Positions 1 through 64,000 of a DNA stretch of 64,000 nt are shown here, piece by piece. The stretch is from contig JADFNB010000001.1 of the NCBI GenBank assembly GCA_022563595.1, positions 65,416 to 129,415 on the forward strand, written 5' to 3'. The notes beneath the pieces are model-generated. The model had not been told where the DNA came from. It searched no databases and saw only the letters and a program-made list of their open reading frames with translations. A program made the position numbers and the translations under genes. The DNA is from Gemmatimonadota bacterium (GTDB lineage: Bacteria; Gemmatimonadota; Gemmatimonadetes; Gemmatimonadales; GWC2-71-9). Within the stretch, counting starts at the first letter, position 1, and each line of letters opens with the position of its first letter.

Positions 1-483
1 CACCATCCCCTGTCTCGGTCGTTCGCCGCCCCCGTCCCCGCCCCTGCCCCCGCCCCCGGCGTCATCTGTCTCGCCAGCCTCTTCCAGCACGACCTGCTCG
101 CGCGGCACGATCTGCCGGCCGTGGTAGTGCTTGACGGGACCGGTGACGAGGAGGAGTTGTCCCGGCTCGATCACGCGGTCAAGGAACGCCTGGCCAGGCC
201 ACGCGCACTCGATCACGCCGGAATCGTCCCGCAGGATAGCGCGGAAGATGCGAAGCCCTCGGCGGGTGGGAATGACGTCCTTGGAGACCACGCGCCCCAC
301 CAGGGTCACGTCCAGGCCTACCACCGCGTGCGTGATGGGCGTGACGTTGGTGGCGTCGAGGTAGCGGTGCGGCGTGTGATAGAGGAGATCTTCGACCGTG
401 TCCACGCCGATACGGGCGAATGCCTCGGCACGCCGCGGCCCGACCCCTTTGAGAAACTGGACCGGGGTATCGAGCCGGATCAT
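1..483 (-). CDS. recG: ATP-dependent DNA helicase RecG, N-terminal part (gene continues beyond the left window edge)
   Basis: Absent from the ORF track because there is no stop inside the window. My own minus-strand translation from the ATG at 481-483 gives MIRLDTPVQFLKGVGPRRAEAFARIGVDTVEDLLYHTPHRYLDATNVTPITHAVVGLDVTLVGRVV..., a typical RecG N-terminus/wedge region. The start overlaps the ftsY stop (ATGA). Confidence 0.7.
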   Translation of the reverse strand, partial: MIRLDTPVQFLKGVGPRRAEAFARIGVDTVEDLLYHTPHRYLDATNVTPITHAVVGLDVTLVGRVVSKDVIPTRRGLRIFRAILRDDSGVIECAWPGQAFLDRVIEPGQLLLVTGPVKHYHGRQIVPREQVVLEEAGETDDAGGGGRGGDGGGERPRQGMV

Positions 484-1403
484 CAGTCGGCGAGGAGCCG
501 CTCCGCGAACACGAGTGGCTCGAAATCCTCCAGATCCTCGAGCCGTTCGCCAACCCCGAGGAACCGAATGGGGACACCCAGCTCGCGCCGGATGGCGGCG
601 GCCGCGCCGCCCTTCGCCGTCCCGTCGAGCTTGGTGATGACCAACCCCGTCACCGGCACGGCCGCGGTGAACGCCCTCCCCTGCTGAATCGCGTTCTGAC
701 CCACCGTCCCGTCCAAGACGAGCAGGGTCTCATGGGGCGCACCGGGACGCCGCCTGCCTATAACGCGCACCACTTTCTTCAGCTCCTCCATCAGGTTGTC
801 CTGGGTATGGAGCCTACCGGCCGTATCGACCAGCACAACATCAATTCCGCGCGCTTCCGCCGCATCGATCGCATCGAACGCCACAGCCGCGGGGTCGCCT
901 TTGGGGCTGCCGGTGACGCACGCGACACCGAGCCGGTCCGCCCAAACCTTGAGCTGATCGCTCGCTCCCGCACGATACGTGTCTGCTGCGGCCACCAGGA
1001 CCGTCTTCCCGGCACCGAGCAATCGGTGCGCGACCTTCGCGAGCTGCGTCGTCTTGCCGACGCCGTTCACGCCCACGAATACCACGACAGCCGGCCCACC
1101 GGTAACGTCCAGGTCAAGCGCGCCGCCCCCGTCCGCGAACTGCTGCGCCAGCACCTGCGCCAGCCACTCGCGCATAGCATCCTCCGTGCGAATCTCACCA
1201 CGCCGGAGCTTCCCTTCCAGCGCTTCCACGATGTCGAACGCGGCCGCTCCGAGATCGGCCTCGAGCAGAATCCGCTCGATCTCGTCGAGCGCGTCGCGGT
1301 CGAGGCCCTTGACGAGCACCGCGACATCGCTGAGCGCGATGCGCTTGATCTGTCTCCACAGTCCGCCCTTCACGGTAGCCCCTGTCTGGTGCGCCACGCC
1401 CAT
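483..1403 (-). CDS. ftsY: Signal recognition particle receptor FtsY
   Basis: 306-aa ORF with an SRP-GTPase NG domain: GVNGVGKTTQLAKVA (G1), DTAGRLH (G3), TKLDGTAKGG (G4). Confidence 0.95.
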   Translation of the reverse strand: MGVAHQTGATVKGGLWRQIKRIALSDVAVLVKGLDRDALDEIERILLEADLGAAAFDIVEALEGKLRRGEIRTEDAMREWLAQVLAQQFADGGGALDLDVTGGPAVVVFVGVNGVGKTTQLAKVAHRLLGAGKTVLVAAADTYRAGASDQLKVWADRLGVACVTGSPKGDPAAVAFDAIDAAEARGIDVVLVDTAGRLHTQDNLMEELKKVVRVIGRRRPGAPHETLLVLDGTVGQNAIQQGRAFTAAVPVTGLVITKLDGTAKGGAAAAIRRELGVPIRFLGVGERLEDLEDFEPLVFAERLLAD

Positions 1404-3232
1404 TCACCCACCAGCGCGGCAATGACCACGACGAACAACCACCATCGGTCCCGGGCCCCGACGAGGAAGGACCGGGCACGGCCCGATCCTGCGCTGGACA
1501 TAGCGGTTACCGGTCCGGGGTGGAACTCCGGAGAATACGACTCTACGACCGCGACGCCCGACGCGCCCGTGAGACCCGGAACACGCCAGCGGTATGTAGC
1601 GGGCGGCAGGCGCAGGGTGGCGGTTCCCTCGTCGTCGAACCTGAGCGATACGACGAACGTCGAGTCGGGTCCCCGCATCTCGAGTTCCACATCGCGCCCG
1701 GGGCGCTCGCCGGACCACCGGAACAGGATCGGGTGACCGCGCAGAGTGGCATTCGTGGCGGATAGCGGGACGCGCCGCAGCAGCGCTTCGGAGGCGAGCA
1801 ACCAGTCGACGCCGGCGGCAAGCAGCGTGCGGTACGCCTCGCGGGACGCGCCGCCGCGGAACGCCCAGCGCCACATCCCGCCTGCTGCCGTGGTGATCTC
1901 ACGAACACCAGCCGAGTCATGTCCCACGATCACTGGCCGCTCGGCGCCACGCCGGCCGAGCCGCGCCGAGAGCGCCACCCACTCGCCTTCCACAGGCGCG
2001 ATCGGCACGATCCCGGTGAGGGGCGGCAGTGAGTCCCACTCCACGACGCCGAGGGGACCGGCGAGGGGCGAGGCGGGCACGCGGCGTACCGGATACCAGT
2101 CACCCCGGGCGAACCGAACGCCGGCGGCGCCCGACGGCCAGCGCCACCGCGGTCGCCGGGTGGCGGCCTCCGACCACCTCCCGCGGGTCACCAGGAGCGC
2201 CGCCGTCCGCGCCGCAGCCCGTAGCGTGGCCGCGCCCACCGGCTGCTGCGTCTCCATTTCGATCCAGCGACCGTCCCCGATCTCGCCGTACCCTCGCACG
2301 TCGCCACCGGTCACCTCCGCGAGTTCGCGCATCAAGAATCGGCCTTCCCAGTCTGCCGGGCTGGCCACGACCACGACCGCCGGCACCTCCGAGACCGTCA
2401 CGACGCGCCATCGCACGTCGTCGCGCTCCTCGGAATCGCCTGTAACGCTGAGGCCGACCCGAACGGCGTGGCTGCCGGACGCCAGCGCGCCGGGCGGAAG
2501 CCACACCGTGCGGCGCGCCGCCCCTGGCGGTGTGGGGATCGGAATCGAGCGTCGCAGCAGCACGCGGCCGGTCGCAGAGATCTCCAGTGTACCAACGGAA
2601 TCACTCAGGGGGCCCCAGGTCCCGATCTCGACGGTGATGGGAATGGAGTCTTCCTGCCGGACGCGAGACGGTATGACGACCTCGAGCAGCGCCGCATTGG
2701 GCACGGTGTCACGCACCAGCAGCACGACCGACGCATCGTCGCGGAGCGCGGCGGGCAGGGAAGCGTAGTCGGCGATCTCGCCATCAGTGACGATGTAGAC
2801 GGGTCCGCTGCGACCGGCGGCGGTGCGCAACGCCTGATCGACGAGCGTGAGGCCCGCCGTCGGCGGTGTGGTATCGAACGGGGCGACGCCGTCCCCAAAC
2901 CGCAGGATCACGCCACGGTCACCGGCAAGAACCCGTGCGGAGTCGAGCGCGGCGTCCCACCTACCCCCGGCGGCGGCCAGAGAGAGAGAGGCATCGAGCA
3001 GGACGGTCGGCGGGGCCGCTTCGCCCGGCCGCTCGCGCACCGGGTTCACGAGCAACAGGATCAGGGCGCCCAGCGCCGCGGTCCGGAGCGCCGCCAGTCC
3101 CCAACCCGCGAGCCCCAACCGCTCATGCGCGAGATAGACGAACCCCGCCACCGCAGCAGCCACCCCCACCCCCACCCCTACCAACGCTATTATGCCGAGC
3201 ACGCCAGGGCCTCGGCGAGCGTGAAGCGACAC
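1370..3232 (-). CDS. Membrane-anchored hypothetical protein (two N-terminal TM helices, large extracytoplasmic part)
   Basis: 620-aa ORF co-oriented with its neighbours. N-terminus GIIALVGVGVGVAAAVAGFVYL...LGALILLLVNP is hydrophobic. No motif I can name. The start may lie downstream of 3232, since the ORF overlaps the hisA-like gene by 43 nt. Confidence 0.55.
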   Translation of the reverse strand: MSLHARRGPGVLGIIALVGVGVGVAAAVAGFVYLAHERLGLAGWGLAALRTAALGALILLLVNPVRERPGEAAPPTVLLDASLSLAAAGGRWDAALDSARVLAGDRGVILRFGDGVAPFDTTPPTAGLTLVDQALRTAAGRSGPVYIVTDGEIADYASLPAALRDDASVVLLVRDTVPNAALLEVVIPSRVRQEDSIPITVEIGTWGPLSDSVGTLEISATGRVLLRRSIPIPTPPGAARRTVWLPPGALASGSHAVRVGLSVTGDSEERDDVRWRVVTVSEVPAVVVVASPADWEGRFLMRELAEVTGGDVRGYGEIGDGRWIEMETQQPVGAATLRAAARTAALLVTRGRWSEAATRRPRWRWPSGAAGVRFARGDWYPVRRVPASPLAGPLGVVEWDSLPPLTGIVPIAPVEGEWVALSARLGRRGAERPVIVGHDSAGVREITTAAGGMWRWAFRGGASREAYRTLLAAGVDWLLASEALLRRVPLSATNATLRGHPILFRWSGERPGRDVELEMRGPDSTFVVSLRFDDEGTATLRLPPATYRWRVPGLTGASGVAVVESYSPEFHPGPVTAMSSAGSGRARSFLVGARDRWWLFVVVIAALVGEWAWRTRQGLP

Positions 3233-3867
3233 TCGTGGAGCGCCCGCCCCACGATCACGCCCTCCAGTCCGAGCTGCCGCGCGCGCGCGATCTCGTCCAC
3301 GCTACCTACGCCGCCCGCCAGAATGATCCCGGCCCCCCGGCCGACCAGGCGCACGGCGCCTTGGAGATCAGCACCCACGAGCGTACCATCACGATCGAGG
3401 TCGCGGTACACAATCGTCGTAACGCCACAGGCCACCACGCGATCCACGATCTCTTCCGCACTGCCGGCTACGGTGCCCGAACCGAGCCGGGCGGTGGGGA
3501 GGCCGGCGCGGACCTCGAGGTTCACGCCCAGGCGCTCGGGACCGAGTTCGCGTGCCAGTGGAGCCAGTCCCGCGATCAGTTCGGTCCCTACGATCACGCG
3601 TGCAACCCCCCAGCCCGTCGCGGCGCGCGGCAGTGCCGGATCGCTACAGCCACCGCCGAGTTGCACCCGCGCGCCCGCTATTTGCGCGATCTGCCGAATG
3701 GCGGCTGTGTTGTCGCCGCGGCCGAACACGCGATCCATGTCCACGACGTGGAGCCACCGCGCGCCGGCACGGCACAACGCGGTGGCCTCAGTCACGGGGT
3801 CAGCCGAACCGGCTGAGCCGCGGGCTACTCGACCACCCTCGATGTCGATGGCGGGATAGATCTGCAC
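3190..3867 (-). CDS. hisA: HisA/PriA-family (beta/alpha)8 isomerase (ProFAR isomerase-like)
   Basis: MQIYPAIDIEGGRVAR at the N-terminus and YRDLDRDGTLVG later. These are the two catalytic-Asp regions typical of HisA/HisF-family barrels. Confidence 0.7.
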   Translation of the reverse strand: MQIYPAIDIEGGRVARGSAGSADPVTEATALCRAGARWLHVVDMDRVFGRGDNTAAIRQIAQIAGARVQLGGGCSDPALPRAATGWGVARVIVGTELIAGLAPLARELGPERLGVNLEVRAGLPTARLGSGTVAGSAEEIVDRVVACGVTTIVYRDLDRDGTLVGADLQGAVRLVGRGAGIILAGGVGSVDEIARARQLGLEGVIVGRALHECRFTLAEALACSA

Positions 3868-3900
3868 GGATTGGGCATACCCGGAAAGGACGTCGAACGA

Positions 3901-5157
3901 TCAATCCACCGGTACCGAGCGGTCAGCGGAAGCGCGTCCCAACAAGCGGTCGAAGCGCACGCGCAGCGCGTCGAACTCCGCGCGGCGGGCCGCGGGCACG
4001 GGCTCGCCGTCACCGAGATCCACCCGGCGCGGGTTCAAGTACCGGCCGTTCTTCAAGAACTCATAGTGCACGTGCGGCCCGTTGGCGAGGCCGCTCATGC
4101 CCACGCTGCCGATCCACTGACCCTGGCGCACGCGCACGCCGGGGCGAATGCCCGGTGCCAGCCGTCGCATGTGACCGTATCGCGTCTCGATCCCTTTGGG
4201 GTGCCGGATCGAGACCATGATCCCATACCCACCCCAACGACCGGCCCGCGTGACCGTGCCGTCACTGGTAGCCTCGATCCGCGTACCCGTTGCCGCCGCG
4301 TAGTCGACGCCCAGATGGGCACGCCGGGTCCGCAGCACCGGATGGAGCCGGCTACCGAAGCTCGACGAGATGCGCCGATACTGCACCGGATACATCTTGA
4401 ACGCCCGCCGCAACGACCGGGCGTGCTCATCGTAGTAGACGTTCCGGCCCGCCTCGTCGGTCATGACGTAGGCGGTGTTCTCCGGTCCCCTGGTCTGCAC
4501 GCTCGCCGCTAATACCCGGCCGTACCGCGTCTCGCCGAGTGATGAGGTCAACCGCTCGTAGAGTACGACGAAACGATCGCCGGGATAGATGTCGCGGAAG
4601 AAATCGATCTGCCAGCCGTAGATCTCGTCGGCGAGGTTCCAGACGAGGAGCTCCCGGTCACGAAACGGGAGGATCGAATCGGGAATGGCCCGATGAATCG
4701 CCTCATTGAGCGTGGATTCGATCGCGCCAGTGACCCGCTTGGTGTGCACCGTCCAGGTGATCTTCTCGGACAGCGCGCTCCAGCGCCCGTCGTCCGTCCG
4801 GTCGAGCCGCAGGAACTCCTCGTCACGCAGCCGCACGCGCACGCGATCGGGCAGCGAGTCCCCCACCGGATAGCGGAACTCGAAGACCGTGTTGGGACGC
4901 ACGCGACGCGGGTTGACGCCGTCCATCTGCGCGAGAAGGTTCACGAAATCCGCGCCGACGATCTGCTGGCGCGCAAACACTTCCGACAGGGTCTCGTTGC
5001 GGCGGATGGTATCGGCGACGTCAACGAACGCGCGGGTGACGACGATGGGAAGAGCGACCGGGACCCTCCCCATGGACCAGGCCTTACCCCCCAACCATGC
5101 AACGGCGCCCACGAGCGTGGCACCGGCCACGCCGACTCGAACCACGCGCCGCAGCAT
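3901..5157 (-). CDS. M23-family metallopeptidase (murein DD-endopeptidase-like)
   Basis: HLGVDYAAATGTRIEATSDGTV...GYGIMVSIRHPKGIETRYGHM...GMSGLANGPHVHYE is the HxxxD ... HxH M23/LytM signature. An N-terminal TM helix is present. Confidence 0.9.
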   Translation of the reverse strand: MLRRVVRVGVAGATLVGAVAWLGGKAWSMGRVPVALPIVVTRAFVDVADTIRRNETLSEVFARQQIVGADFVNLLAQMDGVNPRRVRPNTVFEFRYPVGDSLPDRVRVRLRDEEFLRLDRTDDGRWSALSEKITWTVHTKRVTGAIESTLNEAIHRAIPDSILPFRDRELLVWNLADEIYGWQIDFFRDIYPGDRFVVLYERLTSSLGETRYGRVLAASVQTRGPENTAYVMTDEAGRNVYYDEHARSLRRAFKMYPVQYRRISSSFGSRLHPVLRTRRAHLGVDYAAATGTRIEATSDGTVTRAGRWGGYGIMVSIRHPKGIETRYGHMRRLAPGIRPGVRVRQGQWIGSVGMSGLANGPHVHYEFLKNGRYLNPRRVDLGDGEPVPAARRAEFDALRVRFDRLLGRASADRSVPVD

Positions 5158-6305
5158 CAGTCCATCTGCCGCCGGATGAAGGTAGGGATCTCCATTTCCG
5201 AGACGTCACCCGCCTCGCCTTCAGCGGGAGCGGCCGGCTTGGGTTGCGGGGTGACCGGCCGGCTGACCCGCGGCTGCGTGCCGCGCTGCGGGAACGGGAG
5301 CACGCCGGGTGTCGCCCGACCGAACGGGCCTTTGCCCTGCGCGGCCTGTTTGTCGAAGCCGGTGGCGATCACCGTCACACGCACCTCACCCGCCATCGCC
5401 GGGTCGTGCACGGCTCCGAAGATGATCTCCGCCTGATCGCCGGACGCGTCGTGGATCACCTCGGAGATCTGGTTGACCTCGCCGAGCGTGAGGTCCTCGC
5501 CGCCAGTGATGTTGACCAGCACGCCGGTCGAACCGTTGATCGAGACCTCGTCGAGCAGCGGGCTCGAGATGGCCTGCTGCGCCGCTTCGAGCGCCCGGTC
5601 GTCACCGCGACCGATACCGGTGCCCATGAGTGCCGACCCGCCGTTCTGCATGACCGTCCTGACGTCGGCGAAATCGACGTTGACCAGCCCGGTCACGCTG
5701 ATCAAGGTAGAGATCCCCTGCGTCGCGTGCAGCAGGACCTCGTCAGCTTTCTTCAGCGCCTCCTGAAACGGAACGTTCTTCCCGACGACCGCCAGCAGGC
5801 GCTCGTTAGGCACCACGATCATCGTGTCGACGTGCTTCCGCGTCTCCGAGATGCCGATCTCGGCCTGGCGCATCCGCCTGCGGCCCTCGAACAGGAACGG
5901 TTTGGTGATGATGCCTACCGTGAGCGCGCCGACATCCCGCGCGAGCTGGCAGATGATCGGTCCGGCGCCTGTACCCGTACCCCCGCCCATCCCACAGGTC
6001 ATGAACACCAGGTCCGCGCCATCAAGAGCGCGCAGCACGTCGTCCCTGTTCTCTTCGATCGCCTGCCGTCCGATCTCCGGCCGCGCGCCGGCGCCCAGAC
6101 CGCGGGTGAGCTTCTTCCCGATCTGGATCTTGACATCGGCCCGGTTGTTCAGCAGTGCCTGCGAGTCCGTGTTGACCGAGATGAACTCGACGCCACTCAA
6201 CTGTTCGTGGATCATGCGGTTCACGGCGTTGCCGCCACCGCCGCCGACGCCCACGACCTTCATGCGAGCCTTCTGTGAGGTCGTCTCCTCGAGTTCGAAC
6301 ACCAT
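5157..6305 (-). CDS. ftsZ: Cell division GTPase FtsZ
   Basis: GVGGGGGNAVNRM and the tubulin signature GMGGGTGTGAGP. The C-terminal tail ends EIPTFIRRQ. Confidence 0.98.
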   Translation of the reverse strand: MVFELEETTSQKARMKVVGVGGGGGNAVNRMIHEQLSGVEFISVNTDSQALLNNRADVKIQIGKKLTRGLGAGARPEIGRQAIEENRDDVLRALDGADLVFMTCGMGGGTGTGAGPIICQLARDVGALTVGIITKPFLFEGRRRMRQAEIGISETRKHVDTMIVVPNERLLAVVGKNVPFQEALKKADEVLLHATQGISTLISVTGLVNVDFADVRTVMQNGGSALMGTGIGRGDDRALEAAQQAISSPLLDEVSINGSTGVLVNITGGEDLTLGEVNQISEVIHDASGDQAEIIFGAVHDPAMAGEVRVTVIATGFDKQAAQGKGPFGRATPGVLPFPQRGTQPRVSRPVTPQPKPAAPAEGEAGDVSEMEIPTFIRRQMD

Positions 6306-6323
6306 AGGCCGTTCTCGTCTCGC

Positions 6324-7583
6324 TTAGAAGAAGTCCTGGAGCCAGCGCTTGACCGGCCCGAAGATCCGCCCGACCGCCACACCACCATCATGTGCTCCCA
6401 GTACCCGCTCCCGCGCCGCCCAGAGTGCCAGGCCGACCGGGACAGCATAGCGCGGCGACTGCACACTGTCGATGAGCCCGCCGATCCCCTGTTCGGGCGT
6501 ACCGACGCGCACCGGCATCGCCAACACCTCGCGTGTCAATTCAATGGTGCCAACAAGTTGCGCGCCACCCCCAGTGAGGATCGCTCCGGCGGCGAGCCTG
6601 CCGACGTACCCGGAACCCTCGAGATCCTGCTGCACCAGACCAAGGATCTCGTCGATCCGCTGATGAATGATATGCGCGAGCAGCTCACGTTTGGTCCGGC
6701 GCTGCCCCTGCCCCGGAGTCCCGGGCAGCTCGATGGTCTCGTCCGGATCAACCAGCGGTGCGTACGCCACACCGTATCGCTCTTTCAGGCGCTCGGCATC
6801 GGCCTGCGTGACCCCGAGTCCCTGCACTATATCGTTCGTCACGTGCGAGCCGCCGAACGGCAACGACCCGTAGTGGCGGATCTTACCGTCTTTGAAGATC
6901 GCCAGGCTGGTCGATCCGCCACCCAACTCGACGAGCACACACCCCAGTTCACGCTCCTCGGCGGTCAGAACGGCGAGGGAGGCGACCAGCGGCTCGAGCG
7001 CCAACCCCGCGACGCGATACCCCGCCCGCTCGACGGCCCGGCGCAGGTTCTGCGCGGCCGTACTCTGCATCGAGACGAGATACATGTCGACTTCTAACCG
7101 CAACCCCGTCATGCCGACCGGATCGGAGATCCCACCCTGGCCGTCGACCTTGTACTCCTGCGGGATGTTGTGCAGGAGTTCCCGATCGGCGCCTAGGGTC
7201 ACCGCTCTCGCTCCGTCGTCCACACGATTCACGTCGGCGCGGGTGATCTCATCGCCCGTCACGGCTCCCAGTCCGACCTCGTTACGGGTCTCGACGTGCT
7301 CGCCGGCAATGCCGCATAACAGGGCGTGGCACTGCACACCGGCCATGCGCTCCGCGTCGCGCATCGCCTGCTCAATGCTACGCACCGTCTCCTCGATATC
7401 GCGTACCATGCCGCGCCGCACGCCCGTGCTCTTGGCAACTCCGACTCCCAGCACCTTGACGCCCGGGCTACGGGCCTCGCCTGTCGCCTCGCCAATCACG
7501 GCACACGTCTTGGCACTTCCGAGATCCAAGCCGGCGATCAGCCGGTCACGCCTCACGTACGACTCCGCCGCGCCACGACCCAA
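6324..7583 (-). CDS. ftsA: Cell division protein FtsA
   Basis: Actin-like ATPase fold motifs (LDLGSAKTCAVIGE, VELGGGSTSLAIF, ILTGGGAQL). Located directly upstream of ftsZ. Confidence 0.95.
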   Translation of the reverse strand: MGRGAAESYVRRDRLIAGLDLGSAKTCAVIGEATGEARSPGVKVLGVGVAKSTGVRRGMVRDIEETVRSIEQAMRDAERMAGVQCHALLCGIAGEHVETRNEVGLGAVTGDEITRADVNRVDDGARAVTLGADRELLHNIPQEYKVDGQGGISDPVGMTGLRLEVDMYLVSMQSTAAQNLRRAVERAGYRVAGLALEPLVASLAVLTAEERELGCVLVELGGGSTSLAIFKDGKIRHYGSLPFGGSHVTNDIVQGLGVTQADAERLKERYGVAYAPLVDPDETIELPGTPGQGQRRTKRELLAHIIHQRIDEILGLVQQDLEGSGYVGRLAAGAILTGGGAQLVGTIELTREVLAMPVRVGTPEQGIGGLIDSVQSPRYAVPVGLALWAARERVLGAHDGGVAVGRIFGPVKRWLQDFF

Positions 7584-8233
7584 CCCGCAAACCGCGCATC
7601 CAGTTCCGCGGCGGTATCGCCCACCGCCTCCAAGTGCCGCTGCACCGCACCCACCGCCTTGATCTCATCAGTTGTAGGCAGCATCCGCAGGAACACGCGT
7701 TGCCATCCCAAGTCGAGCGCGACGCCGTCTTCGCCGGCTGCACGTGCCCAGTTGACGTTCCGGTACATCGTCAAGTCGCTCGCGCGGACGATACACAATG
7801 TGCGCACCAACCTCCGATCGGCACGCCCGACCAGCGGCAGGTCGAGCCCGCCCCGTGTCGGATCGTACGGCAGCGGGCGCGCGTCGCAGTCGAGCGGGAT
7901 CATGCCCGTCGGGCCGGATACGAAGGCCGCCGGCACCCGCTCCACCAGGGTCACGCGCAGCGTACCCGGCAGCCGCCGCTCGATACGCGCCTCCACCACG
8001 CCCGCCATGCCTTGCACCCGGCGAATCGCTTCCCCCACCGGATCGAACAGATTTTGATCCGGCTGCAGCGCCAGGGCATCGAGTACCCGTTCTGCCGCGA
8101 GATAGCGCAGGCCGACCAGCTCGACCTGCCGCACCCGAAAAAACGGGATCTGGCGCAGCAGCAACGGCGCCGTCACCGCCAGCGCACCCGCGGCCGCAAC
8201 GGCCCCGATCCACACCGCGATCCTCTGATTCAC
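7553..8233 (-). CDS. ftsQ: Cell division protein FtsQ (POTRA domain)
   Basis: N-terminal TM helix followed by FFRVRQVELVGLRYL (POTRA start). Located between murC and ftsA. Confidence 0.85.
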   Translation of the reverse strand: MNQRIAVWIGAVAAAGALAVTAPLLLRQIPFFRVRQVELVGLRYLAAERVLDALALQPDQNLFDPVGEAIRRVQGMAGVVEARIERRLPGTLRVTLVERVPAAFVSGPTGMIPLDCDARPLPYDPTRGGLDLPLVGRADRRLVRTLCIVRASDLTMYRNVNWARAAGEDGVALDLGWQRVFLRMLPTTDEIKAVGAVQRHLEAVGDTAAELDARFAGWVVARRSRT

Positions 8234-9609
8234 GTCGCCTCGCCCCGCAACTGTCGCAGCAGTTCGGGACCGACGCCGGTTATGTCACCCGCGCCGAGCG
8301 TCAGCACGACGTCACCCGCGCGGACCAGGCTGGCAAGTTCGCCGGCCAATGCCGCCCGCTCCGCAACCCAACGCGTCTCCGCCCCCGCCCGCTCCGCCGC
8401 CCGCATCACCTGCCGCCCCGACACCCCGCGCACCGGAGCCTCGCGCGCGGCGTAGATCTCGGTCACGACCACGACGTCCGCCAGCGCGAGCGCGACCCCG
8501 AGGGCTTCTCCGTGCGCCGCGGTGCGCGAATACAGGTGCGGCTGGAACACCGCAACCAGGCGCGCCGCCGGAAACCGCTGTCGGGCGGCCGCAAGCGTCG
8601 TCGCGACCTCGGTCGGGTGGTGCGCGTAGTCGTCGACCACCGTGATACCGCGCGCTTCGCCCACCACCTCAAACCGGCGCGACACGCCGCGAAACGCCGC
8701 GAGTGCCTCAGCGGCCGCCTCGACATCACCATCGAGGCTCCCCACCACGGCTAGTGCCATGGCGGCGTTCCGCACATTGTGCAGCCCGGGCACGCTGAGC
8801 CGCAGCGCGACTCTTCGGCCGCCCGCAATCGTCACCGCCGCCCGGGTGACCTCACGGTCCGGCACGATATCGCTCACACGCACGTCGGCGTCGGCATGGA
8901 GGCCGACACGCCATACCGGCCTGCCGAGCGCGTCCGCCACCCGCAACGCACCCCCGTCATCGGCACTGACGAGCACCCGTTCGGCATGTCCCGCGAACTC
9001 AACGAACGCGCCCTCGAGCGCCTCTACGGTACCGTAGCAGTCGAGGTGATCGGCCTCGACGTTGTTGACGACCGCTACATTCGGCCGCAGCACGAGAAAC
9101 GCGCGATCGTACTCGTCCGCTTCGACGACGAACCATGCGTCGCCGCCCAGGTACGCGTTCCCACCCCACGCCGCAACCCGCCCCCCTACGAGACCCGTCG
9201 GCCGAAAGCGCGCGGCCGCGAGCGCGTCAGTCGTCATGACGGTCGTAGTCGTCTTGCCGTGCGTTCCGCCGACGGCGACGACCTGCCCGTGCGCAACGGC
9301 CTCCTGAAGCGCTTCGGCCCGACGCATGACGGGAATCCCCGCCTTGCGTGCCGCACGCAGCTCCGGATGATCGGCCGGCACCGCCGCCGTATAGACGACG
9401 GCACGCGCGTCCGTTACGTGGCTCGGGTCGTGCCCGGTCCGTATCTCAGCACCAGCTCGCGCGACATCAGCCGCGCCCGCAGGATCGGTATCACATCCGG
9501 TGACTGTCACGCCACGGCGCCTAGCCATGAGCGCCAGGGCACTCATCCCCGCGCCAGCTATCCCCATGAAGTGGATCGGTCGGGGATCATCCGAGGCAAA
9601 CAGCAGCAT
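8230..9609 (-). CDS. murC: UDP-N-acetylmuramate--L-alanine ligase
   Basis: IHFMGIAGAGMSALA and VGGTHGKTTTT, the Mur ligase P-loop. Position in the dcw cluster fits. Confidence 0.95.
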   Translation of the reverse strand: MLLFASDDPRPIHFMGIAGAGMSALALMARRRGVTVTGCDTDPAGAADVARAGAEIRTGHDPSHVTDARAVVYTAAVPADHPELRAARKAGIPVMRRAEALQEAVAHGQVVAVGGTHGKTTTTVMTTDALAAARFRPTGLVGGRVAAWGGNAYLGGDAWFVVEADEYDRAFLVLRPNVAVVNNVEADHLDCYGTVEALEGAFVEFAGHAERVLVSADDGGALRVADALGRPVWRVGLHADADVRVSDIVPDREVTRAAVTIAGGRRVALRLSVPGLHNVRNAAMALAVVGSLDGDVEAAAEALAAFRGVSRRFEVVGEARGITVVDDYAHHPTEVATTLAAARQRFPAARLVAVFQPHLYSRTAAHGEALGVALALADVVVVTEIYAAREAPVRGVSGRQVMRAAERAGAETRWVAERAALAGELASLVRAGDVVLTLGAGDITGVGPELLRQLRGEAT

Positions 9610-9662
9610 TGGTTGGGCAGCAAAGATAAGATCAAATCACCATTTACGAAAGACTTACGCGA

Positions 9663-10748
9663 TCATGGCACGAGCAATAACAGGCGTTCCGCGATGGCCC
9701 TCGCCGCGTCCGGACGGCCCCGCCGACGCGCAGCCTCGGCCATCCGGGCAAGCCGGTCGCGTTCGCCGAGCAGAGCACGGACCCGCTCGGCGAGCACGAC
9801 GGCCGACAGCGCCGCCTCCGGCAGGTGGGTTGCCGCGCCGGCCATCTCGAGCGCACGCGCGTTCGCCGTCTGGTGATCCGCGGCGGCCGACGGCAACGGG
9901 ATCAGTATGCTGGGAAGTCCCCACGCCGCGAGTTCCGCGGTCGTCATCGCGCCCGCACGCGCTACGACGAGATCGGCGGCGGCGTACGCATCGCCTATGG
10001 GATCCCAAAACGGCCGCACGAGCACGCGGTTCGGTTTGGCGAAGGCTCGGAACTGTTCGTAGGTGCCGTGACCGGTACTCCACAGGAGCGTCATCTCGCC
10101 GAACGCGGCATCCGCCAGCGCATTCGCCACGGCGTGGTTGATGGCGCCCGCCCCCTGACTCCCTCCCATCACGAGCGTCACAGGAACATCGGCCGGGAGC
10201 CCCAGCGCCCGCCGCGCCTCGTCCCGCGTTCGGCTCGATGGAGGCACGATCGGGTTTCCGAACTCGTAGACGGCAGCGTTCGGACCGCAGCGGATGCGCG
10301 CCCTCGCCTCCGGGAAGCCGAGATGGATCTGTTGCGCGCGCGGTGCGAGCCGCCGGGTCGTGAACCCCGGATAGGCGTTCTGCTCCTGGAGCGCGAGGGG
10401 GATGCCCCGGCGCACCGCCATGTGGAGGATCGGACCCGCCGCATAACCACCGGTCCCCACAACGAACACCGGCCGCTCCCGCTGCAGCACTTCCCGGCAG
10501 CGACCGAGGAGACGGGGCAGCAGAAACGGCCACCGGGCATTGCGCCACCAGGCGCGCCGATGGATCGGCTCCGCCGGGAGCAGGTGATATCTGAATTCGC
10601 GCTGCGGCAGGATCTCCGATTCCACACCCCGGAGCGCCCCGACCAACACGGGTTGCACGTCGCTCCGCAGCTCGCGCAACGCCGCTGCGATCGCGAGGGC
10701 CGGCATCAGGTGTCCGCCGGTCCCGCCTCCGGCGAGGAGGACGTTCAT
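9663..10748 (-). CDS. murG: Lipid II synthase MurG (undecaprenyl-PP-MurNAc-pentapeptide GlcNAc transferase)
   Basis: Trimmed to the internal ATG at 10746-10748, giving MNVLLAGGGTGGHLMPALAIA (the MurG G-loop). The 75 upstream codons of the track ORF overlap ftsW and look non-coding. Confidence 0.93.
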   Translation of the reverse strand: MNVLLAGGGTGGHLMPALAIAAALRELRSDVQPVLVGALRGVESEILPQREFRYHLLPAEPIHRRAWWRNARWPFLLPRLLGRCREVLQRERPVFVVGTGGYAAGPILHMAVRRGIPLALQEQNAYPGFTTRRLAPRAQQIHLGFPEARARIRCGPNAAVYEFGNPIVPPSSRTRDEARRALGLPADVPVTLVMGGSQGAGAINHAVANALADAAFGEMTLLWSTGHGTYEQFRAFAKPNRVLVRPFWDPIGDAYAAADLVVARAGAMTTAELAAWGLPSILIPLPSAAADHQTANARALEMAGAATHLPEAALSAVVLAERVRALLGERDRLARMAEAARRRGRPDAARAIAERLLLLVP

Positions 10749-10752
10749 CGGC

Positions 10753-11886
10753 TCAACGGCGCGCTCGTGCCCCGGCACGGCCGATACTGATGAGTACGCC
10801 CGCGCTGAAGATCGACACGAGCAGGTTCGAGCGCCCGAATGAGATGAACGGCAGCGGCAGACCGGTGGTGGGAATGAGGGCGAGCGTGACGGCGACGTGC
10901 AGGATCGCCGTGACTCCCACGAGCGCCGTGAGACCAACCGCCAGCAACATCCCGAACCGGTCGGCGGCACCACGCGCGATTCGCAACCCCACCCAGATCC
11001 AGAGGCCGAACAGTAGGATGATCACCGTTCCGCCCACGAACCCCCACTCCTCGCCGATCGTACTGAAGATGAAATCCGAATAGGCCAAAGGCAGATAACC
11101 GAGTTTCTGTAGTCCTTCTCCGAACCCGACTCCAACCACGCGTCCCGCACCGATCCCGATCAGCGACTGCTGGATCTGCCAGTTGGCCTCGGTGACTTCG
11201 GCACCGGAACTGAGGAAAGTCACCATGCGCGAGAGCCGGTACTGCACATTTACGAGTTCGTGCCAGAGCACGGGCGTCGCGGCCACCAACAGGATCAGAA
11301 AGTGCCCGATCCGGGCTCCAGCGGTGAACAGCACGATCCCGCTCACCAGGGCGGTGAGCAGCGCGGTCGACAGGTTGGGTTGAAACAGGATGAGCACGCA
11401 GACGGGCACGACGATCACGAGAAACGGCAAGACCCCCTGCCGAAACTCGCGAACGGTCTCACCTTTCTTGGTAGCCAGCATTGCTACCCACACCACCACG
11501 ACGAACTTCACGAACTCGGACGGCTGAAGTCGTACGGGACCGATCGCAAGCCAGCGGCGGGCACCGTTGATCTCCGGCACGAGTCCGCGCAGCCCGGGCA
11601 GGAACGGCAGCCACAGGATCGCCAGCGACACCAGCATGAGCGGCCACGCGCTCCGGCGCCACACGTGGTAATCCACCCGCGCCGCGACCAGGAGGCCGAG
11701 CCCTCCCACGACGACGCCGGTCAGCTGTCGGAGGGCGAACGACGCTCCCAGCGCACCGTTTTGCACGGCGAGAATGCTCGACGCGCCGTAGACCGCCGCC
11801 ACACCGAAGACGGCCAAGGCCGCGGTCACGATCGCAAGAAGCCTGCCCTGCCAATTCACCATAGGGGAAAGCGCATTCGTGGTCAT
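10753..11886 (-). CDS. ftsW: SEDS-family peptidoglycan polymerase FtsW
   Basis: Polytopic membrane protein with SEDS motifs (QPSEFVKF, AYSDFIFSTIGEEWGF, GLPLPFISFGRS). The start chosen at ATG 11884-11886 forms an ATGA overlap with the murD stop. Confidence 0.92.
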   Translation of the reverse strand: MTTNALSPMVNWQGRLLAIVTAALAVFGVAAVYGASSILAVQNGALGASFALRQLTGVVVGGLGLLVAARVDYHVWRRSAWPLMLVSLAILWLPFLPGLRGLVPEINGARRWLAIGPVRLQPSEFVKFVVVVWVAMLATKKGETVREFRQGVLPFLVIVVPVCVLILFQPNLSTALLTALVSGIVLFTAGARIGHFLILLVAATPVLWHELVNVQYRLSRMVTFLSSGAEVTEANWQIQQSLIGIGAGRVVGVGFGEGLQKLGYLPLAYSDFIFSTIGEEWGFVGGTVIILLFGLWIWVGLRIARGAADRFGMLLAVGLTALVGVTAILHVAVTLALIPTTGLPLPFISFGRSNLLVSIFSAGVLISIGRAGARARR

Positions 11887-13229
11887 AGCGACAGCACGAG
11901 GGCGCGGAAGCGCTCGCCGCGCTCCTCGTAGTCGGTGAACGCATCGAAACTCGCGCACGCAGGCGAGAGCAGCACCACGTCGCCTGAGCGCGCGAGTGCC
12001 CTGCTCCGCACCACCGCGTCGTCCAGCGCGTCGACCGCCGTCACCGGCACCTGATCACCGAGGTCGCGTTCCACCAGCGGCGCCGCTTCACCGAACGCAA
12101 CGACGCCGCGGCAGCGGCCGACAAGGACCGGGGCGATCGCCGTGTACGGCTGCCCCTTGTGACGCCCGCCCAGCAGCAGCACGAACGGACGTAGCATGGC
12201 CCGCGCCGCCTTCACGGTCGACGCCAGGTTCGTCGCCTTGGAGTCGTTTATCCACAGGACACCATCCAGGTCCCGGACCGGCTCCAGTCGATGCGGCAGC
12301 GGACTGAACGCGGTGAGCGCCTGGCCGATCGCCTCGGTCGCCACGCCTGCGCTCCGGGCGGCGAGCGCGGCGGCGAGCGCGTTCTCGATGTTGTGCTCCC
12401 CGAGCAGGGGAAGCTCGCGTCGTGCGAGCAGAACAGTATCCTCGAGCATCAGCCGCTCGGTGGTCCTGTCATACCAGGCATCCGCAGGAGCCGACAGGCG
12501 CCACAGGCGGCGCGTTCCCACCGAGTCGCCGGCCAGCTCGAGTACCGCCGTGTCGTCGCCGTTCAGTATCCATACCGATCGGCTCGACGCGTTGCGAAAC
12601 AACAGCCGCTTGTCGGCATAGTACTCCTCAACCGAGGCGTACCGGTCGAGGTGGTCGGGTGACAGGTTGGTGAGCACGCCGACGGCAGGGTCGAGGAGGG
12701 GCGAATCGTGCAGCTGGAACGACGACGCCTCGACCGCTATCCACTCCGGCTGCTGCATCTCGCCGGCCAGCTCGATGAGCGGACGACCGATGTTCCCGGC
12801 CGCTTCCGCCCGGATGCCGGATGCGCGCAGGAGATGCGCGATGATGGCTGTTGTGGTGCTCTTACCGTTCGTGCCGGTGACGACGATCAGCTTGGCCGCC
12901 GCCAGGGCCGCGGCCGCCACATCGAGTTCGGAGCGAATCGCGACACCTGCCGCCCGTGCCGCGACGACCGGTGGCGCGTCCGGCGGCACCCCGGGGGAGA
13001 CGATCACTGCCGCCGCGCGCGCGACCCGCTCGACGTCGTGCGCGCCGATCTCGACCGCGACGCCGAGCGCCCGCAGCTGCTCCGCCGTCGCGACGGTTGC
13101 CGCGGTGGACGCGACGTCGGACGCGTACACCGCCACACCGCGGCCTGCGAGCCAGCGGCTCATAGCGCTGCCGCTGCGCGCGATCCCGATCACCGCCACC
13201 TCGCCGTGCCGCCAGGCGTCGGGGATCAC
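11883..13229 (-). CDS. murD: UDP-N-acetylmuramoylalanine--D-glutamate ligase
   Basis: VAVIGIARSGSA (Rossmann-type fold) and VTGTNGKSTTT (P-loop). The start chosen at GTG 13227-13229 forms a GTGA overlap with the mraY stop. Confidence 0.92.
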   Translation of the reverse strand: MIPDAWRHGEVAVIGIARSGSAMSRWLAGRGVAVYASDVASTAATVATAEQLRALGVAVEIGAHDVERVARAAAVIVSPGVPPDAPPVVAARAAGVAIRSELDVAAAALAAAKLIVVTGTNGKSTTTAIIAHLLRASGIRAEAAGNIGRPLIELAGEMQQPEWIAVEASSFQLHDSPLLDPAVGVLTNLSPDHLDRYASVEEYYADKRLLFRNASSRSVWILNGDDTAVLELAGDSVGTRRLWRLSAPADAWYDRTTERLMLEDTVLLARRELPLLGEHNIENALAAALAARSAGVATEAIGQALTAFSPLPHRLEPVRDLDGVLWINDSKATNLASTVKAARAMLRPFVLLLGGRHKGQPYTAIAPVLVGRCRGVVAFGEAAPLVERDLGDQVPVTAVDALDDAVVRSRALARSGDVVLLSPACASFDAFTDYEERGERFRALVLSL

Positions 13230-14347
13230 CGGATCTTGAGCGTCGACAGTGCAACCAGCGCACACAGCAACCCCACGATGTAGAACCGGGTGACGATCTT
13301 CGACTCGGGCCAGCCGATCTTCTCGAAGTGATGGTGCAGCGGCGCCATACGGAACACCCGATGCTGCTCGGCGTATTCGCGACCCCGGCGGCGGCGGCGC
13401 ACCTTGAAGACGGCCGTCTGGATGATCACTGAGAGGGCTTCAGCCACGAAGACTCCGCCGACGAGCAGCAGCAGGAACTCCGACTTGAGCAGGATCGCCA
13501 CGGTGCCGAACGCGCCGCCGAGCGCCAGGCTTCCGGTATCACCCATGAAGACCTCGGCGGGATGCGCATTGTACCACAGGAAACCCAGCGCGGCACCCGC
13601 GAGGCTCCCGCAGAAGATCGTCAGCTCTCCCGCGCCGCGCAGATAGTAGAGACCGAGGTAACCGGCCCAATCGACGCGGCCAACCAGATAGGCGAACACC
13701 GCGAAGGCCACCGCCGCGATGAGCGAGAGGCCGGTGGCGAGGCCGTCGAGGCCGTCCGTGAGGTTCACCGCGTTGCTGGTTCCGGTTACCACCAAAGTCA
13801 CGAACACCACGTATGCCCAGGGCGCGAATATTACGATGACATACTTGAAGAAAGGCAACGTCGTAGCGTTCGCCGGCACGGTGTCGGCCAGTGGGTAGAG
13901 GAGCAGGTAGATCCCGAGCATCACGCCGAACGTGATTTGGCCCGCCAGCTTGTGTCGGGCAACCAGCCCGCGCGGTTTGCCGCGGACGATCTTCAAGTAG
14001 TCGTCGATGAACCCGATGGCCCCCATCCACAGCGTAGCGATCACCGCCACCCACACGTAGCGGATGTCCAGCCGGGCCCACAACAGCGTGGGGAGAATCG
14101 CGCAGGCGAGAATGATCAACCCACCCATCGTGGGGGTCCCCCGCTTCTCCCGGTGTGTGGCGGGACCGTCCGCGCGAACGATCTGTCCGACGCCGCGCCG
14201 TTCCAGCACCCGAATGATCGGCGGCCCGATGACGAAGGCCAGCAATCCGGCGGTAACCGCCGCACCGACCGTGCGGAACGAGATATAGGTGAAGAGGTTG
14301 AAGAGCTGGAAATCACCAGCGAGCGGCGTCAGGAAGTGGTAGAACAC
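13226..14347 (-). CDS. mraY: Phospho-N-acetylmuramoyl-pentapeptide transferase
   Basis: TPTMGGL, NAVNLTDGLDGLA, MGDTGSLALGG and HHHFE, the canonical MraY motifs. Confidence 0.97.
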   Translation of the reverse strand: MFYHFLTPLAGDFQLFNLFTYISFRTVGAAVTAGLLAFVIGPPIIRVLERRGVGQIVRADGPATHREKRGTPTMGGLIILACAILPTLLWARLDIRYVWVAVIATLWMGAIGFIDDYLKIVRGKPRGLVARHKLAGQITFGVMLGIYLLLYPLADTVPANATTLPFFKYVIVIFAPWAYVVFVTLVVTGTSNAVNLTDGLDGLATGLSLIAAVAFAVFAYLVGRVDWAGYLGLYYLRGAGELTIFCGSLAGAALGFLWYNAHPAEVFMGDTGSLALGGAFGTVAILLKSEFLLLLVGGVFVAEALSVIIQTAVFKVRRRRRGREYAEQHRVFRMAPLHHHFEKIGWPESKIVTRFYIVGLLCALVALSTLKIR

Positions 14348-15699
14348 TGGGCCTCGCGATTGGGAAGAATATGCGGGAGCGCCCGCTCGAGCTGCACGCC
14401 CCGGGACGCCTTGAGCAGCACGAACTCACTTCCCACCAGGCGGGACGCCACCCGGCGCCCGAGTTCCTTCGCCTCATCTGCGATGACCAGCCGACCCGCC
14501 AGCAGGTCATGATGTCGCTCGAAGGCCGGCACGAACGCGCCGAGGGCGCCGATCACGGCGGGCTCGGCGGCTACGATTGCGTCGGCTACGCTCTCGTGCG
14601 CCTCTATTGTGGTGGGCCCGAGTTCGAGCATAGTGCCCACGATCACGACGAGCGGACGCCGGCCGCACAGCACGGCGGCCGTCTCGAGTGCGGCCGCGAA
14701 CGACGCCGGATTGGCGTTGTACGAGTCATTGAGCACCGTGAGCCCGCCCGCCCGAAGCAGCTGGCAGCGCCCGTCCGGCAAGGTGACCGTCTCAAGCGCC
14801 TCGGCAACGCTCTTGATATCCAGTCCGAGCACTTCGGCGAGTGCCAGCACCAGCATCGCGTTCTCTCCCTGGTGCCGTCCGAGCAGTGGAATGCGCACAC
14901 GCTGACCGCGGAAGACCAACTCGGGTCGACCGATCCCGTCCAGGCACCAGCTGTCGGGACGGACCTCCGCACCGTTCCCGAGGCCCGCGCTCGCCGTCGG
15001 AACGCCCAGCGCCCGCGCCCGCTCGATGAGGTCCGGTGGATCCGTCCCGACCACGGCACTGTTCACACCGTGCAGAATGAACAGCTTCTCCTCGAGCACC
15101 GCTTCCAGCGATCCGAACCCCTCCACATGCCCGGTGGAGACGTTCGTGATGATGGCGGCGGTCGGGGCGATGATCCGGCGCAATCGCTCGATCTCGCCGC
15201 GCTCGCTCGCTCCAGCCTCGACCACGAGTGCGTCGGTATCATCTGGTGTCGCGAGAATGGTCAGCGGCACCCCGATCTCGTTGTTGAGGCTGCCACGCGT
15301 CGCGTGGACGGACCACCGCACGCCAAGAGCCCGCGCGAGCAGCTCCTTGGTGGCGGTCTTCCCGTTGGTACCGGTGATCCCCACCACCGGTCCGGTCACG
15401 TCCTCCCGCCGCCGGCTCGCGAGCCGGTGAAGCGCGGGCAGCGTATCCTCGACCTCGAACAGGGCCAACCCCTCGACGGGCCGTGTCCCCCGACACACTA
15501 CCGCCCCGGACGCACCGGCGTCGCGGGCCGCCTCCAGGAAATCGTGACCGTCGAACCGTTCCCCGCTGAGCGCGACGAACAGATCGCCCTCGGTGAGCGT
15601 GCGGGTATCGGTCGAGACGGCGCGGAACCGACGGGCCGCACCCGCCGGATCCGGGATCTGTAGCGTCTCGGCAACCAGCCCACTCGTCCAGTCAGTCAT
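14329..15699 (-). CDS. murF: UDP-MurNAc-tripeptide--D-alanyl-D-alanine ligase
   Basis: ITGTNGKTATKE P-loop and Mur ligase middle and C-terminal domains. Located between murE and mraY. Confidence 0.92.
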   Translation of the reverse strand: MTDWTSGLVAETLQIPDPAGAARRFRAVSTDTRTLTEGDLFVALSGERFDGHDFLEAARDAGASGAVVCRGTRPVEGLALFEVEDTLPALHRLASRRREDVTGPVVGITGTNGKTATKELLARALGVRWSVHATRGSLNNEIGVPLTILATPDDTDALVVEAGASERGEIERLRRIIAPTAAIITNVSTGHVEGFGSLEAVLEEKLFILHGVNSAVVGTDPPDLIERARALGVPTASAGLGNGAEVRPDSWCLDGIGRPELVFRGQRVRIPLLGRHQGENAMLVLALAEVLGLDIKSVAEALETVTLPDGRCQLLRAGGLTVLNDSYNANPASFAAALETAAVLCGRRPLVVIVGTMLELGPTTIEAHESVADAIVAAEPAVIGALGAFVPAFERHHDLLAGRLVIADEAKELGRRVASRLVGSEFVLLKASRGVQLERALPHILPNREAQCSTTS

Positions 15700-17156
15700 G
15701 CCGCAGGCGACCCCAACGCGTCGAGCACGATAACACGCTCGTCGAACGGGTGTTTCTCTGTCCCGAAGATCTGGTATGTCTCGTGGCCTTTCCCCGCCAG
15801 GAGCAAGCAGTCGCCCGGCGCCAGCATCGTGAGGGCACGATGGATGGCGTCCTGGCGATCCAGGATACGAAGATGTGGGACTTCGGCCATTCCCGCCGCG
15901 ATGTCGTCGAGGATACGTTCTGGGTCCTCGGTGCGAGGATTGTCCGCGGTCAGGATCACGACATCAGCCTCGCTCGCGGCGATCTTCCCCATCACCGCGC
16001 GTTTGCCCCGGTCTCGGTCTCCTCCGCAGCCGAACAGCACGATCAACCGCGCTGCGGTCACCCGCCGGAGGGTGCGGAGAACCCGCAGCATGGCGTCGGG
16101 CGTATGCGCGTAGTCGCGCAGAACCGTGTAGCGCTCCGACACGAGCCGTTCCATCCGACCCGGGACCTGCGGCGCGTCACGCAACGCACCCGCCACGGCC
16201 TCCGGTTCACCGCCTAGACCCCACGCCGCCGCCGCCGCCGCGAGAGCGTTGCTCACGTTGAACTCGCCGAGGAGCGGCAGCACTGTGCGCGTCTCGTAGG
16301 TCTCGAACCGAATTGTGAGCGCGCTGCCGGTGGCGTCCGCCTCCACCGCGACCGCCCGCACCGTGGCGTCCCGGTGGACGCCGTAGGAGATGCGTCGCAC
16401 CCGGTCGCGCGACGGGAGCGCCTCCCATGCCGGATCGTCGGCGTTGATGACCTCGATGCCGTCATCTTCGATCTGGTCGGAGAGGAGCGCCTTGGCTGCC
16501 AGGTAGGCGTCGAGCTCGCCGTGATAATCGAGGTGCTCGTGTGTCAGGTTGGTATAGACGCCCGCCTGGAACGAAAGCTCGGCGGTGCGGCGCTGGTGGA
16601 GCGCGTGCGATGAGATCTCCATCACGACCGTCCGCACGCCACGATCGCGCAGCGCGGCGAGTGTAGCCTGCAGCTCGACGGGGCCGGGCGTCGTGAGCCC
16701 GGTGGCGTCGGGCAGGCGTTCTCCGGCCCCGCCCACCACCCCAAGGGTTCCCAACGCCGCCACGTCGCCCGCCGCGTTCATCAGATGGCGGGTCAGACTC
16801 ACGGTCGTCGACTTCCCGTTGGTGCCGGTGACACCGACGAGCCGGAGCGCGTCACCGGGCCGGTCGTACCATGTGGCGGCCGCAACCGCCGCCGCGATCC
16901 GGCTGTCCCGCACGACCACTTGGGGAATGGCCGCCTCGACCACTCGGGTGACCAGCGCAGCCACCGCACCGCGGGCAGCGGCGTCGGCCACGTAGTCATG
17001 ACCGTCGGCGACCGTACCTTGGACGGCGCAAAACAGGACCGCACCGTCAACGCGCCGCGAGTCGTCGACCACACCGGCGATCTCGGGTGCCGCGTCGGGG
17101 GCGCGGACCAGCTCGCCGCGCGCATCCAGCGCGTCGGCTATGCGTCGCAACTCCAT
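15696..17156 (-). CDS. murE: UDP-MurNAc-L-Ala-D-Glu--2,6-diaminopimelate ligase
   Basis: VTGTNGKSTT P-loop. The ADNPRTEDP (DNPR) motif is characteristic of meso-DAP-adding MurE. Confidence 0.95.
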   Translation of the reverse strand: MELRRIADALDARGELVRAPDAAPEIAGVVDDSRRVDGAVLFCAVQGTVADGHDYVADAAARGAVAALVTRVVEAAIPQVVVRDSRIAAAVAAATWYDRPGDALRLVGVTGTNGKSTTVSLTRHLMNAAGDVAALGTLGVVGGAGERLPDATGLTTPGPVELQATLAALRDRGVRTVVMEISSHALHQRRTAELSFQAGVYTNLTHEHLDYHGELDAYLAAKALLSDQIEDDGIEVINADDPAWEALPSRDRVRRISYGVHRDATVRAVAVEADATGSALTIRFETYETRTVLPLLGEFNVSNALAAAAAAWGLGGEPEAVAGALRDAPQVPGRMERLVSERYTVLRDYAHTPDAMLRVLRTLRRVTAARLIVLFGCGGDRDRGKRAVMGKIAASEADVVILTADNPRTEDPERILDDIAAGMAEVPHLRILDRQDAIHRALTMLAPGDCLLLAGKGHETYQIFGTEKHPFDERVIVLDALGSPAA

Positions 17157-19093
17157 CAGAGTGACCCCGCCCGCGCGCAGAATAGCGTCACCATCCCGCC
17201 CGGCTCCACCGAATCTCCCGCCACCGGACGTGAGCGCACCACGATGTCCCCCACGACCTCGACCCGTGAGTTCAGCCCGGCCTTGTGCAGCCGGCGGACC
17301 GCCTCACGCAGGTTCAATCCGGTGATGTCGGGCACGAGGCGGGGGCCGCGCACGGGCCGCGCGGAGGTGTCCGGCCAGGCCACCACGAACGGAACGGTGC
17401 CGGCATCCACCGGCACGACCGGGATCGGGAGCGGAGGGATCCCGCGCGCCAGGCGGCTCCGGTCGAGCGCTGCCGTTTGCGCGGCGAGTACCTGCTCGAG
17501 AACCGCGCGGGTGAGGGGGGCCGCGGTCAATGTAGCGTAGGTCCCGCGCGGGTTCTCCAGCTTCACGATCATGACCAGCTGGGGATCGTCCGCGGGAAAG
17601 AGCGACGCGAACACCGCGATGTGCGAACCCGGGACGTAACCACCCGGACCGGCGACCCGGGCCGTTCCCGTCTTGCCTGCGACCTCATAGGTGCTGAGCG
17701 CCGCGCTGGCGCCGGTTCCGCCGCGTGCCGTGGCGGAGCGGAGCATCGCCCGCAAGCGTCGGGCGATCTCCGGTGTCACTACCCGACGCACCGGTTCCGG
17801 ACGGTGCGAGTAGGTCACCGAGCCGTCCGCACGACGGATCTCGCGCACCAAGGTAGGGCGGAGGAGAATCCCGTCATTCGCGATCGCCGCATACGCGAGA
17901 GCGAGCTGCAGCGGGGTCACCGCGATCTCGTATCCGATGGCCAGTGCGGCCGCCGTCGTGCCACTCCATTTACGGGGCCGCCTGAGAATGCCCCGGGATT
18001 CGGCGGGATACTCGATACCGGTCGGGGAGCCGAAACCCATGTCACGCAGCATACCGAATTGTTCCACCGGGCGGAGCCGGGAGGCGAACTTCACCATTGC
18101 GATGTTGCTCGAGAACCTGATCGCCTGATCGAGCGTTATCCACGCAACGTCCAGTTCGTGATCGTCTACGAGCGTGCGGTGCGGCAGCTCCCAACGCCCG
18201 CCCTCGCCGTATACCGTATCGGTGGCCACGACCCGGTCATGGACCAGCAACGCCGCCGCGGCGAAGATCTTCGCCGTCGACCCGGGCTCGAACACCGTGG
18301 TAAACGCGCTCGCCGGGGCAGATCCGTCGGACCGGCGGGATGCGACGGCCAGTACCTCACCAGACTCCGGCGCGAGCACGACGACGTCTCCGCCATCGGC
18401 GCCAAAACGGTCGACGGCCTCCGCCAGCGCGTTCTCCACGATCTCCTGTATGCTCATGTCGAGCGTGAGCTGGATGTCGTGACCGCCGACGGGGAACGCG
18501 CTCAACCGTGACGGCGATTCGTATACCCGGCCGCGGCCATCCCGAATCACGACGGCGCGCCCCGGGGTCCCCGCCAAGAGCGAATCGAACACCCGCTCGA
18601 TGCCACCCGCCGGCCGGCCGGCCGCCGGAGGACGACCGAGTACGGAGCGCGCGAAGTCCGGGTCGGGATAGAACCGCGTGAAGACCGGCGACAGGTGGAC
18701 CCCGCGCAGCCGGCGTAGCGGGTGCACCTGCGCGGAGCTGAAGGGACCGTCGAAGTACGCCCACCGCCTGCGGAGCGCGCGCTGCACCTCAGGCTCCGAG
18801 AGCCCCAGTTGCGATCCGATCAGCCGCGCGGCGGCGGCGGGATTTCGCAGCTCGTTGGGCGCGAGCCCGACGTGGAAGCTCTCCTGCGTGGTCGCGAGCG
18901 GCACACCGTTCCGATCGTACAGTACACCGCGGCGCGCGGGAAGGACGACGGTTTCGGTCCGCTGGCTGTCGGCGAGCGCCGCATAATGGCTGCCCCGGAC
19001 GAGCTGTACTTGGGCGGCCCGGATCACGAGGACGGCGATCCCGATCGCGAACGCGATTCCCACTGCCGTCAATCGGACCTCGGGCTTGGCCAT
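17156..19093 (-). CDS. ftsI: Class B penicillin-binding protein FtsI (PBP3) with a C-terminal PASTA domain
   Basis: Transpeptidase motifs STAK (EPGSTAKIF), SSN and KTGTA. The last ~60 aa (VPDITGLNLREAVRRLHKAGL...GDIVVRSRP..G) look like a PASTA domain. Confidence 0.93.
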   Translation of the reverse strand: MAKPEVRLTAVGIAFAIGIAVLVIRAAQVQLVRGSHYAALADSQRTETVVLPARRGVLYDRNGVPLATTQESFHVGLAPNELRNPAAAARLIGSQLGLSEPEVQRALRRRWAYFDGPFSSAQVHPLRRLRGVHLSPVFTRFYPDPDFARSVLGRPPAAGRPAGGIERVFDSLLAGTPGRAVVIRDGRGRVYESPSRLSAFPVGGHDIQLTLDMSIQEIVENALAEAVDRFGADGGDVVVLAPESGEVLAVASRRSDGSAPASAFTTVFEPGSTAKIFAAAALLVHDRVVATDTVYGEGGRWELPHRTLVDDHELDVAWITLDQAIRFSSNIAMVKFASRLRPVEQFGMLRDMGFGSPTGIEYPAESRGILRRPRKWSGTTAAALAIGYEIAVTPLQLALAYAAIANDGILLRPTLVREIRRADGSVTYSHRPEPVRRVVTPEIARRLRAMLRSATARGGTGASAALSTYEVAGKTGTARVAGPGGYVPGSHIAVFASLFPADDPQLVMIVKLENPRGTYATLTAAPLTRAVLEQVLAAQTAALDRSRLARGIPPLPIPVVPVDAGTVPFVVAWPDTSARPVRGPRLVPDITGLNLREAVRRLHKAGLNSRVEVVGDIVVRSRPVAGDSVEPGGMVTLFCARAGSL

Positions 19094-19096
19094 CGT

Positions 19097-19384
19097 TCAG
19101 CGCATCTCCGGCGCAGGTACCTGCAGAATGACGATCTCTGTGTCGGCGGGCAAGCGCAGCCCCAAAGACTCGGCCCGTGGGATCAGGATCGCGCGGCTCC
19201 CGCCCTCCCGGATGCGTCGCAGGAGAACGGCCTTTTCGGCTTCCGCGGCGGACCGTTCCGTGCGCACTTCCACCAGATCGACGGCCGCCACGAGCGCCGA
19301 GGTCTGTCGCGTGTTCACCCAGACGAGCACGCCGAGCAGGAACGCCAGCCAGACGGCGAACCAGTAACGGCCCTTAGCTGCCAT
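19097..19384 (-). CDS. ftsL: FtsL-like cell division protein
   Basis: 95-aa single-TM protein (WFAVWLAFLLGVLVWV) followed by a short coiled-coil-like region. Canonical position between rsmH and ftsI. Confidence 0.7.
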   Translation of the reverse strand: MAAKGRYWFAVWLAFLLGVLVWVNTRQTSALVAAVDLVEVRTERSAAEAEKAVLLRRIREGGSRAILIPRAESLGLRLPADTEIVILQVPAPEMR

Positions 19385-20285
19385 GAGTCCGCTCGAACAC
19401 CCTGAGCTTGGCTGAGCGCGCGCGCGGGTTGGCGGCGATCTCGTCCGCGCTGGGGAGGATCGGCCGTCGTGGCGTGAGGGTGCCGAGCGGTGCGCCGCGA
19501 CACGTACAGATAGGCTGGCCCGGAGGGCAGATACACGAACGCGCCCATTCCCTAAACGCGTGCTTTACAATGCGATCCTCGCCCGAATGGTAGGTGATCG
19601 CAGCGAGCTTGCCGCCCGGAGTGAGCGCGTCCCGCAGGACGGGCAGAGCGGTTTCAAGTTCGTCCAGCTCCCGGTTGACGGCGATCCGTACGGCCTGGAA
19701 CAGGCGGGCAAACACGGACGGGCCGGCCGTCGGACCGAGCGCCCGTCGGATGGCGTTGACCAGATCGTCGCTCACGGTCAGGGGCTTTCGTGTGCGACGC
19801 TCGACGATCGTGCGGGCGAGTCGCGCCGCGCGCCGCTCGTCGCCATAGGTGCGAAAGATGTGCGCGATTTCGTCCTGTGGCGCGCTGTTCAGCAGATCGG
19901 CGGCGTTCGCTCCGCGGTTCGACATGCGCATGTCGAGCGGCACGCCGGGACGAAACGAGAACCCGCGCGCATCGGCATCCAACTGCCGGGAGGATACGCC
20001 AAGGTCCAACAGCACCAGGTCCGGAGCGAATCGCACGATCTCCCCGATAACTCCGGCCGATCCAAAGCTCCCTTCCATCCAGCTCACCGAATCACCCAAA
20101 CGCGCCCGGCTTGCGGCCAACGCTTCCGCGTCGCGATCGACGGCGAGAACCTCCGCCCCGGCCGCCCGCAACAGGACAGCGTGTCCGCCGCCTCCCACGG
20201 TCGCGTCTACCGCCCGCAGTCGGCCGCGCGCAAGCACGGCCACGGCATCGGCGAGCACGGGAGTGTGGTAGGCCGTGGTACTCAC
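19374..20285 (-). CDS. rsmH: 16S rRNA (cytosine1402-N4)-methyltransferase RsmH (MraW)
   Basis: HTPVL, DATVGGGGH, DLGVSS.Q and ITYHSGEDR, the typical RsmH motifs. Confidence 0.95.
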   Translation of the reverse strand: MSTTAYHTPVLADAVAVLARGRLRAVDATVGGGGHAVLLRAAGAEVLAVDRDAEALAASRARLGDSVSWMEGSFGSAGVIGEIVRFAPDLVLLDLGVSSRQLDADARGFSFRPGVPLDMRMSNRGANAADLLNSAPQDEIAHIFRTYGDERRAARLARTIVERRTRKPLTVSDDLVNAIRRALGPTAGPSVFARLFQAVRIAVNRELDELETALPVLRDALTPGGKLAAITYHSGEDRIVKHAFREWARSCICPPGQPICTCRGAPLGTLTPRRPILPSADEIAANPRARSAKLRVFERTHGS

Positions 20286-20359
20286 ATCCGTAAAGAAAGC
20301 GGCCCCGCGCGTTTGGCAAGCGGGGCCGTTGATTGTGCGACAACCGAGTTGTCGCTGAG

Positions 20360-20433
20360 CGGGGCTGACGGGATTCGAACCCGCGACCTCCGGTGTGACA
20401 GACCGGCACTCTAACCAGCTGAGCTACAGCCCC
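20360..20433 (-). tRNA. tRNA-Asp (anticodon GTC)
   Basis: Minus-strand read GGGGCTGTAGCTCAGCTGGTTAGAGTGCCGGTCTGTCACACCGGAGGTCGCGGGTTCGAATCCCGTCAGCCCCG. It folds as a cloverleaf with a 7-bp acceptor stem, anticodon stem CCGGT/ACCGG, loop CTGTCAC and a GGTTCGAATCC T-loop. CCA is not encoded. Confidence 0.9.
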
Positions 20434-20489
20434 CGATACGGCTAACCGTTGAAGCTAGAGCCCAGCGGCGTCACTTTCAAGCGGGCGGT

Positions 20490-22250
20490 TCACGGACACT
20501 CGAACGCCGGCTTGTAGGTCTTGACCGCCGTCTCGTAGTGGCCGATGTACTCCAGGATCTGTGTCGCCGTTTGCTCGCTGACCGACCGGCCCAGCTCCAT
20601 CGCCCGATTCGCCCGGTCGATCAGGTCGATCTCCTTGTCCACCATCTCGCATGTCTCGCTCTCGCGGACCTCGAGGTCGAGTTCCGTAACCCAGAAGAAG
20701 TATGCGAGCGCCAGGAAGAAATTGGCCGGCGCGGTAAGGCTACCGCGCAGGTCGTGCGCCAGCGCCTGCTCCAAAAAGTGGGCGGCGAGCGGGAGATGCG
20801 CCATGAGCCTCAGCTGCGCGATCCTGGAGCCCGGGTTGTAATAGAGCGCGGCGAGGTTCATCGAGGTCGCCGTATCGCTCGTCTGCGCCGCGACCAGCTG
20901 GAGCAGCGTGTCGGCCTTCCACAGCCGTGCCGTATCGAGCGGCACGGCCGTGTCGACCACCAGAGAGCTGTCGAGCAGCAACTGCACGGCCGCCAGCGCG
21001 CTCGAGACCTGGCTCGAGTCGAGCATGAGAATCCGGTCATACGCAGCTAGCGCTCCGTCATGCTCGCTGGCTGCCTTGAGCGCGGCAGCCCGCGCCCGCC
21101 ACAACGAGATCGAGTTGGGGAGATGCTCAACCGCCTCCCCCGACCACCGCAGCATAGCCGCGATGTCCTCGATCGACTGTGCCACGCCAAACACACGCGC
21201 GTAGAAGATCGAGTCGCCGATCAATGAGGAATCTACCTCGTATTCTGCGCCCAGCGCGTCGAGGGCACACTCCCATAGCTCGCCTTCGACGCACGCGCGC
21301 GCCTTGTACTGGAGTGTCAGCAGATCCAGCGGGTTCCGGTCGAGCGCGTACTGGAGGATCTCCACCGCTTCCTCATGCCGTCCCTGTTGCATGCGCGCGA
21401 CCGCCACTCCGTGCCGCAGCTTGATGTTATTGAGCTCCGCCCGGAGCTGCGACGCGAACGCGTCCACACCCTTCGTCGTGTCACCGGCATCGAGATAGCG
21501 GCGTCCGAGCATCTCCCACGCCCGCCCGTTGAGCGAATCGCCGCGCACCGCCCGCTCGAGAGCGAAGATCAGCGAATCGTTCGGCTGCTGCTGCACCTCA
21601 AAGAGCAGGGCCAGGCACAGCGCCGCAGACGGGTGGTTGGGATTGATCTCGAACGCCCGCTTCACCCGATCACGGGCCCCGCGGAAGTCGCTGCGACCGC
21701 GCCGCTCGTCACACTCACGCGCATACCCGGCTGCTTTGACCTGGTCGTCGAGGGCATCGGCCACGTCACGAGCGATGTTCCGCGCCGACCGGTCGCCGCG
21801 GGATACAACCACTGTCCAGCCGGACAGGCCCGAGCCGGCCGCATCGACCAGACGCAATGTTACCTGGACACTGTCACCCGTGCGTTCCACCCAACCCACG
21901 ATGTAGCCCCGCGCCTGCAGAAACCGCGCAAGCGGGCCGGCGTTCGCGGCCGGCAGTGGCTTGTCGCATTCGAATCCCGAGGCCTCGAGTGCCTCGCAGA
22001 TCGTCTCGCCCGGGATGATCCGCATCTTGAACCGGAACTTCGATTCCATGCGGCGGCGAATCTCGTTGCCAAGCTCGATGGCGAACGCCGTATCGACGGC
22101 GCCCACCGGAATGGGAGGCAACACCAGCACGCGTTCGTTCGACCGGCGGACGGCATTCTGAGCGTGAATCGCTCCTGGCGTTGCCGCCGCCATAGTAATC
22201 GAGGCGAACCACAGCAGGCGCATTCGCCTGATCGAGCTGGGTATCTGCAC
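20490..22250 (-). CDS. Secreted TPR-repeat protein
   Basis: 586-aa ORF with an N-terminal signal peptide (LLWFASITMAAATPGAIHAQ) and helical-repeat composition downstream. No catalytic motif recognised. Confidence 0.7.
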   Translation of the reverse strand: MQIPSSIRRMRLLWFASITMAAATPGAIHAQNAVRRSNERVLVLPPIPVGAVDTAFAIELGNEIRRRMESKFRFKMRIIPGETICEALEASGFECDKPLPAANAGPLARFLQARGYIVGWVERTGDSVQVTLRLVDAAGSGLSGWTVVVSRGDRSARNIARDVADALDDQVKAAGYARECDERRGRSDFRGARDRVKRAFEINPNHPSAALCLALLFEVQQQPNDSLIFALERAVRGDSLNGRAWEMLGRRYLDAGDTTKGVDAFASQLRAELNNIKLRHGVAVARMQQGRHEEAVEILQYALDRNPLDLLTLQYKARACVEGELWECALDALGAEYEVDSSLIGDSIFYARVFGVAQSIEDIAAMLRWSGEAVEHLPNSISLWRARAAALKAASEHDGALAAYDRILMLDSSQVSSALAAVQLLLDSSLVVDTAVPLDTARLWKADTLLQLVAAQTSDTATSMNLAALYYNPGSRIAQLRLMAHLPLAAHFLEQALAHDLRGSLTAPANFFLALAYFFWVTELDLEVRESETCEMVDKEIDLIDRANRAMELGRSVSEQTATQILEYIGHYETAVKTYKPAFECP

Positions 22251-22293
22251 GCTTATCGACCTCCAAACGGGCCGTCGTCATTGGCTTGCAAGA

Positions 22294-22368
22294 TGGGCGA
22301 AGAGGGATTCGAACCCCCGACATCCTGCGTGTAAGGCAGGCGCTCTAGACCAGCTGAGCTATTCGCCC
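22294..22368 (-). tRNA. tRNA-Val (anticodon TAC)
   Basis: Minus-strand read GGGCGAATAGCTCAGCTGGTCTAGAGCGCCTGCCTTACACGCAGGATGTCGGGGGTTCGAATCCCTCTTCGCCCA. Anticodon stem CCTGC/GCAGG, loop CTTACAC, canonical T-loop. Confidence 0.9.
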
Positions 22369-22381
22369 AACGCGGCACCGG

Positions 22382-22573
22382 TTACAGCGCGAGCCCGAGG
22401 GGAAACAATACGCAATAGCCGAGCACCAGCAGTATCGGGGCGAGCGTGGTCGATCCCCCCGCGAGCAATCCGTACCCCGCCGCGAGGGCAAGTACCGCGG
22501 CCCCGAGAATGACAAAGTTCTTCGGGCCGAAGTGCAACTTGGCCGCCGACACGCCCTTACCCGACATAGACAC
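22382..22573 (-). CDS. Small two-TM membrane protein
   Basis: 63-aa ORF with two clear hydrophobic helices (FVILGAAVLALAAGYGLL, LAPILLVLGYCVLFPLGLAL), co-oriented at the end of the operon. No family assigned. Confidence 0.45.
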   Translation of the reverse strand: MSMSGKGVSAAKLHFGPKNFVILGAAVLALAAGYGLLAGGSTTLAPILLVLGYCVLFPLGLAL

Positions 22574-22600
22574 TGACGCTAACCGGAAGTTCCAAGCTCG

Positions 22601-23512
22601 TCAAGCAGGGTTTTGGGGCTCCTCGGGCGGGATCACCCACCCCTCGTCCAGCAACGCTTTCCGATCCCGGTCCCTGCGGCGGCGGCGTGCCCAGACCACA
22701 CCAACGACTACAGCCGTCACGCTCCAGAACAGCGCGAACGACGTAAAGATCCGCAACCACCCGTATCGCGCGCGGATGTCGCGGTGCCACATCGCCTCCA
22801 GCTGATCCAGCGTGACGAGGTGGGTGCGCCGTACCGCCCGCTCGAAGCTGCCTGTCGCGCCGGCGTTGGCGATCAGCGGTCCGAGCCCTCGCTCTCGTCC
22901 CAATCGCTCCAAGAACAGCACCGCCGCCGTCGCGAGCGCGTACGCAGCCCGGGCGTGCGTCGGGCCGCTTCGCAGTTCCGCGTTGAGGCGTCCGAAAGAT
23001 GGGATGTCACCCGTCATCAGCGCCCAGTTCAACCCCAGCGCGTCGAGCCGTCCCCATTCCTGCGCCGCCCGGGCCGCATACCCCTCGGCGAACCATAGAG
23101 GCAGGCGCGCGGCCGCGCGATGGAGCGCCAGATGGGCGAGCTCGTGCGCGAGGGTACCGAACGGATCTCCGGCGAGCATGATCACTACCGTGTTGGACCT
23201 GGGGAAAGCCGCACCACCGCTCCACGACGGCAGGCGACCGCGGGTGACGGAATCGAAGCGCTCCGCGGAGCGCGTCACGATGAGCCGTATCGGGGCCGAA
23301 TCGAGCGCGGGCATCCCGGGCCACGGACCCGCACGGTCGGCGAATTCGGCCAGGGCCGTGGCGGCCGCCTCGTCACCCTGCCAGTATACCGCCTCCACCC
23401 TGCCCACCCGAACGGTAGCGGGCTGCTGGAAGGAGAGGCCGACTGATACCGCGAAGATTACGAGCGAGGAGGCTCCTGCCCCTGGGCGGCCAGGTCGAGC
23501 GCCTCGCGGCAT
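22601..23512 (-). CDS. Putative zinc metallopeptidase (HExxH) with a C-terminal TM helix
   Basis: LAHELAHLALH is an HExxH motif and FAEGYA lies about 20 residues downstream (gluzincin-like). C-terminal helix FALFWSVTAVVVGVVW. The start is uncertain: ATG at 23510-23512 was chosen, and the track ORF extends to 23560. Confidence 0.6.
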   Translation of the reverse strand: MPRGARPGRPGAGASSLVIFAVSVGLSFQQPATVRVGRVEAVYWQGDEAAATALAEFADRAGPWPGMPALDSAPIRLIVTRSAERFDSVTRGRLPSWSGGAAFPRSNTVVIMLAGDPFGTLAHELAHLALHRAAARLPLWFAEGYAARAAQEWGRLDALGLNWALMTGDIPSFGRLNAELRSGPTHARAAYALATAAVLFLERLGRERGLGPLIANAGATGSFERAVRRTHLVTLDQLEAMWHRDIRARYGWLRIFTSFALFWSVTAVVVGVVWARRRRRDRDRKALLDEGWVIPPEEPQNPA

Positions 23513-24321
23513 TTCTTGCCCCAGGGATTGAACTTGTTGGTTTCGAACCCTTTCAGCCACGTTGCCTTGGCAGCATCCCGGTCACCCGCGCGCCAGTGCG
23601 AGCGACCGAGTTCGTAGTACGCCTCGATGAGATTCGGTCCGAGCTGCAAAGCCTTCTGGAAAAACGTCTGCGCATCCTCGTACATCTCACGCTCGAAATA
23701 CACGAGCCCGAGGTAATAGTGCGCGTAGAGTGTCGCCTTCTTGTCGTTGTCGAGCCGGATTGCTTTGGAGAGGTGCTCGATCGCCTCGCCGAATATCTGT
23801 TTCTTGAGACAGACGTATCCGACATTGATCCGCGCCAGCGAGTTGGCTGGCTCTTTCATGAGCACCTTCTGGAAGGCCCCGAGTGCGTTGTCGTAGTCCT
23901 CGTGTTTCATCTGGGCCCAGCCGAGCAGCGACTCTGCCTGCACGTCGCCCGGCGAGTACTGGAGCGCCGTAGACAGCGCCTGGATGGCGCCTTCATAGTC
24001 TCCCAACGAGATGAGATTCCAACCTTTCTCTATCAGGGTCGAAGCGTCGATGTGGCTGGCGTGCAGCGCTGGCATCTGGCCCGTGAACTGCGGCGCCTGA
24101 TCTCCTATCTGGCTTTCCCGCAGTTCCTTGTATTTGTCGACCAGGACGCGGATGTCTTCCTTCAGTGCCTGCAGATCTGTGATCGACTCGTCGACGATCT
24201 TGAACAGCGCGATGATCTCCCGCTTGACCGCTTCGCGTTGACTATTCGACTTCGCTTCGTCGAGACGACGTGAGATCGACGAGTAGCTGGCGCGCAACGG
24301 CGCCACGGCTGCATCACTCAT
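23458..24321 (-). CDS. TPR-repeat protein with an N-terminal coiled-coil
   Basis: 287 aa with repeated TPR-like units (GDYEGAIQALSTALQYSPGD, EDYDNALGAFQKVLMKEPAN, QIFGEAIEHLSKAIRLDND, MYEDAQTFFQKALQLGPN). Confidence 0.8.
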   Translation of the reverse strand: MSDAAVAPLRASYSSISRRLDEAKSNSQREAVKREIIALFKIVDESITDLQALKEDIRVLVDKYKELRESQIGDQAPQFTGQMPALHASHIDASTLIEKGWNLISLGDYEGAIQALSTALQYSPGDVQAESLLGWAQMKHEDYDNALGAFQKVLMKEPANSLARINVGYVCLKKQIFGEAIEHLSKAIRLDNDKKATLYAHYYLGLVYFEREMYEDAQTFFQKALQLGPNLIEAYYELGRSHWRAGDRDAAKATWLKGFETNKFNPWGKKCREALDLAAQGQEPPRS

Positions 24322-24810
24322 GTCCCGCCCCCACCATCAAGTCCTCGAGGGTCACCCGCTCGGCGGACGACAAGAGCCGCGAGACCGCGAGGATGACAAT
24401 CGTCCTACCACCGACATTCAGAATCCCGCTCATGAACTCCGCCGCCAGCTCACGCACTACCCCCGTGTTGGATCGCCGCCTGGGGCATCCCATAGATAAC
24501 CGCCGTCTCCCGATCCTGCGCGAACCCCGCCCCACCGGCATCGCGAATGGCGCTCAGTCCTGCGGCGCCGTCCCGTCCCATGCCCGTCCATACGACTCCG
24601 ACCGCGTGGGGGCCGAACAGCTCGGCCACCGAACGAAACAGTGGATCTAGGGACGGACGCCCCACGCCGGGGCACGCCGGGTGAGCCGAAGGCAAGGGCC
24701 GTCGAACCCCATGTCCACCAGCAAATGATAATCGCCGGGTGCGACGTACGCCGTATCGGCCAGCAGGGGCGCCCTGCCAACTGGCAGTATACAGCGCCGT
24801 CGCGCGCCGC
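24314..24810 (-). pseudogene. cheB: CheB methylesterase remnant: only the C-terminal ~110 residues, split over three reading frames
   Basis: My minus-strand translation reads, in frame A, ..[35 protein letters not shown] then TAG (24647-24649). Frame B reads [69 protein letters not shown] then a stop (24450). Frame C reads [15 protein letters not shown]... These match the conserved CheB blocks (APGD.H, RPS.D.LF.S, TGMG.DG, GMP..A). The N-terminal part of the catalytic domain and any REC domain are absent. Confidence 0.8.
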
Positions 24811-24960
24811 TCACAGCCCCGGAAGCACGCTCCTAGCCAGCGCATCCCAGGTCTCCCTATTGCGAAAGAACTTGGTGACGTTGATCGTCAGCGTATCCAG
24901 CAGCCGCTCATACTCCGCCGTGTCGCATGCGAGGATCCTGGAGCGGCGGACAGGGCGGGA
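24811..24960 (-). pseudogene. cheR: CheR methyltransferase fragment (about 35 conserved residues, no start codon, premature stop)
   Basis: Minus-strand translation ..[41 protein letters not shown] then TGA (24811-24813). This matches the CheR N-domain/MTase junction motif (T.N.T.FFR....f..L). The SAM-binding domain is missing. Confidence 0.7.
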
Positions 24961-24973
24961 TCCTGCTCGTCCG

Positions 24974-26593
24974 TCAAGTGAGTGCGCTCAGCGTTTCGAG
25001 GTTGGTCTTGACCAGTTCGTGACCCGGGTTCAGCTCCAGAGCGTGTTTCCAGCAGGTGGCGGCCTGCTCGCGGTCGCCGCGCTTGTAGGCGATGTTGCCG
25101 AGCTTGAAGTAGATGTCGTCCCCGAGCGTGGGGTCGAGCTTCACCGCCCGTTGATATGCCGCAGCCGCGTCGTCATACTGGGTCGTGCGGTACAAGATAT
25201 CACCGAGATTCTTCGACAGTTGTGGTACCGACGGGTCGTTCGCGAGCGTGGACCGCAGGATCTCCTCCGCCTGCTCTAGCTCGCCCAGGATCTCCAACAG
25301 CGCCGCCAGGTTGTTGCACAGGATGGGATGCCCGGGATGCTGCTCGAGACCGTCACGCAGCAGCACCTCGGCGGCAGCGTATTCATCTTGCGCGGCGGCG
25401 GTGAGCGCCCTGGCCCAGTACCACAGTGGGGGAAGCTGGTTCTCGCCCGCGATCTCACATGCACGGTCCAACCGGCCTTCGGCCACCCGGTACTCCCCGC
25501 GCTGGAGGGCGACGACACCCCATCCGGTCATGATACGGTGGTCCCGCCGCGCGCGGGTCGCCGCATCACCGTATGCGGTATCCGCGTGATCGAACTGACC
25601 GAGTTGTTCGTAGGCGAGCGCCAGGTTGTGCAGCACGCTCGGTTTGGCCCCGACCCGCTCAGCCGCGGTCCGCAGGAACCCCATGGCGTCCTGCCATCGT
25701 GCGTGCTTCAGCGCCACGATACCGAGGTAGAAGAACGCCTCCCCGTCATCGGGCCGGAGTTCCGCTACCCGGCGGAATTCTCGCGCCGCCTCATCGAGCA
25801 TCCCGGTCTTGTAGAACACCACGCCAAGGTTGTGGTGTTCCTGGATGCGGACATCGTTCACGTCCGCCGGTCGCGGCGCCTGGCTCCTGCCAGTGCGGTG
25901 TGCGAATCCCGCAGAGATGAGCCCGTAGAGCGCTTTGCCCACCTCGAACTCCACGATGCCGGCGTCCTCGATCACACTTGCGACATCACGGACCCCATCC
26001 AGCAACGGGAGAATCTGCCGCTGTTGCTCGGTCAGCTCGATGTCGGAGGATTCGAGCCGCTCGCGGTCCACCGAGAAGACCAGGTCGAACGAAGTGATCT
26101 TCTTTTCGATCAGGCTCCACTCGTCGATGCGACGTGCGCCTTCGAGCAGCAGCGATTGAGGGCTGATCGAGACCAGGAATTCCTCCCGCTCGGGATACAC
26201 GTCGCTCTCGAAGCTGAACGTGCCCTGCGTCCAGGTGAAGAGGAAATAGACCGCTTCCTCTATCTGAACGCGTATGAAATGTTCGAGGTCCTCACGCGTT
26301 ATCGCATTGTGCGAGATGAGGATCTCGCCCAGCCGGCGGTCGCGCTCGTGAGCCTGCTCCTCGACCGCTGCGTTCAGCTGCTCCGGCGTGATCTTCTTAT
26401 GTTTGACGAGTATGTCACCGAGTCGATCCCGCCGGTTCACGATGGACGCGTACGAGATCCGCCCCTTGTCGAAGTAGATGTACCCAAAGTTGTTCCGGTC
26501 GGCGACCGAGAGGCAGCCGGGTTTCTGCCCCAACGCGAGGAGTTGGAACACGTCCGGCAACGACGCTTCCTTGAGGCTCCCCTTGATCGCCAT
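24974..26593 (-). CDS. PATAN (DUF4388) domain protein with a tandem MshEN/T2SSE_N-like motif and C-terminal TPRs
   Basis: Start chosen at ATG 26591-26593 (ATGA overlap with the upstream stop), giving [43 protein letters not shown] (DUF4388 signature). This is followed by RLGDILVKHKKITPEQLNAAVEEQ and RLGEILISHNAITREDLEHFIRVQ, and then by several TPR units. Confidence 0.85.
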   Translation of the reverse strand: MAIKGSLKEASLPDVFQLLALGQKPGCLSVADRNNFGYIYFDKGRISYASIVNRRDRLGDILVKHKKITPEQLNAAVEEQAHERDRRLGEILISHNAITREDLEHFIRVQIEEAVYFLFTWTQGTFSFESDVYPEREEFLVSISPQSLLLEGARRIDEWSLIEKKITSFDLVFSVDRERLESSDIELTEQQRQILPLLDGVRDVASVIEDAGIVEFEVGKALYGLISAGFAHRTGRSQAPRPADVNDVRIQEHHNLGVVFYKTGMLDEAAREFRRVAELRPDDGEAFFYLGIVALKHARWQDAMGFLRTAAERVGAKPSVLHNLALAYEQLGQFDHADTAYGDAATRARRDHRIMTGWGVVALQRGEYRVAEGRLDRACEIAGENQLPPLWYWARALTAAAQDEYAAAEVLLRDGLEQHPGHPILCNNLAALLEILGELEQAEEILRSTLANDPSVPQLSKNLGDILYRTTQYDDAAAAYQRAVKLDPTLGDDIYFKLGNIAYKRGDREQAATCWKHALELNPGHELVKTNLETLSALT

Positions 26594-28548
26594 CAGGTCA
26601 GCTCCTCGATGATGCGGTTTGCCGCGTCTGGCCAACGCCAGATCATCTTCTCCCGGCTCTGCACACCCCCGGAGGGTGTCACGACGATCCCGCTGGTGCG
26701 AAGTCGAGCCGACGAGCGCCGCGGCCGCTCTGCCACTCCTTCCAGTAGCTCGCGCGCGAACCCGACCGATACCGCTACTCCCTGTGATTCAGCGGAGTCG
26801 GTCACGCGTTGCACCGTGGCAATCACGGAGCGGAGTGACTCGGCCTGACGGTCGGCCAGATACGCGGCGAGGTCGTCATCAACGTCACCCACGCGGGCGC
26901 TCAACTCGCGCTTCACCAGCGCCAGGCGAAGGTCGCGGTCAGGCGGCGCAAGATGGGTAACGAGCCCACCCTCCATGCGCGATATGAGCCGCTCATTGAC
27001 GCCGTCGAGTTCTCGCGGCGGCAGGTTGACCGTAAAGATCACCTGGAACTGTTTATCGACGAGCACGTTGAACAGGTTAAACAACTCCTCCTGCGAGCGT
27101 TCCTTGCCTGCCAGCAGATGCACGTCGTCCAAGAGCAGCGCGGAGACCCTGCGGTAGCGCGACCTCCAGGCGTCGAGCCGGTCCCGCTCTATGGCCTGAA
27201 CCAACTCGTCGAGGAAGTCCTGAGCCGACAGGCACGCCACGAGGGCGTCGGGCCCGGCCGAGAGGGCGTGGCCGATCGCGTGCAGGAGATGCGTCTTCCC
27301 AACACCGGTCGGGCCGACGATCACGAAGGGGTTGTAGAGCGTTCCCGGATTCTCTGCGACCGCGCGCGCCGACGTGAGCGCGAGTCGATTGGACTCGGCC
27401 TGCACGAAATCATCGAACGCCCAGGCGGCAGACGGGCCCGGCGGCGGCGCTAGTCCGGCTTTGGCCAAGCGGACCAGCTCCTCCGCGTCGGCTAGCCGGT
27501 CCGGATCGTGGAACGCGGCATCGCCCGCACACGCGGCGTCGAGAGCCGTCATCTCCCGCTCGAGTTCCTTCAGGCGCGTGACGTCGAGCCCAAACTGGCG
27601 CACGACCACGTCCGCGCCCACCGGTGTCTGCTGTTCGAGGAGCTTCGCTATGCGGGCCGCACGGTACCCGTGCCCCTCCCAATACACGACCGCTTCATGA
27701 AGGCGCCTCCGCCACGCCTCCATCTGCTGTGACAGTGCGGTCCCGACCGATAACAGGAACTGGTCGAACTCGTCGGGGGCTGATGTAGCTTCGGCGGCCG
27801 GTTCCCCCACCGCCACCACCTTGGCGGACTCCTTCAGACCCAGCAACGTGCACGCCCCCTCCGCCGTGAGTGCCGCTTCGTTCACCGCCTGGAACGCTAT
27901 CAACCGGTTGAGGAGTCCCAGTAGCTCGCGCACGTTGCGCGACTCGTACTCGGCCACCGATGCCAGCACCGCCTGCTCGAAATTCACGCCACGCTCCTCG
28001 GCCTTGCGCTTGAGAATGGCAAGCCGGGTCTCGAACTCGGGCTGGTCGATATCGACCACGAGCCCGCCCGCGAAGCGTGAGGTAAGCCGCTCGTCGAGGT
28101 CCCCGATCCCGGTCGGGGGCCGGTCGCTCGAGAGGACGATCTGCTTTTGGGATTCCAGAAACGCCGTGATGAACCGCAGCAACTCCGACTGCGTCTCGAG
28201 TCGGTGGGCCAGAAACTGCACGTCGTCCAGCAACACGATATCGACCGAGTTGAACCTGTTGCGGAACGCGTCGCTCTGTCCCGCGGCGACGGCGGCGTGA
28301 TATGCTTCGACGAACTCCTCGAGGGTCAGATACTCGACGGCCAGTTGCGGCGAGATGGTCTGGGCAAGATGACCCAACGCCATCATCAGGTGGGTCTTGC
28401 CCATTCCGCTGGCGCTGTAGATGAAGAGCGGGTCGTACGCGGTTCCGGGGCTCTCGGCCACGGTGCGCGCCGCGGCGACCGCGAGCCGGTTGCTCGGCCC
28501 GACGACGAACGAGTCGAAGGTGAAGCGCGGGTTCAGCTCCCGGGTCAC
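26593..28548 (-). CDS. Tandem DnaA-type AAA+ protein (two DnaA domain-III modules, no domain IV)
   Basis: Module 1 (res ~6-235): [59 protein letters not shown]. Module 2 (res ~376-605): [48 protein letters not shown] linker of about 140 aa separates them. The C-terminal tail lacks the DnaA domain IV HTH. The GTG start overlaps the mglA stop (GTGA). Confidence 0.85.
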
Positions 28549-29144
28549 GTCGGACTTTCCTCGCTCAGCTTGCGGAGCACCCGCTCGGAGATGGCCTTCA
28601 ACGTCTCGAAGACGCCCCGGCCGGTCACCGCCGCCGCCGGGAAGCTCGGGACGCCGCGGAAGTTGAGCTGCTCGTCCATCTCCTCGTGTGTGAGCACCAG
28701 GTCGCGCGGCAGGTCCTGCTTGTTGTACTGCAGCACCAATGGCACCGTGCGCACATCGATGCCCTGCTCCAACAGGTTGGCTTGGAGGTTCTGCAGGCTC
28801 TCGATGTTCTCATCGAGCTGCCGGGCCTGACTATCGCTCACGAACACCACACCGTCCGCACCCTGCAGCACCAGCTTGCGGGTCGCGTTGTAGTAGACCT
28901 GGCCGGGAACCGTGTAGAGCTGGAACCGCGTCGTGAACCCGGAGATCGTGCCCAGCTCGATCGGAAGAAAATCGAAAAACAGGGTCCGACCCGTATGCGT
29001 CGCGAGCGAAACCATTCGGCCACGACGTTCTTCCGGCACCCGTGTGTAGACGTACTGCAGATTCGTCGTCTTCCCCGACCGTCCGGGGCCGTAGTAGACG
29101 ATCTTGCACGTGATCTCGCGGGTCCTGAAGTTGACGAGCGACAT
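28545..29144 (-). CDS. mglA: Ras-like polarity GTPase MglA
   Basis: [32 protein letters not shown] (intrinsic Arg finger), [12 protein letters not shown] (catalytic Gln) and QYNKQDLP. It is alignable along its whole length to Myxococcus MglA as I remember it. Confidence 0.93.
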
Positions 29145-29151
29145 GTGCCCC

Positions 29152-29619
29152 TTACTGGAAAAGGGTCGCGAGACTCTCGTTCAGATCCCGCTCAAAGTCC
29201 GCCGCCAGGACAGCTCGTTTGGGTGCCAGAGCCGGCGCTGCCGCGGACAGCTCCGCCACCAGCTCTTCGAAGAATAACTGTACCAGCCCGACCGAGGACT
29301 CGGCACCGTAGACCACCAAGACCAGCAGTCTGCCGCGGGGCGAGTCGAAACCCGCGAGGAACACGCCGTGCCGGTCCCCTTGGTGACTCAAGGCCCGGAA
29401 CTCCCGTCCCTGGAGCATGCGCGCGAGTTCACTGGTGGACGCGACGATCCCCGCGCCCAGCACGGCTGCCGACATGACGTCCACCGCTCGCGTGAACCCA
29501 TGCTGCGCCATGACCTGACCCGATGGAGTCATCACTAGGGTCAGCCGCGCACCCGCCTCACTGACGAATCGCTCGAGCGGGCCCAGGATCCAGGGCTCTA
29601 CCGCGCGGGTCGGCTTCAC
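29152..29619 (-). CDS. mglB: Roadblock/LC7 protein, MglB-like (putative MglA GAP)
   Basis: 155 aa immediately upstream of mglA (mglB-mglA order as in Myxococcus). Roadblock-like core ..[16 protein letters not shown]...[35 protein letters not shown]. The acidic C-terminal tail [14 protein letters not shown] resembles the MglB tail. GTG start. Confidence 0.78.
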
Positions 29620-29966
29620 GCAATCCCCTCAACGGCCCGCAGCATCTCGAGACGCGCGAGCCCCACGTTGACATCGGCTTCCCCTACCACGACGAGTACC
29701 AAGCCGTCGCCCGCCGGTACAGTGAGCAAGACTCCTTCCTCGGCCTGCAGGTGCACGAAGTAGGGCGTTCCGACACCGCTCGCCTCCGCGGCTCTATGGA
29801 GCCGCTTGACGAGCGATGCCGCCAGCGCCGCAACCGCGTTGCCGCGCACCCCCTCCATCAACGATTCCGCCACCACGATTCCGTCATCCGCCGCGACGAG
29901 CATCGCGCCGTGGACACCGCGCACCCGCGTGATGGTGTCCAGCAGCGCCACGAACCGGAAGTTCAC
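29616..29966 (-). CDS. Roadblock/LC7 domain protein (second paralog)
   Basis: Start chosen at GTG 29964-29966 (GTGA overlap with the upstream stop), giving VNFRFVALLDTITRVRGVHGAMLVAADDGIVVAESL...FVHLQAEEGVLLTVPAGDGLVLVVVGEADVNVGLARLEM, a typical Roadblock/LC7 fold pattern. The longer track ORF (to 30293) overlaps the upstream gene. Confidence 0.75.
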   Translation of the reverse strand: MNFRFVALLDTITRVRGVHGAMLVAADDGIVVAESLMEGVRGNAVAALAASLVKRLHRAAEASGVGTPYFVHLQAEEGVLLTVPAGDGLVLVVVGEADVNVGLARLEMLRAVEGIA

Positions 29967-30754
29967 CGCGGCTCTCCCTCGAGCCAGGCCCGCGCGGCGG
30001 CACCAGCCCGTTCGGCCATCAGCGCCACCCGTCCGGGCGGGATGCTCCGGTCGCATTTGACCAATAACAGTGCTTCTTCGGAAGGCCGCGACACGTACAG
30101 GTGACCCTGCGGCCCTTCCGCCACGATCGCGCGCCAGGCGCCCAGACCGAGCAGGCGTGCCGTGCGCTGGGCCTCCTGCGAGGCACCCGCAAGGTAGGCT
30201 GCGACCTCCTCGGCAGCATCCTCGTTCCGCGCATTGCGCAGCGAGCCACCGAGCACCCGTCCACGATCGTCGACCAGCAGGATGCCTTCCCACGATCCCT
30301 CGAACCCCGCGAACACGTCCGCGGTACGTTCCACGGGTTCGGCGGCCGCGCGCTCGGCCGCCGCCCGCACGCGCCGCAGCGCCTGGATCACCGACCCGTC
30401 GGTCGGGTCAACCGAGAGCGCCGTCTCGAGGTGATCGAGCGCCGCATCCAAGTCACCGTAGCGATAGAACAGAAACCCTATTCCCTTGAGGGCGCCGACG
30501 TGACGCGGCTCGAGCTGCAGGGTGCGCCGCCACGCCTCATGCGCAGCTTCTACATTGCCGGCGTCGATCAGGACCCGCGCGTACACGTCGTGAGCATCCG
30601 CGAGATCGGGATGGCGTTGCAGGCCGGTCAGCGCCACCTTGGCGGCGGCGTCCACCTGTCCGCGCACGCGCAGCGCCTCACCCAACTGGAGGAAGACCAG
30701 GCTGGCCGGATCTCGGGCAAGCTCCGCCGTCAGCCCCTTGATATCATCCGCCAT
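29963..30754 (-). CDS. TPR - Roadblock/LC7-like fusion protein
   Basis: Start chosen at ATG 30752-30754 (MADDIKGL..). The N-terminal half has TPR units (AHDVYARVLIDAGNVEAAHEAWRRTLQLEP, GDLDAALDHLETALSVDP). The C-terminal half, WEGILLVDDRGRVLGG...WRAIVAEGPQGHLYVSRPSEEALLLVKCD, has a Roadblock-like pattern. Confidence 0.7.
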   Translation of the reverse strand: MADDIKGLTAELARDPASLVFLQLGEALRVRGQVDAAAKVALTGLQRHPDLADAHDVYARVLIDAGNVEAAHEAWRRTLQLEPRHVGALKGIGFLFYRYGDLDAALDHLETALSVDPTDGSVIQALRRVRAAAERAAAEPVERTADVFAGFEGSWEGILLVDDRGRVLGGSLRNARNEDAAEEVAAYLAGASQEAQRTARLLGLGAWRAIVAEGPQGHLYVSRPSEEALLLVKCDRSIPPGRVALMAERAGAAARAWLEGEPR

Positions 30755-31925
30755 ATCGCGCCCGCAGGATCGCGTCGAGGGCCTGCGCCGCATCGGCGGC
30801 AGCCGTCACCCGGTTGCGCTCTTCCGGGTCGTCATCTTCCCCTCCCACGGTCAACGACCGCCGCCACCAATCCGCGGCCTCCGCCAGCTTCCCCTGCATC
30901 ACGAGCGCGTCGCCGAGGACACGGTGCCCCGGCGCCAGGAGCGGATCGAGACCGAGTACGCGGCGGCATTCCGCCTCACCTTCTCCTGGGCGTCCCGCAG
31001 CCAACTCAACGGTAGCGGCGGCCAAGTGCACCAGTGGAGATCCGGACTGGGTGGCAAGGAGCTTCTCGACCTCCTGGCGGGCCTGGGCAACCGAACGCTG
31101 CTCGAGCAGCAAGTCGATGCGCGCCAATGCGCTCTGCAGGTCACGCTCGTCACCCCCACCACCACCGCCACCTTTTTCCTCCTCACCGCCGCCTCCCGCG
31201 GCGCCCGAATCCCGTAGCGAGAGGATGCCCGCGCTCTGCAGTCCGAACACCATCTTCGCCACATCGAACTCGGCGCGACCCAGGATCTGGGCGATCCCGC
31301 GCAGATCGCGGGTGCCGTCGACCATCGCCAACACTTCCCACTCGAGGGGCAGCAGATCGAGTTGGCCGCCTTCACCCTCAGCCACGGGCTCCAGGACGGG
31401 GACGACGCCCAGATGGGGAACCTGTCGCTGGATCCGGGACCACTCGTCAGTGCGCCGGGCCGCCTCCATGAGAAGCACTTCGGTCGGGATGCGGACCGGC
31501 GCACCGGTCGCGAGATCCGTGGGCGGGCCTTCGGTGAAAGAAAAGTGCCCTTCCTGCCACCCCATCACCTCGAAGACCACCTCCTCGACCTGGAGTCGTA
31601 TCTGGCGCTCCAGATCACGCGGCGAAAGCGCACCGATCTCGACGAGGATCTCACCAAGGCGTCTGGTGTCTCCGCGCCGCTGCATGTCGTCGGCAATCTC
31701 CAGCTCACCCTCGGTGATCTTCCCGGCCCGAAGCAGGAGCGCACCCAACTGGTGCGGGTTGCTGCGGATCTGAGCGGCGACGACAGCGCCGCTCTCAAAC
31801 TGGATGGCACCGTCGTTCCGCCGCAATTGCGACGTGACGCGCAGCGTCCCGGTCTTCCTGCTCAGGTCGAGCAGTTGGAAGACATCGTGGATGCTCAGCT
31901 CCTTGAGCGGTCCTTCGATCGCCAC
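30744..31925 (-). CDS. PATAN (DUF4388) domain protein with a tandem MshEN/T2SSE_N-like motif, Gly/Glu-rich linker and C-terminal TPR
   Basis: MAIEGPLKELSIHDVFQLLDLSRKTGTLRV..GAIQFESGAVVAA (DUF4388), then QLGALLLRAGKITEGELEIADDMQ and RLGEILVEIGALSPRDLERQIRLQ. A low-complexity stretch GAAGGGGEEEKGGGGGGGDERD follows, then TPR-like helices at the C-terminus. Confidence 0.85.
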   Translation of the reverse strand: MAIEGPLKELSIHDVFQLLDLSRKTGTLRVTSQLRRNDGAIQFESGAVVAAQIRSNPHQLGALLLRAGKITEGELEIADDMQRRGDTRRLGEILVEIGALSPRDLERQIRLQVEEVVFEVMGWQEGHFSFTEGPPTDLATGAPVRIPTEVLLMEAARRTDEWSRIQRQVPHLGVVPVLEPVAEGEGGQLDLLPLEWEVLAMVDGTRDLRGIAQILGRAEFDVAKMVFGLQSAGILSLRDSGAAGGGGEEEKGGGGGGGDERDLQSALARIDLLLEQRSVAQARQEVEKLLATQSGSPLVHLAAATVELAAGRPGEGEAECRRVLGLDPLLAPGHRVLGDALVMQGKLAEAADWWRRSLTVGGEDDDPEERNRVTAAADAAQALDAILRARYGG

Positions 31926-31926
31926 G

Positions 31927-34605
31927 CTATGGGGCCTCTATTTGGAAGATATGCTTGAGATCGAGCGCCGTACGCGCGTGTCGGCGTGCTTTCTGCGCAT
32001 ACGATCCAGCCGGATCCAGCTGGACGACCCGTTCCCAGGCACGGACGGCGTCGCCGTAGCGGCGCAGGCGGGCCAACGCCACACCCATATAGAAGTGCGC
32101 GGCGATGTGGTCCGGATCATGTGCGCTGATGCGTCGGAACGCCTGGAGCGCCTGCTCGATCCGGCCGTCGTCTACCAGAACCTGCGCGAGCGCGAGCAGG
32201 GCATCGAGGTCGGACGGATCGGCATCCAAGATATCCACCAGGAGGTTAGCCGCCTCGCGAAACCGGGCCTTCCTGCGGTAGACCCGCGCGAGGGGGATCG
32301 CCGCCTCTGCGTAGGTGGGCAGCGCTTCCAGCGCCGCTCTGTATGCCGTCTCGGCCATCACCCAGTCCTCACGCTGCTCGTACACCGTCCCCAGCGCTAC
32401 GCGCGCCTGGACCAATCGCGGATCGAGCTCCAACGCAGCCTCGTACGCTTCCCGGGCCGTGTCGAGATCGCCAGTACCCAGCGCGATGTCGCCTTCGAGT
32501 TTCGGGATGTCGGCCCGTTGCGGTGCGCGCCGCCGTGCGGCGCGCACCGCTTCCACGGCGCCGGCCGGGTCACCATTCAGGCGACGCACCTCGGCGGCGG
32601 CGAGCAGCACCTCAAGATCGTCCCGGCATTCCGAGACGAGTCGTTCCGCATCCTCGCGCGCGTCCGAGCCGCGCCCCAACGCAATCAAGGCGCGTACCTC
32701 GCCCAGCCTGGCGTCCACGCGCTCGGGCGCGCGCAGGCGTGCCTGAGCATAGCGCTCGCGCGCCTCACCGTGGAGTCCGCGCCGCGCGAAGATCTCGGCT
32801 GCCAGCACCAGCACCTCCAGTTCGTCCACACCCCGCGCCTCTGCCCGGTTGACCTCGGCCGCGGCCAGCTCCAGCAGCCCCTTGGAGAGATAGTCGCGCG
32901 CCAGCCCCAGTGGGTCTCCTCCCACCCGGGACGGACGGGGAATCGGGCGCTCGAGTTCGCGGACGATCTGGTCCAGCACCGCGGGATCGAATCGCAGGGC
33001 CTGCGACGTCAACTCCGCGGCAACGTCAGCGGAGATCTCCGGTATGACCGAGATCGTGGAGTCCTCGTACTGGAGATCGATGGCGAGCCGAAACTTCTGC
33101 GGCACGTAGTAGGGATCGAGCGTCTGGGCGCGGGTCACCGCGCGGAGCCCGCCGTCGTAGTCGCCCAAGGCCGACAGTGTGAAGCTCAGGTTGTAGTGCG
33201 CCTCCGCCGATCCCGGGTCGCTCTCCACTGCGCGGGCGAAGGCGTTGCGGGCGTCGCTGATGCGCCCCAGCTCATTGAGCACCAGGCCAATCCCGTTCCA
33301 CGCCGGGGCCGACAGCGGGTCGACATCGAGGACCCCTTGATACGCCTGTAGCGCGAGCTGCAGCCTGCCGAGCTGCGCCAACAGCAGCCCCAAGTTCAAG
33401 CGCGCAACGAGCAACGACGCATCCGCGCGCATCGTGTCGTGGAATGCCTCGATCGCGTCATCGTGTTTGCCCTGATGCGCCAACGTCACCGCGAGGTTGT
33501 TGCGCGCCAGCGCATATTCGGGCGTGATCTCGATCGCCTGTCCGTAGGAGGCGATCGCGTCGGCGGGATGCCCCAGCTGGTGGTACACGACACCTCGCTC
33601 GTTCCACAGCTTGGGTGAGCCCGGCGCCTCCCGCACGAGCGTCTCGTACAGTTCGAGCGCCGAGCTGTAGCTCCGCTTCAGCAGATGCACCTCCGCCATC
33701 GCCTGGAGCACGAGATGCCGGTCTTCCCCGCGCTCCAGGGCGAGGCGGTACTCGCGCAGCGCCTCGTTGTAGTATCCCTTCTGCCGGAACGCGAGCCCGA
33801 GGTTGTAGTTGGCCAGCACCTGCCCTGCGATTACCTCGGGTTCGTCGGGGATGCGCATCGGCTGGCTCTTGCGGTCACCCACGTATCGCTCGAGCGACAG
33901 GTTCGTCTGAGCCCGCGCGAACGTGGGATTCAGCCGGATCGCCCGCTTGCTGGCCTCGCGTGCCGCCTCGTGCCGTCGCAGATCGCCGTACACGAATGCC
34001 GCTAGGTAGTGGGCATCGGCGTTCTCGGGGCTCAGCTCGATCGCCCGCTCGAGCTCCCCGATGGCATCCGTATCGAGACCCCGATTGTAGAGTGTTTCGC
34101 CCAGGTAGAAATGCACGACGCTGCTCTCGGCATCCAGATCCCGCGCGCGCTCGAACCATGCCGTTGCCGCCTCGAGTCTGCCCCGTAGCTTTTCAGCCAA
34201 ACCCAGCTGGATGAGAGCCGCGAGATCGTTCGGCAGCCGCGCCACGATGACCTCGAACTCCTGTATGGCGTCGTCGTACTGCCCGACGGAGGCGTAAGCC
34301 CGTCCCAGCTCCCAGCGAGCTTCCCGGTCGTCGGGCGTGGCACGCAACCGCTCGGTGAGCTGGGTGACACGACGGTCGTAATAACCGGTTTCTTTGTAGG
34401 CGATTTCCAGGTTGCGCTGCGCGACCGACATCCTGGTATCGAGTTCGAGCGCTCGGGTGAACGAGGCGATCGCCTCGTCGATCATCCCTTTCTGGTAGTA
34501 GAGAACGCCGAGATTGTTGTGCGCTCCCGGATCCGACGGGTCGATCCGTCGAGCGAACGAGCGCAGGGCCGCGAGGTCTCGTTCCGACACCACCTCGATC
34601 GACAT
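31927..34605 (-). CDS. Large TPR-repeat protein (892 aa)
   Basis: TPR units run almost end to end (e.g. GMIDEAIASFTRALELD, GQYDDAIQEFEVIVARLPND, GYYNEALREYRLALERG, GKHDDAIEAFHDTMRAD). Only 1 nt separates it from the downstream gene. Confidence 0.85.
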   Translation of the reverse strand: MSIEVVSERDLAALRSFARRIDPSDPGAHNNLGVLYYQKGMIDEAIASFTRALELDTRMSVAQRNLEIAYKETGYYDRRVTQLTERLRATPDDREARWELGRAYASVGQYDDAIQEFEVIVARLPNDLAALIQLGLAEKLRGRLEAATAWFERARDLDAESSVVHFYLGETLYNRGLDTDAIGELERAIELSPENADAHYLAAFVYGDLRRHEAAREASKRAIRLNPTFARAQTNLSLERYVGDRKSQPMRIPDEPEVIAGQVLANYNLGLAFRQKGYYNEALREYRLALERGEDRHLVLQAMAEVHLLKRSYSSALELYETLVREAPGSPKLWNERGVVYHQLGHPADAIASYGQAIEITPEYALARNNLAVTLAHQGKHDDAIEAFHDTMRADASLLVARLNLGLLLAQLGRLQLALQAYQGVLDVDPLSAPAWNGIGLVLNELGRISDARNAFARAVESDPGSAEAHYNLSFTLSALGDYDGGLRAVTRAQTLDPYYVPQKFRLAIDLQYEDSTISVIPEISADVAAELTSQALRFDPAVLDQIVRELERPIPRPSRVGGDPLGLARDYLSKGLLELAAAEVNRAEARGVDELEVLVLAAEIFARRGLHGEARERYAQARLRAPERVDARLGEVRALIALGRGSDAREDAERLVSECRDDLEVLLAAAEVRRLNGDPAGAVEAVRAARRRAPQRADIPKLEGDIALGTGDLDTAREAYEAALELDPRLVQARVALGTVYEQREDWVMAETAYRAALEALPTYAEAAIPLARVYRRKARFREAANLLVDILDADPSDLDALLALAQVLVDDGRIEQALQAFRRISAHDPDHIAAHFYMGVALARLRRYGDAVRAWERVVQLDPAGSYAQKARRHARTALDLKHIFQIEAP

Positions 34606-34609
34606 AGCG

Positions 34610-34864
34610 TCAGGTCAGGCGTATCGCGTCGAAGATGGCGTTCCGCGAGGCGATATCGGGAAGGAGGAGGAAATGTCCCGCCAGCCGCTGGCCCGCTTCC
34701 TGAAAATCGAAGTTCGTGCCGACGCAGAAGACGAAGTCCCGTTCCTGCCCGAAATTCAGATCCGTCGTCGTACGCACGGCAGCCGACAGATCGATGACGA
34801 GATTGGGCACCGATGGCAGGAGCATCATACCCATGAAATCGGAGCGCGCGTGGGAAAGATCCAT
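34610..34864 (-). CDS. CheC/CheX-family half-domain protein (possible remnant)
   Basis: Internal ATG at 34862-34864, 2 nt after the cheY stop, gives an 84-aa product. MMLLPSVPNLVIDLSAAV... and ...AGHFLLLPDIASRNAIFDAI resemble the C-terminal half of Bacillus CheC as I recall it (..YPSVPEVSLDMFGAV.. and ..AHMFMLPDYDSFEKLFVAL). The E-x2-N phosphatase helix that should precede PSVP is absent. Confidence 0.45.
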   Translation of the reverse strand: MDLSHARSDFMGMMLLPSVPNLVIDLSAAVRTTTDLNFGQERDFVFCVGTNFDFQEAGQRLAGHFLLLPDIASRNAIFDAIRLT

Positions 34865-34866
34865 GC

Positions 34867-35229
34867 CTACCCGAGGACCCTCTGGACGGCCTCTAGCACG
34901 CGAGAGGGCTGAAACGGCTTGACTAGGAAATCCTTGGCACCGGCCTGGATCGCCTCTGCCACGAGGGCTTGCTGCCCCATGGCGCTGCACATCAAGACCC
35001 GGGCGTTGGGGTCGTCCTTGATGATCTCACGTACCGCGTCGATGCCGCTCATGTCGGGCATCACGATGTCCATCGTGACCAGGTCGGGCTTGAGCTGTCT
35101 GTACTTCTCGACTGCCTGCAGACCGGTTGCGGCTTCGCCCACGATATCGAACCCAGCCTGCGACAGAATATCGCTGATCATGGTACGCATGAACATGGCG
35201 TCGTCGCAGACAAGTATCGTGTGGTTCAC
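34867..35229 (-). CDS. cheY: Single-domain response regulator CheY
   Basis: 120 aa: ILVCDDAMFMR (DD), LVTMDIVMPDMSG (phospho-acceptor Asp), LMCSAMG (Ser/Thr) and KDFLVKPF (Lys). All receiver residues are intact. Confidence 0.93.
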   Translation of the reverse strand: MNHTILVCDDAMFMRTMISDILSQAGFDIVGEAATGLQAVEKYRQLKPDLVTMDIVMPDMSGIDAVREIIKDDPNARVLMCSAMGQQALVAEAIQAGAKDFLVKPFQPSRVLEAVQRVLG

Positions 35230-35238
35230 GCATCCTCC

Positions 35239-35661
35239 CTAATGAGTGAGAAGCGGTCCCAGCAACGCGTCGAGGTCGAGCACGATGAACGCGCCGCCCG
35301 CGCGCTGACCTACTGCCCGAACCAGTCGCGGATCGATGCCCGGCAACTCACGACGGTGCGCGAGGTCACCGTCGGCGAGTGCTAAGAGGTCCAGCACCTC
35401 ATCGACGGTCACCGCGACGCTGCGGGACCCAACGGTGAGCAAGATGGTCGGACCGCCGTTCGCACTCTACTCCCGGCCGAGTAAGCGCGCGCCGTGGACA
35501 AGTGGAACGAGTTCGCCCCGCAGGTTGATCAGTCCCGCGATCACGGGTGGCGCGCCGGGAAGCCTGGTCGCCCGGCGCGGGGGTAGGATCTCGCGGACCG
35601 CCCGCACATCGGCGGCGCAGACCAGAACCGAAACCCGGAACACGACGAGGCGCAACCGCAT
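35239..35661 (-). pseudogene. cheW: CheW coupling protein interrupted by one in-frame amber codon (TAG at 35467-35469)
   Basis: Track ORFs 35467..35661 and 35239..35442 are in the same frame. Continuous read: MRLRLVVFRV..VREILPPRRATRLPGAPPVIAGLINLRGELVPLVHGARLLGRE-TAG-SANGGPTILLTVGSRSVAVTVDEVLDLL...FIVLDLDALLG. This is a full-length CheW of about 140 aa with conserved blocks on both sides of the stop. Confidence 0.8.
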
Positions 35662-35675
35662 CGAGGTCGGCCATC

Positions 35676-36647
35676 TTATTTAAACACACCAAGATAGTCC
35701 AGCACCCTAGGCCGAGCAAGCAACTCCGGGTCGGCGCTCGCCGCCTCCAGCCCGGGACGGAGGTCGCTCGGCCAATCCGCCTTGAAGACCAGCCATTCCC
35801 GACTCACGGGATGGGCGAATGCGAGGGACGCCGCATGGAGCGCCTGGCGTGGTGTTGCCCGCTCCACCGCGCCGGCGCGGGCCCGTTGCTGGCCGGTCAT
35901 CCGCCGGCTTCCGCCTCCGCCATAGACCTGGTCGCCGACGACCGGGTGCCCGATGTGGGCCAGGTGCACGCGGATCTGGTGGGTGCGGCCGGTCGTGAGT
36001 TGTACGCGAACCAAGTCGCACACATCGAACCGGGCGACCGGCTCGGCAATGCTGCACGCCGGCCGGCCCGTGGCCAGCACCGTCATGCGCTTGCGCTCCC
36101 GCGGATGTCGCGCGATCGGGGCATCGATCTCCACACGTCCTTTCAGATGTCCCCAAACCAGCGCCACGTAGCGGCGCTCGACTCGGCGGGCCGCCAGCGC
36201 CCTGCCGAGCCGCCGGTGCGCGTCATCGGTCTTGGCAATGATCAACAGCCCCGAAGTATCACGGTCGAGCCGATGCACCACTCCCGGGCGCCCGCCGGCG
36301 CCCGAGGAGAGGGGCGCGCCTCGCGCGATCAGCGCGTTCACCAGCGTGTCATCCCAGTGACCGGGCGCAGGGTGCACGACCAGTCCGGCAGGTTTGTTGA
36401 GGACCAGCAGGTACTCGTCCTCGTAGACAACGTCGAGATCCCGCGGGTGTGGTCGGAGCGGGCGCCGCCGCTCCGGCGCTGCGAACCGGACCTCGACCAG
36501 GTCCCCCCGCACCAGTGGCCGGCCGGCACGGCCCGCGACACCGTTGACCGACACGGCACCGCCCCCGATCAGACGACTCGCCTGGGTCCGTGACAGCGCG
36601 AGTTGATCAGCGAGAAAGCGGTCCAGCCGTTCGGTGACGTCCGCCAT
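35676..36647 (-). CDS. rluD: 23S rRNA pseudouridine synthase RluD (RluA family, S4 domain)
   Basis: Start chosen at the internal ATG (MADVTERLDRFLADQLALSRTQASRLI, S4 domain). Catalytic motif HRLDRDTSGLLIIAK and GRTHQIRVH. Confidence 0.9.
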   Translation of the reverse strand: MADVTERLDRFLADQLALSRTQASRLIGGGAVSVNGVAGRAGRPLVRGDLVEVRFAAPERRRPLRPHPRDLDVVYEDEYLLVLNKPAGLVVHPAPGHWDDTLVNALIARGAPLSSGAGGRPGVVHRLDRDTSGLLIIAKTDDAHRRLGRALAARRVERRYVALVWGHLKGRVEIDAPIARHPRERKRMTVLATGRPACSIAEPVARFDVCDLVRVQLTTGRTHQIRVHLAHIGHPVVGDQVYGGGGSRRMTGQQRARAGAVERATPRQALHAASLAFAHPVSREWLVFKADWPSDLRPGLEAASADPELLARPRVLDYLGVFK

Positions 36648-36687
36648 CACCTGGAACGCAATGCGCGTTCCGCCGGCCCCGGCGCCG

Positions 36688-37209
36688 TCAGGGGGAATAC
36701 TCGGCGGCGTCGGGCCGTTCGGCGCCCCGTTCACTGCCCCTCCCCTCCCTCCAGAGCACGACCGCGAGCGCAATCGCGCCGCAACTCACGGCCATGTCGG
36801 CAACGTTGAATGTCGGCCAATGGAAGGATCCGATGTAGACGTCGATGAAATCGACCACCCCGCGGGACGAACGAAATCGATCGATCAGATTCCCGGTGGC
36901 TCCGCCGCATACGAGTGCCAACGCCACCAGGCGGAAGGGTTCGCCCGGCTTGGTGTGACGAACCATCGTGCCGAGGACGGTCAACGCCACGACGGCCAAC
37001 AGCGTGAACACCCAGCGCGAGTGCTCCCCGACATGAATGCCGAAAGCGGCGCCCGGGTTGTAGACCAACCGGAGCAACAACCAGTCTCCCGCGATCCGCA
37101 CCGGGACGCGCGACAAGGTCGTTACCGCGACCATCTTGGTGAGGAAGTCGATGATGACGACTGCCACCAACACCCACCAGAACAACGGTCGTCTAGCGCC
37201 GCTTGTCAA
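36688..37209 (-). CDS. lspA: Lipoprotein signal peptidase II
   Basis: NPGAAFG, GGATGNLIDR and FHWPTFNVADMAVSCG, the LspA catalytic Asp regions. Four TM helices. Confidence 0.92.
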   Translation of the reverse strand: MTSGARRPLFWWVLVAVVIIDFLTKMVAVTTLSRVPVRIAGDWLLLRLVYNPGAAFGIHVGEHSRWVFTLLAVVALTVLGTMVRHTKPGEPFRLVALALVCGGATGNLIDRFRSSRGVVDFIDVYIGSFHWPTFNVADMAVSCGAIALAVVLWREGRGSERGAERPDAAEYSP

Positions 37210-37579
37210 CGTCCTCTTCCTTGGCCTTGCACTTGATGCAGAGCCTGGCGTGCGGCAGCGCGTCCAGTCGCTCGAAGCCGATCGGTTCGCCGCACTCGTG
37301 GCACTGGCCGAACGTTTCAGGGGAACGGTACAGCCGCCGCAGTGCCTCGTTCACGTGCCACAGGTAGCGTCCCTCCTTCGAAGCGAACAGGAACTCTTTT
37401 TCGCGTTCCATCGCGTCGGTACCCTGGTCCGCCATGTGAAAGGAGTAGGACGATAGGTCCCCGTCGGCTGACTGAAGCGTGCCGCTGAACGACTTGTCAT
37501 ACACGCCCAGTTCCTTCATGACGCGGGCGCGTTCTTCCAGGAGTCGCTTCTCCAGATGGTTCAGTTGCTTCTTTTTCAT
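37193..37579 (-). CDS. DksA/TraR-family C4 zinc-finger protein
   Basis: CHECGEPIGFERLDALPHARLCIKCK is a C4 zinc finger. An N-terminal coiled-coil is present. Confidence 0.85.
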   Translation of the reverse strand: MKKKQLNHLEKRLLEERARVMKELGVYDKSFSGTLQSADGDLSSYSFHMADQGTDAMEREKEFLFASKEGRYLWHVNEALRRLYRSPETFGQCHECGEPIGFERLDALPHARLCIKCKAKEEDVDKRR

Positions 37580-37606
37580 CCTCTTCTCTCACCGGTGATG
37601 CCGGCG

Positions 37607-40600
37607 TCAGGACGACCGGCTGGTCTCGTCATGGCGTTGCAGCGTGATGACGACGCGCCTACCGTCGATGTCGACCGCCTCCCGAACATCTGGCTTCTCG
37701 AGATCGTTCCCTGTCTCGAACCGTCGCGCCAGCGTCTCCCCGGCGATGAACGCCTCGAAAGCACCGGATGCCGCGAGGACATCCCGGTCGCCGGAGATAT
37801 GCAAGTTAATCCGTGTTGTGTATTCGTACCCGGCCTCTTTCCGCAGGCGCTGCACCCGGTTGACGACCTCGCGGGCCAGCCCCTCGCGCCGCAGCGTATC
37901 ACTGACCGTAGGATCGAGAGCGACAACGAACGGTCCGTCCGACTGCACCAGCCAATCGGTCACGACTTCGCGCTGCACCGTAACATCCTCGGGCCGATAG
38001 CGGAACTCCCGCCCGCCAGTCTCGAGCGTTACCTCTTTCCCGGATTCCAGAGCCGACAGCGCCCCGCGATCCAGGTTCGCGACCGCCGCGGCCGCCTTCG
38101 GTGTGTCTTTCCCATACACCTTGCCCAGGGTCCGGAAGTTCGGTTTGCCCTTGAGGCGCACCAACTCCTCATCCGAAGCCACGGCCGTCACCTGCTTGAC
38201 GTTGACCTCGGTGGCCAAGAGCCCGAGCAGAGCGTCGAACGCCTCCCCCAGCGCAGCGGCGGGCACCGCCACACGCATGCGCGCAAGCGGCTGTCGCACG
38301 CGGATGCCGACCGCCTCGCGCGCGGCACGCGCGAGCGTAGCGAGTCGCCGGACGGCGTCCATGGCCCGGGCCAGCCCCGGCTCCCGCTCCGGTGCCGGTT
38401 CCGGCATGCGGGCGAGGTGCACTGATTCTCCCGTCAGGCGTCGGTGGATCATGTCGCTCAGGAACGGCGCCGCCGGCGCCAACAGCCGTGTGACGCACAC
38501 CAACGCCTCGTAGAGCGTTGCCAACGCGGCAGGCTCTGCGCTGCCCCCGGGTGCCCAAAACCGTCCGCGGTTCACGCGCACGTACCAGTTCGACAGGTCG
38601 TTGTCACAGAAATCGAGCAGCGCGCGGACACCGGTGGTGACGTCGTAGCCGTCCCACGACCCCCGCACCTTCGCCACCACCCCGTGTAGCCGGTCGAGCA
38701 GCCACCGGTCGACCAGGGCGCGTTCGTCGATCGCCGGTGCGTCCGCCAACCGAAAATCCTCCGCGTAGAGCGCGAAGAACCCATACGTGTTCCGGAGTCG
38801 ATTGAGCGATCCACCCACCGCCTCCGGGATGGCGTCCGGATCGAACCGCTTCTCGTGCCAGACCTGGCTGGATGCGAGAAGATACAGCCGGACGGTGTCG
38901 GCACCGAACCGCTCGACGGCATCGGACGGGTCGACCACGTTCCCGACACGCTTCGACATCTTGCGTCCGTCCGCGTCCAACACGAGTCCGTTGACGACCA
39001 CGTTTCTGTACGCCGTCTCGTCAAAGGCGCCCACCGCGATGGCCAGAAGCGAGTAGAACCACCCCCGCGTCTGATCCAGTCCTTCGCAGATGAAGTCCGC
39101 CGGGAAGTGCCGCCCGAACTCCGCGCGGTTCTCGAACGGGTAGTGCCACTGCGCGAACGGCATGGCTCCCGAGTCGTACCACGCGTCGATGACTTCGGAT
39201 ACGCGCCGCATGGTGCCGCCGCACGCGGAACACGACAGCACGATCTCGTCGATGAAGGGCTTATGCGGATCGAACCCGTCGGGCAGAGCCTCGCCACGCA
39301 AGGACGCAAGCTCCTCGTACGAGCCGACCACTGCGAGTTCCACGCAGTCCTCGCACCGCCAGATCGGGAGAGGTGTGCCCCAAAACCGGTCCCGCGACAG
39401 CGCCCAGTCGACGTTGTTCTCCAGCCACTCGCCGAAGCGACCCTCGCCGACTTCCGGCGGCTGCCATCCAATCGCGCGGTTGCACTCGACCATCCGGTCC
39501 TTGTACCGCGTCGTCCGCACAAACCACGAGGAACGCGCGTAGTAGATCAACGGAGAATCGCACCGCCAACAGAACGGGTAGCTGTGCTCGTAGCCCGCTG
39601 GCTCGTAGCGACCGAACAGTTTCCCCTCGGCGTCGAGCCGCGCGGCGATGACGGGGTTGGCCTCGAACACCGTCTTGCCGTTGATCTCGTCCCACCGCGT
39701 GCCGGTGAAGCGCCCTGCCGCATCTACCGGATTGACGAACGCCAATCCCTCTCTCTCGATCGTCGCGAAGTCGTCGGCGCCGAACGCAGGGGCCAGATGC
39801 ACGAGCCCCGTGCCTTCGTCGCCGGTCACGAACTCGCCCACGACGATACGGAACGCCCGCCCGGGATCGACCTCCACGACGTCCAGCAGTTGTTCGTACC
39901 GCCGGCCGACCAGATCGCGACCGGTGAACGCGCCTACGCAAGGGAACTCAGCGAGCGGCTTCCCGTGAGTCCCACCCGGAACGGTCCTGCCCCGCGCTAT
40001 GGTCTCCTCGACGATCACCAGGCGGCCGTCGATGTCCAGCTCCAGGTAACGTAGATCCGGATGCACCGCGACCGCGATGTTGGACGGCAGGGTCCATGGC
40101 GTCGTCGTCCACACGAGGAGATGGCGCGCGCGCCCGTCACCAGTCGGCTCGGCAAGGCGGAACAGGACGTAGATGGAGGGGCTCTTGTGTGCCGCATACC
40201 CCATCGCCAGTTCGTGGCTCGAGAGCGACGTGCCGCACCGCGGGCAGTACGGCAACACCTTGTGCCCCTCATACAGCAGCCCCCGATCGTGCAGTCGCTT
40301 GAGCGACCACCACACCGACTCTATGTACTCGTTGGTGTAGGTGACGTACGGCCGGTCGTAGTCGAGCCAGTACCCGATGCGGCTGGAGAGCAACTCCCAG
40401 TCGTTCTTGTACCGGAATACGCTCTCGCGGCACCGGCGGTTGAATTCGGCCACCCCGAACCGTTCGATGTCGGCCTTGCCGCTGAGCCCGAGCGCTTTCT
40501 CGACCTCGATCTCGACCGGCAGCCCGTGGGTATCCCAGCCCGCTATACGCGTGACCCGACGGCCGCACATGGTGTGGTAGCGGCACACCAGATCCTTGAT

Positions 40601-40789
40601 GGTCCGAGCGAACACGTGATGGATCCCGGGCCGGCCGTTGGCGGTGGGCGGGCCCTCAAAGAAGACGAAGGGCTCGCCGTCCCGCGTAGCGCGGAGCGTC
40701 TGGTGGAAGAGCCCTTCGCGCTCCCAGGTTGCCAGGAGTTCTCGCTCCAGCTCGGGGAGCGTGCTCTGGCCCAGCGGTGAGTACGTCAT
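37607..40789 (-). CDS. ileS: Isoleucine--tRNA ligase (long, type-2-like form)
   Basis: Trimmed to ATG 40787-40789 (ATGA overlap with the upstream stop). PTANGRPGIHHV (HIGH region), KMSKRVGNV (KMSKS) and a CP1 editing domain are present. Confidence 0.97.
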   Translation of the reverse strand: MTYSPLGQSTLPELERELLATWEREGLFHQTLRATRDGEPFVFFEGPPTANGRPGIHHVFARTIKDLVCRYHTMCGRRVTRIAGWDTHGLPVEIEVEKALGLSGKADIERFGVAEFNRRCRESVFRYKNDWELLSSRIGYWLDYDRPYVTYTNEYIESVWWSLKRLHDRGLLYEGHKVLPYCPRCGTSLSSHELAMGYAAHKSPSIYVLFRLAEPTGDGRARHLLVWTTTPWTLPSNIAVAVHPDLRYLELDIDGRLVIVEETIARGRTVPGGTHGKPLAEFPCVGAFTGRDLVGRRYEQLLDVVEVDPGRAFRIVVGEFVTGDEGTGLVHLAPAFGADDFATIEREGLAFVNPVDAAGRFTGTRWDEINGKTVFEANPVIAARLDAEGKLFGRYEPAGYEHSYPFCWRCDSPLIYYARSSWFVRTTRYKDRMVECNRAIGWQPPEVGEGRFGEWLENNVDWALSRDRFWGTPLPIWRCEDCVELAVVGSYEELASLRGEALPDGFDPHKPFIDEIVLSCSACGGTMRRVSEVIDAWYDSGAMPFAQWHYPFENRAEFGRHFPADFICEGLDQTRGWFYSLLAIAVGAFDETAYRNVVVNGLVLDADGRKMSKRVGNVVDPSDAVERFGADTVRLYLLASSQVWHEKRFDPDAIPEAVGGSLNRLRNTYGFFALYAEDFRLADAPAIDERALVDRWLLDRLHGVVAKVRGSWDGYDVTTGVRALLDFCDNDLSNWYVRVNRGRFWAPGGSAEPAALATLYEALVCVTRLLAPAAPFLSDMIHRRLTGESVHLARMPEPAPEREPGLARAMDAVRRLATLARAAREAVGIRVRQPLARMRVAVPAAALGEAFDALLGLLATEVNVKQVTAVASDEELVRLKGKPNFRTLGKVYGKDTPKAAAAVANLDRGALSALESGKEVTLETGGREFRYRPEDVTVQREVVTDWLVQSDGPFVVALDPTVSDTLRREGLAREVVNRVQRLRKEAGYEYTTRINLHISGDRDVLAASGAFEAFIAGETLARRFETGNDLEKPDVREAVDIDGRRVVITLQRHDETSRSS

Positions 40790-41598
40790 CAGGTCATCCG
40801 CTCCAGCACACCCGTGATCAGCGTCGTCAAGGACGGCTCCGCGCTCGTGGCGGTCGCGATGATGCTGGGCACGTCGGCCGGCTCCAGCGCGTCGGGCAGG
40901 CACTGATCCGTGATGATGGAGACACCCAGGACTCGCATGCCGCCGTGCACGGCGACGATCACCTCGGGAACGGTCGACATCCCCACCGCGTCGGCGCCGA
41001 TCGCGCGCAACATGCGGTACTCGGCGGCGGTCTCCAGATTGGGCCCAGTGACCGCCACGTAGACGCCCTCCCGGAGAACGATCTTCAGGTCGCGGGCGAC
41101 CTCCCGAGCGAGCGCCCGGAGCCGGGGATCGTACGCCGCCGACATATCGGGAAAGCGGGGACCCAGGGAATCGTCGTTCGCGCCGATGAGCGGGTTGTCA
41201 CCCAGGAGGTTGATGTGATCGGCGATGAGCATGAGGTCGCCGGGTCCCCACAGCGGATGCATCCCCCCGCACGCGTTGGAAACGCAGAGTGTGTCCGCGC
41301 CCAACGCCCGCATCACACGAATCGGGAATCCGATCTCCTGCAACGAGTACCCCTCGTAGCGGTGGAACCGTCCCTGCATCGCGACGACACGCTTGCCGGC
41401 GAGTGTCCCCAAGAGGAGCCGCCCGGCGTGCGATTCCACGGTCGAGAGCGGGAACCCCGGAATTCGTTCGTAGCCTAGCTCAGTCTCCACCGCGATCTGA
41501 CCGGCGAGGCCGCCGAGGCCGGTGCCGAGAATCAGCGCCACCTCGGGCTCGAGGGTCGTCTCGGCCCGAATCGCGCGGACAGCGTCGCCGAGCATCAC
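40789..41598 (-). CDS. Purine nucleoside phosphorylase (PNP/MTAP family, PunA-like)
   Basis: GRFHRYEGYSLQEIGFPIRVMRALGADTLCVSNACGG and GVSIITD, typical of trimeric-type PNP. Confidence 0.88.
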   Translation of the reverse strand: MMLGDAVRAIRAETTLEPEVALILGTGLGGLAGQIAVETELGYERIPGFPLSTVESHAGRLLLGTLAGKRVVAMQGRFHRYEGYSLQEIGFPIRVMRALGADTLCVSNACGGMHPLWGPGDLMLIADHINLLGDNPLIGANDDSLGPRFPDMSAAYDPRLRALAREVARDLKIVLREGVYVAVTGPNLETAAEYRMLRAIGADAVGMSTVPEVIVAVHGGMRVLGVSIITDQCLPDALEPADVPSIIATATSAEPSLTTLITGVLERMT

Positions 41599-42086
41599 GG
41601 TGTGGGCGGCGGGCTCCCGTCCCGCCTCTGCGACTCGAGCGCGTCCACCTCCGCTAGATAACGCTCGAGGAGCGCCCGGAACGACGTGAGATATGCGACG
41701 AAGTGCCGTTGCGACGCCTCCGTATCACGGCGCACGTCCTGCTCTGACTCGCGGGCGAGCAGCATTATCTCGTCGGCTTGAGCGCGCGCCTCCCGCAAGG
41801 TGATCTCCGCTTCTTTCCGGGCCGCCGTCTCGGTTTCCAAGCGGAGCTGCTGTGCCGCGACGAGCGCGTCATTCAGCGCCTTCTCTCGTTCGCGGAATGC
41901 CTTGAGTTGCTCGCGCAGGCTCTGCACACGCTCCTCGAGCGTCATGCGCTCCCGCAGCAGCCGTTCCATCTCCTGCGCGACCCGCTCGCGAAAGTCTTCC
42001 ACGCCGGGACGTTCGTATCCCCACGTCGCGCGCCGGAATTCCTGCGCGCGCACATCGACCGGAGTGAGATGGAACTCGTCGTTCAT
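41595..42086 (-). CDS. divIVA: DivIVA-domain cell division/polarity protein
   Basis: LTPVDVRAQEFRRATWGYERPGVEDFRERV is the DivIVA N-terminal lipid-binding domain, followed by a long coiled-coil. Confidence 0.88.
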   Translation of the reverse strand: MNDEFHLTPVDVRAQEFRRATWGYERPGVEDFRERVAQEMERLLRERMTLEERVQSLREQLKAFREREKALNDALVAAQQLRLETETAARKEAEITLREARAQADEIMLLARESEQDVRRDTEASQRHFVAYLTSFRALLERYLAEVDALESQRRDGSPPPTP

Positions 42087-42769
42087 CTTCGCTCTCCAAA
42101 GAGGACCGTCCCGAGCCGCACTATGGTCGCTCCCTCAGCCACCGCCGCCCGGTAGTCACCCGACATACCCATCGACAGCTCCGGAAGCGGCAACTCGGGT
42201 GTCGCGACTTCGTCGCGCAACCGCCTCAGATCACCGAACACTTCCCGTTGGACTGGCTCGTCTTCGGTCAACGGCGCCATCGTCATCAACCCCACGGGAT
42301 CCAGTGCCTGCAGCCCCCCGACCCGGTGGACCAGTGAGGCCACCTCGCCGGGCGGACATCCGCTCTTTTGCGGTTCCGCAGCTAGGCTCACCTGCACCAG
42401 CACCCGCATCCGTTCCCCGACCTTGTCAAGGGCTTCGGCAAGGGCCTCCGCGATCCGAATGGAATCGACCGAGTGCACCATCCAGAAACGGCCCGGCACG
42501 TACTTGGCCTTGTTGGTTTGCAGATGCCCGACCATATGCCAACGTACCGGGACGGGTGGTCCCCCATCCTGTTTCGCCACGGCTTCCTGGATGCGGTTCT
42601 CGCCAACGTCCTCGAGCCCCGCCTCTGCGGCGGCTTCCGCGGCGGCGCGCGGATGACCCTTGGTGATGCCGACGATCCGAACCGTACCGGATATCCGTGC
42701 GGCAGCCTGGATTCGGGCGATCTCCTCACGCACTCGCGCCAGGTTGACGGGTAGGGCCGCGAAGGTCAT
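42083..42769 (-). CDS. yggS: YggS/YlmE-family pyridoxal-phosphate homeostasis protein
   Basis: VRIVGITKGHP (PLP Lys), WHMVGHLQTNKAKY, MGMSGDY and IVRLGTVLFG. Confidence 0.9.
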   Translation of the reverse strand: MTFAALPVNLARVREEIARIQAAARISGTVRIVGITKGHPRAAAEAAAEAGLEDVGENRIQEAVAKQDGGPPVPVRWHMVGHLQTNKAKYVPGRFWMVHSVDSIRIAEALAEALDKVGERMRVLVQVSLAAEPQKSGCPPGEVASLVHRVGGLQALDPVGLMTMAPLTEDEPVQREVFGDLRRLRDEVATPELPLPELSMGMSGDYRAAVAEGATIVRLGTVLFGERR

Positions 42770-42814
42770 AGCCTACAAGAGTATCGACACTTAGCCCCCC
42801 CTTCAACCCTGCGG

Positions 42815-45280
42815 CTACCGGTCTCTGGAGGGCTGCTCCGCCGGTCGCAGCGCTGTGTCGCCGAACAGCACCGTGGGGGCGGGCGGTGACAGCATTTGGA
42901 TGAGACCTGCCAGGTGCGAGTCGGGCGAGAGGTGATAACCCCGCCGCAGATACTCGACGCTCTTCTCCCGCTCGCCCAGCATCTCGTAGGCCTGGCCGAG
43001 GGTGAGGAACGGCAGGCTCAGGTTGGTCGCGATGTTGCGGTTGGTCGGGTCGAGATCGAGACTGTCGACCTCGAACAGACCGGCGTAGCGGTATATGAGA
43101 TTCACCAGTGAGTCGGTGCGCGGGAGGTTTACCGGGAGGCCCAGCAAGGTGCCGTGCACTAGGCTGGTGGAGTCGGGCGGATTCACGGCATTCACCCGTA
43201 GGACCAGGCCTTCGCTGGTCAGGTATTGGCGCAGGCCGAGCCAGTTGCTGCTTCCCGCCGTAATGGAGTAATAGATCGGCCGTTTGCCGACGTTCTCCAG
43301 CATTAGGCGGAGCATCAGTACATCCTTGACGTACATCGGTGTGCCGGCCTCGAACCGTCTGGTCAACCGGCCCGCCCGGAAGGTGAAGCCGCGCCGCAGG
43401 AGCTGCGGGAGCAGCGAATCGATTTGTGCGTCGGTCCACGAATGGAGCGCCGGCGGCAGGGTCTCGGGCGCCAGGTCCGCGAACCAAGGCGCCTGCTCCG
43501 GTTCGAACGGCCGCACCGGATTGTCACGCAGCTGTTTGATGTACCAATCGGTATTGCCCAGGGAGAGATTCACGACGGCGACGTCGCGCCGGATCCCCTC
43601 GACCTCCTGGAGATACCACAGGGGGAACGTATCGTTGTCACCGTTCGTGAAGACGATCCCGTACGGCTCGACCGACTGCAGCAGGTTGTAGGAGAAATCC
43701 CGCGCCAGCGTGTTCACCGGCGTGTGGGCGCGGCTCGCGGCTTTGAAGTTGAGCACGAACGGAAGGAAGGCGAAAGCCAAGATGCCCACCATGGCCGCCC
43801 GGCCGGCGGCGTGCGCTGCGCCGATGCGGTCGCGCAGCGCGCGTGCGATGCCGGCGATCCCGATCCCAACAAACAACCCCCACACCAGGAACGAGACCGT
43901 GAAGAAGTAGTCGCGCTCGCGCACTTCGTGCTGAGCGGCGTCCGGAAACTGCGCGAACCCTATCGAGTAGCCGGGCTTGAAATTCATGTAGCCCATGAGG
44001 GCCGGCCCCGTGGTGACGAACAGCACGACCAGCAGCCAGAAGACCGACCGGTCACGATTGTAGAGCTGGGAGGCACCGTAGAGTCCGAGCGAGGTGAACG
44101 CGAGGGTGAACGGCAGCCGGACCGGCGCGAATACCGGCGATGTCGGAGCCAGGCCGTTGGCCCACTGCCAGTCGAAGTACTGCAGATAGTTCTGCAGCTG
44201 GAGCAACATGATCGTGAGGCTCCGCCCCGGATTGTCGGGACCGGACGGGAACAGCGGGTTGTCTATCGGTAACCGCGGCGGGTATTGCTCCCGCCGGATC
44301 ACGGACCACAGCCGCTCCCACGTGGACGGATCCGCCTCGTTGATGAAGGGATCGAGCCCGGCGCGGATGTAGAGAAACAGGTAGCTCGATACGCCGATGG
44401 CCGCGACCCCGAGCACGATGAGGGCGAACCCGAGCGCGCCCGTCGTGGCGGCGTAGGCCGTCGCCGCGAGGAAGGCGATCCCGCCGAGCACCATCAAGGT
44501 TGTGCTGCCCAGTCCGGCACCGATGAGCAGCGCCCATACGCCGGCGAGCACAGCCCACTGTGCCCATTCGGTGCGCCGGTCGACCGCGTCGGGCGACGGT
44601 TCCGTGCGGAGCACGTGCCACTGGTACCCCAGCAAGGCGGGGCCGACGAGCAGCGTGAGGAGGTGGCTCCCGATCGACACCGCGCCGATGTAGACGATGA
44701 GGAGCAGGATGTGCGCGGCGCGCTCCGTGCGACGATGTTTGCGCCAGAGCCACGCGAGCCAGCAGATGGCGGCGATGCTGAACGTCGCCACCATGTAGAC
44801 CTCGGTCTCGTTCGAGTTCTGCCACACGGTGAACACGAACGCGGAAACGATGGCGGCGGCGGTGGCTCCGCCCAGGGCGAACAGTGGATCGACATGCTCT
44901 TCCGGCCGGCCCGGCCCGGAGGCCATCCAGCCCTTGAGCGCCTGGGCCACCAGCAGGAAGAGAAACGCCGCGGCAGCGGCGCTGAAGAGCGCCGTCATGA
45001 AGTTGGTGCCGTAGGCGAAGTCGCCGAACGGGAAGAACCGTCCGAACACATTGCCGAGCAACACGAAGAGCGGTGTCCCGGGTGGGTGAGGAATCCCCAG
45101 GATTCTCGCGCTCGCGATGAACTCTCCGGCATCCCAGAAGGTCACGGTCGGCGCGAGGGTCCAGACGTATCCTGTCAGGACAACGAAAAAGACCGCGACC
45201 GCGGCCATGTATGGCGGCCGGTCGGTGGTTGGCGCGCTGGGAGCGGCAGCAGCAGCCGCAGCAGTGTCAGTATGCGGCAT
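42815..45280 (-). CDS. DUF2723-like polytopic membrane protein (GT-C/PMT-like glycosyltransferase fold)
   Basis: 821 aa. The N-terminal half has more than 10 TM helices, with TFWDAGEFIASARILGIPHPPGTPLF near the start (typical of DUF2723/PMT_2-like proteins). A large soluble C-terminal domain follows. Confidence 0.65.
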   Translation of the reverse strand: MPHTDTAAAAAAAPSAPTTDRPPYMAAVAVFFVVLTGYVWTLAPTVTFWDAGEFIASARILGIPHPPGTPLFVLLGNVFGRFFPFGDFAYGTNFMTALFSAAAAAFLFLLVAQALKGWMASGPGRPEEHVDPLFALGGATAAAIVSAFVFTVWQNSNETEVYMVATFSIAAICWLAWLWRKHRRTERAAHILLLIVYIGAVSIGSHLLTLLVGPALLGYQWHVLRTEPSPDAVDRRTEWAQWAVLAGVWALLIGAGLGSTTLMVLGGIAFLAATAYAATTGALGFALIVLGVAAIGVSSYLFLYIRAGLDPFINEADPSTWERLWSVIRREQYPPRLPIDNPLFPSGPDNPGRSLTIMLLQLQNYLQYFDWQWANGLAPTSPVFAPVRLPFTLAFTSLGLYGASQLYNRDRSVFWLLVVLFVTTGPALMGYMNFKPGYSIGFAQFPDAAQHEVRERDYFFTVSFLVWGLFVGIGIAGIARALRDRIGAAHAAGRAAMVGILAFAFLPFVLNFKAASRAHTPVNTLARDFSYNLLQSVEPYGIVFTNGDNDTFPLWYLQEVEGIRRDVAVVNLSLGNTDWYIKQLRDNPVRPFEPEQAPWFADLAPETLPPALHSWTDAQIDSLLPQLLRRGFTFRAGRLTRRFEAGTPMYVKDVLMLRLMLENVGKRPIYYSITAGSSNWLGLRQYLTSEGLVLRVNAVNPPDSTSLVHGTLLGLPVNLPRTDSLVNLIYRYAGLFEVDSLDLDPTNRNIATNLSLPFLTLGQAYEMLGEREKSVEYLRRGYHLSPDSHLAGLIQMLSPPAPTVLFGDTALRPAEQPSRDR

Positions 45281-45300
45281 CTGGTGAGACGGTGGTGTTT

Positions 45301-46107
45301 TCAGGAGGCTGAAGGCTCGCTAGGAGCGGTCGTCAAGGCAAGCGACGGGTGCCCGCGATTCGCGAGCGCCTCGCGGACCTGCGGGGCCGTCATGCCCTGA
45401 TGCAGGAGCCCGCCGACCGCGATCGAGATCCGTGAAGTCTCTTCGGACACTACTACGACCACCGCGTCCGACTCCTCAGAGAGCCCGAGCGCGGCGCGGT
45501 GCCGCGTGCCCAACGACTTGTCCGTGACGGGGAACTGGGTGAGCGGCAACACGCAGCCCGCGCCCACAATCTGGTCGCCGCGGATCACGACGGCCCCGTC
45601 GTGCAGCGGCGAATACGGCGTGAAGATCGTGCTCAGGAGTTCGCCTGAGACCATCGCCCGCATCTCGGTCCCGGTCTCGAGGTAGGCGTCGAGCGACACG
45701 TCACCCTCGACGGCGATAATGGCGCCCGTTCCGGCGCGGGACAGGCGATCGACCGCCTGAGCGATCTCGTCGGCCACGACGTTCCGGCCGCCGGTCGTGA
45801 AATACGCGAGGGCACGCGAGCCGCCGAGTCGCGCGAGCGCGTGCCGCAGCTCGGGCTGAAAGACAACGATCGCCACGAACGCCCCGTACGTGAACACCAC
45901 GCCGAGGAGTGTGACGATCATGTTGAACTTGAGCACCAGCGCGGCGAAATAAACCACGACGAGGACAATCAGGCCGAGGATGATCTGGAGCGCGCGGGTA
46001 CCCGCCAGGAAGAGGAGCGCGCGATAGATGATGTAGGCGACGACGAGGATCTCGAGGACGTCGCGGAGACTGGGAACCAGGAACCGAAACTGCTCGAGTT
46101 GGATCAC
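45301..46107 (-). CDS. cdaA: Diadenylate cyclase CdaA (DisA_N domain, three N-terminal TM helices)
   Basis: TGAIIAVEGD, SPLHDGAVVIRGD, LGTRHRAALGLSEESDAVVVVVSEETSRIS (DGA and RHR motifs). Confidence 0.9.
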   Translation of the reverse strand: MIQLEQFRFLVPSLRDVLEILVVAYIIYRALLFLAGTRALQIILGLIVLVVVYFAALVLKFNMIVTLLGVVFTYGAFVAIVVFQPELRHALARLGGSRALAYFTTGGRNVVADEIAQAVDRLSRAGTGAIIAVEGDVSLDAYLETGTEMRAMVSGELLSTIFTPYSPLHDGAVVIRGDQIVGAGCVLPLTQFPVTDKSLGTRHRAALGLSEESDAVVVVVSEETSRISIAVGGLLHQGMTAPQVREALANRGHPSLALTTAPSEPSAS

Positions 46108-47273
46108 GCGGACCGGATGGCGGCGGCGATGTCGAGTGCCTCACGCACCTGCGCCACAGCGTGTACGCGAAACAGCTGCGCCCCTGCGCCGTAAGCCGCC
46201 ACACACGCCGCGGCGGTGGCGTTGTCCCTCTCACCCGGGCCATTGCCGGTCACCGCGCCGAGAAACCGTTTGCGGGACGGCCCCACCATGACCGGGTGTG
46301 GCAGGCTCGCGAAGGCCGAGAGTCCGCGCAGCACTGCGTAGTTGTGCTCGGGCAGCTTACCGAACCCCAAGCCGGGATCCACAACAATACGGGCTGCCGG
46401 GACGTCACGCTCGTCCGCCACGCGCAGCGCGGCCCGCAACTCGCGAACGACATCGGCCACGACGTCGTCATAAGCAGCATGGAGGTAGGATGCGATCTCG
46501 GATAATGCGCCTCGCGAGTGCATCAGAATCAACCCCGCCCCGTGCGCCGCGCACACTTCGCCGATCCGGGGATCAAACCGCAGGCCGCTCACGTCGTTGA
46601 CCGCCCAGGCGCCGGCATCGAGCGCGCGACGAGCCGTTTCCGCCTTGACCGTATCGATGCTGAGCGGCGTTTCGGGGAAACGTCGCACCAGCTCCGGCAG
46701 CACGCGGGCGAGCCTCCGCCATTCCTCGTCCGCCGGTACCGGATCGGGCAGGCCCGGTCGGGTCGATTCCGCCCCGATGTCCAGCATGTCCGCGCCGGCG
46801 GCAACCATCGACTCCGCGTGGCGCAGGGCCGCGGCCGGCTCGAGGTACGTCCCACCATCGCTGAACGAGTCGGGCGTGATATTGAGGATACCGACGACCA
46901 CCGGGCGGTCGAGCGCGATGTCCCCGCGCGCCGTCTCCCACACCGTCGGCGGCTCCGTGAGCCCTCGCAAGGTCCGACCCAACTCTGCGGCAAGCGGGCC
47001 GTCGAGCACGCCGCGCGCCGGTCTCACCAGGCCCGCGAGCTGGGCGGCCGGTGCCGAGACGAGGACCCATCCATCTCCGGTGAGGTAGGCGATGCCCTGC
47101 TCGTGGGCGGCCAGTGCTACGCGATCGCGCGCCTCCTGATCTAAGGCGTCGAGCACGACTGTCGCCGGCGTGAGCCCGCGCGCCGCCGCCTCGGCCCGCA
47201 CAGGGTTCATCCCCCGCCGCTGGAGCGCGTCCCGAACGGCAGCGGGGGTGAGGGCGACGGGAGCGACGGTCAC
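46104..47273 (-). CDS. folP: Dihydropteroate synthase with an N-terminal extension of about 125 aa
   Basis: VVGILNITPDSFSDGG, DIGAESTRPG, SIDT, VNDVSG and VGPSRKRF. The first ~125 residues have no DHPS counterpart. Confidence 0.92.
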   Translation of the reverse strand: MTVAPVALTPAAVRDALQRRGMNPVRAEAAARGLTPATVVLDALDQEARDRVALAAHEQGIAYLTGDGWVLVSAPAAQLAGLVRPARGVLDGPLAAELGRTLRGLTEPPTVWETARGDIALDRPVVVGILNITPDSFSDGGTYLEPAAALRHAESMVAAGADMLDIGAESTRPGLPDPVPADEEWRRLARVLPELVRRFPETPLSIDTVKAETARRALDAGAWAVNDVSGLRFDPRIGEVCAAHGAGLILMHSRGALSEIASYLHAAYDDVVADVVRELRAALRVADERDVPAARIVVDPGLGFGKLPEHNYAVLRGLSAFASLPHPVMVGPSRKRFLGAVTGNGPGERDNATAAACVAAYGAGAQLFRVHAVAQVREALDIAAAIRSA

Positions 47274-49252
47274 GCCCCGGCGGGTTCGGCCGGCGGAGTT
47301 CCCAGGACGGTGCCGGGACCGGGCGCCGTCTTTTTCTCGGGCTTGGCCACGGGCAGAGGTGTGGGGATGACCGCGGTCTTCGGTGGGAGTGCCTTCCCCT
47401 CGACCAGCAGCTTGACCTCATCGCGGTCGAGCGTCTCACGATCGAGCAGCGCCTGCGCCATGGTGTCGAGCAGCTCCCGCTCGTGCTGCAGGATCTCCCG
47501 GGCGCGGTGCAGAGCCTCGTCGAGGAGCCGCTTGATCTCGGCATCCACAACCTCGGCTGTCTTCTCCGAGACCTCGTGCCGCCGGGAGATCTCCCGACCG
47601 AGGAAGATGTGTTGCTCGCGCTCACCGACGGCCATGGGGCCCACGATTTCGCTCATGCCGAACTCGGTAACCATGCGGCGCGCCAGCTCGGTCGCGTGCC
47701 GGATGTCCTGCGCGGCGCCCGTCGTGATCTTGTCCGTCCCGAAGATGATCTCTTCCGCCACGCGCCCGCCATACGCCATCGCGAGCTGGCCAAGGATGAA
47801 CTTCTTGGTGTGGGTGCGGCGGTCTTCCTCGGGAAGCGAGACGGTGATGCCGAGCGCCTGGCCGCGCGGAACGATCGTGATCTTGTGGATCGGGTCGAGT
47901 CCCGGAATACGGACGCTCACGATCGCATGCCCCGCTTCGTGATATGCCGTGAGCTTGCGCTCCTCGTCGGTGAGGACGAGGCTCCTGCGCTCGACACCCA
48001 GCATGACCTTGTCCTTGGCATCCTCTAAATCGACCATCTCGAGGTGCTGCTTGGCGCGGCGGGCGGCGAGCAGCGCGGCCTCGTTCACGATGTTGGCGAG
48101 GTCGGCGCCGGCCAGCCCCGGCGTCGCCTTGGCGAGCGTCGCGAGATCTACGTCCTTGGAGAGCGGCTTTTCCCGTGCGTGCACCTTGAGAATCATCTCG
48201 CGACCGCGCACATCGGGCATATCGACCACGACATGGCGGTCGAACCGGCCCGGCCGCAGGAGCGCCGGGTCTAGCACGTCGGGACGGTTGGTCGCCGCAA
48301 TGAGGATGACCCCTTCATTCGACTCGAACCCATCCATCTCCACAAGCAACTGATTCAGCGTCTGTTCCCGCTCGTCGTGACCACCGCCCAACCCTGCACC
48401 ACGGTGCCGCCCGACCGCGTCGATCTCGTCGATGAAGATGATGCAGGGGGCATGCGCCTTCCCCTGCTCGAAGAGGTCACGAACCCGGGAGGCGCCGACA
48501 CCGACGAACATCTCGACGAAATCCGATCCCGACATGGAGAAAAACGGTCGGGCGGCCTCGCCCGCCACTGCGCGCGCGAGGAGCGTCTTCCCGGTGCCGG
48601 GCGGGCCCACCAGCAACACGCCCTTCGGGAGTCGCCCTCCGAGCCGTTGGAACTTTTGCGGGTCTTTCAGGAACTCGATGATCTCCTGAAGCTCGGCCTT
48701 TGCCTCGTCCGCCCCGGCCACGTCGCCGAAGGTGACCTTCGGCGTATCACCGGTGAGCAGCTTCGCCTTGGACTTGCCGAACGCGAACGCCCGATTCCCA
48801 CCCGCCTGGACCTGGCGGAAGAAGAAGAGCCAGAGCCCTATCAGGATCACCCACGGCAGGAGCGAAATGAACACGGTGCCAAACGAGGTCTTCGGCTCCT
48901 TCGCCCGAATGGGGACACCCTGATCCTCGATGCGTTGAATCAGCATCTCGGAGTTCTGGATCGGGAACAAGACCCTGAACCGGGTGACGCGGTTCCCGTC
49001 CTGGGCGGTCACCGCCTGGCGGAACTCACCCTGTACGTACTGGCCGCTGGTGATCTCGACCTCGACCACGTTCCCCTGCTCGAGCTGGCGGGCGTACACC
49101 GAGTAGTTGACCTCGACGTAGTCCTCGCGGCCCGAGTCGATCATCTGATAGAACACAAACGGCAACAGGATGACGAGCATCCAGAAGACCGCCGTCTTAC
49201 TCGTCTGTCCCCAGTTGAGCTTCTTGTTGTTGCGTGGCGTGCGTTCCGCCAT
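47270..49252 (-). CDS. ftsH: ATP-dependent zinc metalloprotease FtsH
   Basis: [13 protein letters not shown] (Walker A), IIFIDEID (Walker B), [18 protein letters not shown] (SRH) and HEAGHAI (HExxH). Confidence 0.98.
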
Positions 49253-49280
49253 AGTGTCCTTCTATTCCTTCCGTTCCAAT

Positions 49281-49838
49281 CTATTCGTTCAGGCTCGCGA
49301 TGAACGGCAGGTGCCGAAAATCTTCCGCGTGATCGAGCCCGTACCCGACCAGGAACTGTTGCGGCGCGTCGAACCCCACAAAGCGCGGCTCCAGCTCGAG
49401 CTGCGCGGCGATGCGCTTGTGCAGCAGCGCGCAGATCTCGAGACTGCGTGGCCGCCGCTCTCTCAGCAACCGCACCAGGCGGTTGATGGTGTTCCCCGAA
49501 TCGACGATATCCTCGACGAGGATGATGTGCTTCCCCTTGAGCGTCGTCTCGGGATCGTAGAGCAACCGCACGTTGCCCGAAGAGGTCGTGCCGCTGCCGT
49601 ACGACGATGCTACCATGAAGTCTACCTGGTGTGGTCGCAAAATGCTCCGCACCAGGTCGCCCAGGAAGATAAAGCTCCCCTTCAACAACCCCAGCACCAG
49701 CAGCTCGCCGTCGGGGTATTGCTCGGTGACCTCGAGCCCCAATTCCCGCACCCGCCGGGCGATGGTCTGCTCGTCGTAGGTGACGCCCGCGATCTCGCGG
49801 CCACCCGTGAGCCTAAGGATATCGGTTGCGGCGTGCAT
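49281..49838 (-). CDS. hpt: Hypoxanthine-guanine phosphoribosyltransferase
   Basis: HIILVEDIVDSGNT is the PRPP-binding motif. YGLDHAEDFRHLPFI lies at the C-terminus. Confidence 0.93.
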   Translation of the reverse strand: MHAATDILRLTGGREIAGVTYDEQTIARRVRELGLEVTEQYPDGELLVLGLLKGSFIFLGDLVRSILRPHQVDFMVASSYGSGTTSSGNVRLLYDPETTLKGKHIILVEDIVDSGNTINRLVRLLRERRPRSLEICALLHKRIAAQLELEPRFVGFDAPQQFLVGYGLDHAEDFRHLPFIASLNE

Positions 49839-51159
49839 CGAGCCTCAATGCCGGTTCGCCCGGGTTCGGAAGAGCGGCGTCGCTTCGACAGATGCCCGGA
49901 ATCCAGAGAATGTCGCCGTCACGGACGACGAGCGGATAGCTATGCCGTTCGGAGCGCGGGACACGCGCCTCCATCAACACTCGACGGACTTTGCGACGAC
50001 CCACGCCTCCGAGCGGCCGAATACGGTCTCCCGGCAGCAGGCCGCGGATGATCCCCGCCCCGGGCGTCATCCAAGTCGTGGTCGCGTCACGGCGCCCGCG
50101 TCCAGCGGCGTCCCGAGACCAGGCGATGCTCCAGCCGCCCCAGCGCAGCTCTCCATGGTCTGCCCCACCCCAATCCACCTCGGACGGACGCGCTGACGGG
50201 CGGTAGATCCGCAGGCGGTCGAACGCGGTCTCCGCGAGCCAACCGCTGCCCAACTCCATGGCGCGACCGCTCTCGCTGCCTGCGGAGAAAGCCAAGACCC
50301 GTCGTGCGTGCGCGTCGGCGAGCCGGCATCCGGCTGCGCGGGCAGCAGCACGCAACAGAGCCACCGACAACGTTTTATCATACCGTTGCAGGAAGGGCCG
50401 AGCAACCTCGACACCACCGTCGATGGGCCGATACTCGAGCGCATCGAGCGCGGTCAATACCGCGTCCCAGGCCTCCCGCTCATCCTGCGCCTGCCGCGCC
50501 ACCCGCAGCACACGATCGTCCAAGTCACCGTAGCGCTCCCGCAGGAGCGGCAACGCGCGCCCGCGGATCCACGACCGTTCATGAACCGGGTCAGCGTTCG
50601 CGGGGTCGACCGCGACGATGAGTTCGGGCGCGCGCTCACGCAGCCACGCCTCGACCTCACGTTTGTGAAACGGCAGCAGCGGGCGAATCAGACCGCGCGG
50701 ACCGCGAACCGGGATACCCGCGAGTCCCGCCGGCCCCGAACCGCGCAGGAACCGAAACAGCAGGGTCTCAACTTGGTCGTCCGCGTGGTGTGCCGTCACG
50801 AGATAGCGTGCGTCCAACTCCGCCTGCAGGCGACGCAGCGCGCGGTACCGCTCGCGCCGGGCCACGGTCTCCGATGTTCGGGCACCGAGCGCCAGACGCA
50901 CTACGTACGAGGCCACGCCGATATGCTCGGCAGCAGCCTGGACCGTGCGTCCCCAATCGGCACTTTGCACCACGATCCCATGATCGACGTAGGCGACCGC
51001 GAGGTGGAGCCCGCAGTCCGGGCAGGCGTCGTGCAGCAGATGGAGCAGCGCGAGCGAGTCGGGTCCGCCGCTCACGGCGACGAGTGCCAACCCCGGCTCG
51101 GGGAAGAGGTTCTCCCGAGTGAGGTGTTCCCGAAAGCGCACCCCCAGGTCGTCCCGCAC
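49813..51159 (-). CDS. tilS: tRNA(Ile)-lysidine synthase
   Basis: LVAVSGGPDSLALLHLL is the PP-loop SGGxDS. The start is uncertain: GTG at 51157-51159 was chosen, just downstream of the preceding gene's stop at 51176, and the track ORF extends to 51309. Confidence 0.85.
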   Translation of the reverse strand: MRDDLGVRFREHLTRENLFPEPGLALVAVSGGPDSLALLHLLHDACPDCGLHLAVAYVDHGIVVQSADWGRTVQAAAEHIGVASYVVRLALGARTSETVARRERYRALRRLQAELDARYLVTAHHADDQVETLLFRFLRGSGPAGLAGIPVRGPRGLIRPLLPFHKREVEAWLRERAPELIVAVDPANADPVHERSWIRGRALPLLRERYGDLDDRVLRVARQAQDEREAWDAVLTALDALEYRPIDGGVEVARPFLQRYDKTLSVALLRAAARAAGCRLADAHARRVLAFSAGSESGRAMELGSGWLAETAFDRLRIYRPSARPSEVDWGGADHGELRWGGWSIAWSRDAAGRGRRDATTTWMTPGAGIIRGLLPGDRIRPLGGVGRRKVRRVLMEARVPRSERHSYPLVVRDGDILWIPGICRSDAALPNPGEPALRLDARRNRYP

Positions 51160-51175
51160 GATCAGGCGCTCCCGC

Positions 51176-51652
51176 TCAACTCTCGCCCGTCCCGGTGGCG
51201 CGCCTGCGGGCCTCTGCAAGATATCCGGGTCGCAGCTCGAGCAGCGTCGATAGCTTGCGCATGAGATAACTCTCGTGTTTCTCGAGTTCGCCGTCGGCGT
51301 ACACCACACGCCACATGATCTCGGCTAGCACCATTCGCTGACCCTCGTCGTAGTTGGTCGTGATCAGCGACGTGAATTGATAGAGATCGACCGACGCACG
51401 CCGTTCCCGGTCGGCGAGCGCGATCAGCTCGCGCGACATCTCGGGTGAGAGCGCGAAATGCCGCTCGAGCACCTCCTCGATGTGCGCGCGCTCATCGTCG
51501 GTAAACTCGTCATCCGCGTGCGCCAGCTCCAACAGAAGCGCGCAGGCCGCGACTTGAACCGGATCGTGACCGTGGGTCGGCGCCGGCGCCGCCACGGGCT
51601 CAGCCGCCATGTTCTTCTGGAAGAATGCCTGAATCGCCTTGAGCACGCTCAC
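51176..51652 (-). CDS. TerB-family (tellurite-resistance-like) protein
   Basis: LLLELAHADDEFTDDERAHIEEVL and VLAEIMWRVVYADGELEKHESYLMRKL, the duplicated acidic helix pattern of TerB-like domains. Confidence 0.65.
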   Translation of the reverse strand: MSVLKAIQAFFQKNMAAEPVAAPAPTHGHDPVQVAACALLLELAHADDEFTDDERAHIEEVLERHFALSPEMSRELIALADRERRASVDLYQFTSLITTNYDEGQRMVLAEIMWRVVYADGELEKHESYLMRKLSTLLELRPGYLAEARRRATGTGES

Positions 51653-52173
51653 GACCCCGGTTCAGTTTCTGGAACGAAGGCAAGCTCTACAATCTTCCAT
51701 ACCCCGTTAAGCCGCAAGAGGATGAAGGCATCGATCCCTTCCCACTCGGCCACGTTTCCCGCGTCCCCGAACCGAGCCCGATAGCGCACCCACGCCTGTG
51801 CCAGGTCACCCGCGATCGTGACCGTGGCATCGAGCATCGTTTCCTCGAAGATCTCACGACTCCCGGGCCCTGACGGGGCCTGTGCGACGAACTCCGGGAC
51901 CGGGGTCACCACCACCCGCACGGCCGTCTCGCCCGGAGGCTGCCATGCCGTGGTCACGTCGGCACCCGGCCAGAAGTGCGAGGCGAACGCTTCCCAATCC
52001 CGCGCCGAAAAGTCCCGGTAGTAGGCCTCGAGTTCGGCGACGACCCCAGCCTGCTCGGCGACATCGGGATCGGCCGGCGCGCGGACCGGGTGCTCCTCGA
52101 TCCGGCACGCCATAGCGAGGACCAATACGACCAACACCGCTGTGGACTTCCCCATCACTCGCCGCGATTCCAC
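51649..52173 (-). CDS. Putative lipoprotein, SnoaL/DUF4440-like (NTF2 fold)
   Basis: Lipobox-like LVLAMAC near the N-terminus. YYRDFSARDWEAFASHFW is typical of NTF2-like/DUF4440 proteins. Family assignment is tentative. Confidence 0.5.
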   Translation of the reverse strand: MESRRVMGKSTAVLVVLVLAMACRIEEHPVRAPADPDVAEQAGVVAELEAYYRDFSARDWEAFASHFWPGADVTTAWQPPGETAVRVVVTPVPEFVAQAPSGPGSREIFEETMLDATVTIAGDLAQAWVRYRARFGDAGNVAEWEGIDAFILLRLNGVWKIVELAFVPETEPGS

Positions 52174-52835
52174 TGCACGACCTCGTCAAGTGTCTTCCGG
52201 GAGATGTCGGGCACCTTGGCATCATCCGCCGGATACCCCACCGGAAAGAGGATATACGGTTTCTCGTTGGCAGGCCGCTCCAGAAGCTCCGCCAGGAAAC
52301 CCATGGGGCTGGGCGTGTGGGTCACCGTTGCCAGTCCCATCGAATGAATAGCGGCGATGAACAGCCCGCACGCCAATCCAACGCTCTCATTCACGTAGTA
52401 GTTGGTGACCTTGCGGCCCCGGTCGTCCCGCCCGTATGTCTCCTTGAACACCACAACCAGGACGGGCGCGGTCTCCAAGAACGGCTTCCGCCAATCGGTG
52501 CCGAGGGGTGCCAGCGCATCCTTCCACTCCTGCGGAAAGCGATGCTCATAACTCTCCTTTTCCTCCTTCTCGGCCGCAATCCGGATCTGCCGCTTGAGAT
52601 CACGGTCGTCGACGATGACGAAGCGCCACGGCTGACGGTTAGCGCCGGACGGAGCACTGCACGCGGTGCGGATCGCGAGGTCGATACATTCCTTCGGCGG
52701 CGGCTCGCTCGTGAAGTGGCGCACGGAGCGGCGGCGCCACATACGGTCGAGGAACTCCCGCCCGGCCCGCACCATCACGTCCGGGTCGAGCCGCTCGAAG
52801 TCGAGGGGGATGAACTTGGGCTCGATGGTGGTCAT
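52155..52835 (-). CDS. Nitroreductase-family flavoprotein
   Basis: RRSVRHFTSEP and SAPSGANRQPWRFVIV, the classic nitroreductase FMN-binding motifs. Confidence 0.85.
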   Translation of the reverse strand: MTTIEPKFIPLDFERLDPDVMVRAGREFLDRMWRRRSVRHFTSEPPPKECIDLAIRTACSAPSGANRQPWRFVIVDDRDLKRQIRIAAEKEEKESYEHRFPQEWKDALAPLGTDWRKPFLETAPVLVVVFKETYGRDDRGRKVTNYYVNESVGLACGLFIAAIHSMGLATVTHTPSPMGFLAELLERPANEKPYILFPVGYPADDAKVPDISRKTLDEVVQWNRGE

Positions 52836-53020
52836 GCGCCGAGTCTCTAGCTGTGGTGGTGCGCTCGGGCAACGGTATGCGCGGCGCGTGCGTTGGTGAC
52901 GACCCGATCAAGTTCGCCGGTACCGGGGGCCCGCGCTAGATTGCGGCCGTGGGCATCGAATATCAACGTGAGGAACGGCACTGTACGCTCTCCGGCTATA
53001 GCGGCCGCACGACTGAGGTC

Positions 53021-53347
53021 ATGGTCGAGCTTATCTCGTTCGACCGCACGCAACGCATGCGACGCGCGTGGCTGGGACTAGCCGCGTGGTGGGCCGCCGC
53101 CGCCGCCACGGTGTTCATACCCGTGGCGCATTTCTTTCTGGTCCCCGGATTCTTCGCGTTTGGAATCTACAGCTTCTTGCAGCGTGCCCGTACCGCGGTG
53201 GTCGCGGTCGCGGTGAGCGGTATCTGCCCGGATTGTGAAGCCGAACAGAAGTTCGAGGCCCCGGCCCGGTGGAGCGAGTCCGTCACCCTCGCCTGCGCGA
53301 ACTGCGGGCGGAGCCTGAGGCTCACTGCCCCACAGCCGGCGGTCTGA
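53021..53347 (+). CDS. Small membrane protein with a C-terminal CxxC...CxxC zinc-ribbon
   Basis: Internal ATG (MVELISFDRTQ..). Two TM helices, then CPDCEAEQ....CANCG. No family assigned. Confidence 0.4.
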   Translation: MVELISFDRTQRMRRAWLGLAAWWAAAAATVFIPVAHFFLVPGFFAFGIYSFLQRARTAVVAVAVSGICPDCEAEQKFEAPARWSESVTLACANCGRSLRLTAPQPAV

Positions 53348-53658
53348 ACGGGTCCGTGACGCGTTCCTCGGCCGAATCAGCGGCGTAGTAGCCCGCGCCG
53401 CGAGCCCTTCCGGCGACTCGTACCAGCCGTCCCTACACTCAACCACCCCGCGATGCTTGCGGCTGGAACCATGCTAACATCATATGCCAACATCATTTAC
53501 ATGACCGCATCGGAGCCGGCGCCCCGTCACCGTAGCGCGGCGTTGTCCCCTTCAAACAGCGCATCCACCGTAGGGATGCGCTCCCGCAACATCTTGGCGG
53601 CGCCGTACGCTCAGGCATGGCGGGCGGGGCCACCCCGCGCACAGCTTGCGAGCACGTG

Positions 53659-54240
53659 ATGCCAAACCCTCGCCGAACGATTCTTGTCGCCGCTGTGCTG
53701 TTCGAGGGCGGCCTGCTGCTGGCGGCATGGGTCGGCGGACGGCTGACGGGACACCCGCCCTTCTCGGGCGCGGTCGTAACGCTGCCCGCCATAGCCTGGG
53801 GAGTCGCGGCAACGCTACCGCCACTCCTGGCCTTGGGAGGCCTGACCCGGTGTCGCTGGCCGCCGTTCCGGCGCCTGCTGGAGTCGGTCGACGCCGCCGT
53901 CACCCCGCTGTTCGTCCGGTGCACTCTGGTCCAGCTCGCGGTGATCGCCGCGGTTGCGGGTCTGGGGGAAGAGGCGTTGTTCCGCGGGCTGATCCAGGGC
54001 GGCGCCGTCGAGTGGTTGGGAGACGCCGGCGGGCTCCTCGCTGCCAGCGTGTTGTTCGGGCTCGCCCACCTGGTGACCCCGGTCTATGCCATTCTGGCGG
54101 GAATAATGGGGCTCTACCTCGGCGTACTCCAACTGTGGTCCGGCAACCTGGTCGTACCGATCGTGGCCCACGCAGTGTACGATCTAGGGGCGCTGCTCTA
54201 TCTGGTTCGCGGCCGCCTCCGCGCCAGCCGTGAGCCATAG
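53659..54240 (+). CDS. CPBP-family intramembrane glutamic endopeptidase (CAAX protease-like)
   Basis: GLGEEALFRGL (EExxxR), FGLAH and IVAHAVYD, the three CPBP motifs. The start is uncertain (ATG 53659 chosen). Confidence 0.8.
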   Translation: MPNPRRTILVAAVLFEGGLLLAAWVGGRLTGHPPFSGAVVTLPAIAWGVAATLPPLLALGGLTRCRWPPFRRLLESVDAAVTPLFVRCTLVQLAVIAAVAGLGEEALFRGLIQGGAVEWLGDAGGLLAASVLFGLAHLVTPVYAILAGIMGLYLGVLQLWSGNLVVPIVAHAVYDLGALLYLVRGRLRASREP

Positions 54241-54263
54241 CACCCGGCGGGAGGAAGCGTGAT

Positions 54264-54530
54264 ATGAAACGAGTCCTGGGACGCGTGCTCCGCCTGGTCC
54301 TCGTCTTTGCGGCGGGCGCAGCCACCGGCTACTACGCTCGCGATCGGCGACAGGGCGACGAGCTGCGCGAGGCGGTCGAGCGGGCGCGGCGCGAGATGCT
54401 GGATGTCGGTCTGGGGGCGATCGAACGTGCCCGGCAGGCCGGCGCGGGACTCACGGCGGGCGCGGAGGCGGCCGCCGAGAGCACACGGGCAGCGTTTGGG
54501 AAGCTGCTGGACGACGATGACGCCCGGTGA
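54264..54530 (+). CDS. Small hypothetical protein with an N-terminal TM helix (YtxH-like flavour)
   Basis: 88-aa ORF: LRLVLVFAAGAATGYY followed by a charged helical region. Weak evidence. Confidence 0.4.
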   Translation: MKRVLGRVLRLVLVFAAGAATGYYARDRRQGDELREAVERARREMLDVGLGAIERARQAGAGLTAGAEAAAESTRAAFGKLLDDDDAR

Positions 54531-54566
54531 CGGACGCTCCGGTGTCGGCCCGCGTCCCGACCGCGA

Positions 54567-55178
54567 TCAGAACAGGAAGCCGGCGCTCACCCGCAGCGTA
54601 TTGGCCTGCCGGACGTCGCCGGTCGTCACGCTGAATCCGCCCGCGGTGAACTGCTCGTCGGTGATCCCCGAGAGGCCGAACGTATATCGAATCTCGCCCA
54701 GCAACGGGCCGACTTGCACGCCGACGCCGACGCCGGCATTGGCGACGACCGCTTTCAGGTCATCCTCGAAATCGGGCTCGGCGTCGGTCGAAAGGAGATA
54801 GTAGAACTCCGGACCGACAAACAGATACAGCAGCGGCAATCGCAGTCGCAGATCCACCGGCACGGTCACATAATCGACATCGAAGTCGCCGTTGCCTAGA
54901 AAGCTCGCCCCCTCGAACAGTGCGCCCATACGCAGGAAGTTGACTCCCACCCGGACCCCCACGACCGGAAGCGCTAGATCGGCGAAGGCGCCAAAATGGA
55001 ATCCGGTGCGGTTGTCGAATGTCTCGCTCACGCTCCCCAGCCGGACGTCGTCGAACGAGGTGAAGTTCACACCGCCGCGAATCCCGAACCCTACCTGGGC
55101 GGCGGCATTGGACGGTGTCCCCCCAACCAGCGTGACCAAGATCGCGAGTGCCGTGACACCCGGTAGCGGACGCTCCAT
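54567..55178 (-). CDS. Outer-membrane beta-barrel protein (OmpA-like transmembrane/porin-family fold)
   Basis: Signal peptide ending NAAAQ. Alternating hydrophobic beta-strand pattern with a C-terminal aromatic residue (..LRVSAGFLF). Confidence 0.7.
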   Translation of the reverse strand: MERPLPGVTALAILVTLVGGTPSNAAAQVGFGIRGGVNFTSFDDVRLGSVSETFDNRTGFHFGAFADLALPVVGVRVGVNFLRMGALFEGASFLGNGDFDVDYVTVPVDLRLRLPLLYLFVGPEFYYLLSTDAEPDFEDDLKAVVANAGVGVGVQVGPLLGEIRYTFGLSGITDEQFTAGGFSVTTGDVRQANTLRVSAGFLF

Positions 55179-55273
55179 AGTGATCTTCTCGAGGTTGTGG
55201 ACAGCCGCAATCTAATGGAGGCAGTCAAGCCTTCCCCTTGCGGCCCGCTGGGGGCTCGGCAACGTTGCCCATC

Positions 55274-56470
55274 ATGGTGTCACCCCACACGCTCATCGTC
55301 GGCGCCGGCATCTACGGGGTGACCGCGGCACTCGAGCTGCGCGCGCGCGGGCACCGCGTCACCGTCGTCGATCCCGGTCCCCTGCCCCATTCACTGGCCG
55401 CCAGCACCGACATCAGCAAGGTCATCCGCATGGAATACGGTCCGGACGACGCCTACATGGGGTTGATGGAGGAGGCCCGCGACGGCTGGCTCCGTTGGAA
55501 CGCCGAGTGGGCGGCGAGCGCTGCCGATCCGCTCTACCACGAGACCGGCGTCGTCATGGTCTGTCGCGCTGCGATGGAGCCCGGCGGGTTCGAGTACGAC
55601 AGCTGGCAAACGCTCCGTGCTCGCGGCCACGCGCCGGAGCGCATGAGCGCGGAGGATCTCGTCAGACGGTTTCCCGCCTGGAGCAGCGGGCTATACGTCG
55701 ACGGATTCTTCCACGCGCAGGGAGGCTACGCGGAGAGCGGCCGGGTGGTCGAGCGATTGATCCGATCGGCGGTGCGTAGCGGGGTGAGCGTCGTGTCGGG
55801 ATGCCGCATGACCGCGCTGGTCGAGCGTGACGGACGGGTGAGAGGTGTGCGCGACGAGCACGGCAACGCGCTGGCGGCGGATCATGTCGTGGTCGCGGCG
55901 GGGGCGTGGACCGGGAGGCTTCTCGGGCACCTGGGCGACTCCATCAGTGCGAGCGGCCACCCGGTCTTCCACTTGCGGCCGCCCGATCCGGAGCTGTTCC
56001 GGGCCGAACGGTTCCCGACGTTCACCGCGGACGTAGCCCGCACGGGCTACTACGGTTTCCCGCTGCACCCCACGGCGGGCATCGTGAAGATCGCGAACCA
56101 CGGGCTCGGCGTAGCCGTCGATCCCGACGGCCCGCGGAACGTTCCCCGAGCCGAGGTCGAGCGCCTGCGGGATTTCCTGGCCGCAACGTTCCCCGCCCTC
56201 GCCGACGCCGAGATCGTCTCTACGCGGCTCTGCCTCTACGCCGATACCCAGGACGAGGACTTCTGGATCGCGCGCGATCCGGAGCGCGACGGGCTCACGG
56301 TTGCCGGCGGCGGTAGTGGACACGGGTTCAAGTTCGCGCCCGTTCTGGGAGCGATCATCGCCGACGCCGTGGAGGGACGCGACAACCGGTGGCTGGAAAG
56401 GTTCCGCTGGCGCCCCGATGTGCGGCTGGCGCACGGCGGCGAAGCCGCCCGGTGCCACACGGCTCACTGA
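55274..56470 (+). CDS. FAD-dependent oxidoreductase (DAO/sarcosine-oxidase-like)
   Basis: LIVGAGIYGVTAALELRARGHRVTVVD is a GxGxxG dinucleotide fold. GGSGHGFKFAPVLG lies near the C-terminus. Start chosen at MVSPHT. Confidence 0.85.
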   Translation: MVSPHTLIVGAGIYGVTAALELRARGHRVTVVDPGPLPHSLAASTDISKVIRMEYGPDDAYMGLMEEARDGWLRWNAEWAASAADPLYHETGVVMVCRAAMEPGGFEYDSWQTLRARGHAPERMSAEDLVRRFPAWSSGLYVDGFFHAQGGYAESGRVVERLIRSAVRSGVSVVSGCRMTALVERDGRVRGVRDEHGNALAADHVVVAAGAWTGRLLGHLGDSISASGHPVFHLRPPDPELFRAERFPTFTADVARTGYYGFPLHPTAGIVKIANHGLGVAVDPDGPRNVPRAEVERLRDFLAATFPALADAEIVSTRLCLYADTQDEDFWIARDPERDGLTVAGGGSGHGFKFAPVLGAIIADAVEGRDNRWLERFRWRPDVRLAHGGEAARCHTAH

Positions 56471-56528
56471 CCCACGGCACAGACTCCCGAGCCGCGGACA
56501 TCCTGACGCCCGACCATCCCTCTCAGTG

Positions 56529-56873
56529 CTAGTCGCTTGCGAACGACTCCGCCAAGCGCACACCGCGCTCGAGGTGTCGCTCGAACTCGCCTAGTGCCGG
56601 CGTGCGGCTCGCTTCCAGGAGTTCCTTCAGACGGATGGTGACCTGGTGACGTTCTAGCGGCGGGTTGGTGGCTATTGAGTCCTTCCACAGCGCCTCGGTG
56701 GCGTCGTGGAACGCTACGACCTCATCGAGGTCCGCGTCGTCGTAGCGTTTGTGCAGGATGCCGTCGCGAATATCGGACACGATCCGCCCGAGGAGTATCT
56801 GGACGGATTCGCGTGCCCCCCACCCCACAGTGGAAATGCGCCGGACGAACTCCGACCGTCGGATCTCGCTCAT
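56529..56873 (-). CDS. Hypothetical protein
   Basis: ORF from the internal ATG (MSEIRRSEFV...). No recognisable motif. Coding status is inferred only from length and codon look. Confidence 0.35.
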   Translation of the reverse strand: MSEIRRSEFVRRISTVGWGARESVQILLGRIVSDIRDGILHKRYDDADLDEVVAFHDATEALWKDSIATNPPLERHQVTIRLKELLEASRTPALGEFERHLERGVRLAESFASD

Positions 56874-57203
56874 GCCTCGTTTCCCCCGTCCACCGGGCCG
56901 CTGGATGATCTCCGTGTGCTCACTATCTACCCACCTCACACCACACGAGTTCAAGTTGCACCGACGCGCCTGCCGGAGCCAACCGGCAGGCCCCCGGACG
57001 GCAACGATCGGGCGGTGCGGGCTACCCCTTCAAGAGAGCGCATGGAGGCCAACTCCTGCCATCAGAACAAGTTGCTCCTAACGGGCTATGCGATTACTGA
57101 ATCCTTCATTAGGGAATCTGTAGGAAACCCGAGCGCGCCTGTTTCCTTAGAAGTATCTTTGCGCAGTCACCTGACGTTCTGTTCCACTGCAGAAAGGGGC
57201 GAT

Positions 57204-57797
57204 ATGCACCGTACGATGATGGCCGTTGCCGTGGCGGCCTGCCTCGGCGCCGCGGCGCCGATCGCGGCACAGGATCGAGGGACACCGCTCGAGGTCGGCA
57301 CCGTAGCACCCGACTTCGAGATCCCGGGTGCTACACGCTACGGGGTGCTGCGCGAGCCGATCCGGCTGAGCGATTTCCGCGGGAAGACCGTCGTCCTGGC
57401 GTTCTTCTTCCGCGCCCGAACGCGTGGCTGAACGATCCAAATGCATGCGTACCGTGATCAGTACGCACAGATGTTCCGCAACGGTCGCGATATCGTCCTG
57501 ATCGCGATTAGCACCGATTCACCGGAAGCGCTGTTCGAGTGGGCGCGGGACGACGAGTTCCCGTACCTGTTCGCCAGTGATGAGGAGTCGCTTGCAGGCA
57601 AGCTATACGGAGCGTGGCAGACAACGCGGTCCGGGCCGATCGACAACCGGACGGTCTTCGTGGTGAACCCGGACGGCGTGATCGAGTGGGTGGCGGCTCC
57701 GTTCCGCGAGATCGATCCCACGGCCTACGAGGAACTCGGCGCCGCAATCCAGCGAAGCGCGCCGCCGCTCGAGCAAGACGAAACGAGGGAGCAATAG
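57204..57797 (+). CDS. Peroxiredoxin-like (AhpC/TSA, Bcp-type) candidate selenoprotein; in-frame TGA at 57429-57431 at the peroxidatic Cys position
   Basis: ATG at 57204 is preceded by GAAAGGGG. A signal/lipobox-like N-terminus (MMAVAVAACLGAAAPIAAQ) is present. APDFEIPG...LSDFRGKTVVLAFFFRARTRG-TGA-TIQMHAYRDQYAQMF...IAISTDS...NRTVFVVNPDGVIEWV reads through in one frame, joining track ORFs 56706..57431 and 57441..57797. T-x-x-[TGA] aligns with the Prx T-x-x-C motif. Confidence 0.65.
57446..57467 (+). promoter_or_regulatory. Candidate bacterial SECIS-like hairpin
   Basis: TGCGTAC-CGTGATCA-GTACGCA: a perfect 7-bp stem and an 8-nt loop containing GU, starting 15 nt after the TGA at 57429-57431. 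Confidence 0.45.
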
Positions 57798-57802
57798 GGG
57801 GT

Positions 57803-58357
57803 TCAGGGCGCCTGCGGGAACAGGCTGCGGAGTGCCCCACGCACGTCCTGTGACGGTCCGACCCCCGTGTACGTCACAGTCCCGGACGCGTCGAGGATGA
57901 CGATGTAGGAGGTCGTGGGGGCCTTGAAGGCGCGCGTCGCCCGCCCGCGCGTGTCCCAAACGACCGGGTATGGCACGGGATGCCGCGTGAGATGCCGGCG
58001 GATCGACCGCTTGGATTGGGCCACGGCGACGGCAACGGCGACAAAGGCCACCCGCTCGCCGAACTCCGCGTACGCCGCCTCCATCTCCGGGAGCAGCGCC
58101 GCGCAGTTCTCGCACCATGTGGCCCAGAACTCGAGCAGCATGGGTGTCGAGCCGACCAACTCCGCGAGATCGTAGGCGTCCCCGCTGAGGTCCTCGATGA
58201 CCACCGGCTCGGGACGGGCGCCGACGGGTAGGCCGACCACGTCCTCGCCGCCCTGCGCGAGCGCCGGGGTCACCATCACCGGCAGCAGCAATAACGGGAT
58301 GAGTGCCCCCAGCGTCATAAGAACCTCCGCGTTTCCAGTAAACGTCCGCGGCCTCAT
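57803..58357 (-). CDS. TlpA/ResA-like periplasmic thioredoxin (thiol:disulfide oxidoreductase)
   Basis: C-terminal 184 codons of the track ORF, from ATG 58355-58357 (ATGA overlap with the ccdA stop). Signal peptide LIPLLLLPVMVTPALAQ and active site LLEFWATWCENC (CxxC). Confidence 0.85.
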   Translation of the reverse strand: MRPRTFTGNAEVLMTLGALIPLLLLPVMVTPALAQGGEDVVGLPVGARPEPVVIEDLSGDAYDLAELVGSTPMLLEFWATWCENCAALLPEMEAAYAEFGERVAFVAVAVAVAQSKRSIRRHLTRHPVPYPVVWDTRGRATRAFKAPTTSYIVILDASGTVTYTGVGPSQDVRGALRSLFPQAP

Positions 58358-59076
58358 AGGCTCATACCCGCCGCAATGAAGTAGTACTGGGCCACACCGA
58401 GCAGAACAACTCCACCCGCCCTCTTGATCCACACCATCCATGTCCCGGCCTTTGGCAGCGCCGCCAAGGTGCCGGACGACAGCCCCACGACCACCAGGAG
58501 TGCTGTCATGCCAAGCGAGAAGACGAACAGGTAGACGAACCCCATGACGGCACTCTGCGTGGCGGCCACCCAGGTAAGGACGACCGCGAACGCCGGCGCG
58601 CCACACGGGGCGGCAACGATCCCCGATGTCGCGCCGAGCAAGAAAACCGCGGGATAGGATCCGCCGGAGAGCGACCCGACCCACCTGACGAGGCGTTCTG
58701 GCGCGGACACCGGGAACACGTCGAGCATCGCCAGCCCGAAGACGAGTATCAGGTTCCCTGCGGCGACCCGCACCCAGGGGTTTGCCGAGATCGTCCCGAA
58801 GAGCGTCCCGGTGAGCCCGGCGATCATGCCGAGCAGCGCGTAGAACAGCGCCAGGCCCGTCACGTACGTCAGTGTGAGGAGCACAGTACGGCGTCGCGAC
58901 GCCGCGCCGGCACCCGCACCGGCGAGAATGCCGGCGGTGATGGGAATCATCGGGTAGATGCACGGCGTCAGGCTGGTCACGAGACCCGCGCCGAACAGCA
59001 CGACAAGGGCGGCTAGCGGCGCGTTCTGGAGGCTCTCGGAGAGGCCTTGTACCGGTGCGAGGGCGAGGTCGAGCAT
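58354..59076 (-). CDS. ccdA: Cytochrome c biogenesis/thiol-reductant transporter CcdA (DsbD-family transmembrane domain)
   Basis: Six TM helices. Conserved Cys-Pro motifs LTPCIYPMIP and VAAPCGAP. Confidence 0.88.
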   Translation of the reverse strand: MLDLALAPVQGLSESLQNAPLAALVVLFGAGLVTSLTPCIYPMIPITAGILAGAGAGAASRRRTVLLTLTYVTGLALFYALLGMIAGLTGTLFGTISANPWVRVAAGNLILVFGLAMLDVFPVSAPERLVRWVGSLSGGSYPAVFLLGATSGIVAAPCGAPAFAVVLTWVAATQSAVMGFVYLFVFSLGMTALLVVVGLSSGTLAALPKAGTWMVWIKRAGGVVLLGVAQYYFIAAGMSL

Positions 59077-59129
59077 GTCCCAAGGTAGCTCTGGTTCGGG
59101 CGTTGCGGAGCCGGTGTCAGCGCGGTGCG

Positions 59130-59633
59130 TCAGGCACGGTAGTTCCCGAAGTTCAACTCGACGCCGTAGTCCTGTTCCTTCAGAAACGCGATGACCGCCT
59201 GAAGCGTGTCACGCGACGGACTGGTGACCCGTACCTCATCCCCCTGAATCGCCGCCTGGGTTTTCTTCCACCCTTGCGCCCTGATGTCCCGCACGATCGC
59301 CCGTGCGGTGTCTGCCGGGAGACCCTGCATGAGAGCGACGTTCCGCCGCACGCGCCCCCCGGCCGCGGGCTCGTCCTCACCTGCCGTGACGTTGTCGAGC
59401 GGCACCTTGCGGCGCACGAGCTTGCTCTGGATCACGTCCCAGAGAGCGTTCATGCGGAACTCGTCGTCGGCCTCGAGCGTGATGGACGCCTTGGACCGGT
59501 CGAACTCGATCACGCAGTTGCTACCCTTGAAGTCGTAGCGTTGCCGGATCTCTTTCCGCGCCTGGTTGAGCGCGTTGTCTACCTCCTGGAGATCGGCTCC
59601 TGTCGAGACGTCGAACGATGCCTGTGCTGCCAT
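59130..59633 (-). CDS. yajQ: YajQ-family nucleotide-binding protein (UPF0234)
   Basis: ASFDVSTGADLQEVDNALNQARKEIRQRYDFKGS is a typical YajQ N-terminus. Length is 167 aa. Confidence 0.9.
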   Translation of the reverse strand: MAAQASFDVSTGADLQEVDNALNQARKEIRQRYDFKGSNCVIEFDRSKASITLEADDEFRMNALWDVIQSKLVRRKVPLDNVTAGEDEPAAGGRVRRNVALMQGLPADTARAIVRDIRAQGWKKTQAAIQGDEVRVTSPSRDTLQAVIAFLKEQDYGVELNFGNYRA

Positions 59634-59665
59634 GGGGCGATCCTGTAGGGGATGGTTTCAATGTC

Positions 59666-59701
59666 AAGGATGGAAAGGATGGTAGGAATGGTAAGGGGAT
59701 G
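59666..59701. repeat. Four degenerate tandem 9-mers (AAGGATGGA AAGGATGGT AGGAATGGT AAGGGGATG)
   Basis: Read directly from the sequence in the yajQ upstream intergenic region. A fifth related copy, AGGGGATGG, lies at 59647-59655. Confidence 0.6.
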
Positions 59702-59829
59702 CCACGTCGAAGCCCACCTGCCGCAGAACCCGCTGCAGCTCGGCGCGTACCTCCCTACACTGTCTTTCCGGCCGAGGATCATTGCGAGCAGCGCGCTCCC
59801 GCGGGGAACGCCCCGACCCTACTGCACCA

Positions 59830-60486
59830 CTACGCCCCAGGAATGACGTAATAGAGGATCGCGAAAAAGTGGAACGCGCTGCCCGCCAGGACGAAGAGAT
59901 GCCAGATCGCGTGACTGTAGGGCAGCCGCCTCGACGCGTAGAACCCGATTCCAGCGGTATACGCCACTCCCCCGGCCGCCAATAGCAGCAGCCCGCCCGG
60001 CTCAACGGTCGCGAACATCGGCCTGGCCGCCACCACCCCCACCCATCCCATGGCGACGTACAGCGCTACCCGCGCGACCACCCACCGGCGGGCGACGGTG
60101 ACCTGAGAAACTATCCCAAGGACCGCAAGGCCCCAGATCACGCCGAAGAGAGACCAGCCCCAGGGACCGCGCAGGCTGACCAGGGTGAACGGGGTGTAGC
60201 TCCCCGCGATCAGGAGATAGATGGCCGCGTGGTCGAGAGTCCTCAGTACGCGCTTCGCACGGGGACTCGGGATGCTGTGATACAGGGTCGAAGCCCCGTA
60301 CAACAGGACCAGCGTCACACCGAACACGCTGGCACCTACTATGTGCCAGGCATCTCCACGAAGGCTCGCGAACGTGGTGAGTACGGCTAGCCCGCCTACC
60401 GCCAGGAGAGCGCCGACACCATGGATGACGCTGTTGGCGATCTCTTCACCGCGATTGTACCGGGCCGCGTTGGCTGTAACTGTCAT
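59830..60486 (-). CDS. Hemolysin III / PAQR-family membrane protein
   Basis: Seven TM helices with EEIANSVIHG, STLYH and HAIWHLFVLAGSAFHF, the PAQR/HlyIII motifs. Confidence 0.9.
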   Translation of the reverse strand: MTVTANAARYNRGEEIANSVIHGVGALLAVGGLAVLTTFASLRGDAWHIVGASVFGVTLVLLYGASTLYHSIPSPRAKRVLRTLDHAAIYLLIAGSYTPFTLVSLRGPWGWSLFGVIWGLAVLGIVSQVTVARRWVVARVALYVAMGWVGVVAARPMFATVEPGGLLLLAAGGVAYTAGIGFYASRRLPYSHAIWHLFVLAGSAFHFFAILYYVIPGA

Positions 60487-61042
60487 TACACGAACTCTAA
60501 CCCAGTTCGTCGCTCACCGCCGGCATCCGGGGTTCCACTGACCGCACAAACCGCGTTCCGCAGTGTAGTGGGAACCGCAGAACAGTGGTTATCCGTTAAC
60601 TTAATTCGAGAGGATCCCGGCGGGCGCTGACCAAGAGCGCTGCGATCGAACTGAGTCTCGCCGCGCTGGTCCTGGGAATCACGTCGGTCTTGGTGGCACT
60701 GCCGTTGGAACCCTGAGCCACACCCCATGAAGGTTTTGGCCACGGCGCGGCACGGAAGTTGTACTTTGTCCACGATGCCCGAGCCCGCATCGCTTCGGGG
60801 AGTCTTCGCGACCGGAGACAGTCCCAGCCGCCCAACCTTCCGAGTGATGCGGGCTTAGGGCGCCACAGCTCACCTCTACCCGCCCGCGCCCAGCTTAGGA
60901 AGCGGCCATTCTTGTCGAAAGATGGCACCAGGTGTTGGGCCCACTCTACGTGGCCTGAGTTTGCCACGCGATCGCCTATACTTTATACTACAAAGTACTT
61001 GGCAAAATAGCATGACACCAATACCCCAACCGGGGAGGAAGC

Positions 61043-61483
61043 GTGCTGCACGCGGCGACGCAGCGTTTGACGAGAACCGGGATCGTGTACCTCGTGCTGC
61101 TGGCCGCCGTGATGATCGCGGCGACCGCCGGGCTCTTCCCGGGCACAGGGGAGGTAGGACCAAGCGAGCGGGTGCTCGGACATCCCTACCGCATCTCAAT
61201 GGGGATTGCGACCCTGGTGCTCGCTGTATATCTCGGCGCGTGGTCCGCCGTGCTGGGCCGCATGCGAGGGAGGTGGCTGGTCGGCCTCGCGAGTCTGATC
61301 GCCGGGGGTGCGGTCACTGGCATCGTGTTAGGCTTCGCGCCTTACGTGCTCTATCCGGGCGACCAGTACCCGGTCACGTTCATGTGGCTGTTGGGGGGCG
61401 CGCCCGCGGGGTTCGCCACTTGGCTCGCCTGCACGCTGGGTCCACGTCCTACCTCTGGACGCCATACCACCGTCGCCGTATGA
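61043..61483 (+). CDS. Hypothetical four-TM membrane protein
   Basis: 146-aa ORF (alternative start codon) with four hydrophobic helices. No family assigned. Confidence 0.45.
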   Translation: MLHAATQRLTRTGIVYLVLLAAVMIAATAGLFPGTGEVGPSERVLGHPYRISMGIATLVLAVYLGAWSAVLGRMRGRWLVGLASLIAGGAVTGIVLGFAPYVLYPGDQYPVTFMWLLGGAPAGFATWLACTLGPRPTSGRHTTVAV

Positions 61484-61579
61484 CACCGGCGGTTGGCGGG
61501 AAGCTGGTAAGCGGGTAGCGGGTAGCGGGCCGTCAGGATCGTGGCAGGGAGGGGCAGAGGGGCACGCGCCTGGGAGTGG

Positions 61580-62359
61580 CTAGGAAGCGCCGCCGGACCG
61601 GCGGCGCCGGCTCTCCAGATACTGCGCGGTGAAAGGGACGGCTCCGTCCAGCTCTCGCGCCATCATTTCCCGCATCTCGGCGATGTCCAGTTCCGCTCCG
61701 TCCGCGGCGGGCGTTTCTGGGAACCGCTCGCACAGCGTGATCAGCTCGGGAAGCGCTTTCCGCGGAGTGCCCAGCTTGTTGGTATACAGGTCGATGATCT
61801 CCTGAATGACGAGCAGTTCCTGGCCGCTCGAGAGCCGGGCGTCGGTGCGGGCGCGCCGGAACCAAGTGAGGGCGTCGTCGTACTGGTGCAGTTTGTCCCG
61901 ATAGAGCCGTGCGAGCTGGAGATAGGGCTCGGGATCCCCGTCCGATTCGAGGGCCGCGATCTCGAACGCTTCCGCGGCCTCGCCGTACTTGCCCTGGACC
62001 AGCAGCGCCAGCTCCCGCGAGTACTCGTTCTTGTGCGGGGTCGACTTGCCAGAGGGATTGTGAATCGTGCCCGCGGCGGCGGCCGCGGCCATGGTCATGC
62101 GCAGCGAGATGAAATACACGCCGAGCATAGTGAAGACCGAAAAACCAATTGCCCACGCAAGCGGGTTGCCACCTCTCACCATAGACACAGCGAATCCCCA
62201 GAGCGGCCCGGCAACCATCCCGATGCTAACGGCATGGACGCCAGCCCTGATGCGGATCGCCCTGGCGGCAAGGTCCACGTCCCGCCCGTACTGGCGCTCC
62301 TGGTAGACCCGTCTGGTTGGTTGAACTGTCGGTGGCTGCTCGGACTCCGCGTCGCTCAT
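61580..62359 (-). CDS. Hypothetical membrane protein with a C-terminal TPR-like helical domain
   Basis: Two TM helices (HAVSIGMVAGPLWGFAV, AIGFSVFTMLGVYFISL), then GKYGEAAEAFEIAALESD..PYLQLARLYRDKL. Confidence 0.5.
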   Translation of the reverse strand: MSDAESEQPPTVQPTRRVYQERQYGRDVDLAARAIRIRAGVHAVSIGMVAGPLWGFAVSMVRGGNPLAWAIGFSVFTMLGVYFISLRMTMAAAAAAGTIHNPSGKSTPHKNEYSRELALLVQGKYGEAAEAFEIAALESDGDPEPYLQLARLYRDKLHQYDDALTWFRRARTDARLSSGQELLVIQEIIDLYTNKLGTPRKALPELITLCERFPETPAADGAELDIAEMREMMARELDGAVPFTAQYLESRRRRSGGAS

Positions 62360-62445
62360 CGTGTACCTCCAGGGAGGCAGCCTAAGTTACCGGTGGCCGA
62401 CGGCACGGGCCAGGGAGGGATGTGCATCGGGAAGGATGCGGGACT

Positions 62446-63999
62446 CTATTTAACGGGCAGGATGCCCCCCCGCTCGATCCGGCGGACCAGCTCGTTCGGC
62501 CCCAGGATCAAGATCTCGTCCCCGTTCCGGAACACGTAGTCGGCGGCGGGACTGGTCAACCGATCCTCCCCCGCCTCCCCGGTCTGCTTCACCATCAGGA
62601 CGCTCACGCCGAAGCGCTGCCGCACGCGCAGATCGCTAAGAGAGTGGCCCACGAAGTCCCGCGGCACCGGGACCTGCGCCATCACCGTGTCCGCCGACGC
62701 AGGCACAGGCTCGATCCTTCCCTCCCCCGCAACGGTGGACGCCATGCCACCGACCATGTCCCGTTTGAAGACCTCGGTGTTGTAGCGCTCGATCACGTCC
62801 TCAGGCCAGATGACACCGGCAACCTGTCCGTCCCTTAGCACCGGAATCTCACCGCGATAGCCACCTAGCAGACGCATCACGTCGGCCAGTGATTGCTCCG
62901 GCGTGACCCGCGGGAACCCCCCGGCTACCATCACGTCCTCCGCGATCACCAGGCCCTCGAGCGACGCCGGGTCGCGCATGATGGGGCGGATCTGTTCGAC
63001 CGTGATGATGCCGAGCAGCGTGTTCTCCTCGTCGGCCACGAAGACCGTGCTCCCCGGATGGTCGATGAACTTGGTGAGCACATCCACCAGTCCATCCTCG
63101 GGCGGTACGGTCACGGGGTCCGGCCGCATGATCTCCCTGACACGCACGTGCTGGAGCACGTTCACCGCCCGTCCGCGATGGATGTCGACGCCGCGACGCA
63201 GGAGCTTGAGCGTGTAGATCGACGCGCGTTGCAACCGGGTAGCGACCAGCGTGGCGATGATGCAGCTGATCATCAACGGGAGAATGATCTCGTAGTCGTT
63301 CGTCAGCTCGAAGATGATGAGGATCGCCGTGATCGGTGCGTGCGTGCCGGCCGCCACGACGGCGCCCATGCCAACGAGCGCATACGCCCCGACGCCTGCC
63401 GTGCTAACCGGCCAGATCGTGTGGACCACGGTCCCCACCGCGCCACCCAGCATCGCGCCGATGAAGAGCGAGGGAGCGAAGATCCCGCCCGATCCTCCCG
63501 ACCCGATCGTGATGGCGACGGCTAGGATCTTGACCCCGACGAGCAGCAGCATGAACTGCCATACCAGGGTCCCGTTCAACGCCTCGTTGATAGCCTCGTA
63601 TCCCACGCCGAAGACGTGGGGCACCCAGATTCCGATCGCCCCGATCAGCAGCCCGCCGAACACCGTCTTGAGCGGCGGAAAGACGCGCACCTTGTCGAAT
63701 GCATCCTCCAGTGCGTAGAGCGTCCGGATGAACACCAGGGCGGCGAGCCCGGCGAGAATACCCAGGCCGGCGTAGGCGAACAGCTCCGAGGCGTGAACGA
63801 GGCTGTAGCTGGGGACCTCGAACGCCGGGAAATCTCCGAGGAACCGATGGCTCACGACCGTAGCCGCCACCGACGAGATGACGATCGGCGAGAAGTGGGC
63901 CACACCGAAATCGCCGAGGATGATCTCGACTGCGAACAGGGCTCCCGCTATCGGCGCATTGAACGTGGCGGCGATACCGGCGGCGGCGCCGCAGCCCAC
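62446..63999 (-). CDS. ClC-family chloride channel/antiporter with CBS pair and TrkA_C (RCK C-terminal) domain; N-terminus lies beyond the right window edge
   Basis: GSGGIFAPSLFIGAMLGG (GxFxP) and ClC TM helices. Two CBS-like units follow (VREIMRPDPVTV..., AEDVMVAGGFPRVTP...). A TrkA_C-like end is present (GHSLSDLRVRQRFGVSVLMVK...GDEILILG). The track start at 63999 is a window-edge artefact. Confidence 0.9.
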   Translation of the reverse strand: MGCGAAAGIAATFNAPIAGALFAVEIILGDFGVAHFSPIVISSVAATVVSHRFLGDFPAFEVPSYSLVHASELFAYAGLGILAGLAALVFIRTLYALEDAFDKVRVFPPLKTVFGGLLIGAIGIWVPHVFGVGYEAINEALNGTLVWQFMLLLVGVKILAVAITIGSGGSGGIFAPSLFIGAMLGGAVGTVVHTIWPVSTAGVGAYALVGMGAVVAAGTHAPITAILIIFELTNDYEIILPLMISCIIATLVATRLQRASIYTLKLLRRGVDIHRGRAVNVLQHVRVREIMRPDPVTVPPEDGLVDVLTKFIDHPGSTVFVADEENTLLGIITVEQIRPIMRDPASLEGLVIAEDVMVAGGFPRVTPEQSLADVMRLLGGYRGEIPVLRDGQVAGVIWPEDVIERYNTEVFKRDMVGGMASTVAGEGRIEPVPASADTVMAQVPVPRDFVGHSLSDLRVRQRFGVSVLMVKQTGEAGEDRLTSPAADYVFRNGDEILILGPNELVRRIERGGILPVK

Positions 64000-64000
64000 C

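Follow-up and report, generated by a model that had tools for sequence, protein, structure and literature searches.

A tandem DnaA-like ATPase, PATAN proteins and the polarity GTPase MglA in a conserved gene cluster of Gemmatimonadota

Does a packed run of genes that brings together the polarity GTPase MglA, PATAN, Roadblock and TPR proteins and a doubled DnaA-type ATPase represent one system, and what might such a system do? The run lies in a 64,000-nucleotide stretch of the genome of a Gemmatimonadales bacterium (henceforth the window). The cluster is real, tightly packed and conserved across the phylum Gemmatimonadota. All of its genes in the window are on the minus strand, and 11 consecutive ORFs, beginning with cheW and ending with the second PATAN gene, either overlap or have no more than 9 nt between them. 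A first-pass annotation had counted at least 13 co-directional genes with gaps of at most 13 nt, but the actual run is of 11 ORFs, and the second PATAN gene is followed by a 652-nt stretch of decayed cheR, cheB and cheW fragments that separates it from the next TPR gene. In transcription order the junctions are gaps of 14 nt (rluD/cheW), 9 nt (cheW/cheY), 2 nt (cheY/cheC remnant), 4 nt (cheC remnant/TPR892) and 1 nt (TPR892/PATAN1), overlaps of 11 nt (PATAN1/TPR-Roadblock), 4 nt (TPR-Roadblock/Roadblock) and 4 nt (Roadblock/mglB), a gap of 7 nt (mglB/mglA), and overlaps of 4 nt (mglA/DnaA2x) and 1 nt (DnaA2x/PATAN2), DnaA2x being the tandem DnaA-like ATPase. The 11-nt overlap is identical in the related locus L001, and the 1-nt overlap is common to the window, L001 and a further locus, L002; the mglA/DnaA2x stop/start overlap occurs in the window and L002, the two genes being adjacent without overlap in L001. 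As annotated earlier, the flanks are a block of rluD, lspA, dksA-like, ileS, PNP and divIVA genes upstream and the dcw cluster (mraW to ftsZ) downstream. By analogy with Myxococcus, we would give about even chances to a Frz-like polarity circuit, in which the PATAN, TPR and DnaA2x proteins would work as proposed at the end of this section.

Pfam profile searches reproduced all of the earlier domain calls, so that MglA, MglB, three Roadblock proteins, two PATAN proteins and the doubled DnaA-type ATPase are all real. The product of mglA (28545..29144) matches MglA of M. xanthus (E 1.8e-75) and T. thermophilus (E 1e-65) and, judged by its sequence, is a group-1 orthologue of the polarity GTPase with all catalytic motifs: a P-loop, GRTLFFD and YTVPGQ, which keep the intrinsic arginine finger and catalytic glutamine already noticed, and NKQD. 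Directly upstream lies mglB (29152..29619), encoding a Roadblock-type MglA partner (Robl_LC7, 31.6 bits) that matches MglB of M. xanthus (E 1e-9) and T. thermophilus (E 2e-6). Before it come a single-domain Roadblock/LC7 protein of 116 aa (29616..29966; Robl_LC7, 45.6 bits), for which the top PDB hits, 7f8m and 7yh1, are Roadblock proteins of a generic kind, and a 263-aa TPR-Roadblock fusion (29963..30754; TPR_2 and Robl_LC7, the latter at 30.3 bits with a cut-off of 23). TPR892 (31927..34605), an 892-aa protein matching many Pfam TPR families, is a candidate effector or scaffold of MglA; its full-length orthologues adjoin DnaA2x in lineages as deep as L083 (E 3e-70) and L084 (E 2e-97). In Myxococcus the TPR protein SgmX is an effector of MglA, and it co-occurs with PATAN proteins (PMC11580455).

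The two PATAN proteins carry the domain PF14332 (DUF4388). PATAN1 (30744..31925; E 4e-31) begins with a PATAN domain that contains an MshE-like insert and continues through a Gly/Glu-rich linker into C-terminal TPRs, and PATAN2 (24974..26593; E 9e-38) likewise has an MshE-type insert and C-terminal TPRs. Against NF053729, the NCBIfam model of the MshE-related c-di-GMP domain (cut-off 38 bits), PATAN2 scores 55.6 bits and PATAN1 just under the cut-off, at 35.7 bits. The second half-motif of PATAN1, RLGEILVEIGALSPRDLERQIRLQ, fits a relaxed MshEN pattern, and the PATAN2 half-motifs in the window have K and N at positions where most orthologues have G. Residues 58-119 of the PATAN2 model superpose on c-di-GMP-bound MshE (5htl_B) with an rmsd of 1.1 Å and 38% identity, and the model also superposes on PilF with c-di-GMP. 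The PATAN proteins probably sense c-di-GMP through their MshE-like helical insert; the sub-threshold score of PATAN1 and the K and N of PATAN2 count against this. In Synechocystis, PATAN has been described as the output domain, binding to PilB and PilC (bioRxiv 10.1101/2021.06.11.447907).

DnaA2x (26593..28548, 651 aa) matches Bac_DnaA twice (E 6e-103) and is laid out as an N module (1-235), a family-specific helical linker (~260-363), a C module (~370-605) and, beyond a disordered stretch, an acidic C-terminal tail. In the AF2 model each module has the fold of DnaA domain III (target-normalised TM-score 0.94 against B. subtilis DnaA domain III); the model has a pLDDT of 85, and its pTM of 0.49 makes the arrangement between the modules a low-confidence prediction. 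In a set of 110 family members, Walker A/B of the N module (G48, G50, K51, D108 and D109) and the Box VII arginines R520 and R524 of the C module are invariant, even in Longimicrobiales, whose C-module P-loop is lost. In the tail, conservation reaches 90% or more at W639, P640 and E648, and the segment preceding them has pLDDT below 50. Among the genomes found, DnaA2x occurs only in those of Gemmatimonadota type, always next to a TPR partner that usually has a PATAN domain as well. Our literature search returned nothing linking a DnaA-like ATPase to MglA, MglB or PATAN, so that these partners do not make up an MglA complex already characterised. The genomic linkage of MglA/MglB with PATAN is already published (PMC4316618); DnaA2x is the one undescribed component within the known Che–MglA/MglB polarity theme.

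The resemblance to DnaA bears on a coupling to the cell cycle, which we consider somewhat unlikely. Here DnaA2x would be an Hda-like or Soj-like regulator of the true DnaA, or would act on single-stranded or origin DNA, and with the PATAN/TPR proteins it would connect replication, or the position of the chromosome, with c-di-GMP and with division or the identity of the pole, MglA/MglB giving the polar address in Gemmatimonadales. Both modules are indeed nearer to bona fide DnaA domain III (44% identity for the N module, 38% for the C module) than to each other (36%), and the C module retains the DnaA B-motif GKERxQEELF. In RIDA, Hda donates an arginine finger to DnaA, and an invariant arginine finger on a module without a P-loop would fit such action in trans. 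However, DnaA2x has neither domain IV (no Bac_DnaA_C match in Pfam) nor domain I, no clamp-binding QL[SP]LPL-type motif is found in its N-terminus, and E replaces the B-motif arginine of the N module both in the window and in the consensus. The proteins that persist beside it serve in signalling or as scaffolds (TPR, PATAN, Che) rather than in replication. The position of the core between divIVA-ileS-lspA-rluD and the dcw cluster throughout the phylum also speaks for a cell-cycle role at first sight, but it is synteny rather than functional evidence, and the earlier suggestion of division rather than gliding motility, drawn solely from that position, is not supported.

The genes follow one another in the same sequence in each of the 22 Gemmatimonadota loci compared, with DnaA2x identity to the window ranging from 75% down to 36%, and tables of called genes agree; across 22 independent loci so diverged, the order is more than chance, and the possibility that the neighbourhood is confined to one genome can be set aside. 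It is well supported that the cluster is vertically inherited, specific to the phylum and built of three layers. The invariant core is DnaA2x, translationally coupled to a PATAN/TPR protein, with a membrane metallopeptidase downstream; a Gemmatimonadales-level layer directly upstream of DnaA2x comprises the MglA/MglB switch, two more Roadblock proteins, a second PATAN/TPR protein and TPR892; and a Che pathway (cheW-Y-A-C on the upstream side, cheR-D-B-W-W on the downstream side) encloses both. The membrane-anchored peptidase (22601..23512, likely starting at the ATG at 23512) has a HELAH motif and scores 30.3 bits against Peptidase_MA_2 (PF13485), below the cut-off of 32.4; its orthologues are on record with this domain and come after PATAN2 even in Longimicrobiales. 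Between the two in the window stands a 287-aa protein (23458..24321) with an N-terminal helical region and TPRs (Pfam), kept at the same position in Gemmatimonadales loci with 53-78% identity. The last gene, 27 nt beyond the peptidase gene, encodes a 63-aa hydrophobic protein (22382..22573) without a Pfam match, conserved in Gemmatimonadales loci (46-79% identity), and is followed by tRNA-Val (22292-22369).

The layers can also occur apart, and the cluster is modular rather than a single indivisible system. In Longimicrobiales, including the cultured Gaopeijia maritima, the corresponding chromosomal site still carries DnaA2x, PATAN/TPR and the peptidase but lacks MglA, MglB, Roadblock and Che genes, and the 'Cloacimonetes'-labelled MAG locus L083 combines Che, TPR and PATAN with DnaA2x but has no Mgl. 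Since DnaA2x and PATAN persist without MglA in Longimicrobiales, the coupling of MglA to DnaA2x may be looser than the operon suggests. This separability, together with the loss of Che while the rest stays intact in the window and L001, would also suit a mere juxtaposition of a chemotaxis operon, mglBA with Roadblock, and DnaA2x-PATAN-peptidase, frozen by synteny without a common function. We hold this to be unlikely, as stop/start overlaps cross the layers (4 nt at mglA/DnaA2x, and 4 nt at PATAN2/cheR in L002), every Gemmatimonadales locus that spans the Mgl block has it within the che operon, flanked by cheC and cheR, and no terminator-like signal in the cluster rises above shuffled expectation. 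Moreover, the Mgl block and the core both contain PATAN and TPR proteins, and links of MglA to PATAN (PMC4316618) and to TPR proteins (PMC11580455) are independently known.

The Che genes are complete in relatives and decayed here. The window cheW (35239..35661; CheW E 6.8e-21 on readthrough) has an in-frame TAG at 35467-35469 that falls inside its alignment to the intact CheW of L002 (64% identity); recoding of this amber codon was rejected, the stop being the mark of a pseudogene. The single-domain receiver CheY (34867..35229; Response_reg E 2e-30) is intact, 86% identical to that of L002, and its translation keeps D9, D10, D54, S82 and K104. Only the last ~80 codons of cheC survive (34610..34864), without a Pfam match, aligning with about residues 128-206 of the 206-aa L002 CheC; the 5' part of cheC and all of cheA, which encodes a 622-aa CheA at this position in relatives, are deleted. 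Downstream (24317..24942), tblastn with L002 proteins recovers four fragments: CheR aa 53-101, containing a stop, CheB aa 231-270 and 260-332 in different frames (with a Pfam CheB_methylest fragment), and aa 99-159 of the last CheW (CheW3); cheD and one cheW are deleted. The sequences listed earlier as cheW, half-CheC and cheR/cheB are thus present, but as pseudogene remnants rather than working genes, and within this layer cheY alone is intact, with the Mgl, PATAN and ATPase genes remaining intact beside it. The window is a Che-decayed derivative of an ancestral Gemmatimonadales layout in which a complete Che pathway surrounded the Mgl genes.

CheC and CheD accompany the flagellar pathways of many bacteria, and both stand here beside CheA, CheW, CheY, CheR and CheB. 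An ordinary flagellar pathway, with Mgl, PATAN and DnaA2x modulating flagellar placement or function, would explain Che decay in single lineages by loss of motility, and some Gemmatimonadota are flagellated (PMC10581226). We nevertheless think it very improbable: flagellar genes are rare in soil Gemmatimonadota, present in only one or two genomes, whereas type IV pilus genes are widespread (PMC10581226), and soil MAGs are the source of many of the loci whose Che set is complete. The group-1 MglA proteins that have been characterised act on type IV pili or gliding rather than on flagella (PMC4316618; PMC3983030), and neither the window nor any 10-kb flank of the loci contains flagellar, pilus or other output genes. 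An anti-phage or conflict system is hardly credible at all: some defence systems do contain AAA+/STAND ATPases, TPR arrays and small GTPases, but matches to PADLOC families are weak and go no further than generic P-loop or TPR similarity, the site between housekeeping genes is fixed phylum-wide with vertical inheritance, no nuclease or toxin effector is present in the cluster, and MglA is orthologous to a GTPase of polarity control.

We return to the Frz-like polarity circuit. CheA/CheY signalling, lost in the window, and c-di-GMP sensed by the PATAN proteins would act through MglB and the Roadblock proteins to determine which nucleotide MglA binds or where it sits, although no chemoreceptor (MCP) gene is found in the cluster. 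MglA-GTP would recruit the large TPR protein, much as MglA does SgmX, and the PATAN domains would engage a polar machine, most plausibly, as cyanobacteria do, the motor of the type IV pilus, although the window and the 10-kb flanks contain no pilus genes. DnaA2x would not initiate replication and may instead be an ATP-dependent assembly switch. As sequence conservation suggests, the arginine finger of its C module, itself invariant, probably completes the invariant ATP site of the N module, and its acidic tail probably docks into the TPR array of its neighbour. The intact Mgl, PATAN and DnaA2x genes left after Che loss indicate a core independent of Che input; candidate outputs are type IV pili, the identity of the pole or a connection to the cell cycle. 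With its complete Che pathway on either side of the Mgl genes, the ancestral arrangement comes close to the Frz-to-MglA/MglB logic of Myxococcus.

The cluster lies on the minus strand, as do nearly all genes of the window (G+C about 67%), and follows rluD (35676-36773). In transcription order it opens with cheW (35239-35661, interrupted by an in-frame TAG), cheY (34867-35229) and an 84-codon cheC remnant (34610-34864), and continues with an 892-aa TPR protein (TPR892, 31927-34605), a PATAN (DUF4388)-TPR protein (PATAN1, 30744-31925), a TPR-Roadblock protein (29963-30754), a Roadblock/LC7 protein (29616-29966), mglB (29152-29619) and mglA (28545-29144). There follow a 651-aa AAA+ protein with tandem Bac_DnaA domains (DnaA2x, 26593-28548) and a second PATAN-TPR protein (PATAN2, 24974-26593); then 652 nt of decayed che DNA (24322-24973) precede a 287-aa TPR protein (TPR287, 23458-24321), a Peptidase_MA_2 gene (22601-23512) and a 63-aa hydrophobic protein (22382-22573). 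Beyond these, still on the minus strand, are tRNA-Val(tac) (22292-22369), a 586-aa TPR protein (TPR586, 20490-22250), tRNA-Asp(gtc) (20359-20433) and mraW (19374-20285), with the rest of the dcw cluster beyond it. Every domain call of the first-pass annotation was reproduced with Pfam, and the tight co-directional run that it had described is real, extending from cheW to PATAN2 with gaps of -11 to +9 nt; the run comprises 11 ORFs, not 13 or more.

On its 3' side the cluster ends at the two tRNA genes, between which TPR586 forms a separate unit. The same tRNA pair occupies the same sites in the homologous loci L001, L002, L005, L015 and L022 from other genomes. A promoter and terminator scan of the window gave counts no higher than the shuffled expectation and is silent on operon limits, and an Rfam scan of the window returned the two tRNAs only and no riboswitch, the c-di-GMP class included. 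On the upstream side the cluster is flanked by lspA, a dksA-like gene, ileS, a gene of the purine-nucleoside-phosphorylase family and divIVA. This flank also includes cdaA (45301-46107), encoding a c-di-AMP synthase with a DAC domain, in a conserved block running ftsH, folP, cdaA ... divIVA, ileS; Longimicrobiales show the same ftsH/cdaA ... divIVA-ileS-rluD order. An 821-aa TMEM260-like protein of the protein O-mannosyl-transferase family (42815-45280) is likewise encoded upstream of divIVA.

DnaA2x has more than 120 relatives at 55% identity or above (clustered at 90% identity), and all those with a name are Gemmatimonadales or Gemmatimonadota. The locus of a 57% identical relative (L001) repeats the gene order of the window from rluD to murE. 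That of a 75% identical relative (L002) reads rluD, CheW, CheY, CheA (622 aa), CheC, TPR, PATAN-TPR, TPR-Roadblock, Roadblock, MglB and MglA in its first half, followed by DnaA2x, PATAN-TPR, CheR, CheD, CheB, CheW, CheW, TPR287, the peptidase, a 61-aa protein, TPR and mraW; the upstream half of L086 (76% identity) is ordered in the same way. When the window proteins were searched with tblastn, this order was kept, as far as the contigs reach, in 22 of 22 Gemmatimonadota loci, one complete chromosome included, with DnaA2x identities to the window of 36% to 75%; the genome scan with a narrow DnaA2x alignment, whose pattern also picked up ordinary dnaA, covered an incomplete genome sample. The neighbourhood is thus conserved well beyond a single genome, and the trio of mglA, the tandem DnaA-like gene and PATAN that the first-pass annotation had singled out is found throughout Gemmatimonadales. 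The view that this is a conserved and undescribed arrangement stands; its description as a single unit does not, the cluster being layered and, in its ancestral form, linked to Che genes. One locus, L016 (CAXMUQ010000073.1), is labelled Acidimicrobiia and yet has the Gemmatimonadales cluster complete and in unchanged order; given this full synteny, it is probably a mis-binned contig.

Queries with the L002 Che proteins located what the window has left of the Che layer. The window cheW is 64% identical to L002 CheW apart from its in-frame TAG; cheA, cheD and one cheW are absent from the cluster; and about 80 last codons remain of cheC, beginning 2 nt past cheY. The 652-nt stretch 3' of PATAN2 contains four fragments, namely CheR residues 53-101 with a stop, two pieces of CheB in different frames, and 60 codons from the C-terminal end of the final CheW. 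Recoding of the TAG was rejected, as four other che genes of the cluster are truncated, frameshifted or deleted; by this comparison the amber codon is the mark of a pseudogene and the window a Che-decayed derivative. A full pathway of CheA, CheW, CheY and adaptation enzymes, which L002, L086 and L022 possess, is no longer encoded here. The Che complement varies among loci (L001 is without cheW and cheR-D-B-W-W, and L013, L014 and L018 are without cheB), and loss of cheA was seen only in the window among the loci compared. The window cheY is intact, with 86% identity to that of L002 and all phospho-acceptor residues kept. With its kinase gene deleted from the cluster it is an orphan receiver, which may get its input from another kinase or may itself be heading for decay. 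Despite the Che decay, MglA (90% identity to L002), DnaA2x (75%) and PATAN2 (75%) are conserved as well as the housekeeping neighbours RluD (66%) and MraW (62%), which suggests that the core would be independent of Che input.

MglA can be aligned from end to end with its counterparts in M. xanthus (E 1.8e-75) and T. thermophilus (E 1e-65). It retains the P-loop, the intrinsic arginine (GRTLFFD, the R53 equivalent), the Thr and Gln of YTVPGQ, and NKQD, and so has the features of group-1 MglA: the intrinsic Arg in xRTLFFD, TxxGQ replacing DxxGQ, NKxD, and closeness to characterised MglA. Its cognate mglB adjoins it (in the window with a 7-nt gap), as it does in all Gemmatimonadales loci covering that region. 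MglB scores 31.6 bits with Pfam Robl_LC7 (cut-off 23), and against M. xanthus MglB the E-value is 1e-9; its 35.1 bits with the NCBIfam equivalog NF052242 (Thermus-type MglB) fall far under the cut-off of 200, which makes it a divergent MglB. We take the GTPase pair to be genuine. The two proteins encoded upstream of MglB also carry Robl_LC7 domains over the Pfam cut-off, the free-standing one being similar to generic Roadblock proteins.

Both PATAN proteins are clear members of PF14332 (107.9 and 129.4 bits for PATAN1 and PATAN2, cut-off 25). Within the domain lies an insert recognised by NF053729, the NCBIfam model "cyclic di-GMP-binding domain, MshE-related" (cut-off 38), for which PATAN2 scores above the cut-off (55.6 bits) and PATAN1 just under it (35.7 bits). 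The consensus of the orthologues, RLGDxLVKxGKITxxQLxxAxxxQ, a 6-residue spacer and RLGEILVxxGAITRxELExxxRxQ, keeps its glycines and closely resembles the published MshEN motif (PMC5013675); in PATAN2 of the window, K and N replace the glycines of the two half-motifs. The AF2 model of the PATAN2 N-terminal domain was built from a two-sequence alignment, and with a pLDDT of 71 overall and 83-92 for residues 61-110 only its MshE-like segment was trusted. This segment superposes on c-di-GMP-bound MshE (5htl_B) over 56 columns at an rmsd of 1.1 Å with 38% identity, and also on Thermus PilF GSPII-B; the structures matched include 5htl and 8pdk, and the c-di-GMP-bound ones overall give 1.0-2.2 Å. Foldseek E-values are weak since the segment is short, and a PDB sequence search with full-length PATAN2 was swamped by TPR matches. 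Giving weight to the agreement between sequence model, motif and several structures, we regard the insert as a putative MshE-type c-di-GMP receptor module. Past it, residues ~177-236 of PATAN2 gave weak winged-helix-like matches and low-probability GATOR1/SEA-complex matches, in a model of low confidence.

Bac_DnaA (PF00308) matches both halves of DnaA2x over the whole model (E 6e-103), and no Pfam match was obtained in it for domain IV (Bac_DnaA_C, PF08299) or domain I (PF11638). True DnaA proteins from the same searches carry both, and on this domain content DnaA2x is not an initiator DnaA. Its AF2 model (mean pLDDT 85) contains two domain III folds joined by a helical linker at about residues 260-363, with residues 240-258 and 606-639 disordered; with a pTM of 0.49, the model is no reliable guide to how the modules are placed with respect to each other. 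In the PDB, domain III of B. subtilis DnaA matches best (8bv3; target-normalised TM-score 0.94, rmsd 1.5 Å, 44% identity), and similarity to p97/Rix7-type tandem AAA+ proteins was rejected, with alignments at an rmsd of ~24 Å. Identity to true DnaA is 44% for the N module and 38% for the C module; between the two modules it is 36%. Motifs specific to the family are found in the linker (DEFxxFLSxV and FRDPD) and at the extreme C-terminus (xEKxVWxWPxxxxRLxEE).

Five Walker A/B residues of the N module (G48, G50, K51, D108 and D109) do not vary among the 110 members compared, and neither do R520 and R524 in Box VII of the C module, even in Longimicrobiales, in which the C module is without Walker A and B. 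The arginine-finger position of the N module is variable, and roughly half the Gemmatimonadales sampled have Gly there. From this pattern we infer one conserved composite ATP site, formed by the N-module pocket and the C-module arginine finger, which may be supplied in cis or, as with Hda, donated in trans. A conserved acidic tail that follows a flexible stretch, with TPR arrays always encoded next door, is the arrangement of an EEVD-type peptide, and by analogy the tail would dock in a TPR groove. The representative search also returned proteins in which a single DnaA-like AAA+ module without domain IV is fused to other parts: P0217 to ~870 aa of TPRs, P0237, P0247 and P0178 to an MshE-type N-terminal domain, with P0179 listed among them; in some, the N-terminal domain is of the MshE/T2SSE_N c-di-GMP type and is accompanied by long coiled coils. 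Such fusions are consistent with a functional link of DnaA-like modules to TPR or c-di-GMP-sensing parts.

Another reading of DnaA2x is a role in the cell cycle, in which it would act on DnaA or ssDNA. Its high similarity to DnaA domain III speaks for this, as do DnaA's B-motif GKERxQEELF, retained in the C module, and an arginine finger placed on a module without P-loop; the divIVA and dcw neighbours, on the other hand, are merely synteny, and we consider the reading unlikely, albeit the strongest of the alternatives. For the same reason the division role proposed in the first-pass annotation from this position finds no direct support.

The distribution of DnaA2x shows the cluster to be modular. 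Full-length tandem relatives extend down to 34% identity (representatives clustered at 50% identity) and fall into several groups. In the Longimicrobiales group, to which the cultured Gaopeijia maritima belongs, the second Walker A is degenerate and the locus reads divIVA, ileS, (lspA), rluD, DnaA2x, PATAN-TPR and Peptidase_MA_2, with no MglA, MglB, Roadblock, Che or large TPR genes at it. A low-G+C group comprises deep Gemmatimonadota MAGs and one Cloacimonetes-labelled MAG, the latter with the order CheW, CheY, CheA, AAA_22, CheW, CheC, an 826-aa TPR protein, PATAN and DnaA2x, without Mgl genes. Another MAG, at locus L084, encodes an 867-aa TPR892 orthologue immediately before DnaA2x; the 200-aa protein after DnaA2x there was considered as a PATAN domain and rejected (hhalign probability 0.1). 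In the genome scan, besides ordinary dnaA, tandem matches occurred only in Gemmatimonadota-type contigs among the matches listed. Since the core occurs without Mgl genes in Longimicrobiales and in the Cloacimonetes-labelled MAG, DnaA2x with a TPR/PATAN protein is, on these gene orders, the older, wider unit and the invariant core, and the MglA/DnaA2x/PATAN trio is a feature found throughout Gemmatimonadales. Two nearby features were seen in passing: in L084, a deep-branching Gemmatimonadota MAG, two bactofilin genes (3765-4667) precede the TPR867 gene by ~3 kb and DnaA2x by ~5 kb, and in L087 (Longimicrobiales) a gas-vesicle cluster (16727-21974) lies on the opposite strand beyond the DnaA2x-PATAN-peptidase unit and two other opposite-strand genes.

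Such layering could also arise if independent operons had simply come to lie side by side. Against this, stop and start codons overlap or abut across the layers and the Mgl block sits within the che operon, so that we hold mere adjacency to be improbable. A defence role is hardly credible, as PADLOC gives only weak generic P-loop and TPR matches and no defence family, and the context is fixed and housekeeping.

A layered polarity cluster remains our preferred reading, and its output deserves comment. In soil Gemmatimonadota flagellar genes are rare, and type IV pilus genes are present in all environments except marine (PMC10581226); as many loci with the full Che set derive from soil MAGs, a pilus or polarity output is mildly favoured over flagellar chemotaxis. 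The literature searched gave nothing specific on motility and budding of Gemmatimonadota. The phylum is named after its asymmetric, budding-type growth and division, and a bolder proposal, which we offer as a rather improbable one, is that DnaA2x and its PATAN/TPR partner represent a novel type of AAA+ switch, derived from DnaA but no initiator and controlled by ATP and c-di-GMP, which would tie the chromosome or DnaA to pole identity, be addressed by MglA/MglB and tuned by Che in Gemmatimonadales, and control this form of growth and division, not motility. What the layered cluster offers in any case is a candidate circuit that is complete within a single operon, from the sensor pathway and the GTPase through three Roadblock proteins to TPR effectors and PATAN proteins, and that a major soil phylum has conserved, for a type of control worked out almost wholly in Myxococcus. 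We know of no polarity system with a doubled DnaA-type ATPase. The lineages provide a natural dissection, most Gemmatimonadales having the full set, the window genome having lost Che and Longimicrobiales lacking Mgl, and the cultured Gemmatimonas (G. aurantiaca and G. phototrophica, with the whole cluster) and Gaopeijia (with the core alone) make several questions testable: PATAN function beyond cyanobacteria, c-di-GMP input into MglA polarity, and the DnaA fold without initiation.

Several known systems share parts with the cluster. The actinobacterial conservon (CvnA-D: sensor kinase, Roadblock, CvnC and MglA-like GTPase) similarly joins an MglA-family GTPase, a Roadblock protein and a signalling kinase in one operon (PMC4316618), but its MglA is of group 2 where ours is of group 1, its kinase is CvnA-type where that of the relatives is CheA-type, and our cluster has no CvnC but contains PATAN, TPR and DnaA2x genes. 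With the MshEN/GSPII domains of V. cholerae MshE and T. thermophilus PilF the PATAN proteins share two 24-residue half-motifs of the form RLGxx(L/V/I)(L/V/I)xxG...; they differ in carrying them inserted in PATAN and not at the N-terminus of a secretion or pilus ATPase, in a spacer of 6 residues instead of 5, and, in the window PATAN2, in the replaced glycines. In Synechocystis, PATAN is an output domain that binds PilB1 and PilC, within Che-type clusters (bioRxiv 10.1101/2021.06.11.447907). As in these Tax/Pix systems (PatA-type PATAN-REC proteins), PATAN is encoded here inside a Che-type cluster and is likely the output domain; unlike there, it is fused to TPRs and not to a receiver domain, contains the MshE-type c-di-GMP motif in its insert, has no linked pilus genes and is accompanied by MglA/MglB and DnaA2x.

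Each module of DnaA2x has the DnaA domain III fold and, in the window, Walker A/B, sensor I/II and Box VII, and the protein shares with Hda the loss of domains I and IV. It differs from both DnaA and Hda in its two modules within one chain, the ~100-residue family-specific helical linker, the conserved acidic C-terminal tail, its place beside signalling and not replication genes, and its confinement, among the matches listed, to Gemmatimonadota-type genomes. It falls outside Hda by its tandem modules and by a TIGR03420 score that adds up, from two stretches, to 192.9 bits where the cut-off is 194.8, and its N-terminus has no clamp-binding motif of the QL[SP]LPL type. No DnaA-like ATPase was mentioned together with MglA, MglB, Roadblock or PATAN in the literature searched; DnaA2x is a new, undescribed component and protein family of a Che-MglA/MglB-type polarity system.

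The closest parallel is the Myxococcus module (MglA, MglB, MglC, RomR/RomX, RomY, Frz and SgmX). There, MglA-GTP recruits the 14-TPR protein SgmX, which brings PilB to the pole, and SgmX co-occurs with uncharacterised PATAN proteins (PMC11580455); the genomic association of MglA/MglB with PATAN is itself already published (PMC4316618, citing Makarova et al. 2006), and the Che-type Frz pathway switches MglA/MglB polarity. Both systems have orthologous MglA (E 1.8e-75) and MglB, extra Roadblock paralogues (MglC in Myxococcus), a Che-type pathway with a single-domain CheY (here in the window's relatives), a large multi-TPR protein and co-occurring PATAN proteins. They differ in that the parts are scattered around the genome in Myxococcus and all in one operon here, that nothing in the Myxococcus module corresponds to the two PATAN/TPR proteins or the tandem DnaA-like ATPase, and that the Che layer is decayed in the window. 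None of the hallmarks of Frz (the CheA-CheY fusion FrzE, the FrzZ/FrzX receivers, or a cytoplasmic MCP, FrzCD, in the cluster) was found: besides cheY, Pfam detects no further receiver-domain protein in the window cluster, CheA of the relatives consists of Hpt, P2, H-kinase_dim, HATPase_c and CheW domains with no fused receiver, and no MCP appears in the clusters of L001, L002 and L086. On these grounds the cluster falls outside the Frz family, its likeness to it being one of function. In view of the known links between MglA and PATAN, PATAN and PilB1/PilC, and those involving SgmX and Frz, the Gemmatimonadales cluster looks like a compact, single-operon version of the same Che-MglA/MglB-SgmX/PATAN logic.

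Follow-up and report, generated by a model that had tools for sequence, protein, structure and literature searches.

A decayed chemosensory gene set around an intact MglA/MglB module in a Gemmatimonadales soil bacterium

To our knowledge, the connection between a Che pathway and a Ras-like polarity GTPase is understood only in Myxococcus, where the genes lie apart and years of genetic work went into finding the connection. In the Frz system of Myxococcus xanthus (MglA/MglB with RomR, FrzX and FrzZ), FrzE is a CheA-receiver fusion, FrzCD is a cytoplasmic MCP encoded in the cluster and FrzZ is a dual receiver. The Che set of Thermotoga maritima and Bacillus subtilis reportedly belongs to class F1 (Wuichet and Zhulin 2010). 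Reductive loss of chemotaxis and motility genes, through pseudogenes and deletions, is a general pattern where a behaviour is given up.

The MglA of Gemmatimonadetes falls in group 1, the same group as Myxococcus MglA; mglBA of Myxococcus does not lie next to the frz genes, and PATAN genes are known neighbours of mglA and mglB (PMC4316618, the last point citing Makarova 2006). In the cyanobacterial Tax/Pix chemotaxis-like systems, PatA-type (PATAN-receiver) regulators set type IV pilus polarity (PMC11181946). We found no published description of the Che-MglA supercluster in which the gene decay reported here took place.

The locus and its lesions

The locus lies in a stretch of 64,000 nucleotides (the window) from a soil bacterium of the Gemmatimonadales, represented by a metagenome-assembled genome in 103 contigs that is 96% complete and 0.07% contaminated. 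Its features are collected in Table 1. The same-genus genome G001 was the reference for the lesion map, and all lesions, including the single-base ones (TAG, TGA, frameshift), are as called in the metagenome-assembled sequence. Everything listed in a preliminary description of the window was found, on the minus strand: Che-type genes at both ends of the block, with a nonsense-bearing cheW, an intact cheY and half a cheC upstream, and a cheR fragment and a cheB tail downstream. The cheW3 tail comes in addition to these.

Table 1. Features of the decayed Che locus and the Mgl block (window coordinates)
Feature	Coordinates	Strand	Remarks
cheW1 pseudogene	35239..35661	-	full-length CheW domain in one frame, single in-frame TAG
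cheY	34867..35229	-	intact 120-aa single-domain response regulator
cheA'-'cheC fusion ORF, 84 aa	34610..34864	-	deletion scar
TPR protein, 892 aa, first Mgl-block gene	31927..34605	-	intact; Pfam TPR families; 73% identity to G001, full length
PATAN (DUF4388) protein, 393 aa	30744..31925	-	intact; Pfam DUF4388 E 4e-31; full-length G001 match
TPR-Roadblock fusion	29963-30793	-	intact; Pfam Robl_LC7 and TPR; full-length G001 match
small Roadblock protein	29616-~29966	-	intact; Pfam Robl_LC7; full-length G001 match
mglB	29152-29619	-	intact; Pfam Robl_LC7; 78% identity to G001
mglA, 199 aa	28545-29144	-	intact; Pfam Arf/Ras; 91% identity to G001
doubled DnaA-type AAA+ protein, 651 aa	26593..28548	-	intact; Pfam Bac_DnaA twice, E 6e-103
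PATAN-TPR protein, last Mgl-block gene	24974..26593	-	intact; Pfam DUF4388 E 9e-38 and TPR; 75% identity to G001
cheR remnant	24772..24972	-	residues ~28-37 and 78-134 of 297-aa CheR
cheB remnant	24459..24769	-	residues 280-384 of 408-aa CheB; frameshifted
cheW3 tail	24314..24460	-	last 48 codons of third CheW, 24317-24460
TPR protein, next gene after cheW3 tail	23458-24321	-	ATG overlaps cheW3 stop

Each Che fragment is 59-88% identical to the relatives' intact orthologue and the gene order is the same, a match that on sequence comparison is far beyond chance. Set against the intact orthologues of close relatives, the Che genes have the lesions of pseudogenes: two nonsense codons, two frame changes (one in cheB, the other where cheR has lost an internal segment) and four deletions in the cluster, to which three MCP loci add three further deletions.

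Upstream lesions. The cheW1 stop codon falls within a variable loop at 35467-35469; the halves on either side of it still match Pfam CheW (E-values 1.7e-14 and 4.5e-4), and cheW1 shares 65% identity with the unbroken CheW (163 aa) of G001. The half CheC has no Pfam match by itself; in the complete CheC (206 aa) of a same-genus genome it corresponds to residues ~125-206. The ORF begins with codons 1 to 4-5 of cheA (MDLS), joined in frame to this cheC end. A deletion of ~2.2 kb, from about cheA codon 5 to about cheC codon 125, has thus taken cheA and the 5' half of cheC, and its two end points have an ACGC microhomology in common.

Downstream lesions. The cheR remnant has an internal deletion of ~120 nt with a change of frame, a TGA in place of a conserved Trp (24811-24813), and nothing past residue 134. 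The cheB tail is recognized by Pfam CheB_methylest (E 1e-24) and is frameshifted near 24650-24680; deletion has taken the CheB receiver domain and the N-terminal half of the esterase domain, together with the whole of cheD. At the downstream edge, cheW2 is gone, as are codons 1-124 of cheW3; the overlap of the cheW3 stop with the next start codon is also present in the intact same-genus genome G002.

Genome-wide losses. The preliminary description had found no CheA or MCP in the block, and this extends to the whole genome. There is no CheA, because a CheW-domain search of the genome returned only the cheW pseudogene and hence no P5 domain; within the region, tblastn with the G001 CheA as query gave no match, those first codons being all that is left. 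No MCPsignal match above the cut-off was found in the whole genome, and the counterparts of the three G001 MCP loci, at syntenic sites with conserved flanks on three other contigs, have each been deleted or truncated. With cheW1 interrupted, cheW2 gone and cheW3 reduced, no intact CheW is left either. CheA, MCP and intact CheW are therefore all missing from what a functional chemosensory pathway needs, and only the CheY receiver is present.

The Mgl block. Between the two groups of remnants, the eight genes of the Mgl block are intact in the order TPR, PATAN, TPR-Roadblock, Roadblock, mglB, mglA, doubled DnaA-type AAA+ and PATAN-TPR, and include what defines an MglA/MglB polarity module, an intact small GTPase gene with an adjoining Roadblock-fold partner. 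Neither mglA nor mglB shows rate acceleration, and rates across the block are symmetric with respect to the sisters. Since the block is intact and evolving at a normal rate when the sensory half of the cluster has just been deleted, the polarity module can stand alone.

CheY. The cheY product matches Pfam Response_reg (E 2e-30), is 88% identical to that of G001 and has its own strong ribosome-binding site, AGGGAGGA. The catalytic Asp/Asp/Asp/Ser/Lys positions are kept, with the acidic pocket, Ser and Lys aligning with those of T. maritima CheY, which is also the best solved-structure match (1TMY, E 6e-51, full-length alignment). The terminal branch of CheY is 4.15 times as long as in the sisters. 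It carries 10-11 unique changes, where the sisters have 0-3 (p 0.002-0.057), and five private substitutions at columns invariant across 18 other genomes; N/S counts agree in direction (6/15 versus 5/42). The long branch fits relaxed constraint. Excess divergence per site in CheY is, if anything, greater than in the dead fragments, on small numbers, which is unexpected under purely simultaneous neutral drift.

The supercluster in relatives and its stepwise loss

An intact ancestral arrangement was found both within the genus and across the order. It reads rluD-cheW-cheY-cheA-cheC-[Mgl block]-cheR-cheD-cheB-cheW-cheW, and is present in both same-genus genomes (G001 and G002) and in 15 of 17 more distant Gemmatimonadales loci. 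Among the first 20 relatives retrieved, 17 have it over whatever part of the locus is available (G011 ends at a contig end and no cheR match was obtained in G029), and G015, G019 and G003 depart from it. In both congeners Pfam confirmed CheW, CheY, CheA, CheC, CheR, CheD, CheB and the two further CheW proteins. The relatives do not have the fragments seen here; their Che and Mgl genes are adjacent and intact. The supercluster thus appears, from gene order, to be ancestral and order-wide in Gemmatimonadales, with a Che set split in two halves around the MglA/MglB module.

Wherever cheA is full-length (18 loci), it is flanked by cheY and cheC, and the same Mgl block accompanies it further downstream. 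The relatives' CheA has the classic five domains (Hpt, P2, dimerisation, HATPase and CheW) and no receiver domain, and their MCPs are encoded elsewhere, never inside the cluster. The preliminary description had put the Mgl genes where cheA and mcp would be expected; they are instead in their usual position between cheC and cheR.

We used the double-DnaA gene as the marker of the Mgl block in genome searches. We searched 41 Gemmatimonadales genomes; 39 have its orthologue, full-length or split, and the other two (G031 and G035) match only at the level of ordinary DnaA. PilT-family ATPases are found in all 41, CheW domains in 40, usually as exactly the cluster's four CheW-domain genes, and MCPs in 39. 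FlhA, by contrast, occurs in only eight and is absent from the source genome and both congeners. That most relatives have a single Che system and no flagella supports, only by inference, the view that Che signals feed the polarity machinery of Mgl and type IV pili. G003 and G029 are flagellated with the supercluster as their only Che system, and there it may also, or primarily, serve flagella.

Loss of Che recurs across the order through intermediate states, with no CheW domain in 15 of 201 high-quality genomes. In G063, G124 and G208, which have no MCP, the Mgl block is accompanied by cheY, cheC and a P5-less cheA; genus g14 has the Mgl block only, free of Che debris. The Che and Mgl modules are separable in evolution, as is seen in Che-less genomes with Mgl and, from the other side, in genus g29, which has CheW and lacks the double-DnaA gene; this weighs against a functional link from Che to Mgl. 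The states form a reduction series: full, adaptation-less, receptor-less CheA (no P5) with CheY and CheC, CheY only (the source genome) and Mgl block only.

How the locus came about

The locus is very probably the remnant of an ancestral Che-Mgl supercluster in which the Che pathway recently collapsed by deletions, leaving the Mgl block in place and CheY orphaned. The collapse would postdate the split from the two sequenced congeners; divergence in the remnants other than cheY is little in excess (86 versus 66, pooled), and inactivation is therefore recent. As the lesion map shows, a microhomology-flanked deletion took cheA and half of cheC; three more removed part of cheR, then most of cheR with all of cheD and most of cheB, then the cheB end with cheW2 and most of cheW3. 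Point lesions (TAG in cheW1, TGA in cheR, the cheB frameshift) struck the leftovers, and three MCP genes elsewhere were deleted or truncated. The deletions appear to have spared short 3' gene ends that hold the start regions of downstream genes, so that the Mgl block should still be expressible from the same operon.

Ancestrally, conserved linkage and distribution suggest, the Che pathway fed into MglA, modulating the Mgl/PATAN/Roadblock module via CheY~P and thereby type IV pilus motility. The source organism would now run this module without chemosensory input, like several other Gemmatimonadales. The preliminary description had proposed the loss of a Frz-like Che pathway that once fed into MglA, with CheY left as an orphan. 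The loss and the orphaned CheY are borne out by the relatives' intact Che flanks and by the lost MCP loci, but the pathway is not Frz-like in composition.

Most likely, cheY is intact because so short a gene has so far escaped a lesion; its kinase is gone, and the sequence diverges at about four times the rate in the sisters. At the lesion density of the remnants (~4 small disabling lesions per ~1320 nt), a Poisson estimate gives a 360-nt gene about a 1/3 chance of being intact by luck, which counts against the need for a second explanation, namely that CheY is kept because it still works on the Mgl/PATAN/Roadblock module, with input from another kinase, from acetyl phosphate or by acting without phosphorylation. 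On that view its fast change would reflect adaptive re-tuning once CheA was lost, not drift. Such a role would suit the open frame, the ribosome-binding site, the retained catalytic residues and an excess of change per site at least equal to that of the dead fragments. In addition, cheY, the P5-less cheA and cheC persist beside the Mgl block in two independent lineages that lack receptors and CheW, and a phosphorelay is therefore useful without chemoreceptors. Here, however, the genome has no CheA at all, the phosphatase CheC is destroyed, five substitutions fall at otherwise invariant columns, and genus g14 has lost cheY cleanly while keeping the Mgl block. We consider a still-working CheY unlikely.

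Far less probable is that the lesions are an assembly or binning artefact, or a minority variant, and that the Che pathway really works. Single-base lesions could be errors in a metagenome-assembled genome of this many contigs, but the region sits in the middle of a 176-kb contig, the four cluster deletions are separate, one of them an exact in-frame join with microhomology, and the three at MCP loci lie on other contigs. Moreover, CheA and MCPs are absent throughout a nearly complete, scarcely contaminated genome, and other high-quality genomes of the order have reached the same end state. The idea, also raised in the preliminary description, that a Che operon had its kinase core (cheA, mcp) replaced by an incoming MglA module would fit the window by itself, where the Mgl block stands between Che fragments with no cheA, but is refuted: the block is at its ancestral place and coexists with cheA in the 18 loci above, MCPs are never in the cluster, and cheA left by a deletion whose scar is still readable as the fusion ORF.

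Comparison with known systems

As a decayed operon alone, the locus is ordinary reductive evolution: the genes of one pathway and of its receptors have been hit by nonsense codons, frameshifts and deletions, and their neighbours are intact. It departs from the general pattern in that only sensory input is gone and the presumed output (Mgl block, PilT paralogues) is kept. Its value is as a pointer to the conserved supercluster and its stepwise reduction series, in which the window is a dated natural knock-out of the sensory half.

In gene content (CheA, CheW, CheY, CheR, CheB, CheC and CheD), the set of the intact relatives equals that of T. maritima and B. subtilis. This F1-like content is complete in G001 and G002 and reduced to fragments in the window. 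A tentative F1-like assignment draws its support from solved structures: CheY is matched best by T. maritima CheY entries, and among the matches of the relatives' CheA that of T. maritima (1b3q) is near the top. The T. maritima/B. subtilis set drives flagella, whereas the 33 of 41 relatives without FlhA keep the cluster as their only Che system and the source genome has no such motor output; the Gemmatimonadales halves are also parted by the eight-gene Mgl/PATAN/Roadblock block.

With Tax/Pix the cluster shares Che-like signalling, PATAN proteins and, presumably, pilus-based direction control; PATAN is here fused to TPR and not to a receiver, and the receiver is a separate CheY. It is possible, if somewhat short of probable, that the direct targets of CheY~P, made by a classic CheA, are the partners of MglA encoded in the cluster (PATAN-TPR, TPR and Roadblock proteins), through which it would steer type IV pilus polarity. 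Such a hard-wired route would amount to a PatA-type regulator whose parts are separate proteins. The supercluster would be the first example of Che input and MglA output encoded in one operon, and the order would then offer a natural dissection series.

Frz is like the supercluster in that a Che-type pathway is tied to a Ras-like MglA and a Roadblock-fold MglB, with type IV pili. Unlike Frz, the intact relatives have a CheA without receiver, MCPs encoded elsewhere, no dual-receiver gene, both CheC and CheD, and a stand-alone CheY of Thermotoga type. Also unlike Frz, Che and mglBA form one gene string in Gemmatimonadales, although its Che part is dead in the source genome. Presumed input (Che) and presumed output (MglA/MglB, PATAN, TPR, Roadblock and the doubled DnaA-type ATPase) thus stand together, mostly as the sole Che system and without flagella, which gives a short and directly testable list of candidate CheY targets.

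Gene order in the window and in relatives

Genes in the window were read by translation and Pfam search, and the feature list of the preliminary description, in which decayed Che genes bracket an MglA module, proved correct (see table). Between 22.6 and 40.9 kb every real gene is encoded on the minus strand, with the operon running from high to low coordinates. G+C is about 65% across the region, with no compositional break.

Features of the Che-Mgl region in the window (in order of transcription), MCP scars on other contigs of the same genome (C27, C88 and C15), and shortened CheA genes in loci fetched from three relatives (L033, L038 and L040)
Feature	Location	Strand	Remarks
rluD	35676-36773	-	First in transcription order
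cheW1 (first cheW)	35239-35661	-	Single frame, complete CheW domain; TAG at 35467-35469
cheY	34867-35229	-	Intact, 120 aa
84-aa ORF	34610-34864	-	No Pfam match
TPR protein, 892 aa	31927-34605	-	After the 84-aa ORF
PATAN/DUF4388 protein	30744-31925	-	After the 892-aa TPR protein
TPR-Roadblock fusion, then small Roadblock protein		-	Downstream of the PATAN/DUF4388 protein
MglB, then MglA		-	Downstream of the small Roadblock protein
651-aa protein, two DnaA-type AAA+ domains		-	After MglA
PATAN-TPR protein	24974-26593	-	Last of the Mgl block, which ends at 24974
Debris, ~650 nt over three frames		-	CheR-N-like and CheB-esterase-like stretches
TPR protein, 287 aa	start at 24321	-	Downstream of the debris
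592-aa MCP scar	C27:43730-44011		Stump; C-terminal 94 residues remain
742-aa MCP scar	C88:38742-39011		Clean removal; ~270 bp between flanks vs 2.25 kb in the congener G001
731-aa MCP scar	C15:104287-104921		Internal deletion; residues 27-165 and a signalling-domain piece remain
P5-less intact CheA, G063	L033:13606-15042		
P5-less intact CheA, G124	L038:13437-14915		
P5-less intact CheA, G208	L040:13522-15015		

The protein with doubled DnaA-type domains serves as marker of the Mgl block. Counterparts, full-length or split, are present in 39 of 41 same-order genomes, and loci around the marker were fetched from 20 relatives. In two congeners (G001 and G002), ORF maps and Pfam searches show the genes in one uninterrupted series: rluD, cheW (163 aa), cheY (120), cheA (622; Hpt, P2, dimerisation, HATPase_c and CheW domains) and cheC (206); then the Mgl block of TPR (894), PATAN, TPR-Roadblock, Roadblock, mglB, mglA, doubled DnaA and PATAN-TPR genes; then cheR (297), cheD, cheB (408; receiver and esterase), cheW and cheW. 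As in the window, a 287-aa TPR protein, a peptidase-like protein and a 586-aa TPR protein follow the last cheW. A tblastn synteny map finds this order, as far as each locus extends, in 17 of the 20 relatives, from three families (the G011 locus runs into a contig end, and no cheR match was seen in G029). The other three loci have no che genes (G015), are missing cheR, cheB and the downstream cheW genes (G019), or are missing cheR, cheD and cheB (G003). MCP genes are outside the cluster in every case. In relatives, then, intact Che genes adjoin an intact Mgl block, and the proposal that an MglA module had replaced the kinase core of a Che operon is refuted by the place of the block, between cheC and cheR.

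Many CheA P5 matches in the genome search of relatives were flagged for internal stops. The flagged match in G002 runs to the final base of cheA and takes in its stop codon; the TAG flagged there is read as cheA's own stop, and the same is assumed for the other flagged matches. An Acidobacteriaceae locus (L028) among the related loci was rejected, having an ordinary DnaA in place of the doubled protein.

Lesions in the cluster and loss of the pathway genome-wide

Lesions were mapped against G001. The first cheW is full length (65% identity), its single TAG falling in a variable loop, and cheY is complete (88% identity). What remains of cheA is the first four or five codons (ATG GAT CTT TCC, MDLS); the 84-aa ORF is this start fused in frame with the part of cheC that extends from about residue 125 to the stop, with about 2.2 kb missing in between. 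The end points of this deletion share the tetranucleotide ACGC, as expected of a deletion by illegitimate recombination or slippage. Downstream of the Mgl block, cheR is reduced to residues ~28-37 and 78-134, with an internal deletion of ~120 nt that changes frame and a TGA (24811-24813) replacing a conserved Trp. A second downstream deletion runs from cheR residue 135 to cheB residue 279, so that cheD is wholly gone, and leaves cheB residues 280-384, frameshifted; the last runs from cheB residue 385 to residue 124 of the third cheW and includes the second. What is left of that third cheW is its last 48 codons, and the overlap of its stop with the ATG of the following gene is the very one found in intact relatives. 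Every deletion left a short 3' gene end abutting the start of the next retained gene, which suggests that selection may act against deletions disturbing expression downstream.

The pathway is lost beyond the cluster as well. CheY had been described as an orphan, and Pfam searches of the whole genome (3.25 Mb in 103 contigs, 96% complete, 0.07% contaminated) bear this out: no MCP signalling domain was found above the cut-off, and the cheW pseudogene is the sole CheW-domain match, so that there is no CheA anywhere in the genome. Three MCP loci of G001 were searched with their flanks against this genome. The flanking genes are kept at each of the three syntenic sites, and the MCP there is damaged or gone. 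An assembly artefact would be hard to reconcile with at least seven deletions over four contigs (the window itself lies within a 176-kb contig), all in one pathway. What we observe is very probably a real loss, and a recent one, of an ancestral Che system on either side of the Mgl block.

The two congeners have genomes of 4.0 and 3.9 Mb vs 3.25 Mb here; the smaller size fits a general reduction by deletions, with Che loss as one part of it.

Rates, timing and selection

A reference tree from seven retained genes places this genome, G001 and G002 in a near-trichotomy with terminal branches of 0.21-0.23. With topology fixed, the ratio of this genome's terminal branch to the mean of the two sisters' was 0.5-1.5 for the seven Mgl-block genes tested and rluD, 1.15 for the first cheW, 1.04 for the cheB fragment, 0.83 for the cheR fragment and 4.15 for cheY. 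Pooled counts are nearly symmetric for the Mgl block (490 vs 432), and the excess in the pooled dead fragments is small (86 vs 66), which dates inactivation as recent relative to genus-level divergence. A six-fold faster rate that the cheC tail seemed to have was rejected as an artefact of ~30 non-homologous columns (the cheY 3' end in another frame), with no significant excess in the 78 columns that are truly homologous.

CheY is 83-94% identical across the order, above the conservation of MglA, and it is because this baseline rate is so low that relaxation becomes visible in it. Tajima-type counts give 10-11 unique changes here vs 0-3 in a sister (p 0.002-0.057). Five substitutions are at positions where 18 other genomes show no variation: I→M after the DD pair, E→A in GEAETG, G→S in PDMGG, V→A in ALVVEA and V→L in DFVVKP. 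The acidic pocket is retained, as are the Ser and Lys positions. Codon counts for cheY point the same way as a trend only, with N/S of 6/15 here vs 5/42 in the sisters (p 0.08; the counting requires identical codons in the two sisters and uses few sites).

The open frame of cheY might be taken to mean that its function is retained. In the ~1320 nt of remnants there are about four small disabling lesions, a density at which chance would leave a 360-nt gene undamaged in roughly one case out of three (Poisson estimate), and an intact cheY is therefore by itself no evidence of function. Between the two, drift is the probable account of CheY.

The 892-aa TPR protein adjoins the che genes. Its own-branch N/S is 47/80 vs 71/247 in the sisters (p 0.002), and 6 of its changes are private ones at columns that do not otherwise vary, where the Che-less G015 has 18, the most of all; its amino-acid branch length is not raised (1.08x). 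The signal is weak, and the protein may be a candidate interface to the Che system.

Reduced states, proposed role of the system and known systems

Of 201 genomes of the order with a completeness of 90% or more, 15 are devoid of CheW domains, and these 15 are spread over at least eight genera; eight of the 15 genomes keep the doubled DnaA-type marker and seven are missing it. Loci of CheW-less genomes fall into two stable reduced states. In one, the TPR gene of the Mgl block comes immediately after rluD; G015, of genus g14, has this order with no che debris left, and three further g14 genomes have it too. The other is rluD-cheY-cheA-cheC-Mgl block, in G063, from the family of the window's genome, and in G124 and G208, from another family. 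CheA of these three stops right after the HATPase domain, missing the P5/CheW-like domain; cheW, cheR, cheD and cheB are absent, and no MCP was found anywhere in the genome. Judged from gene content, two independent lineages seem to have here a CheA-CheY-CheC module that is stable and works without receptors. That both keep a receptor-less kinase, CheY and phosphatase beside the Mgl block points to a phosphorelay target encoded within that block, for which these lineages are the best indirect evidence. The state of the window's genome is a transitional one, with the full system on one side and the Mgl block alone on the other.

Other losses are also seen. The marker is missing from genus g29 (G031, G035), where CheW domains are still present, and from seven genomes with zero or one CheW domain (G068, G071, G097, G108, G146, G194 and G066), so loss of the Mgl part alone and of the whole cluster also occurs.

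The flagellar export protein FlhA was found in only eight of the 41 genomes searched, and neither in this genome nor in either congener. CheW domains occur in 40 of the 41 and MCPs in 39, and the typical CheW-domain count is exactly the four genes of this cluster, which makes it the sole Che system, and a flagella-free one, in most of the order. PilT-family ATPases are found above the curated cut-off in all 41, several per genome. In most of the order, then, the Che system is under strong constraint without flagella and is physically wrapped around the MglA/MglB/PATAN block. The most economical reading of this linkage and distribution is that CheY~P would modulate the Mgl polarity block and thereby motility by pili.

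Neither of the two PATAN (DUF4388) proteins of the window has a PatA-type receiver domain; in place of it, they carry fused TPR repeats. The separate CheY being the sole receiver in the cluster, a PatA-like function split over two proteins is suggested.

The decayed operon is itself ordinary reductive evolution; it matters as a pointer to the Che-Mgl supercluster. No paper describing a Che-MglA gene cluster in Gemmatimonadota was found in the literature searched, which is no proof of novelty. A survey of the MglA family places the MglA of Gemmatimonadetes in group 1 and notes PATAN neighbours of mglA as occasional (PMC4316618); with both phylum and PATAN neighbours covered, it describes no Che neighbourhood of mglA. 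In Myxococcus and Bdellovibrio, mglA is encoded away from its signalling partners (PMC4316618), and a study of Frz evolution proposed that in deltaproteobacteria a chemosensory system recruited MglAB (PMC4546325). Of the earlier suggestion that a Frz-like Che pathway feeding into MglA is being lost, the loss of a Che pathway beside the Mgl block stands and its input to MglA is what we infer, but the likeness to Frz does not hold for its composition. The intact system has a CheA with the classic five domains and no receiver, together with CheC and CheD, and the CheY of the window matches that of T. maritima at E 6e-51; in composition, the Che system of Gemmatimonadales resembles the Thermotoga/Bacillus type, unlike Frz.

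Follow-up and report, generated by a model that had tools for sequence, protein, structure and literature searches.

To our knowledge, DnaA-type AAA+ domains are found almost only in proteins of replication and transposition: DnaA, Hda, DnaC/DnaI and IstB. Hda consists of one module, about 230-250 aa long, and carries a clamp-binding motif at its N-terminus. The MglA polarity modules described in Myxococcus, Thermus and Bdellovibrio contain no DnaA-like ATPase. In the M. xanthus system, the TPR protein SgmX, recruited by MglA, brings PilB to the pilus machine (PMC11580455), and a 2014 survey lists Gemmatimonadetes among the MglA group 1 lineages. The PATAN domain is an output domain that binds PilB1 and PilC (bioRxiv 10.1101/2021.06.11.447907). 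The first-pass annotation of this DNA knew of no established role for a DnaA-like ATPase beside a polarity GTPase; our literature search likewise found no published role and no publication on the protein described here. Nor is a tandem DnaA protein a constant part of MglA modules, as it is missing from descriptions of them elsewhere.

The window, by which we mean the whole 64-kb stretch of DNA analysed, encodes a tandem DnaA-domain-III protein without a DNA-binding domain, here called 2xDnaA. The gene has a GTG start, a TGA stop and a GC3 of 0.82 that matches neighbouring genes. One domain III, a helical linker, a second domain III and a disordered tail follow each other in the chain:

26593-28548, minus strand: 2xDnaA, tandem DnaA-domain-III protein, 651 aa
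27838-28536, minus strand: module 1, aa 5-237, complete DnaA-type AAA+ domain
27427-27837, minus strand: linker, aa 238-374
26740-27426, minus strand: module 2, aa 375-603, second DnaA-type AAA+ domain
26596-26739, minus strand: C-terminal tail, aa 604-651, where DnaA has domain IV

The first-pass annotation had claimed two copies of DnaA domain III in one 651-aa protein and no DNA-binding domain, and both claims are borne out. The Pfam profile Bac_DnaA matches in two stretches (E=6e-103), Bac_DnaA_C is absent at E<=0.01, and with a purpose-built module HMM the copies map to aa 8-237 and 375-603. Compared with each other, the modules show 36% identity over 208 aa. Against domain III of B. subtilis DnaA, module 1 obtains 206 bits and module 2, taken alone, 167 bits, whereas module 2 obtains no more than 50 bits against Hda; Hda structures as a group reach 46-50 bits against the modules, compared with 167-206 bits for DnaA. 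An AF2 model (pLDDT 83) matches DnaA domain III at TM 0.95 and rmsd 1.4 Å, with a pTM of 0.47 that does not fix the mutual placement of the modules. Both modules align without gaps to the DnaA structures 8bv3 and 2z4r. Walker A (SASGMGKT in module 1, GPTGVGKT in module 2), Walker B (LLDD in both) and box VII (RLTSRF and RLISRM) are present as first described.

Both modules share with DnaA the domain III fold, Walker A/B, box VII, sensor II and the initiator-specific helical insertion, which is complete in each (predicted helices 76-101 and 442-466). The differences lie around this core. Unlike DnaA, 2xDnaA has no domain I/II, as domain III begins at residue 5 without an N-terminal extension (MTxELNPRF runs straight into it), and it lacks the helix-turn-helix of domain IV. 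Instead, a single chain has two copies of domain III, plus a helical linker and a tail that are novel; the module 1 arginine finger is dispensable, and the gene lies among signalling and polarity genes rather than with dnaN or oriC.

Automatic classification of this protein is misleading. Because two domain III copies add up, the TIGR00362 score reaches 496.7 against a cut-off of 343.9, and this summed equivalog score is the reason why JGI records of 2xDnaA are labelled 'chromosomal replication initiator'. When automatic pipelines assign 'chromosomal replication initiator protein DnaA' in this way, calls of origins and of dnaA in Gemmatimonadota MAGs can go astray. Hda/HdaA is similar in that it too belongs to the DnaA family of AAA+ proteins, has no DNA-binding domain and has an arginine finger as its main conserved feature, but 2xDnaA has two modules, is much nearer DnaA and has no conserved clamp-type motif. 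We rejected assignment to Hda: TIGR03420 gives 192.9 against a cut-off of 194.8, and that only as a two-stretch sum over a two-module protein of 651 aa, and the remaining Hda models (NF005982, NF006571) are far under cut-off. A clamp-binding motif, as generally defined for the family, is absent from the 2xDnaA family consensus; the only Q-containing candidate in the protein is DQFLLS (aa 262-267), where the Q is not conserved and the family consensus reads DEFxDFL. DnaC, DnaI and IstB share with 2xDnaA the initiator clade of AAA+ proteins, which are ATP-dependent switches that load or regulate a partner and not unfoldases. The similarity is weak, however (68 bits for Pfam IstB_IS21), an N-domain for binding a helicase or transposase is missing, the surroundings are not those of an IS element, and the dedicated models exclude this assignment (NF038214, 103 against 200; DnaC, 26.7 against 357; DnaI, 40.7 against 228).

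The linker had been called unique at about 140 aa, and its sequence indeed has no match in Pfam or the PDB. It is predicted to be disordered at 240-257 and then to form a conserved helical domain at 258-365, with E260, F261, F264, W279, W290, G294, Y295 and R299 invariant. The tail is predicted to be disordered yet is conserved (S619, G620, S631, E633, K634, W637, W639, P640, R645, E648) and ends in IEEL-x. Neither is recognisable as a decayed domain IV, as HHalign against canonical DnaA C-termini gave probabilities of 2-7%, covering the junction helix only.

2xDnaA stands within a cluster flanked by divIVA and the dcw cluster, given here from its head:

34867-35229, minus strand: CheY-like single-domain receiver, head of cluster
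31927-34605, minus strand: all-TPR protein, 892 aa
30744-31925, minus strand: second PATAN-TPR protein, 393 aa
29963-30793, minus strand: TPR + Roadblock fusion protein
29616-29966, minus strand: small Roadblock/LC7 protein, 116 aa; start set from relatives of 115-118 aa
29152-29619, minus strand: MglB-like Roadblock protein, 155 aa
28545-29144, minus strand: MglA small GTPase, 199 aa, stop overlapping the 2xDnaA start (GTGA)
24974-26593, minus strand: PATAN(DUF4388)-TPR protein, 539 aa, ATG overlapping the 2xDnaA stop by 1 nt
24450-24845, minus strand: cheB remnant, partial CheB_methylest domain
23458-24321, minus strand: TPR protein, 287 aa, between the PATAN-TPR and peptidase-MA-like genes
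22601-23470, minus strand: peptidase-MA-like protein with a HELAH motif and a C-terminal membrane anchor; start approximate

Both gene junctions reported for 2xDnaA, with the mglA stop and with the PATAN gene start, were verified. The downstream overlap reads TGATG and places the PATAN-TPR start at ATG 26593 rather than at TTG 26635 of the ORF list. 2xDnaA is predicted to be co-transcribed and translationally coupled with PATAN-TPR, and likewise to be translationally coupled to mglA. The PATAN insert of the partner carries two MshE-like c-di-GMP motifs of 24 residues (NF053729, 55.5 bits, cut-off 38), a likeness to MshEN domains, and its PATAN domain recalls the regulators PatA and PixE/PixG, which differ in having a receiver domain where the partner has TPRs. 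The partner is a predicted c-di-GMP binder and a putative pilus-motor contact. In the second PATAN-TPR protein the motif falls slightly under the cut-off (35.7 against 38 bits).

The GTPase matches M. xanthus MglA over its full length at 256 bits and T. thermophilus MglA at 224 bits, and MglB structures are the best matches of the 155-aa Roadblock neighbour. An MglA orthologue with an adjacent Roadblock-type MglB, which marks an MglA group 1 polarity module, is therefore present. With a genuine MglA, an MglB-like GAP, Roadblock paralogues and large TPR proteins, the cluster is similar to the M. xanthus MglA-MglB-SgmX system. It also resembles the Frz-MglA-SgmX-PilB wiring, with a Che pathway present in relatives: the cheB remnant occupies the slot that holds cheR-cheD-cheB-cheW in these. 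RomR and RomX were not recognised in the cluster, and there is no transposase or helicase gene near 2xDnaA.

The 2xDnaA family is conserved phylum-wide and under clear purifying selection. There are hundreds of full-length relatives from many samples, down to 34% identity, so the tandem architecture is not an assembly artefact, and all named members are Gemmatimonadota. PATAN-TPR lies downstream of 2xDnaA in 11/11 readable loci (window, L001, L002, L003, L004, L006, L007, L011, L014, L015, L016), with the 1-nt overlap in most, and NF053729 is above cut-off in the partner in 5/5 loci tested. The phylum-wide trio is 2xDnaA, PATAN-TPR and then the membrane-anchored peptidase-MA-like gene, in a chromosomal position that is constant across the phylum, with rluD on one side and the dcw genes on the other. 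The first-pass annotation had placed its emphasis on MglA. This holds in all 7 Gemmatimonadales-type (main-family) loci, where mglA is directly upstream, its stop overlapping the 2xDnaA start codon, in a block of CheY, TPR, PATAN, Roadblock, MglB and MglA genes that may also include other Che genes. In 5 loci of Longimicrobiales type and intermediate form, however, rluD directly precedes 2xDnaA and the MglA, MglB and Roadblock block is absent, a further difference from the described MglA modules. The invariant partner is the downstream PATAN-TPR protein, not MglA.

Residues were counted in 119 close relatives, a divergent set (n=47) and a sister clade (n=16). In module 1, the ATP-pocket residues K51, T52, D108 and D109 do not vary among the close relatives, and neither do D142 of sensor I and R207 of sensor II. 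The module 1 arginine finger R158 is Arg in 48/119, a loss in about 60% of close relatives, and is kept in 16/16 of the sister family. Module 2 retains Walker A/B in the window's clade, box VII R520 is invariant, and the arginine finger R524 is Arg in 119/119 close relatives; N508 replaces the DnaA-specific Asp of sensor I. Most sister-clade members have lost the Walker A Lys, Walker B and lid of module 2, and 13/16 retain Arg at its finger position. A few main-family members have no module 2 finger (P0125, L; P0131, H; P0146, V; P0164, T). The near-universal elements of the family are the module 1 ATP pocket and the module 2 arginine finger.

These counts revise the earlier picture of an asymmetric pseudo-dimer, which had relied on a deviant module 1 P-loop and a module 2 without sensor II. 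The Ser of SASGMGKT is real but lineage-specific: 108/119 close relatives have it, whereas 24/47 sequences of the divergent set have G. The literal NVRELEG is absent from module 2, yet its sensor II arginine R573 aligns with that of DnaA (R in 94/119, H in 25/119 close relatives). Asymmetry remains, in the arginine fingers and in the clade-specific loss of the module 2 ATP site, rather than in a missing sensor II or a Ser-containing P-loop.

How might such a protein work? Since domains I and IV are absent, 2xDnaA is probably a DnaA-derived, putative paralogue specific to Gemmatimonadota that has lost origin recognition. We tentatively favour a non-replicative function, in which 2xDnaA would be an ATP-driven conformational switch or adaptor in a PATAN/TPR, c-di-GMP and MglA polarity complex, a reading we hold plausible though somewhat short of probable. 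The module 1 pocket would bind ATP, and the module 2 arginine finger would complete the site within the same polypeptide, so that the protein would be a closed, asymmetric pseudo-dimer instead of a filament like that of DnaA. The TPR/PATAN partner would then be offered the helical linker and C-terminal tail in a way that changes with ATP binding and hydrolysis. The PATAN-TPR partner may contribute c-di-GMP sensing and the output contact, perhaps with the motor of a type IV pilus or with some other polar machine, on the model of cyanobacterial PATAN domains. Because the 64-kb window contains no genes for a pilus or any other motility machine, this contact is a guess by analogy. For Gemmatimonadales, the polar address would come from MglA-GTP, itself set by MglB, the Roadblock paralogues and a Che pathway via CheY.

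A model with one composite site leaves two features unexplained: the full module 2 ATP site of the main family and the module 1 arginine finger kept throughout the 16 sister-family members.

A static scaffold, in which nucleotide is structural or absent and TPR, PATAN and MglA proteins are bridged without an ATPase cycle, is unlikely. The cluster offers many TPR partners, module 2 is a nucleotide-free pseudo-module in the sister clade, and the module 1 P-loop opens with Ser, not Gly, in the window's clade. Even so, the invariant Walker A/B, sensor I and sensor II residues of module 1 in all 119 close relatives, together with the retained module 2 finger, are the pattern of a hydrolysing site.

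It is quite improbable that 2xDnaA is an Hda-like regulator whose pseudo-dimer docks on DnaA-ATP, with the module 2 finger triggering hydrolysis or capping oligomers. Both modules are nearer DnaA than any other AAA+ family, the module 2 finger is invariant among close relatives, and the exposed module 2 ATP site and the sister-clade module 1 finger could serve hetero-oligomer contacts. The position between divIVA and the dcw cluster is also suggestive, but dcw adjacency is shared synteny and gives no functional evidence. Other observations point away from DnaA: the family consensus has no conserved clamp-binding-type motif, the chain opens directly in domain III, TIGR03420 stays just under its cut-off even as a two-stretch sum, and the partners tightly coupled to 2xDnaA across the phylum are PATAN-TPR and the peptidase-like protein rather than dnaA, dnaN or a clamp. 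The related DnaA-domain fusions described below, from pilus and phosphorelay contexts, argue in the same direction. If true, Hda-like regulation would tie replication initiation to c-di-GMP, polarity or surface signals.

We find it equally doubtful that 2xDnaA is an ATP-dependent, non-specific binder of DNA or the nucleoid, holding ssDNA or dsDNA with its initiator-specific helices. The chromosome would serve as a matrix that places the PATAN/TPR/MglA complex, comparable to ParA-type systems or to IstB on target DNA. DNA binding is conceivable because module 2 still shows a recognisable GKERSQEE segment (K482 in 103/119, R484 in 84/119) and the insertion is intact in both modules; the segment's K-E-R-S residues are presumably those that touch ssDNA in the A. 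aeolicus DnaA-ssDNA structure 3R8F, which occurs among the structure matches of 2xDnaA. Yet these basic residues are only moderately conserved, module 1 has Glu at the equivalent of E. coli R245, and neither domain IV nor another DNA-binding domain is present. DnaA's mode of binding also requires a multi-protomer filament, which is disfavoured by the loss of the module 1 finger in most close relatives and of the module 2 ATP site in the sister clade.

A related proposal, that the pseudo-dimer co-assembles with or caps DnaA-ATP, or binds origin ssDNA, under c-di-GMP/PATAN/MglA control, has in our judgement a small chance of being right; it would be a direct molecular wire from polarity or surface signalling to the decision that starts chromosome replication. 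The remaining reading, an assembly chimera of two dnaA fragments, an IstB-like transposition helper or an anti-phage NTPase, is effectively refuted by conservation and synteny: its only footing is the weak IstB_IS21 match and generic P-loop or TPR matches in PADLOC (<=26 bits for the ATPase, no specific defence-system model, and no match at all for MglA or the peptidase-like protein). The independent full-length clusters, by contrast, number in the hundreds, the IstB NCBIfam scores are far under their cut-offs, and the slot is fixed, with no nearby transposase.

To return to the ATP-driven switch, DnaA ATPase chemistry has been kept in 2xDnaA, the DNA-reading domains have been dropped, and overlapping genes tie the protein to PATAN/TPR with its c-di-GMP motif and, in one order, to the MglA GTPase. 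This suggests that a replication ATPase has been reused as a signalling switch. If so, it would be the first case of initiator ATPase reuse as a signalling or polarity switch and a new component class for bacterial Ras-like polarity modules. 2xDnaA would also be a natural covalent 'minimal dimer' for studying a DnaA ATP site completed by a neighbour's arginine finger.

There are several other DnaA-domain fusions. MshEN-2xDnaA proteins, which belong to another lineage, have a prepilin peptidase on one side and a PilB-type ATPase on the other (L009), and a 2xDnaA-receiver protein lies within an Hpt/receiver phosphorelay (L008). TPR-DnaA fusions also exist, and a separate DnaA tandem adjoins an 867-aa TPR protein (L012). 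These independent fusions put DnaA domain III beside the same partner domains, MshEN, receiver and TPR, which speaks for the switch reading.

The tandem DnaA protein (2xDnaA) is the product of a genuine gene, 26593..28548 on the minus strand, as the first-pass annotation had proposed. The GC3 of the gene is 0.82, and its codon-position GC pattern matches that of neighbouring genes. It is coupled on both sides in the way originally described, with its GTG start overlapping the mglA stop (GTGA) and its TGA stop overlapping the ATG of the PATAN gene (TGATG). The claim that the protein carries two copies of DnaA domain III and no DNA-binding domain was also borne out: the Pfam DnaA ATPase domain occurs twice (E=6e-103), and the DnaA C-terminal helix-turn-helix domain is absent. 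According to a module HMM the copies span residues 8-237 and 375-603, and they share 36% identity. Against B. subtilis DnaA domain III, module 1 reaches 206 bits; module 2, used as sole query, scores 167 bits against B. subtilis DnaA and just 50 bits against Hda, so both modules are DnaA-derived. Hda structures were the only ones listed against module 2 when the whole protein was searched, but an Hda origin for this module is rejected by the lone-module search. In an AlphaFold2 model built with 51 relatives (mean pLDDT 83) both AAA+ modules are predicted with confidence, residues 240-257 are disordered, residues 260-363 form a helical domain and the tail is of low confidence from 606 on; the top structural match of the model is DnaA domain III (TM 0.95, rmsd 1.4 A).

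The linker between the modules and the tail that follows them each carry motifs kept in the family. In the linker these are D259-E260-F261-x-x-F264-L265, W279 and W290...G294-Y295...R299; in the tail, S619-G620 ... S631-x-E633-K634-x-x-W637-x-W639-P640 ... R645-x-x-E648. The linker has no match among Pfam and PDB sequences. Linker and tail are not a decayed domain IV: compared with canonical DnaA C-termini by HHalign, they reach probabilities of 2-7%, and what matches is confined to a short helix where domains III and IV meet. A clamp-binding motif in the linker was likewise rejected: DQFLLS resembles QLxLxL, but its Q is unconserved and the family motif is DEFxDFL.

Motif positions in both modules were set by alignment to DnaA, and residue roles were transferred from established E. 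coli DnaA work. In E. coli DnaA the relevant residues are Walker A K178, sensor I D269, box VII R281, arginine finger R285 and sensor II R334. Among 119 close relatives, the module 1 pocket (K51, T52, D108, D109, D142 and R207) is invariant, and the module 1 arginine finger position, R158, varies (R in 48, G in 44, Q in 24, A in 3). Module 2 of the same relatives has invariant R520 and R524, keeps its Walker motifs, has R (94) or H (25) at sensor II, and has lost the DnaA-specific sensor I Asp. For the ATP site the Longimicrobiales-type sister group shows the opposite pattern. Its module 1 is complete, and in most members module 2 has A, G, N or C in place of the Walker A lysine, H-G in place of Walker B, and no lid; an arginine is nevertheless present at the module 2 finger position in 13 of 16 members and at the R281 equivalent in 14 of 16.

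The near-universal elements, judged from the alignments, are thus the module 1 ATP pocket and the module 2 arginine finger. From these we infer that the two could come together in the one chain as a single composite site, so that 2xDnaA would be an asymmetric pseudo-dimer instead of a DnaA filament. Such a site does not account for the module 2 ATP site retained in the main family or for the module 1 finger retained in the sister family. The AlphaFold2 model has a pTM of 0.47, and its module-to-module geometry is of low confidence. The Ser-containing P-loop of module 1 was considered as the key asymmetry and rejected, since it is clade-specific.

The family is large and confined, where its members are named, to uncultured Gemmatimonadota. 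More than 120 full-length clusters, 640-662 aa long and with 55-76% identity, came from a word-indexed search; those with names read 'DnaA/Hda family protein [Gemmatimonadales bacterium]'. An exhaustive search of 1.84 billion representatives extended the full-length family to 34-35% identity, and a divergent member used as query revealed another large group, whose names are Longimicrobiales or Gemmatimonadota. Both AAA+ cores are kept across the family. A contig scan with the single protein and over-specific patterns returned one true relative and one acidobacterial locus; the latter is a partial match of single-module length and is probably a canonical dnaA. A first neighbour-joining tree of the modules hinted at separate module 1 and module 2 clades, and on bootstrapping the family module 1 clade was recovered in 73/100 replicates. 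Because the module 2 clade reached just 40/100, a single origin is argued mainly from synteny and architecture. The worry that the tandem might be an assembly chimera can be set aside given the many full-length clusters, their conservation and the fixed synteny, and with the negative model scans, that for defence systems among them, these exclude a mobile-element or defence-system origin as well. Databases call these proteins 'DnaA/Hda family protein' or, wrongly and in JGI records, 'chromosomal replication initiator protein DnaA'. This mislabelling comes from the summing of two domain III copies, which lifts the score against TIGR00362, the NCBIfam DnaA equivalog, past its cut-off (496.7 against 343.9), and it is a systematic risk for Gemmatimonadota MAGs.

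Gene order is fixed in all seven Gemmatimonadales-type loci compared (the window, L001, L002, L003, L004, L006 and L007); the L006 and L007 ATPases are just 35% identical to that of the window. It runs ileS-dksA-lspA-rluD, cheY, cheA and cheC (each in some loci only), a TPR protein of about 890 aa, PATAN-TPR, TPR-Roadblock, Roadblock, MglB, MglA and 2xDnaA, followed by PATAN-TPR, cheR-cheD-cheB-cheW (in some loci only), TPR, peptidase-MA-like, a 61-aa ORF, a TPR protein of about 590 aa and rsmH-ftsL-ftsI-murE. The window MglA is genuine, matching M. xanthus MglA over its full length with 256 bits, and the best match of the 155-aa Roadblock protein is MglB. In five further loci (L010, L011, L014, L015 and L016) the tandem gene lies directly after rluD and the MglA/MglB/Roadblock block is absent; where the contig continues, PATAN-TPR and then the peptidase-MA-like gene follow, mostly with the same 1-nt overlap. 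The proposed link to mglA therefore holds within limits: MglA is upstream in 7 of 12 loci, all of them Gemmatimonadales-type, and missing from the five rluD-adjacent ones. PATAN-TPR is downstream of 2xDnaA in 11/11 readable loci. The core is a three-gene unit; one order alone has gained, or has kept, the MglA/Che block. The idea that an intact module 2 ATP site goes together with MglA was dropped because L016 encodes a protein (P0140) with both modules intact and has no MglA. On the 4.46-Mb Longimicrobiales-type contig of L014, a gas-vesicle cluster (gvpA-like, gvpK, gvpL/F, gvpG) at 16727..21974 lies just downstream of the trio, to which it is probably unrelated.

Partner and neighbour genes of 2xDnaA in the window
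24974..26593, minus strand: PATAN-TPR gene; 539 aa from the ATG at 26593, length as in relatives, typical PATAN N-terminus
24450..24845, minus strand: partial CheB methylesterase ORF, 131 aa, matching PF01339 positions 92-159 of 174 at 88 bits
22601..23470, minus strand: peptidase-MA-like protein; HELAH zinc-binding motif intact, hydrophobic anchor at the C-terminus with RRRRR after it
29616..30793, minus strand: two further Roadblock/LC7 proteins besides MglB, one free (116 aa) and one TPR-fused (276 aa)

In the mechanical ORF list the PATAN-TPR gene begins at a TTG (24974..26635), but the ATG in the TGATG overlap sets the shorter limits. The helical insert in the PATAN domain of this protein contains two tandem 24-residue MshE-type c-di-GMP motifs, RLGDILVKHKKITPEQLNAAVEEQ and RLGEILISHNAITREDLEHFIRVQ. 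NF053729 scores 55.5 bits on it and is above cut-off in the PATAN-TPR partner at 5/5 loci tested. The peptidase-MA-like gene closes the conserved trio, and its HELAH motif and arginine-flanked anchor suggest a membrane-tethered metalloprotease-like component. Both additional Roadblock/LC7 proteins are kept in every MglA-linked locus, and beside MglB they resemble the MglB/MglC paralogue pair of Myxococcus. The partial cheB occupies the slot where relatives have cheR-cheD-cheB-cheW, and cheA and cheC, upstream in relatives, are missing. The Che pathway of the window cluster therefore seems to be decaying, with CheY, MglA and the ATPase retained.

2xDnaA is a DnaA-family AAA+ protein with a non-replicative, signalling-type architecture and context, and is of interest to the replication-initiator and bacterial-polarity fields. 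Its function we infer from its anatomy, from the coupling of its gene and from domain fusions; on the most economical reading it would serve a c-di-GMP-sensing PATAN-TPR complex as the ATP-driven switch or adaptor subunit. In Gemmatimonadales, MglA/MglB and the Che pathway would address this complex. In Synechocystis the PATAN domain is the output module and binds PilB1 and PilC, proteins of the pilus motor (bioRxiv 10.1101/2021.06.11.447907), and in Myxococcus MglA-GTP recruits the TPR protein SgmX, bringing PilB to the pilus machine (PMC11580455). There are no pilus genes within the 64-kb window. A static scaffold would suit a sister-group module 2 stripped of its Walker motifs, but the invariant module 1 pocket speaks against it, and this reading looks unlikely. 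ATP-dependent binding of DNA or the nucleoid, through the retained initiator-specific helices, and an Hda-like action on the real DnaA are further readings; both are also unlikely, and equally so. A 2014 survey of prokaryotic small GTPases noted that PATAN sometimes neighbours MglA, and in its supplement the entry for Gemmatimonas aurantiaca GAU_1409 reads 'PATAN>MglA>-PATAN>', the gene in the middle having neither name nor comment. Full-text searches for a DnaA-like ATPase with MglA, PATAN, MshEN, polarity or c-di-GMP returned nothing relevant, in agreement with the first-pass annotation, which knew of no established role for such an ATPase beside MglA and whose interpretation as a whole is partly supported.

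Pfam scans of further matches from the exhaustive search uncovered DnaA domain III in other architectures, and the domains it is repeatedly paired with there (MshEN-type c-di-GMP motif, TPR, receiver) are of the same kinds as those around the window gene. P0207 (738 aa) joins 2xDnaA to a C-terminal receiver, and its neighbours (L008, 5692..12939) are two Hpt and two receiver genes in alternation, together with a PAS hybrid histidine kinase and a receiver-HD-GYP-type protein. On a metagenome contig (L009, 1738..16490), genes for a prepilin peptidase at one end and a PilB-type MshEN+T2SSE ATPase at the other enclose two MshEN-2xDnaA proteins, the first of 921 aa and the second a giant of 1876 aa; an MshEN protein and then a free DnaA-domain-III protein (246 aa) lie between these two, and a TonB_C protein comes after the giant. 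Here DnaA-type modules may be linked a second time, and independently, to type IV pilus/c-di-GMP genes. P0217, P0237 and P0247 are long TPR proteins with one C-terminal domain III. A Gemmatimonadota MAG (L012, 2765..14057; also L013) has a separate tandem protein, P0153 (697 aa), with both modules fully DnaA-like; in L012 it is preceded by an 867-aa TPR protein, has two bactofilin genes nearby, and is followed by three proteins (200, 729 and 563 aa) that gave no family match. P0160 (673 aa) combines a tandem domain III with the DnaA C-terminal DNA-binding domain (domain IV), and its arginine-finger position is altered in both copies (W and L). In the module tree, modules from these other architectures cluster, with weak support, with canonical DnaAs and apart from the family.
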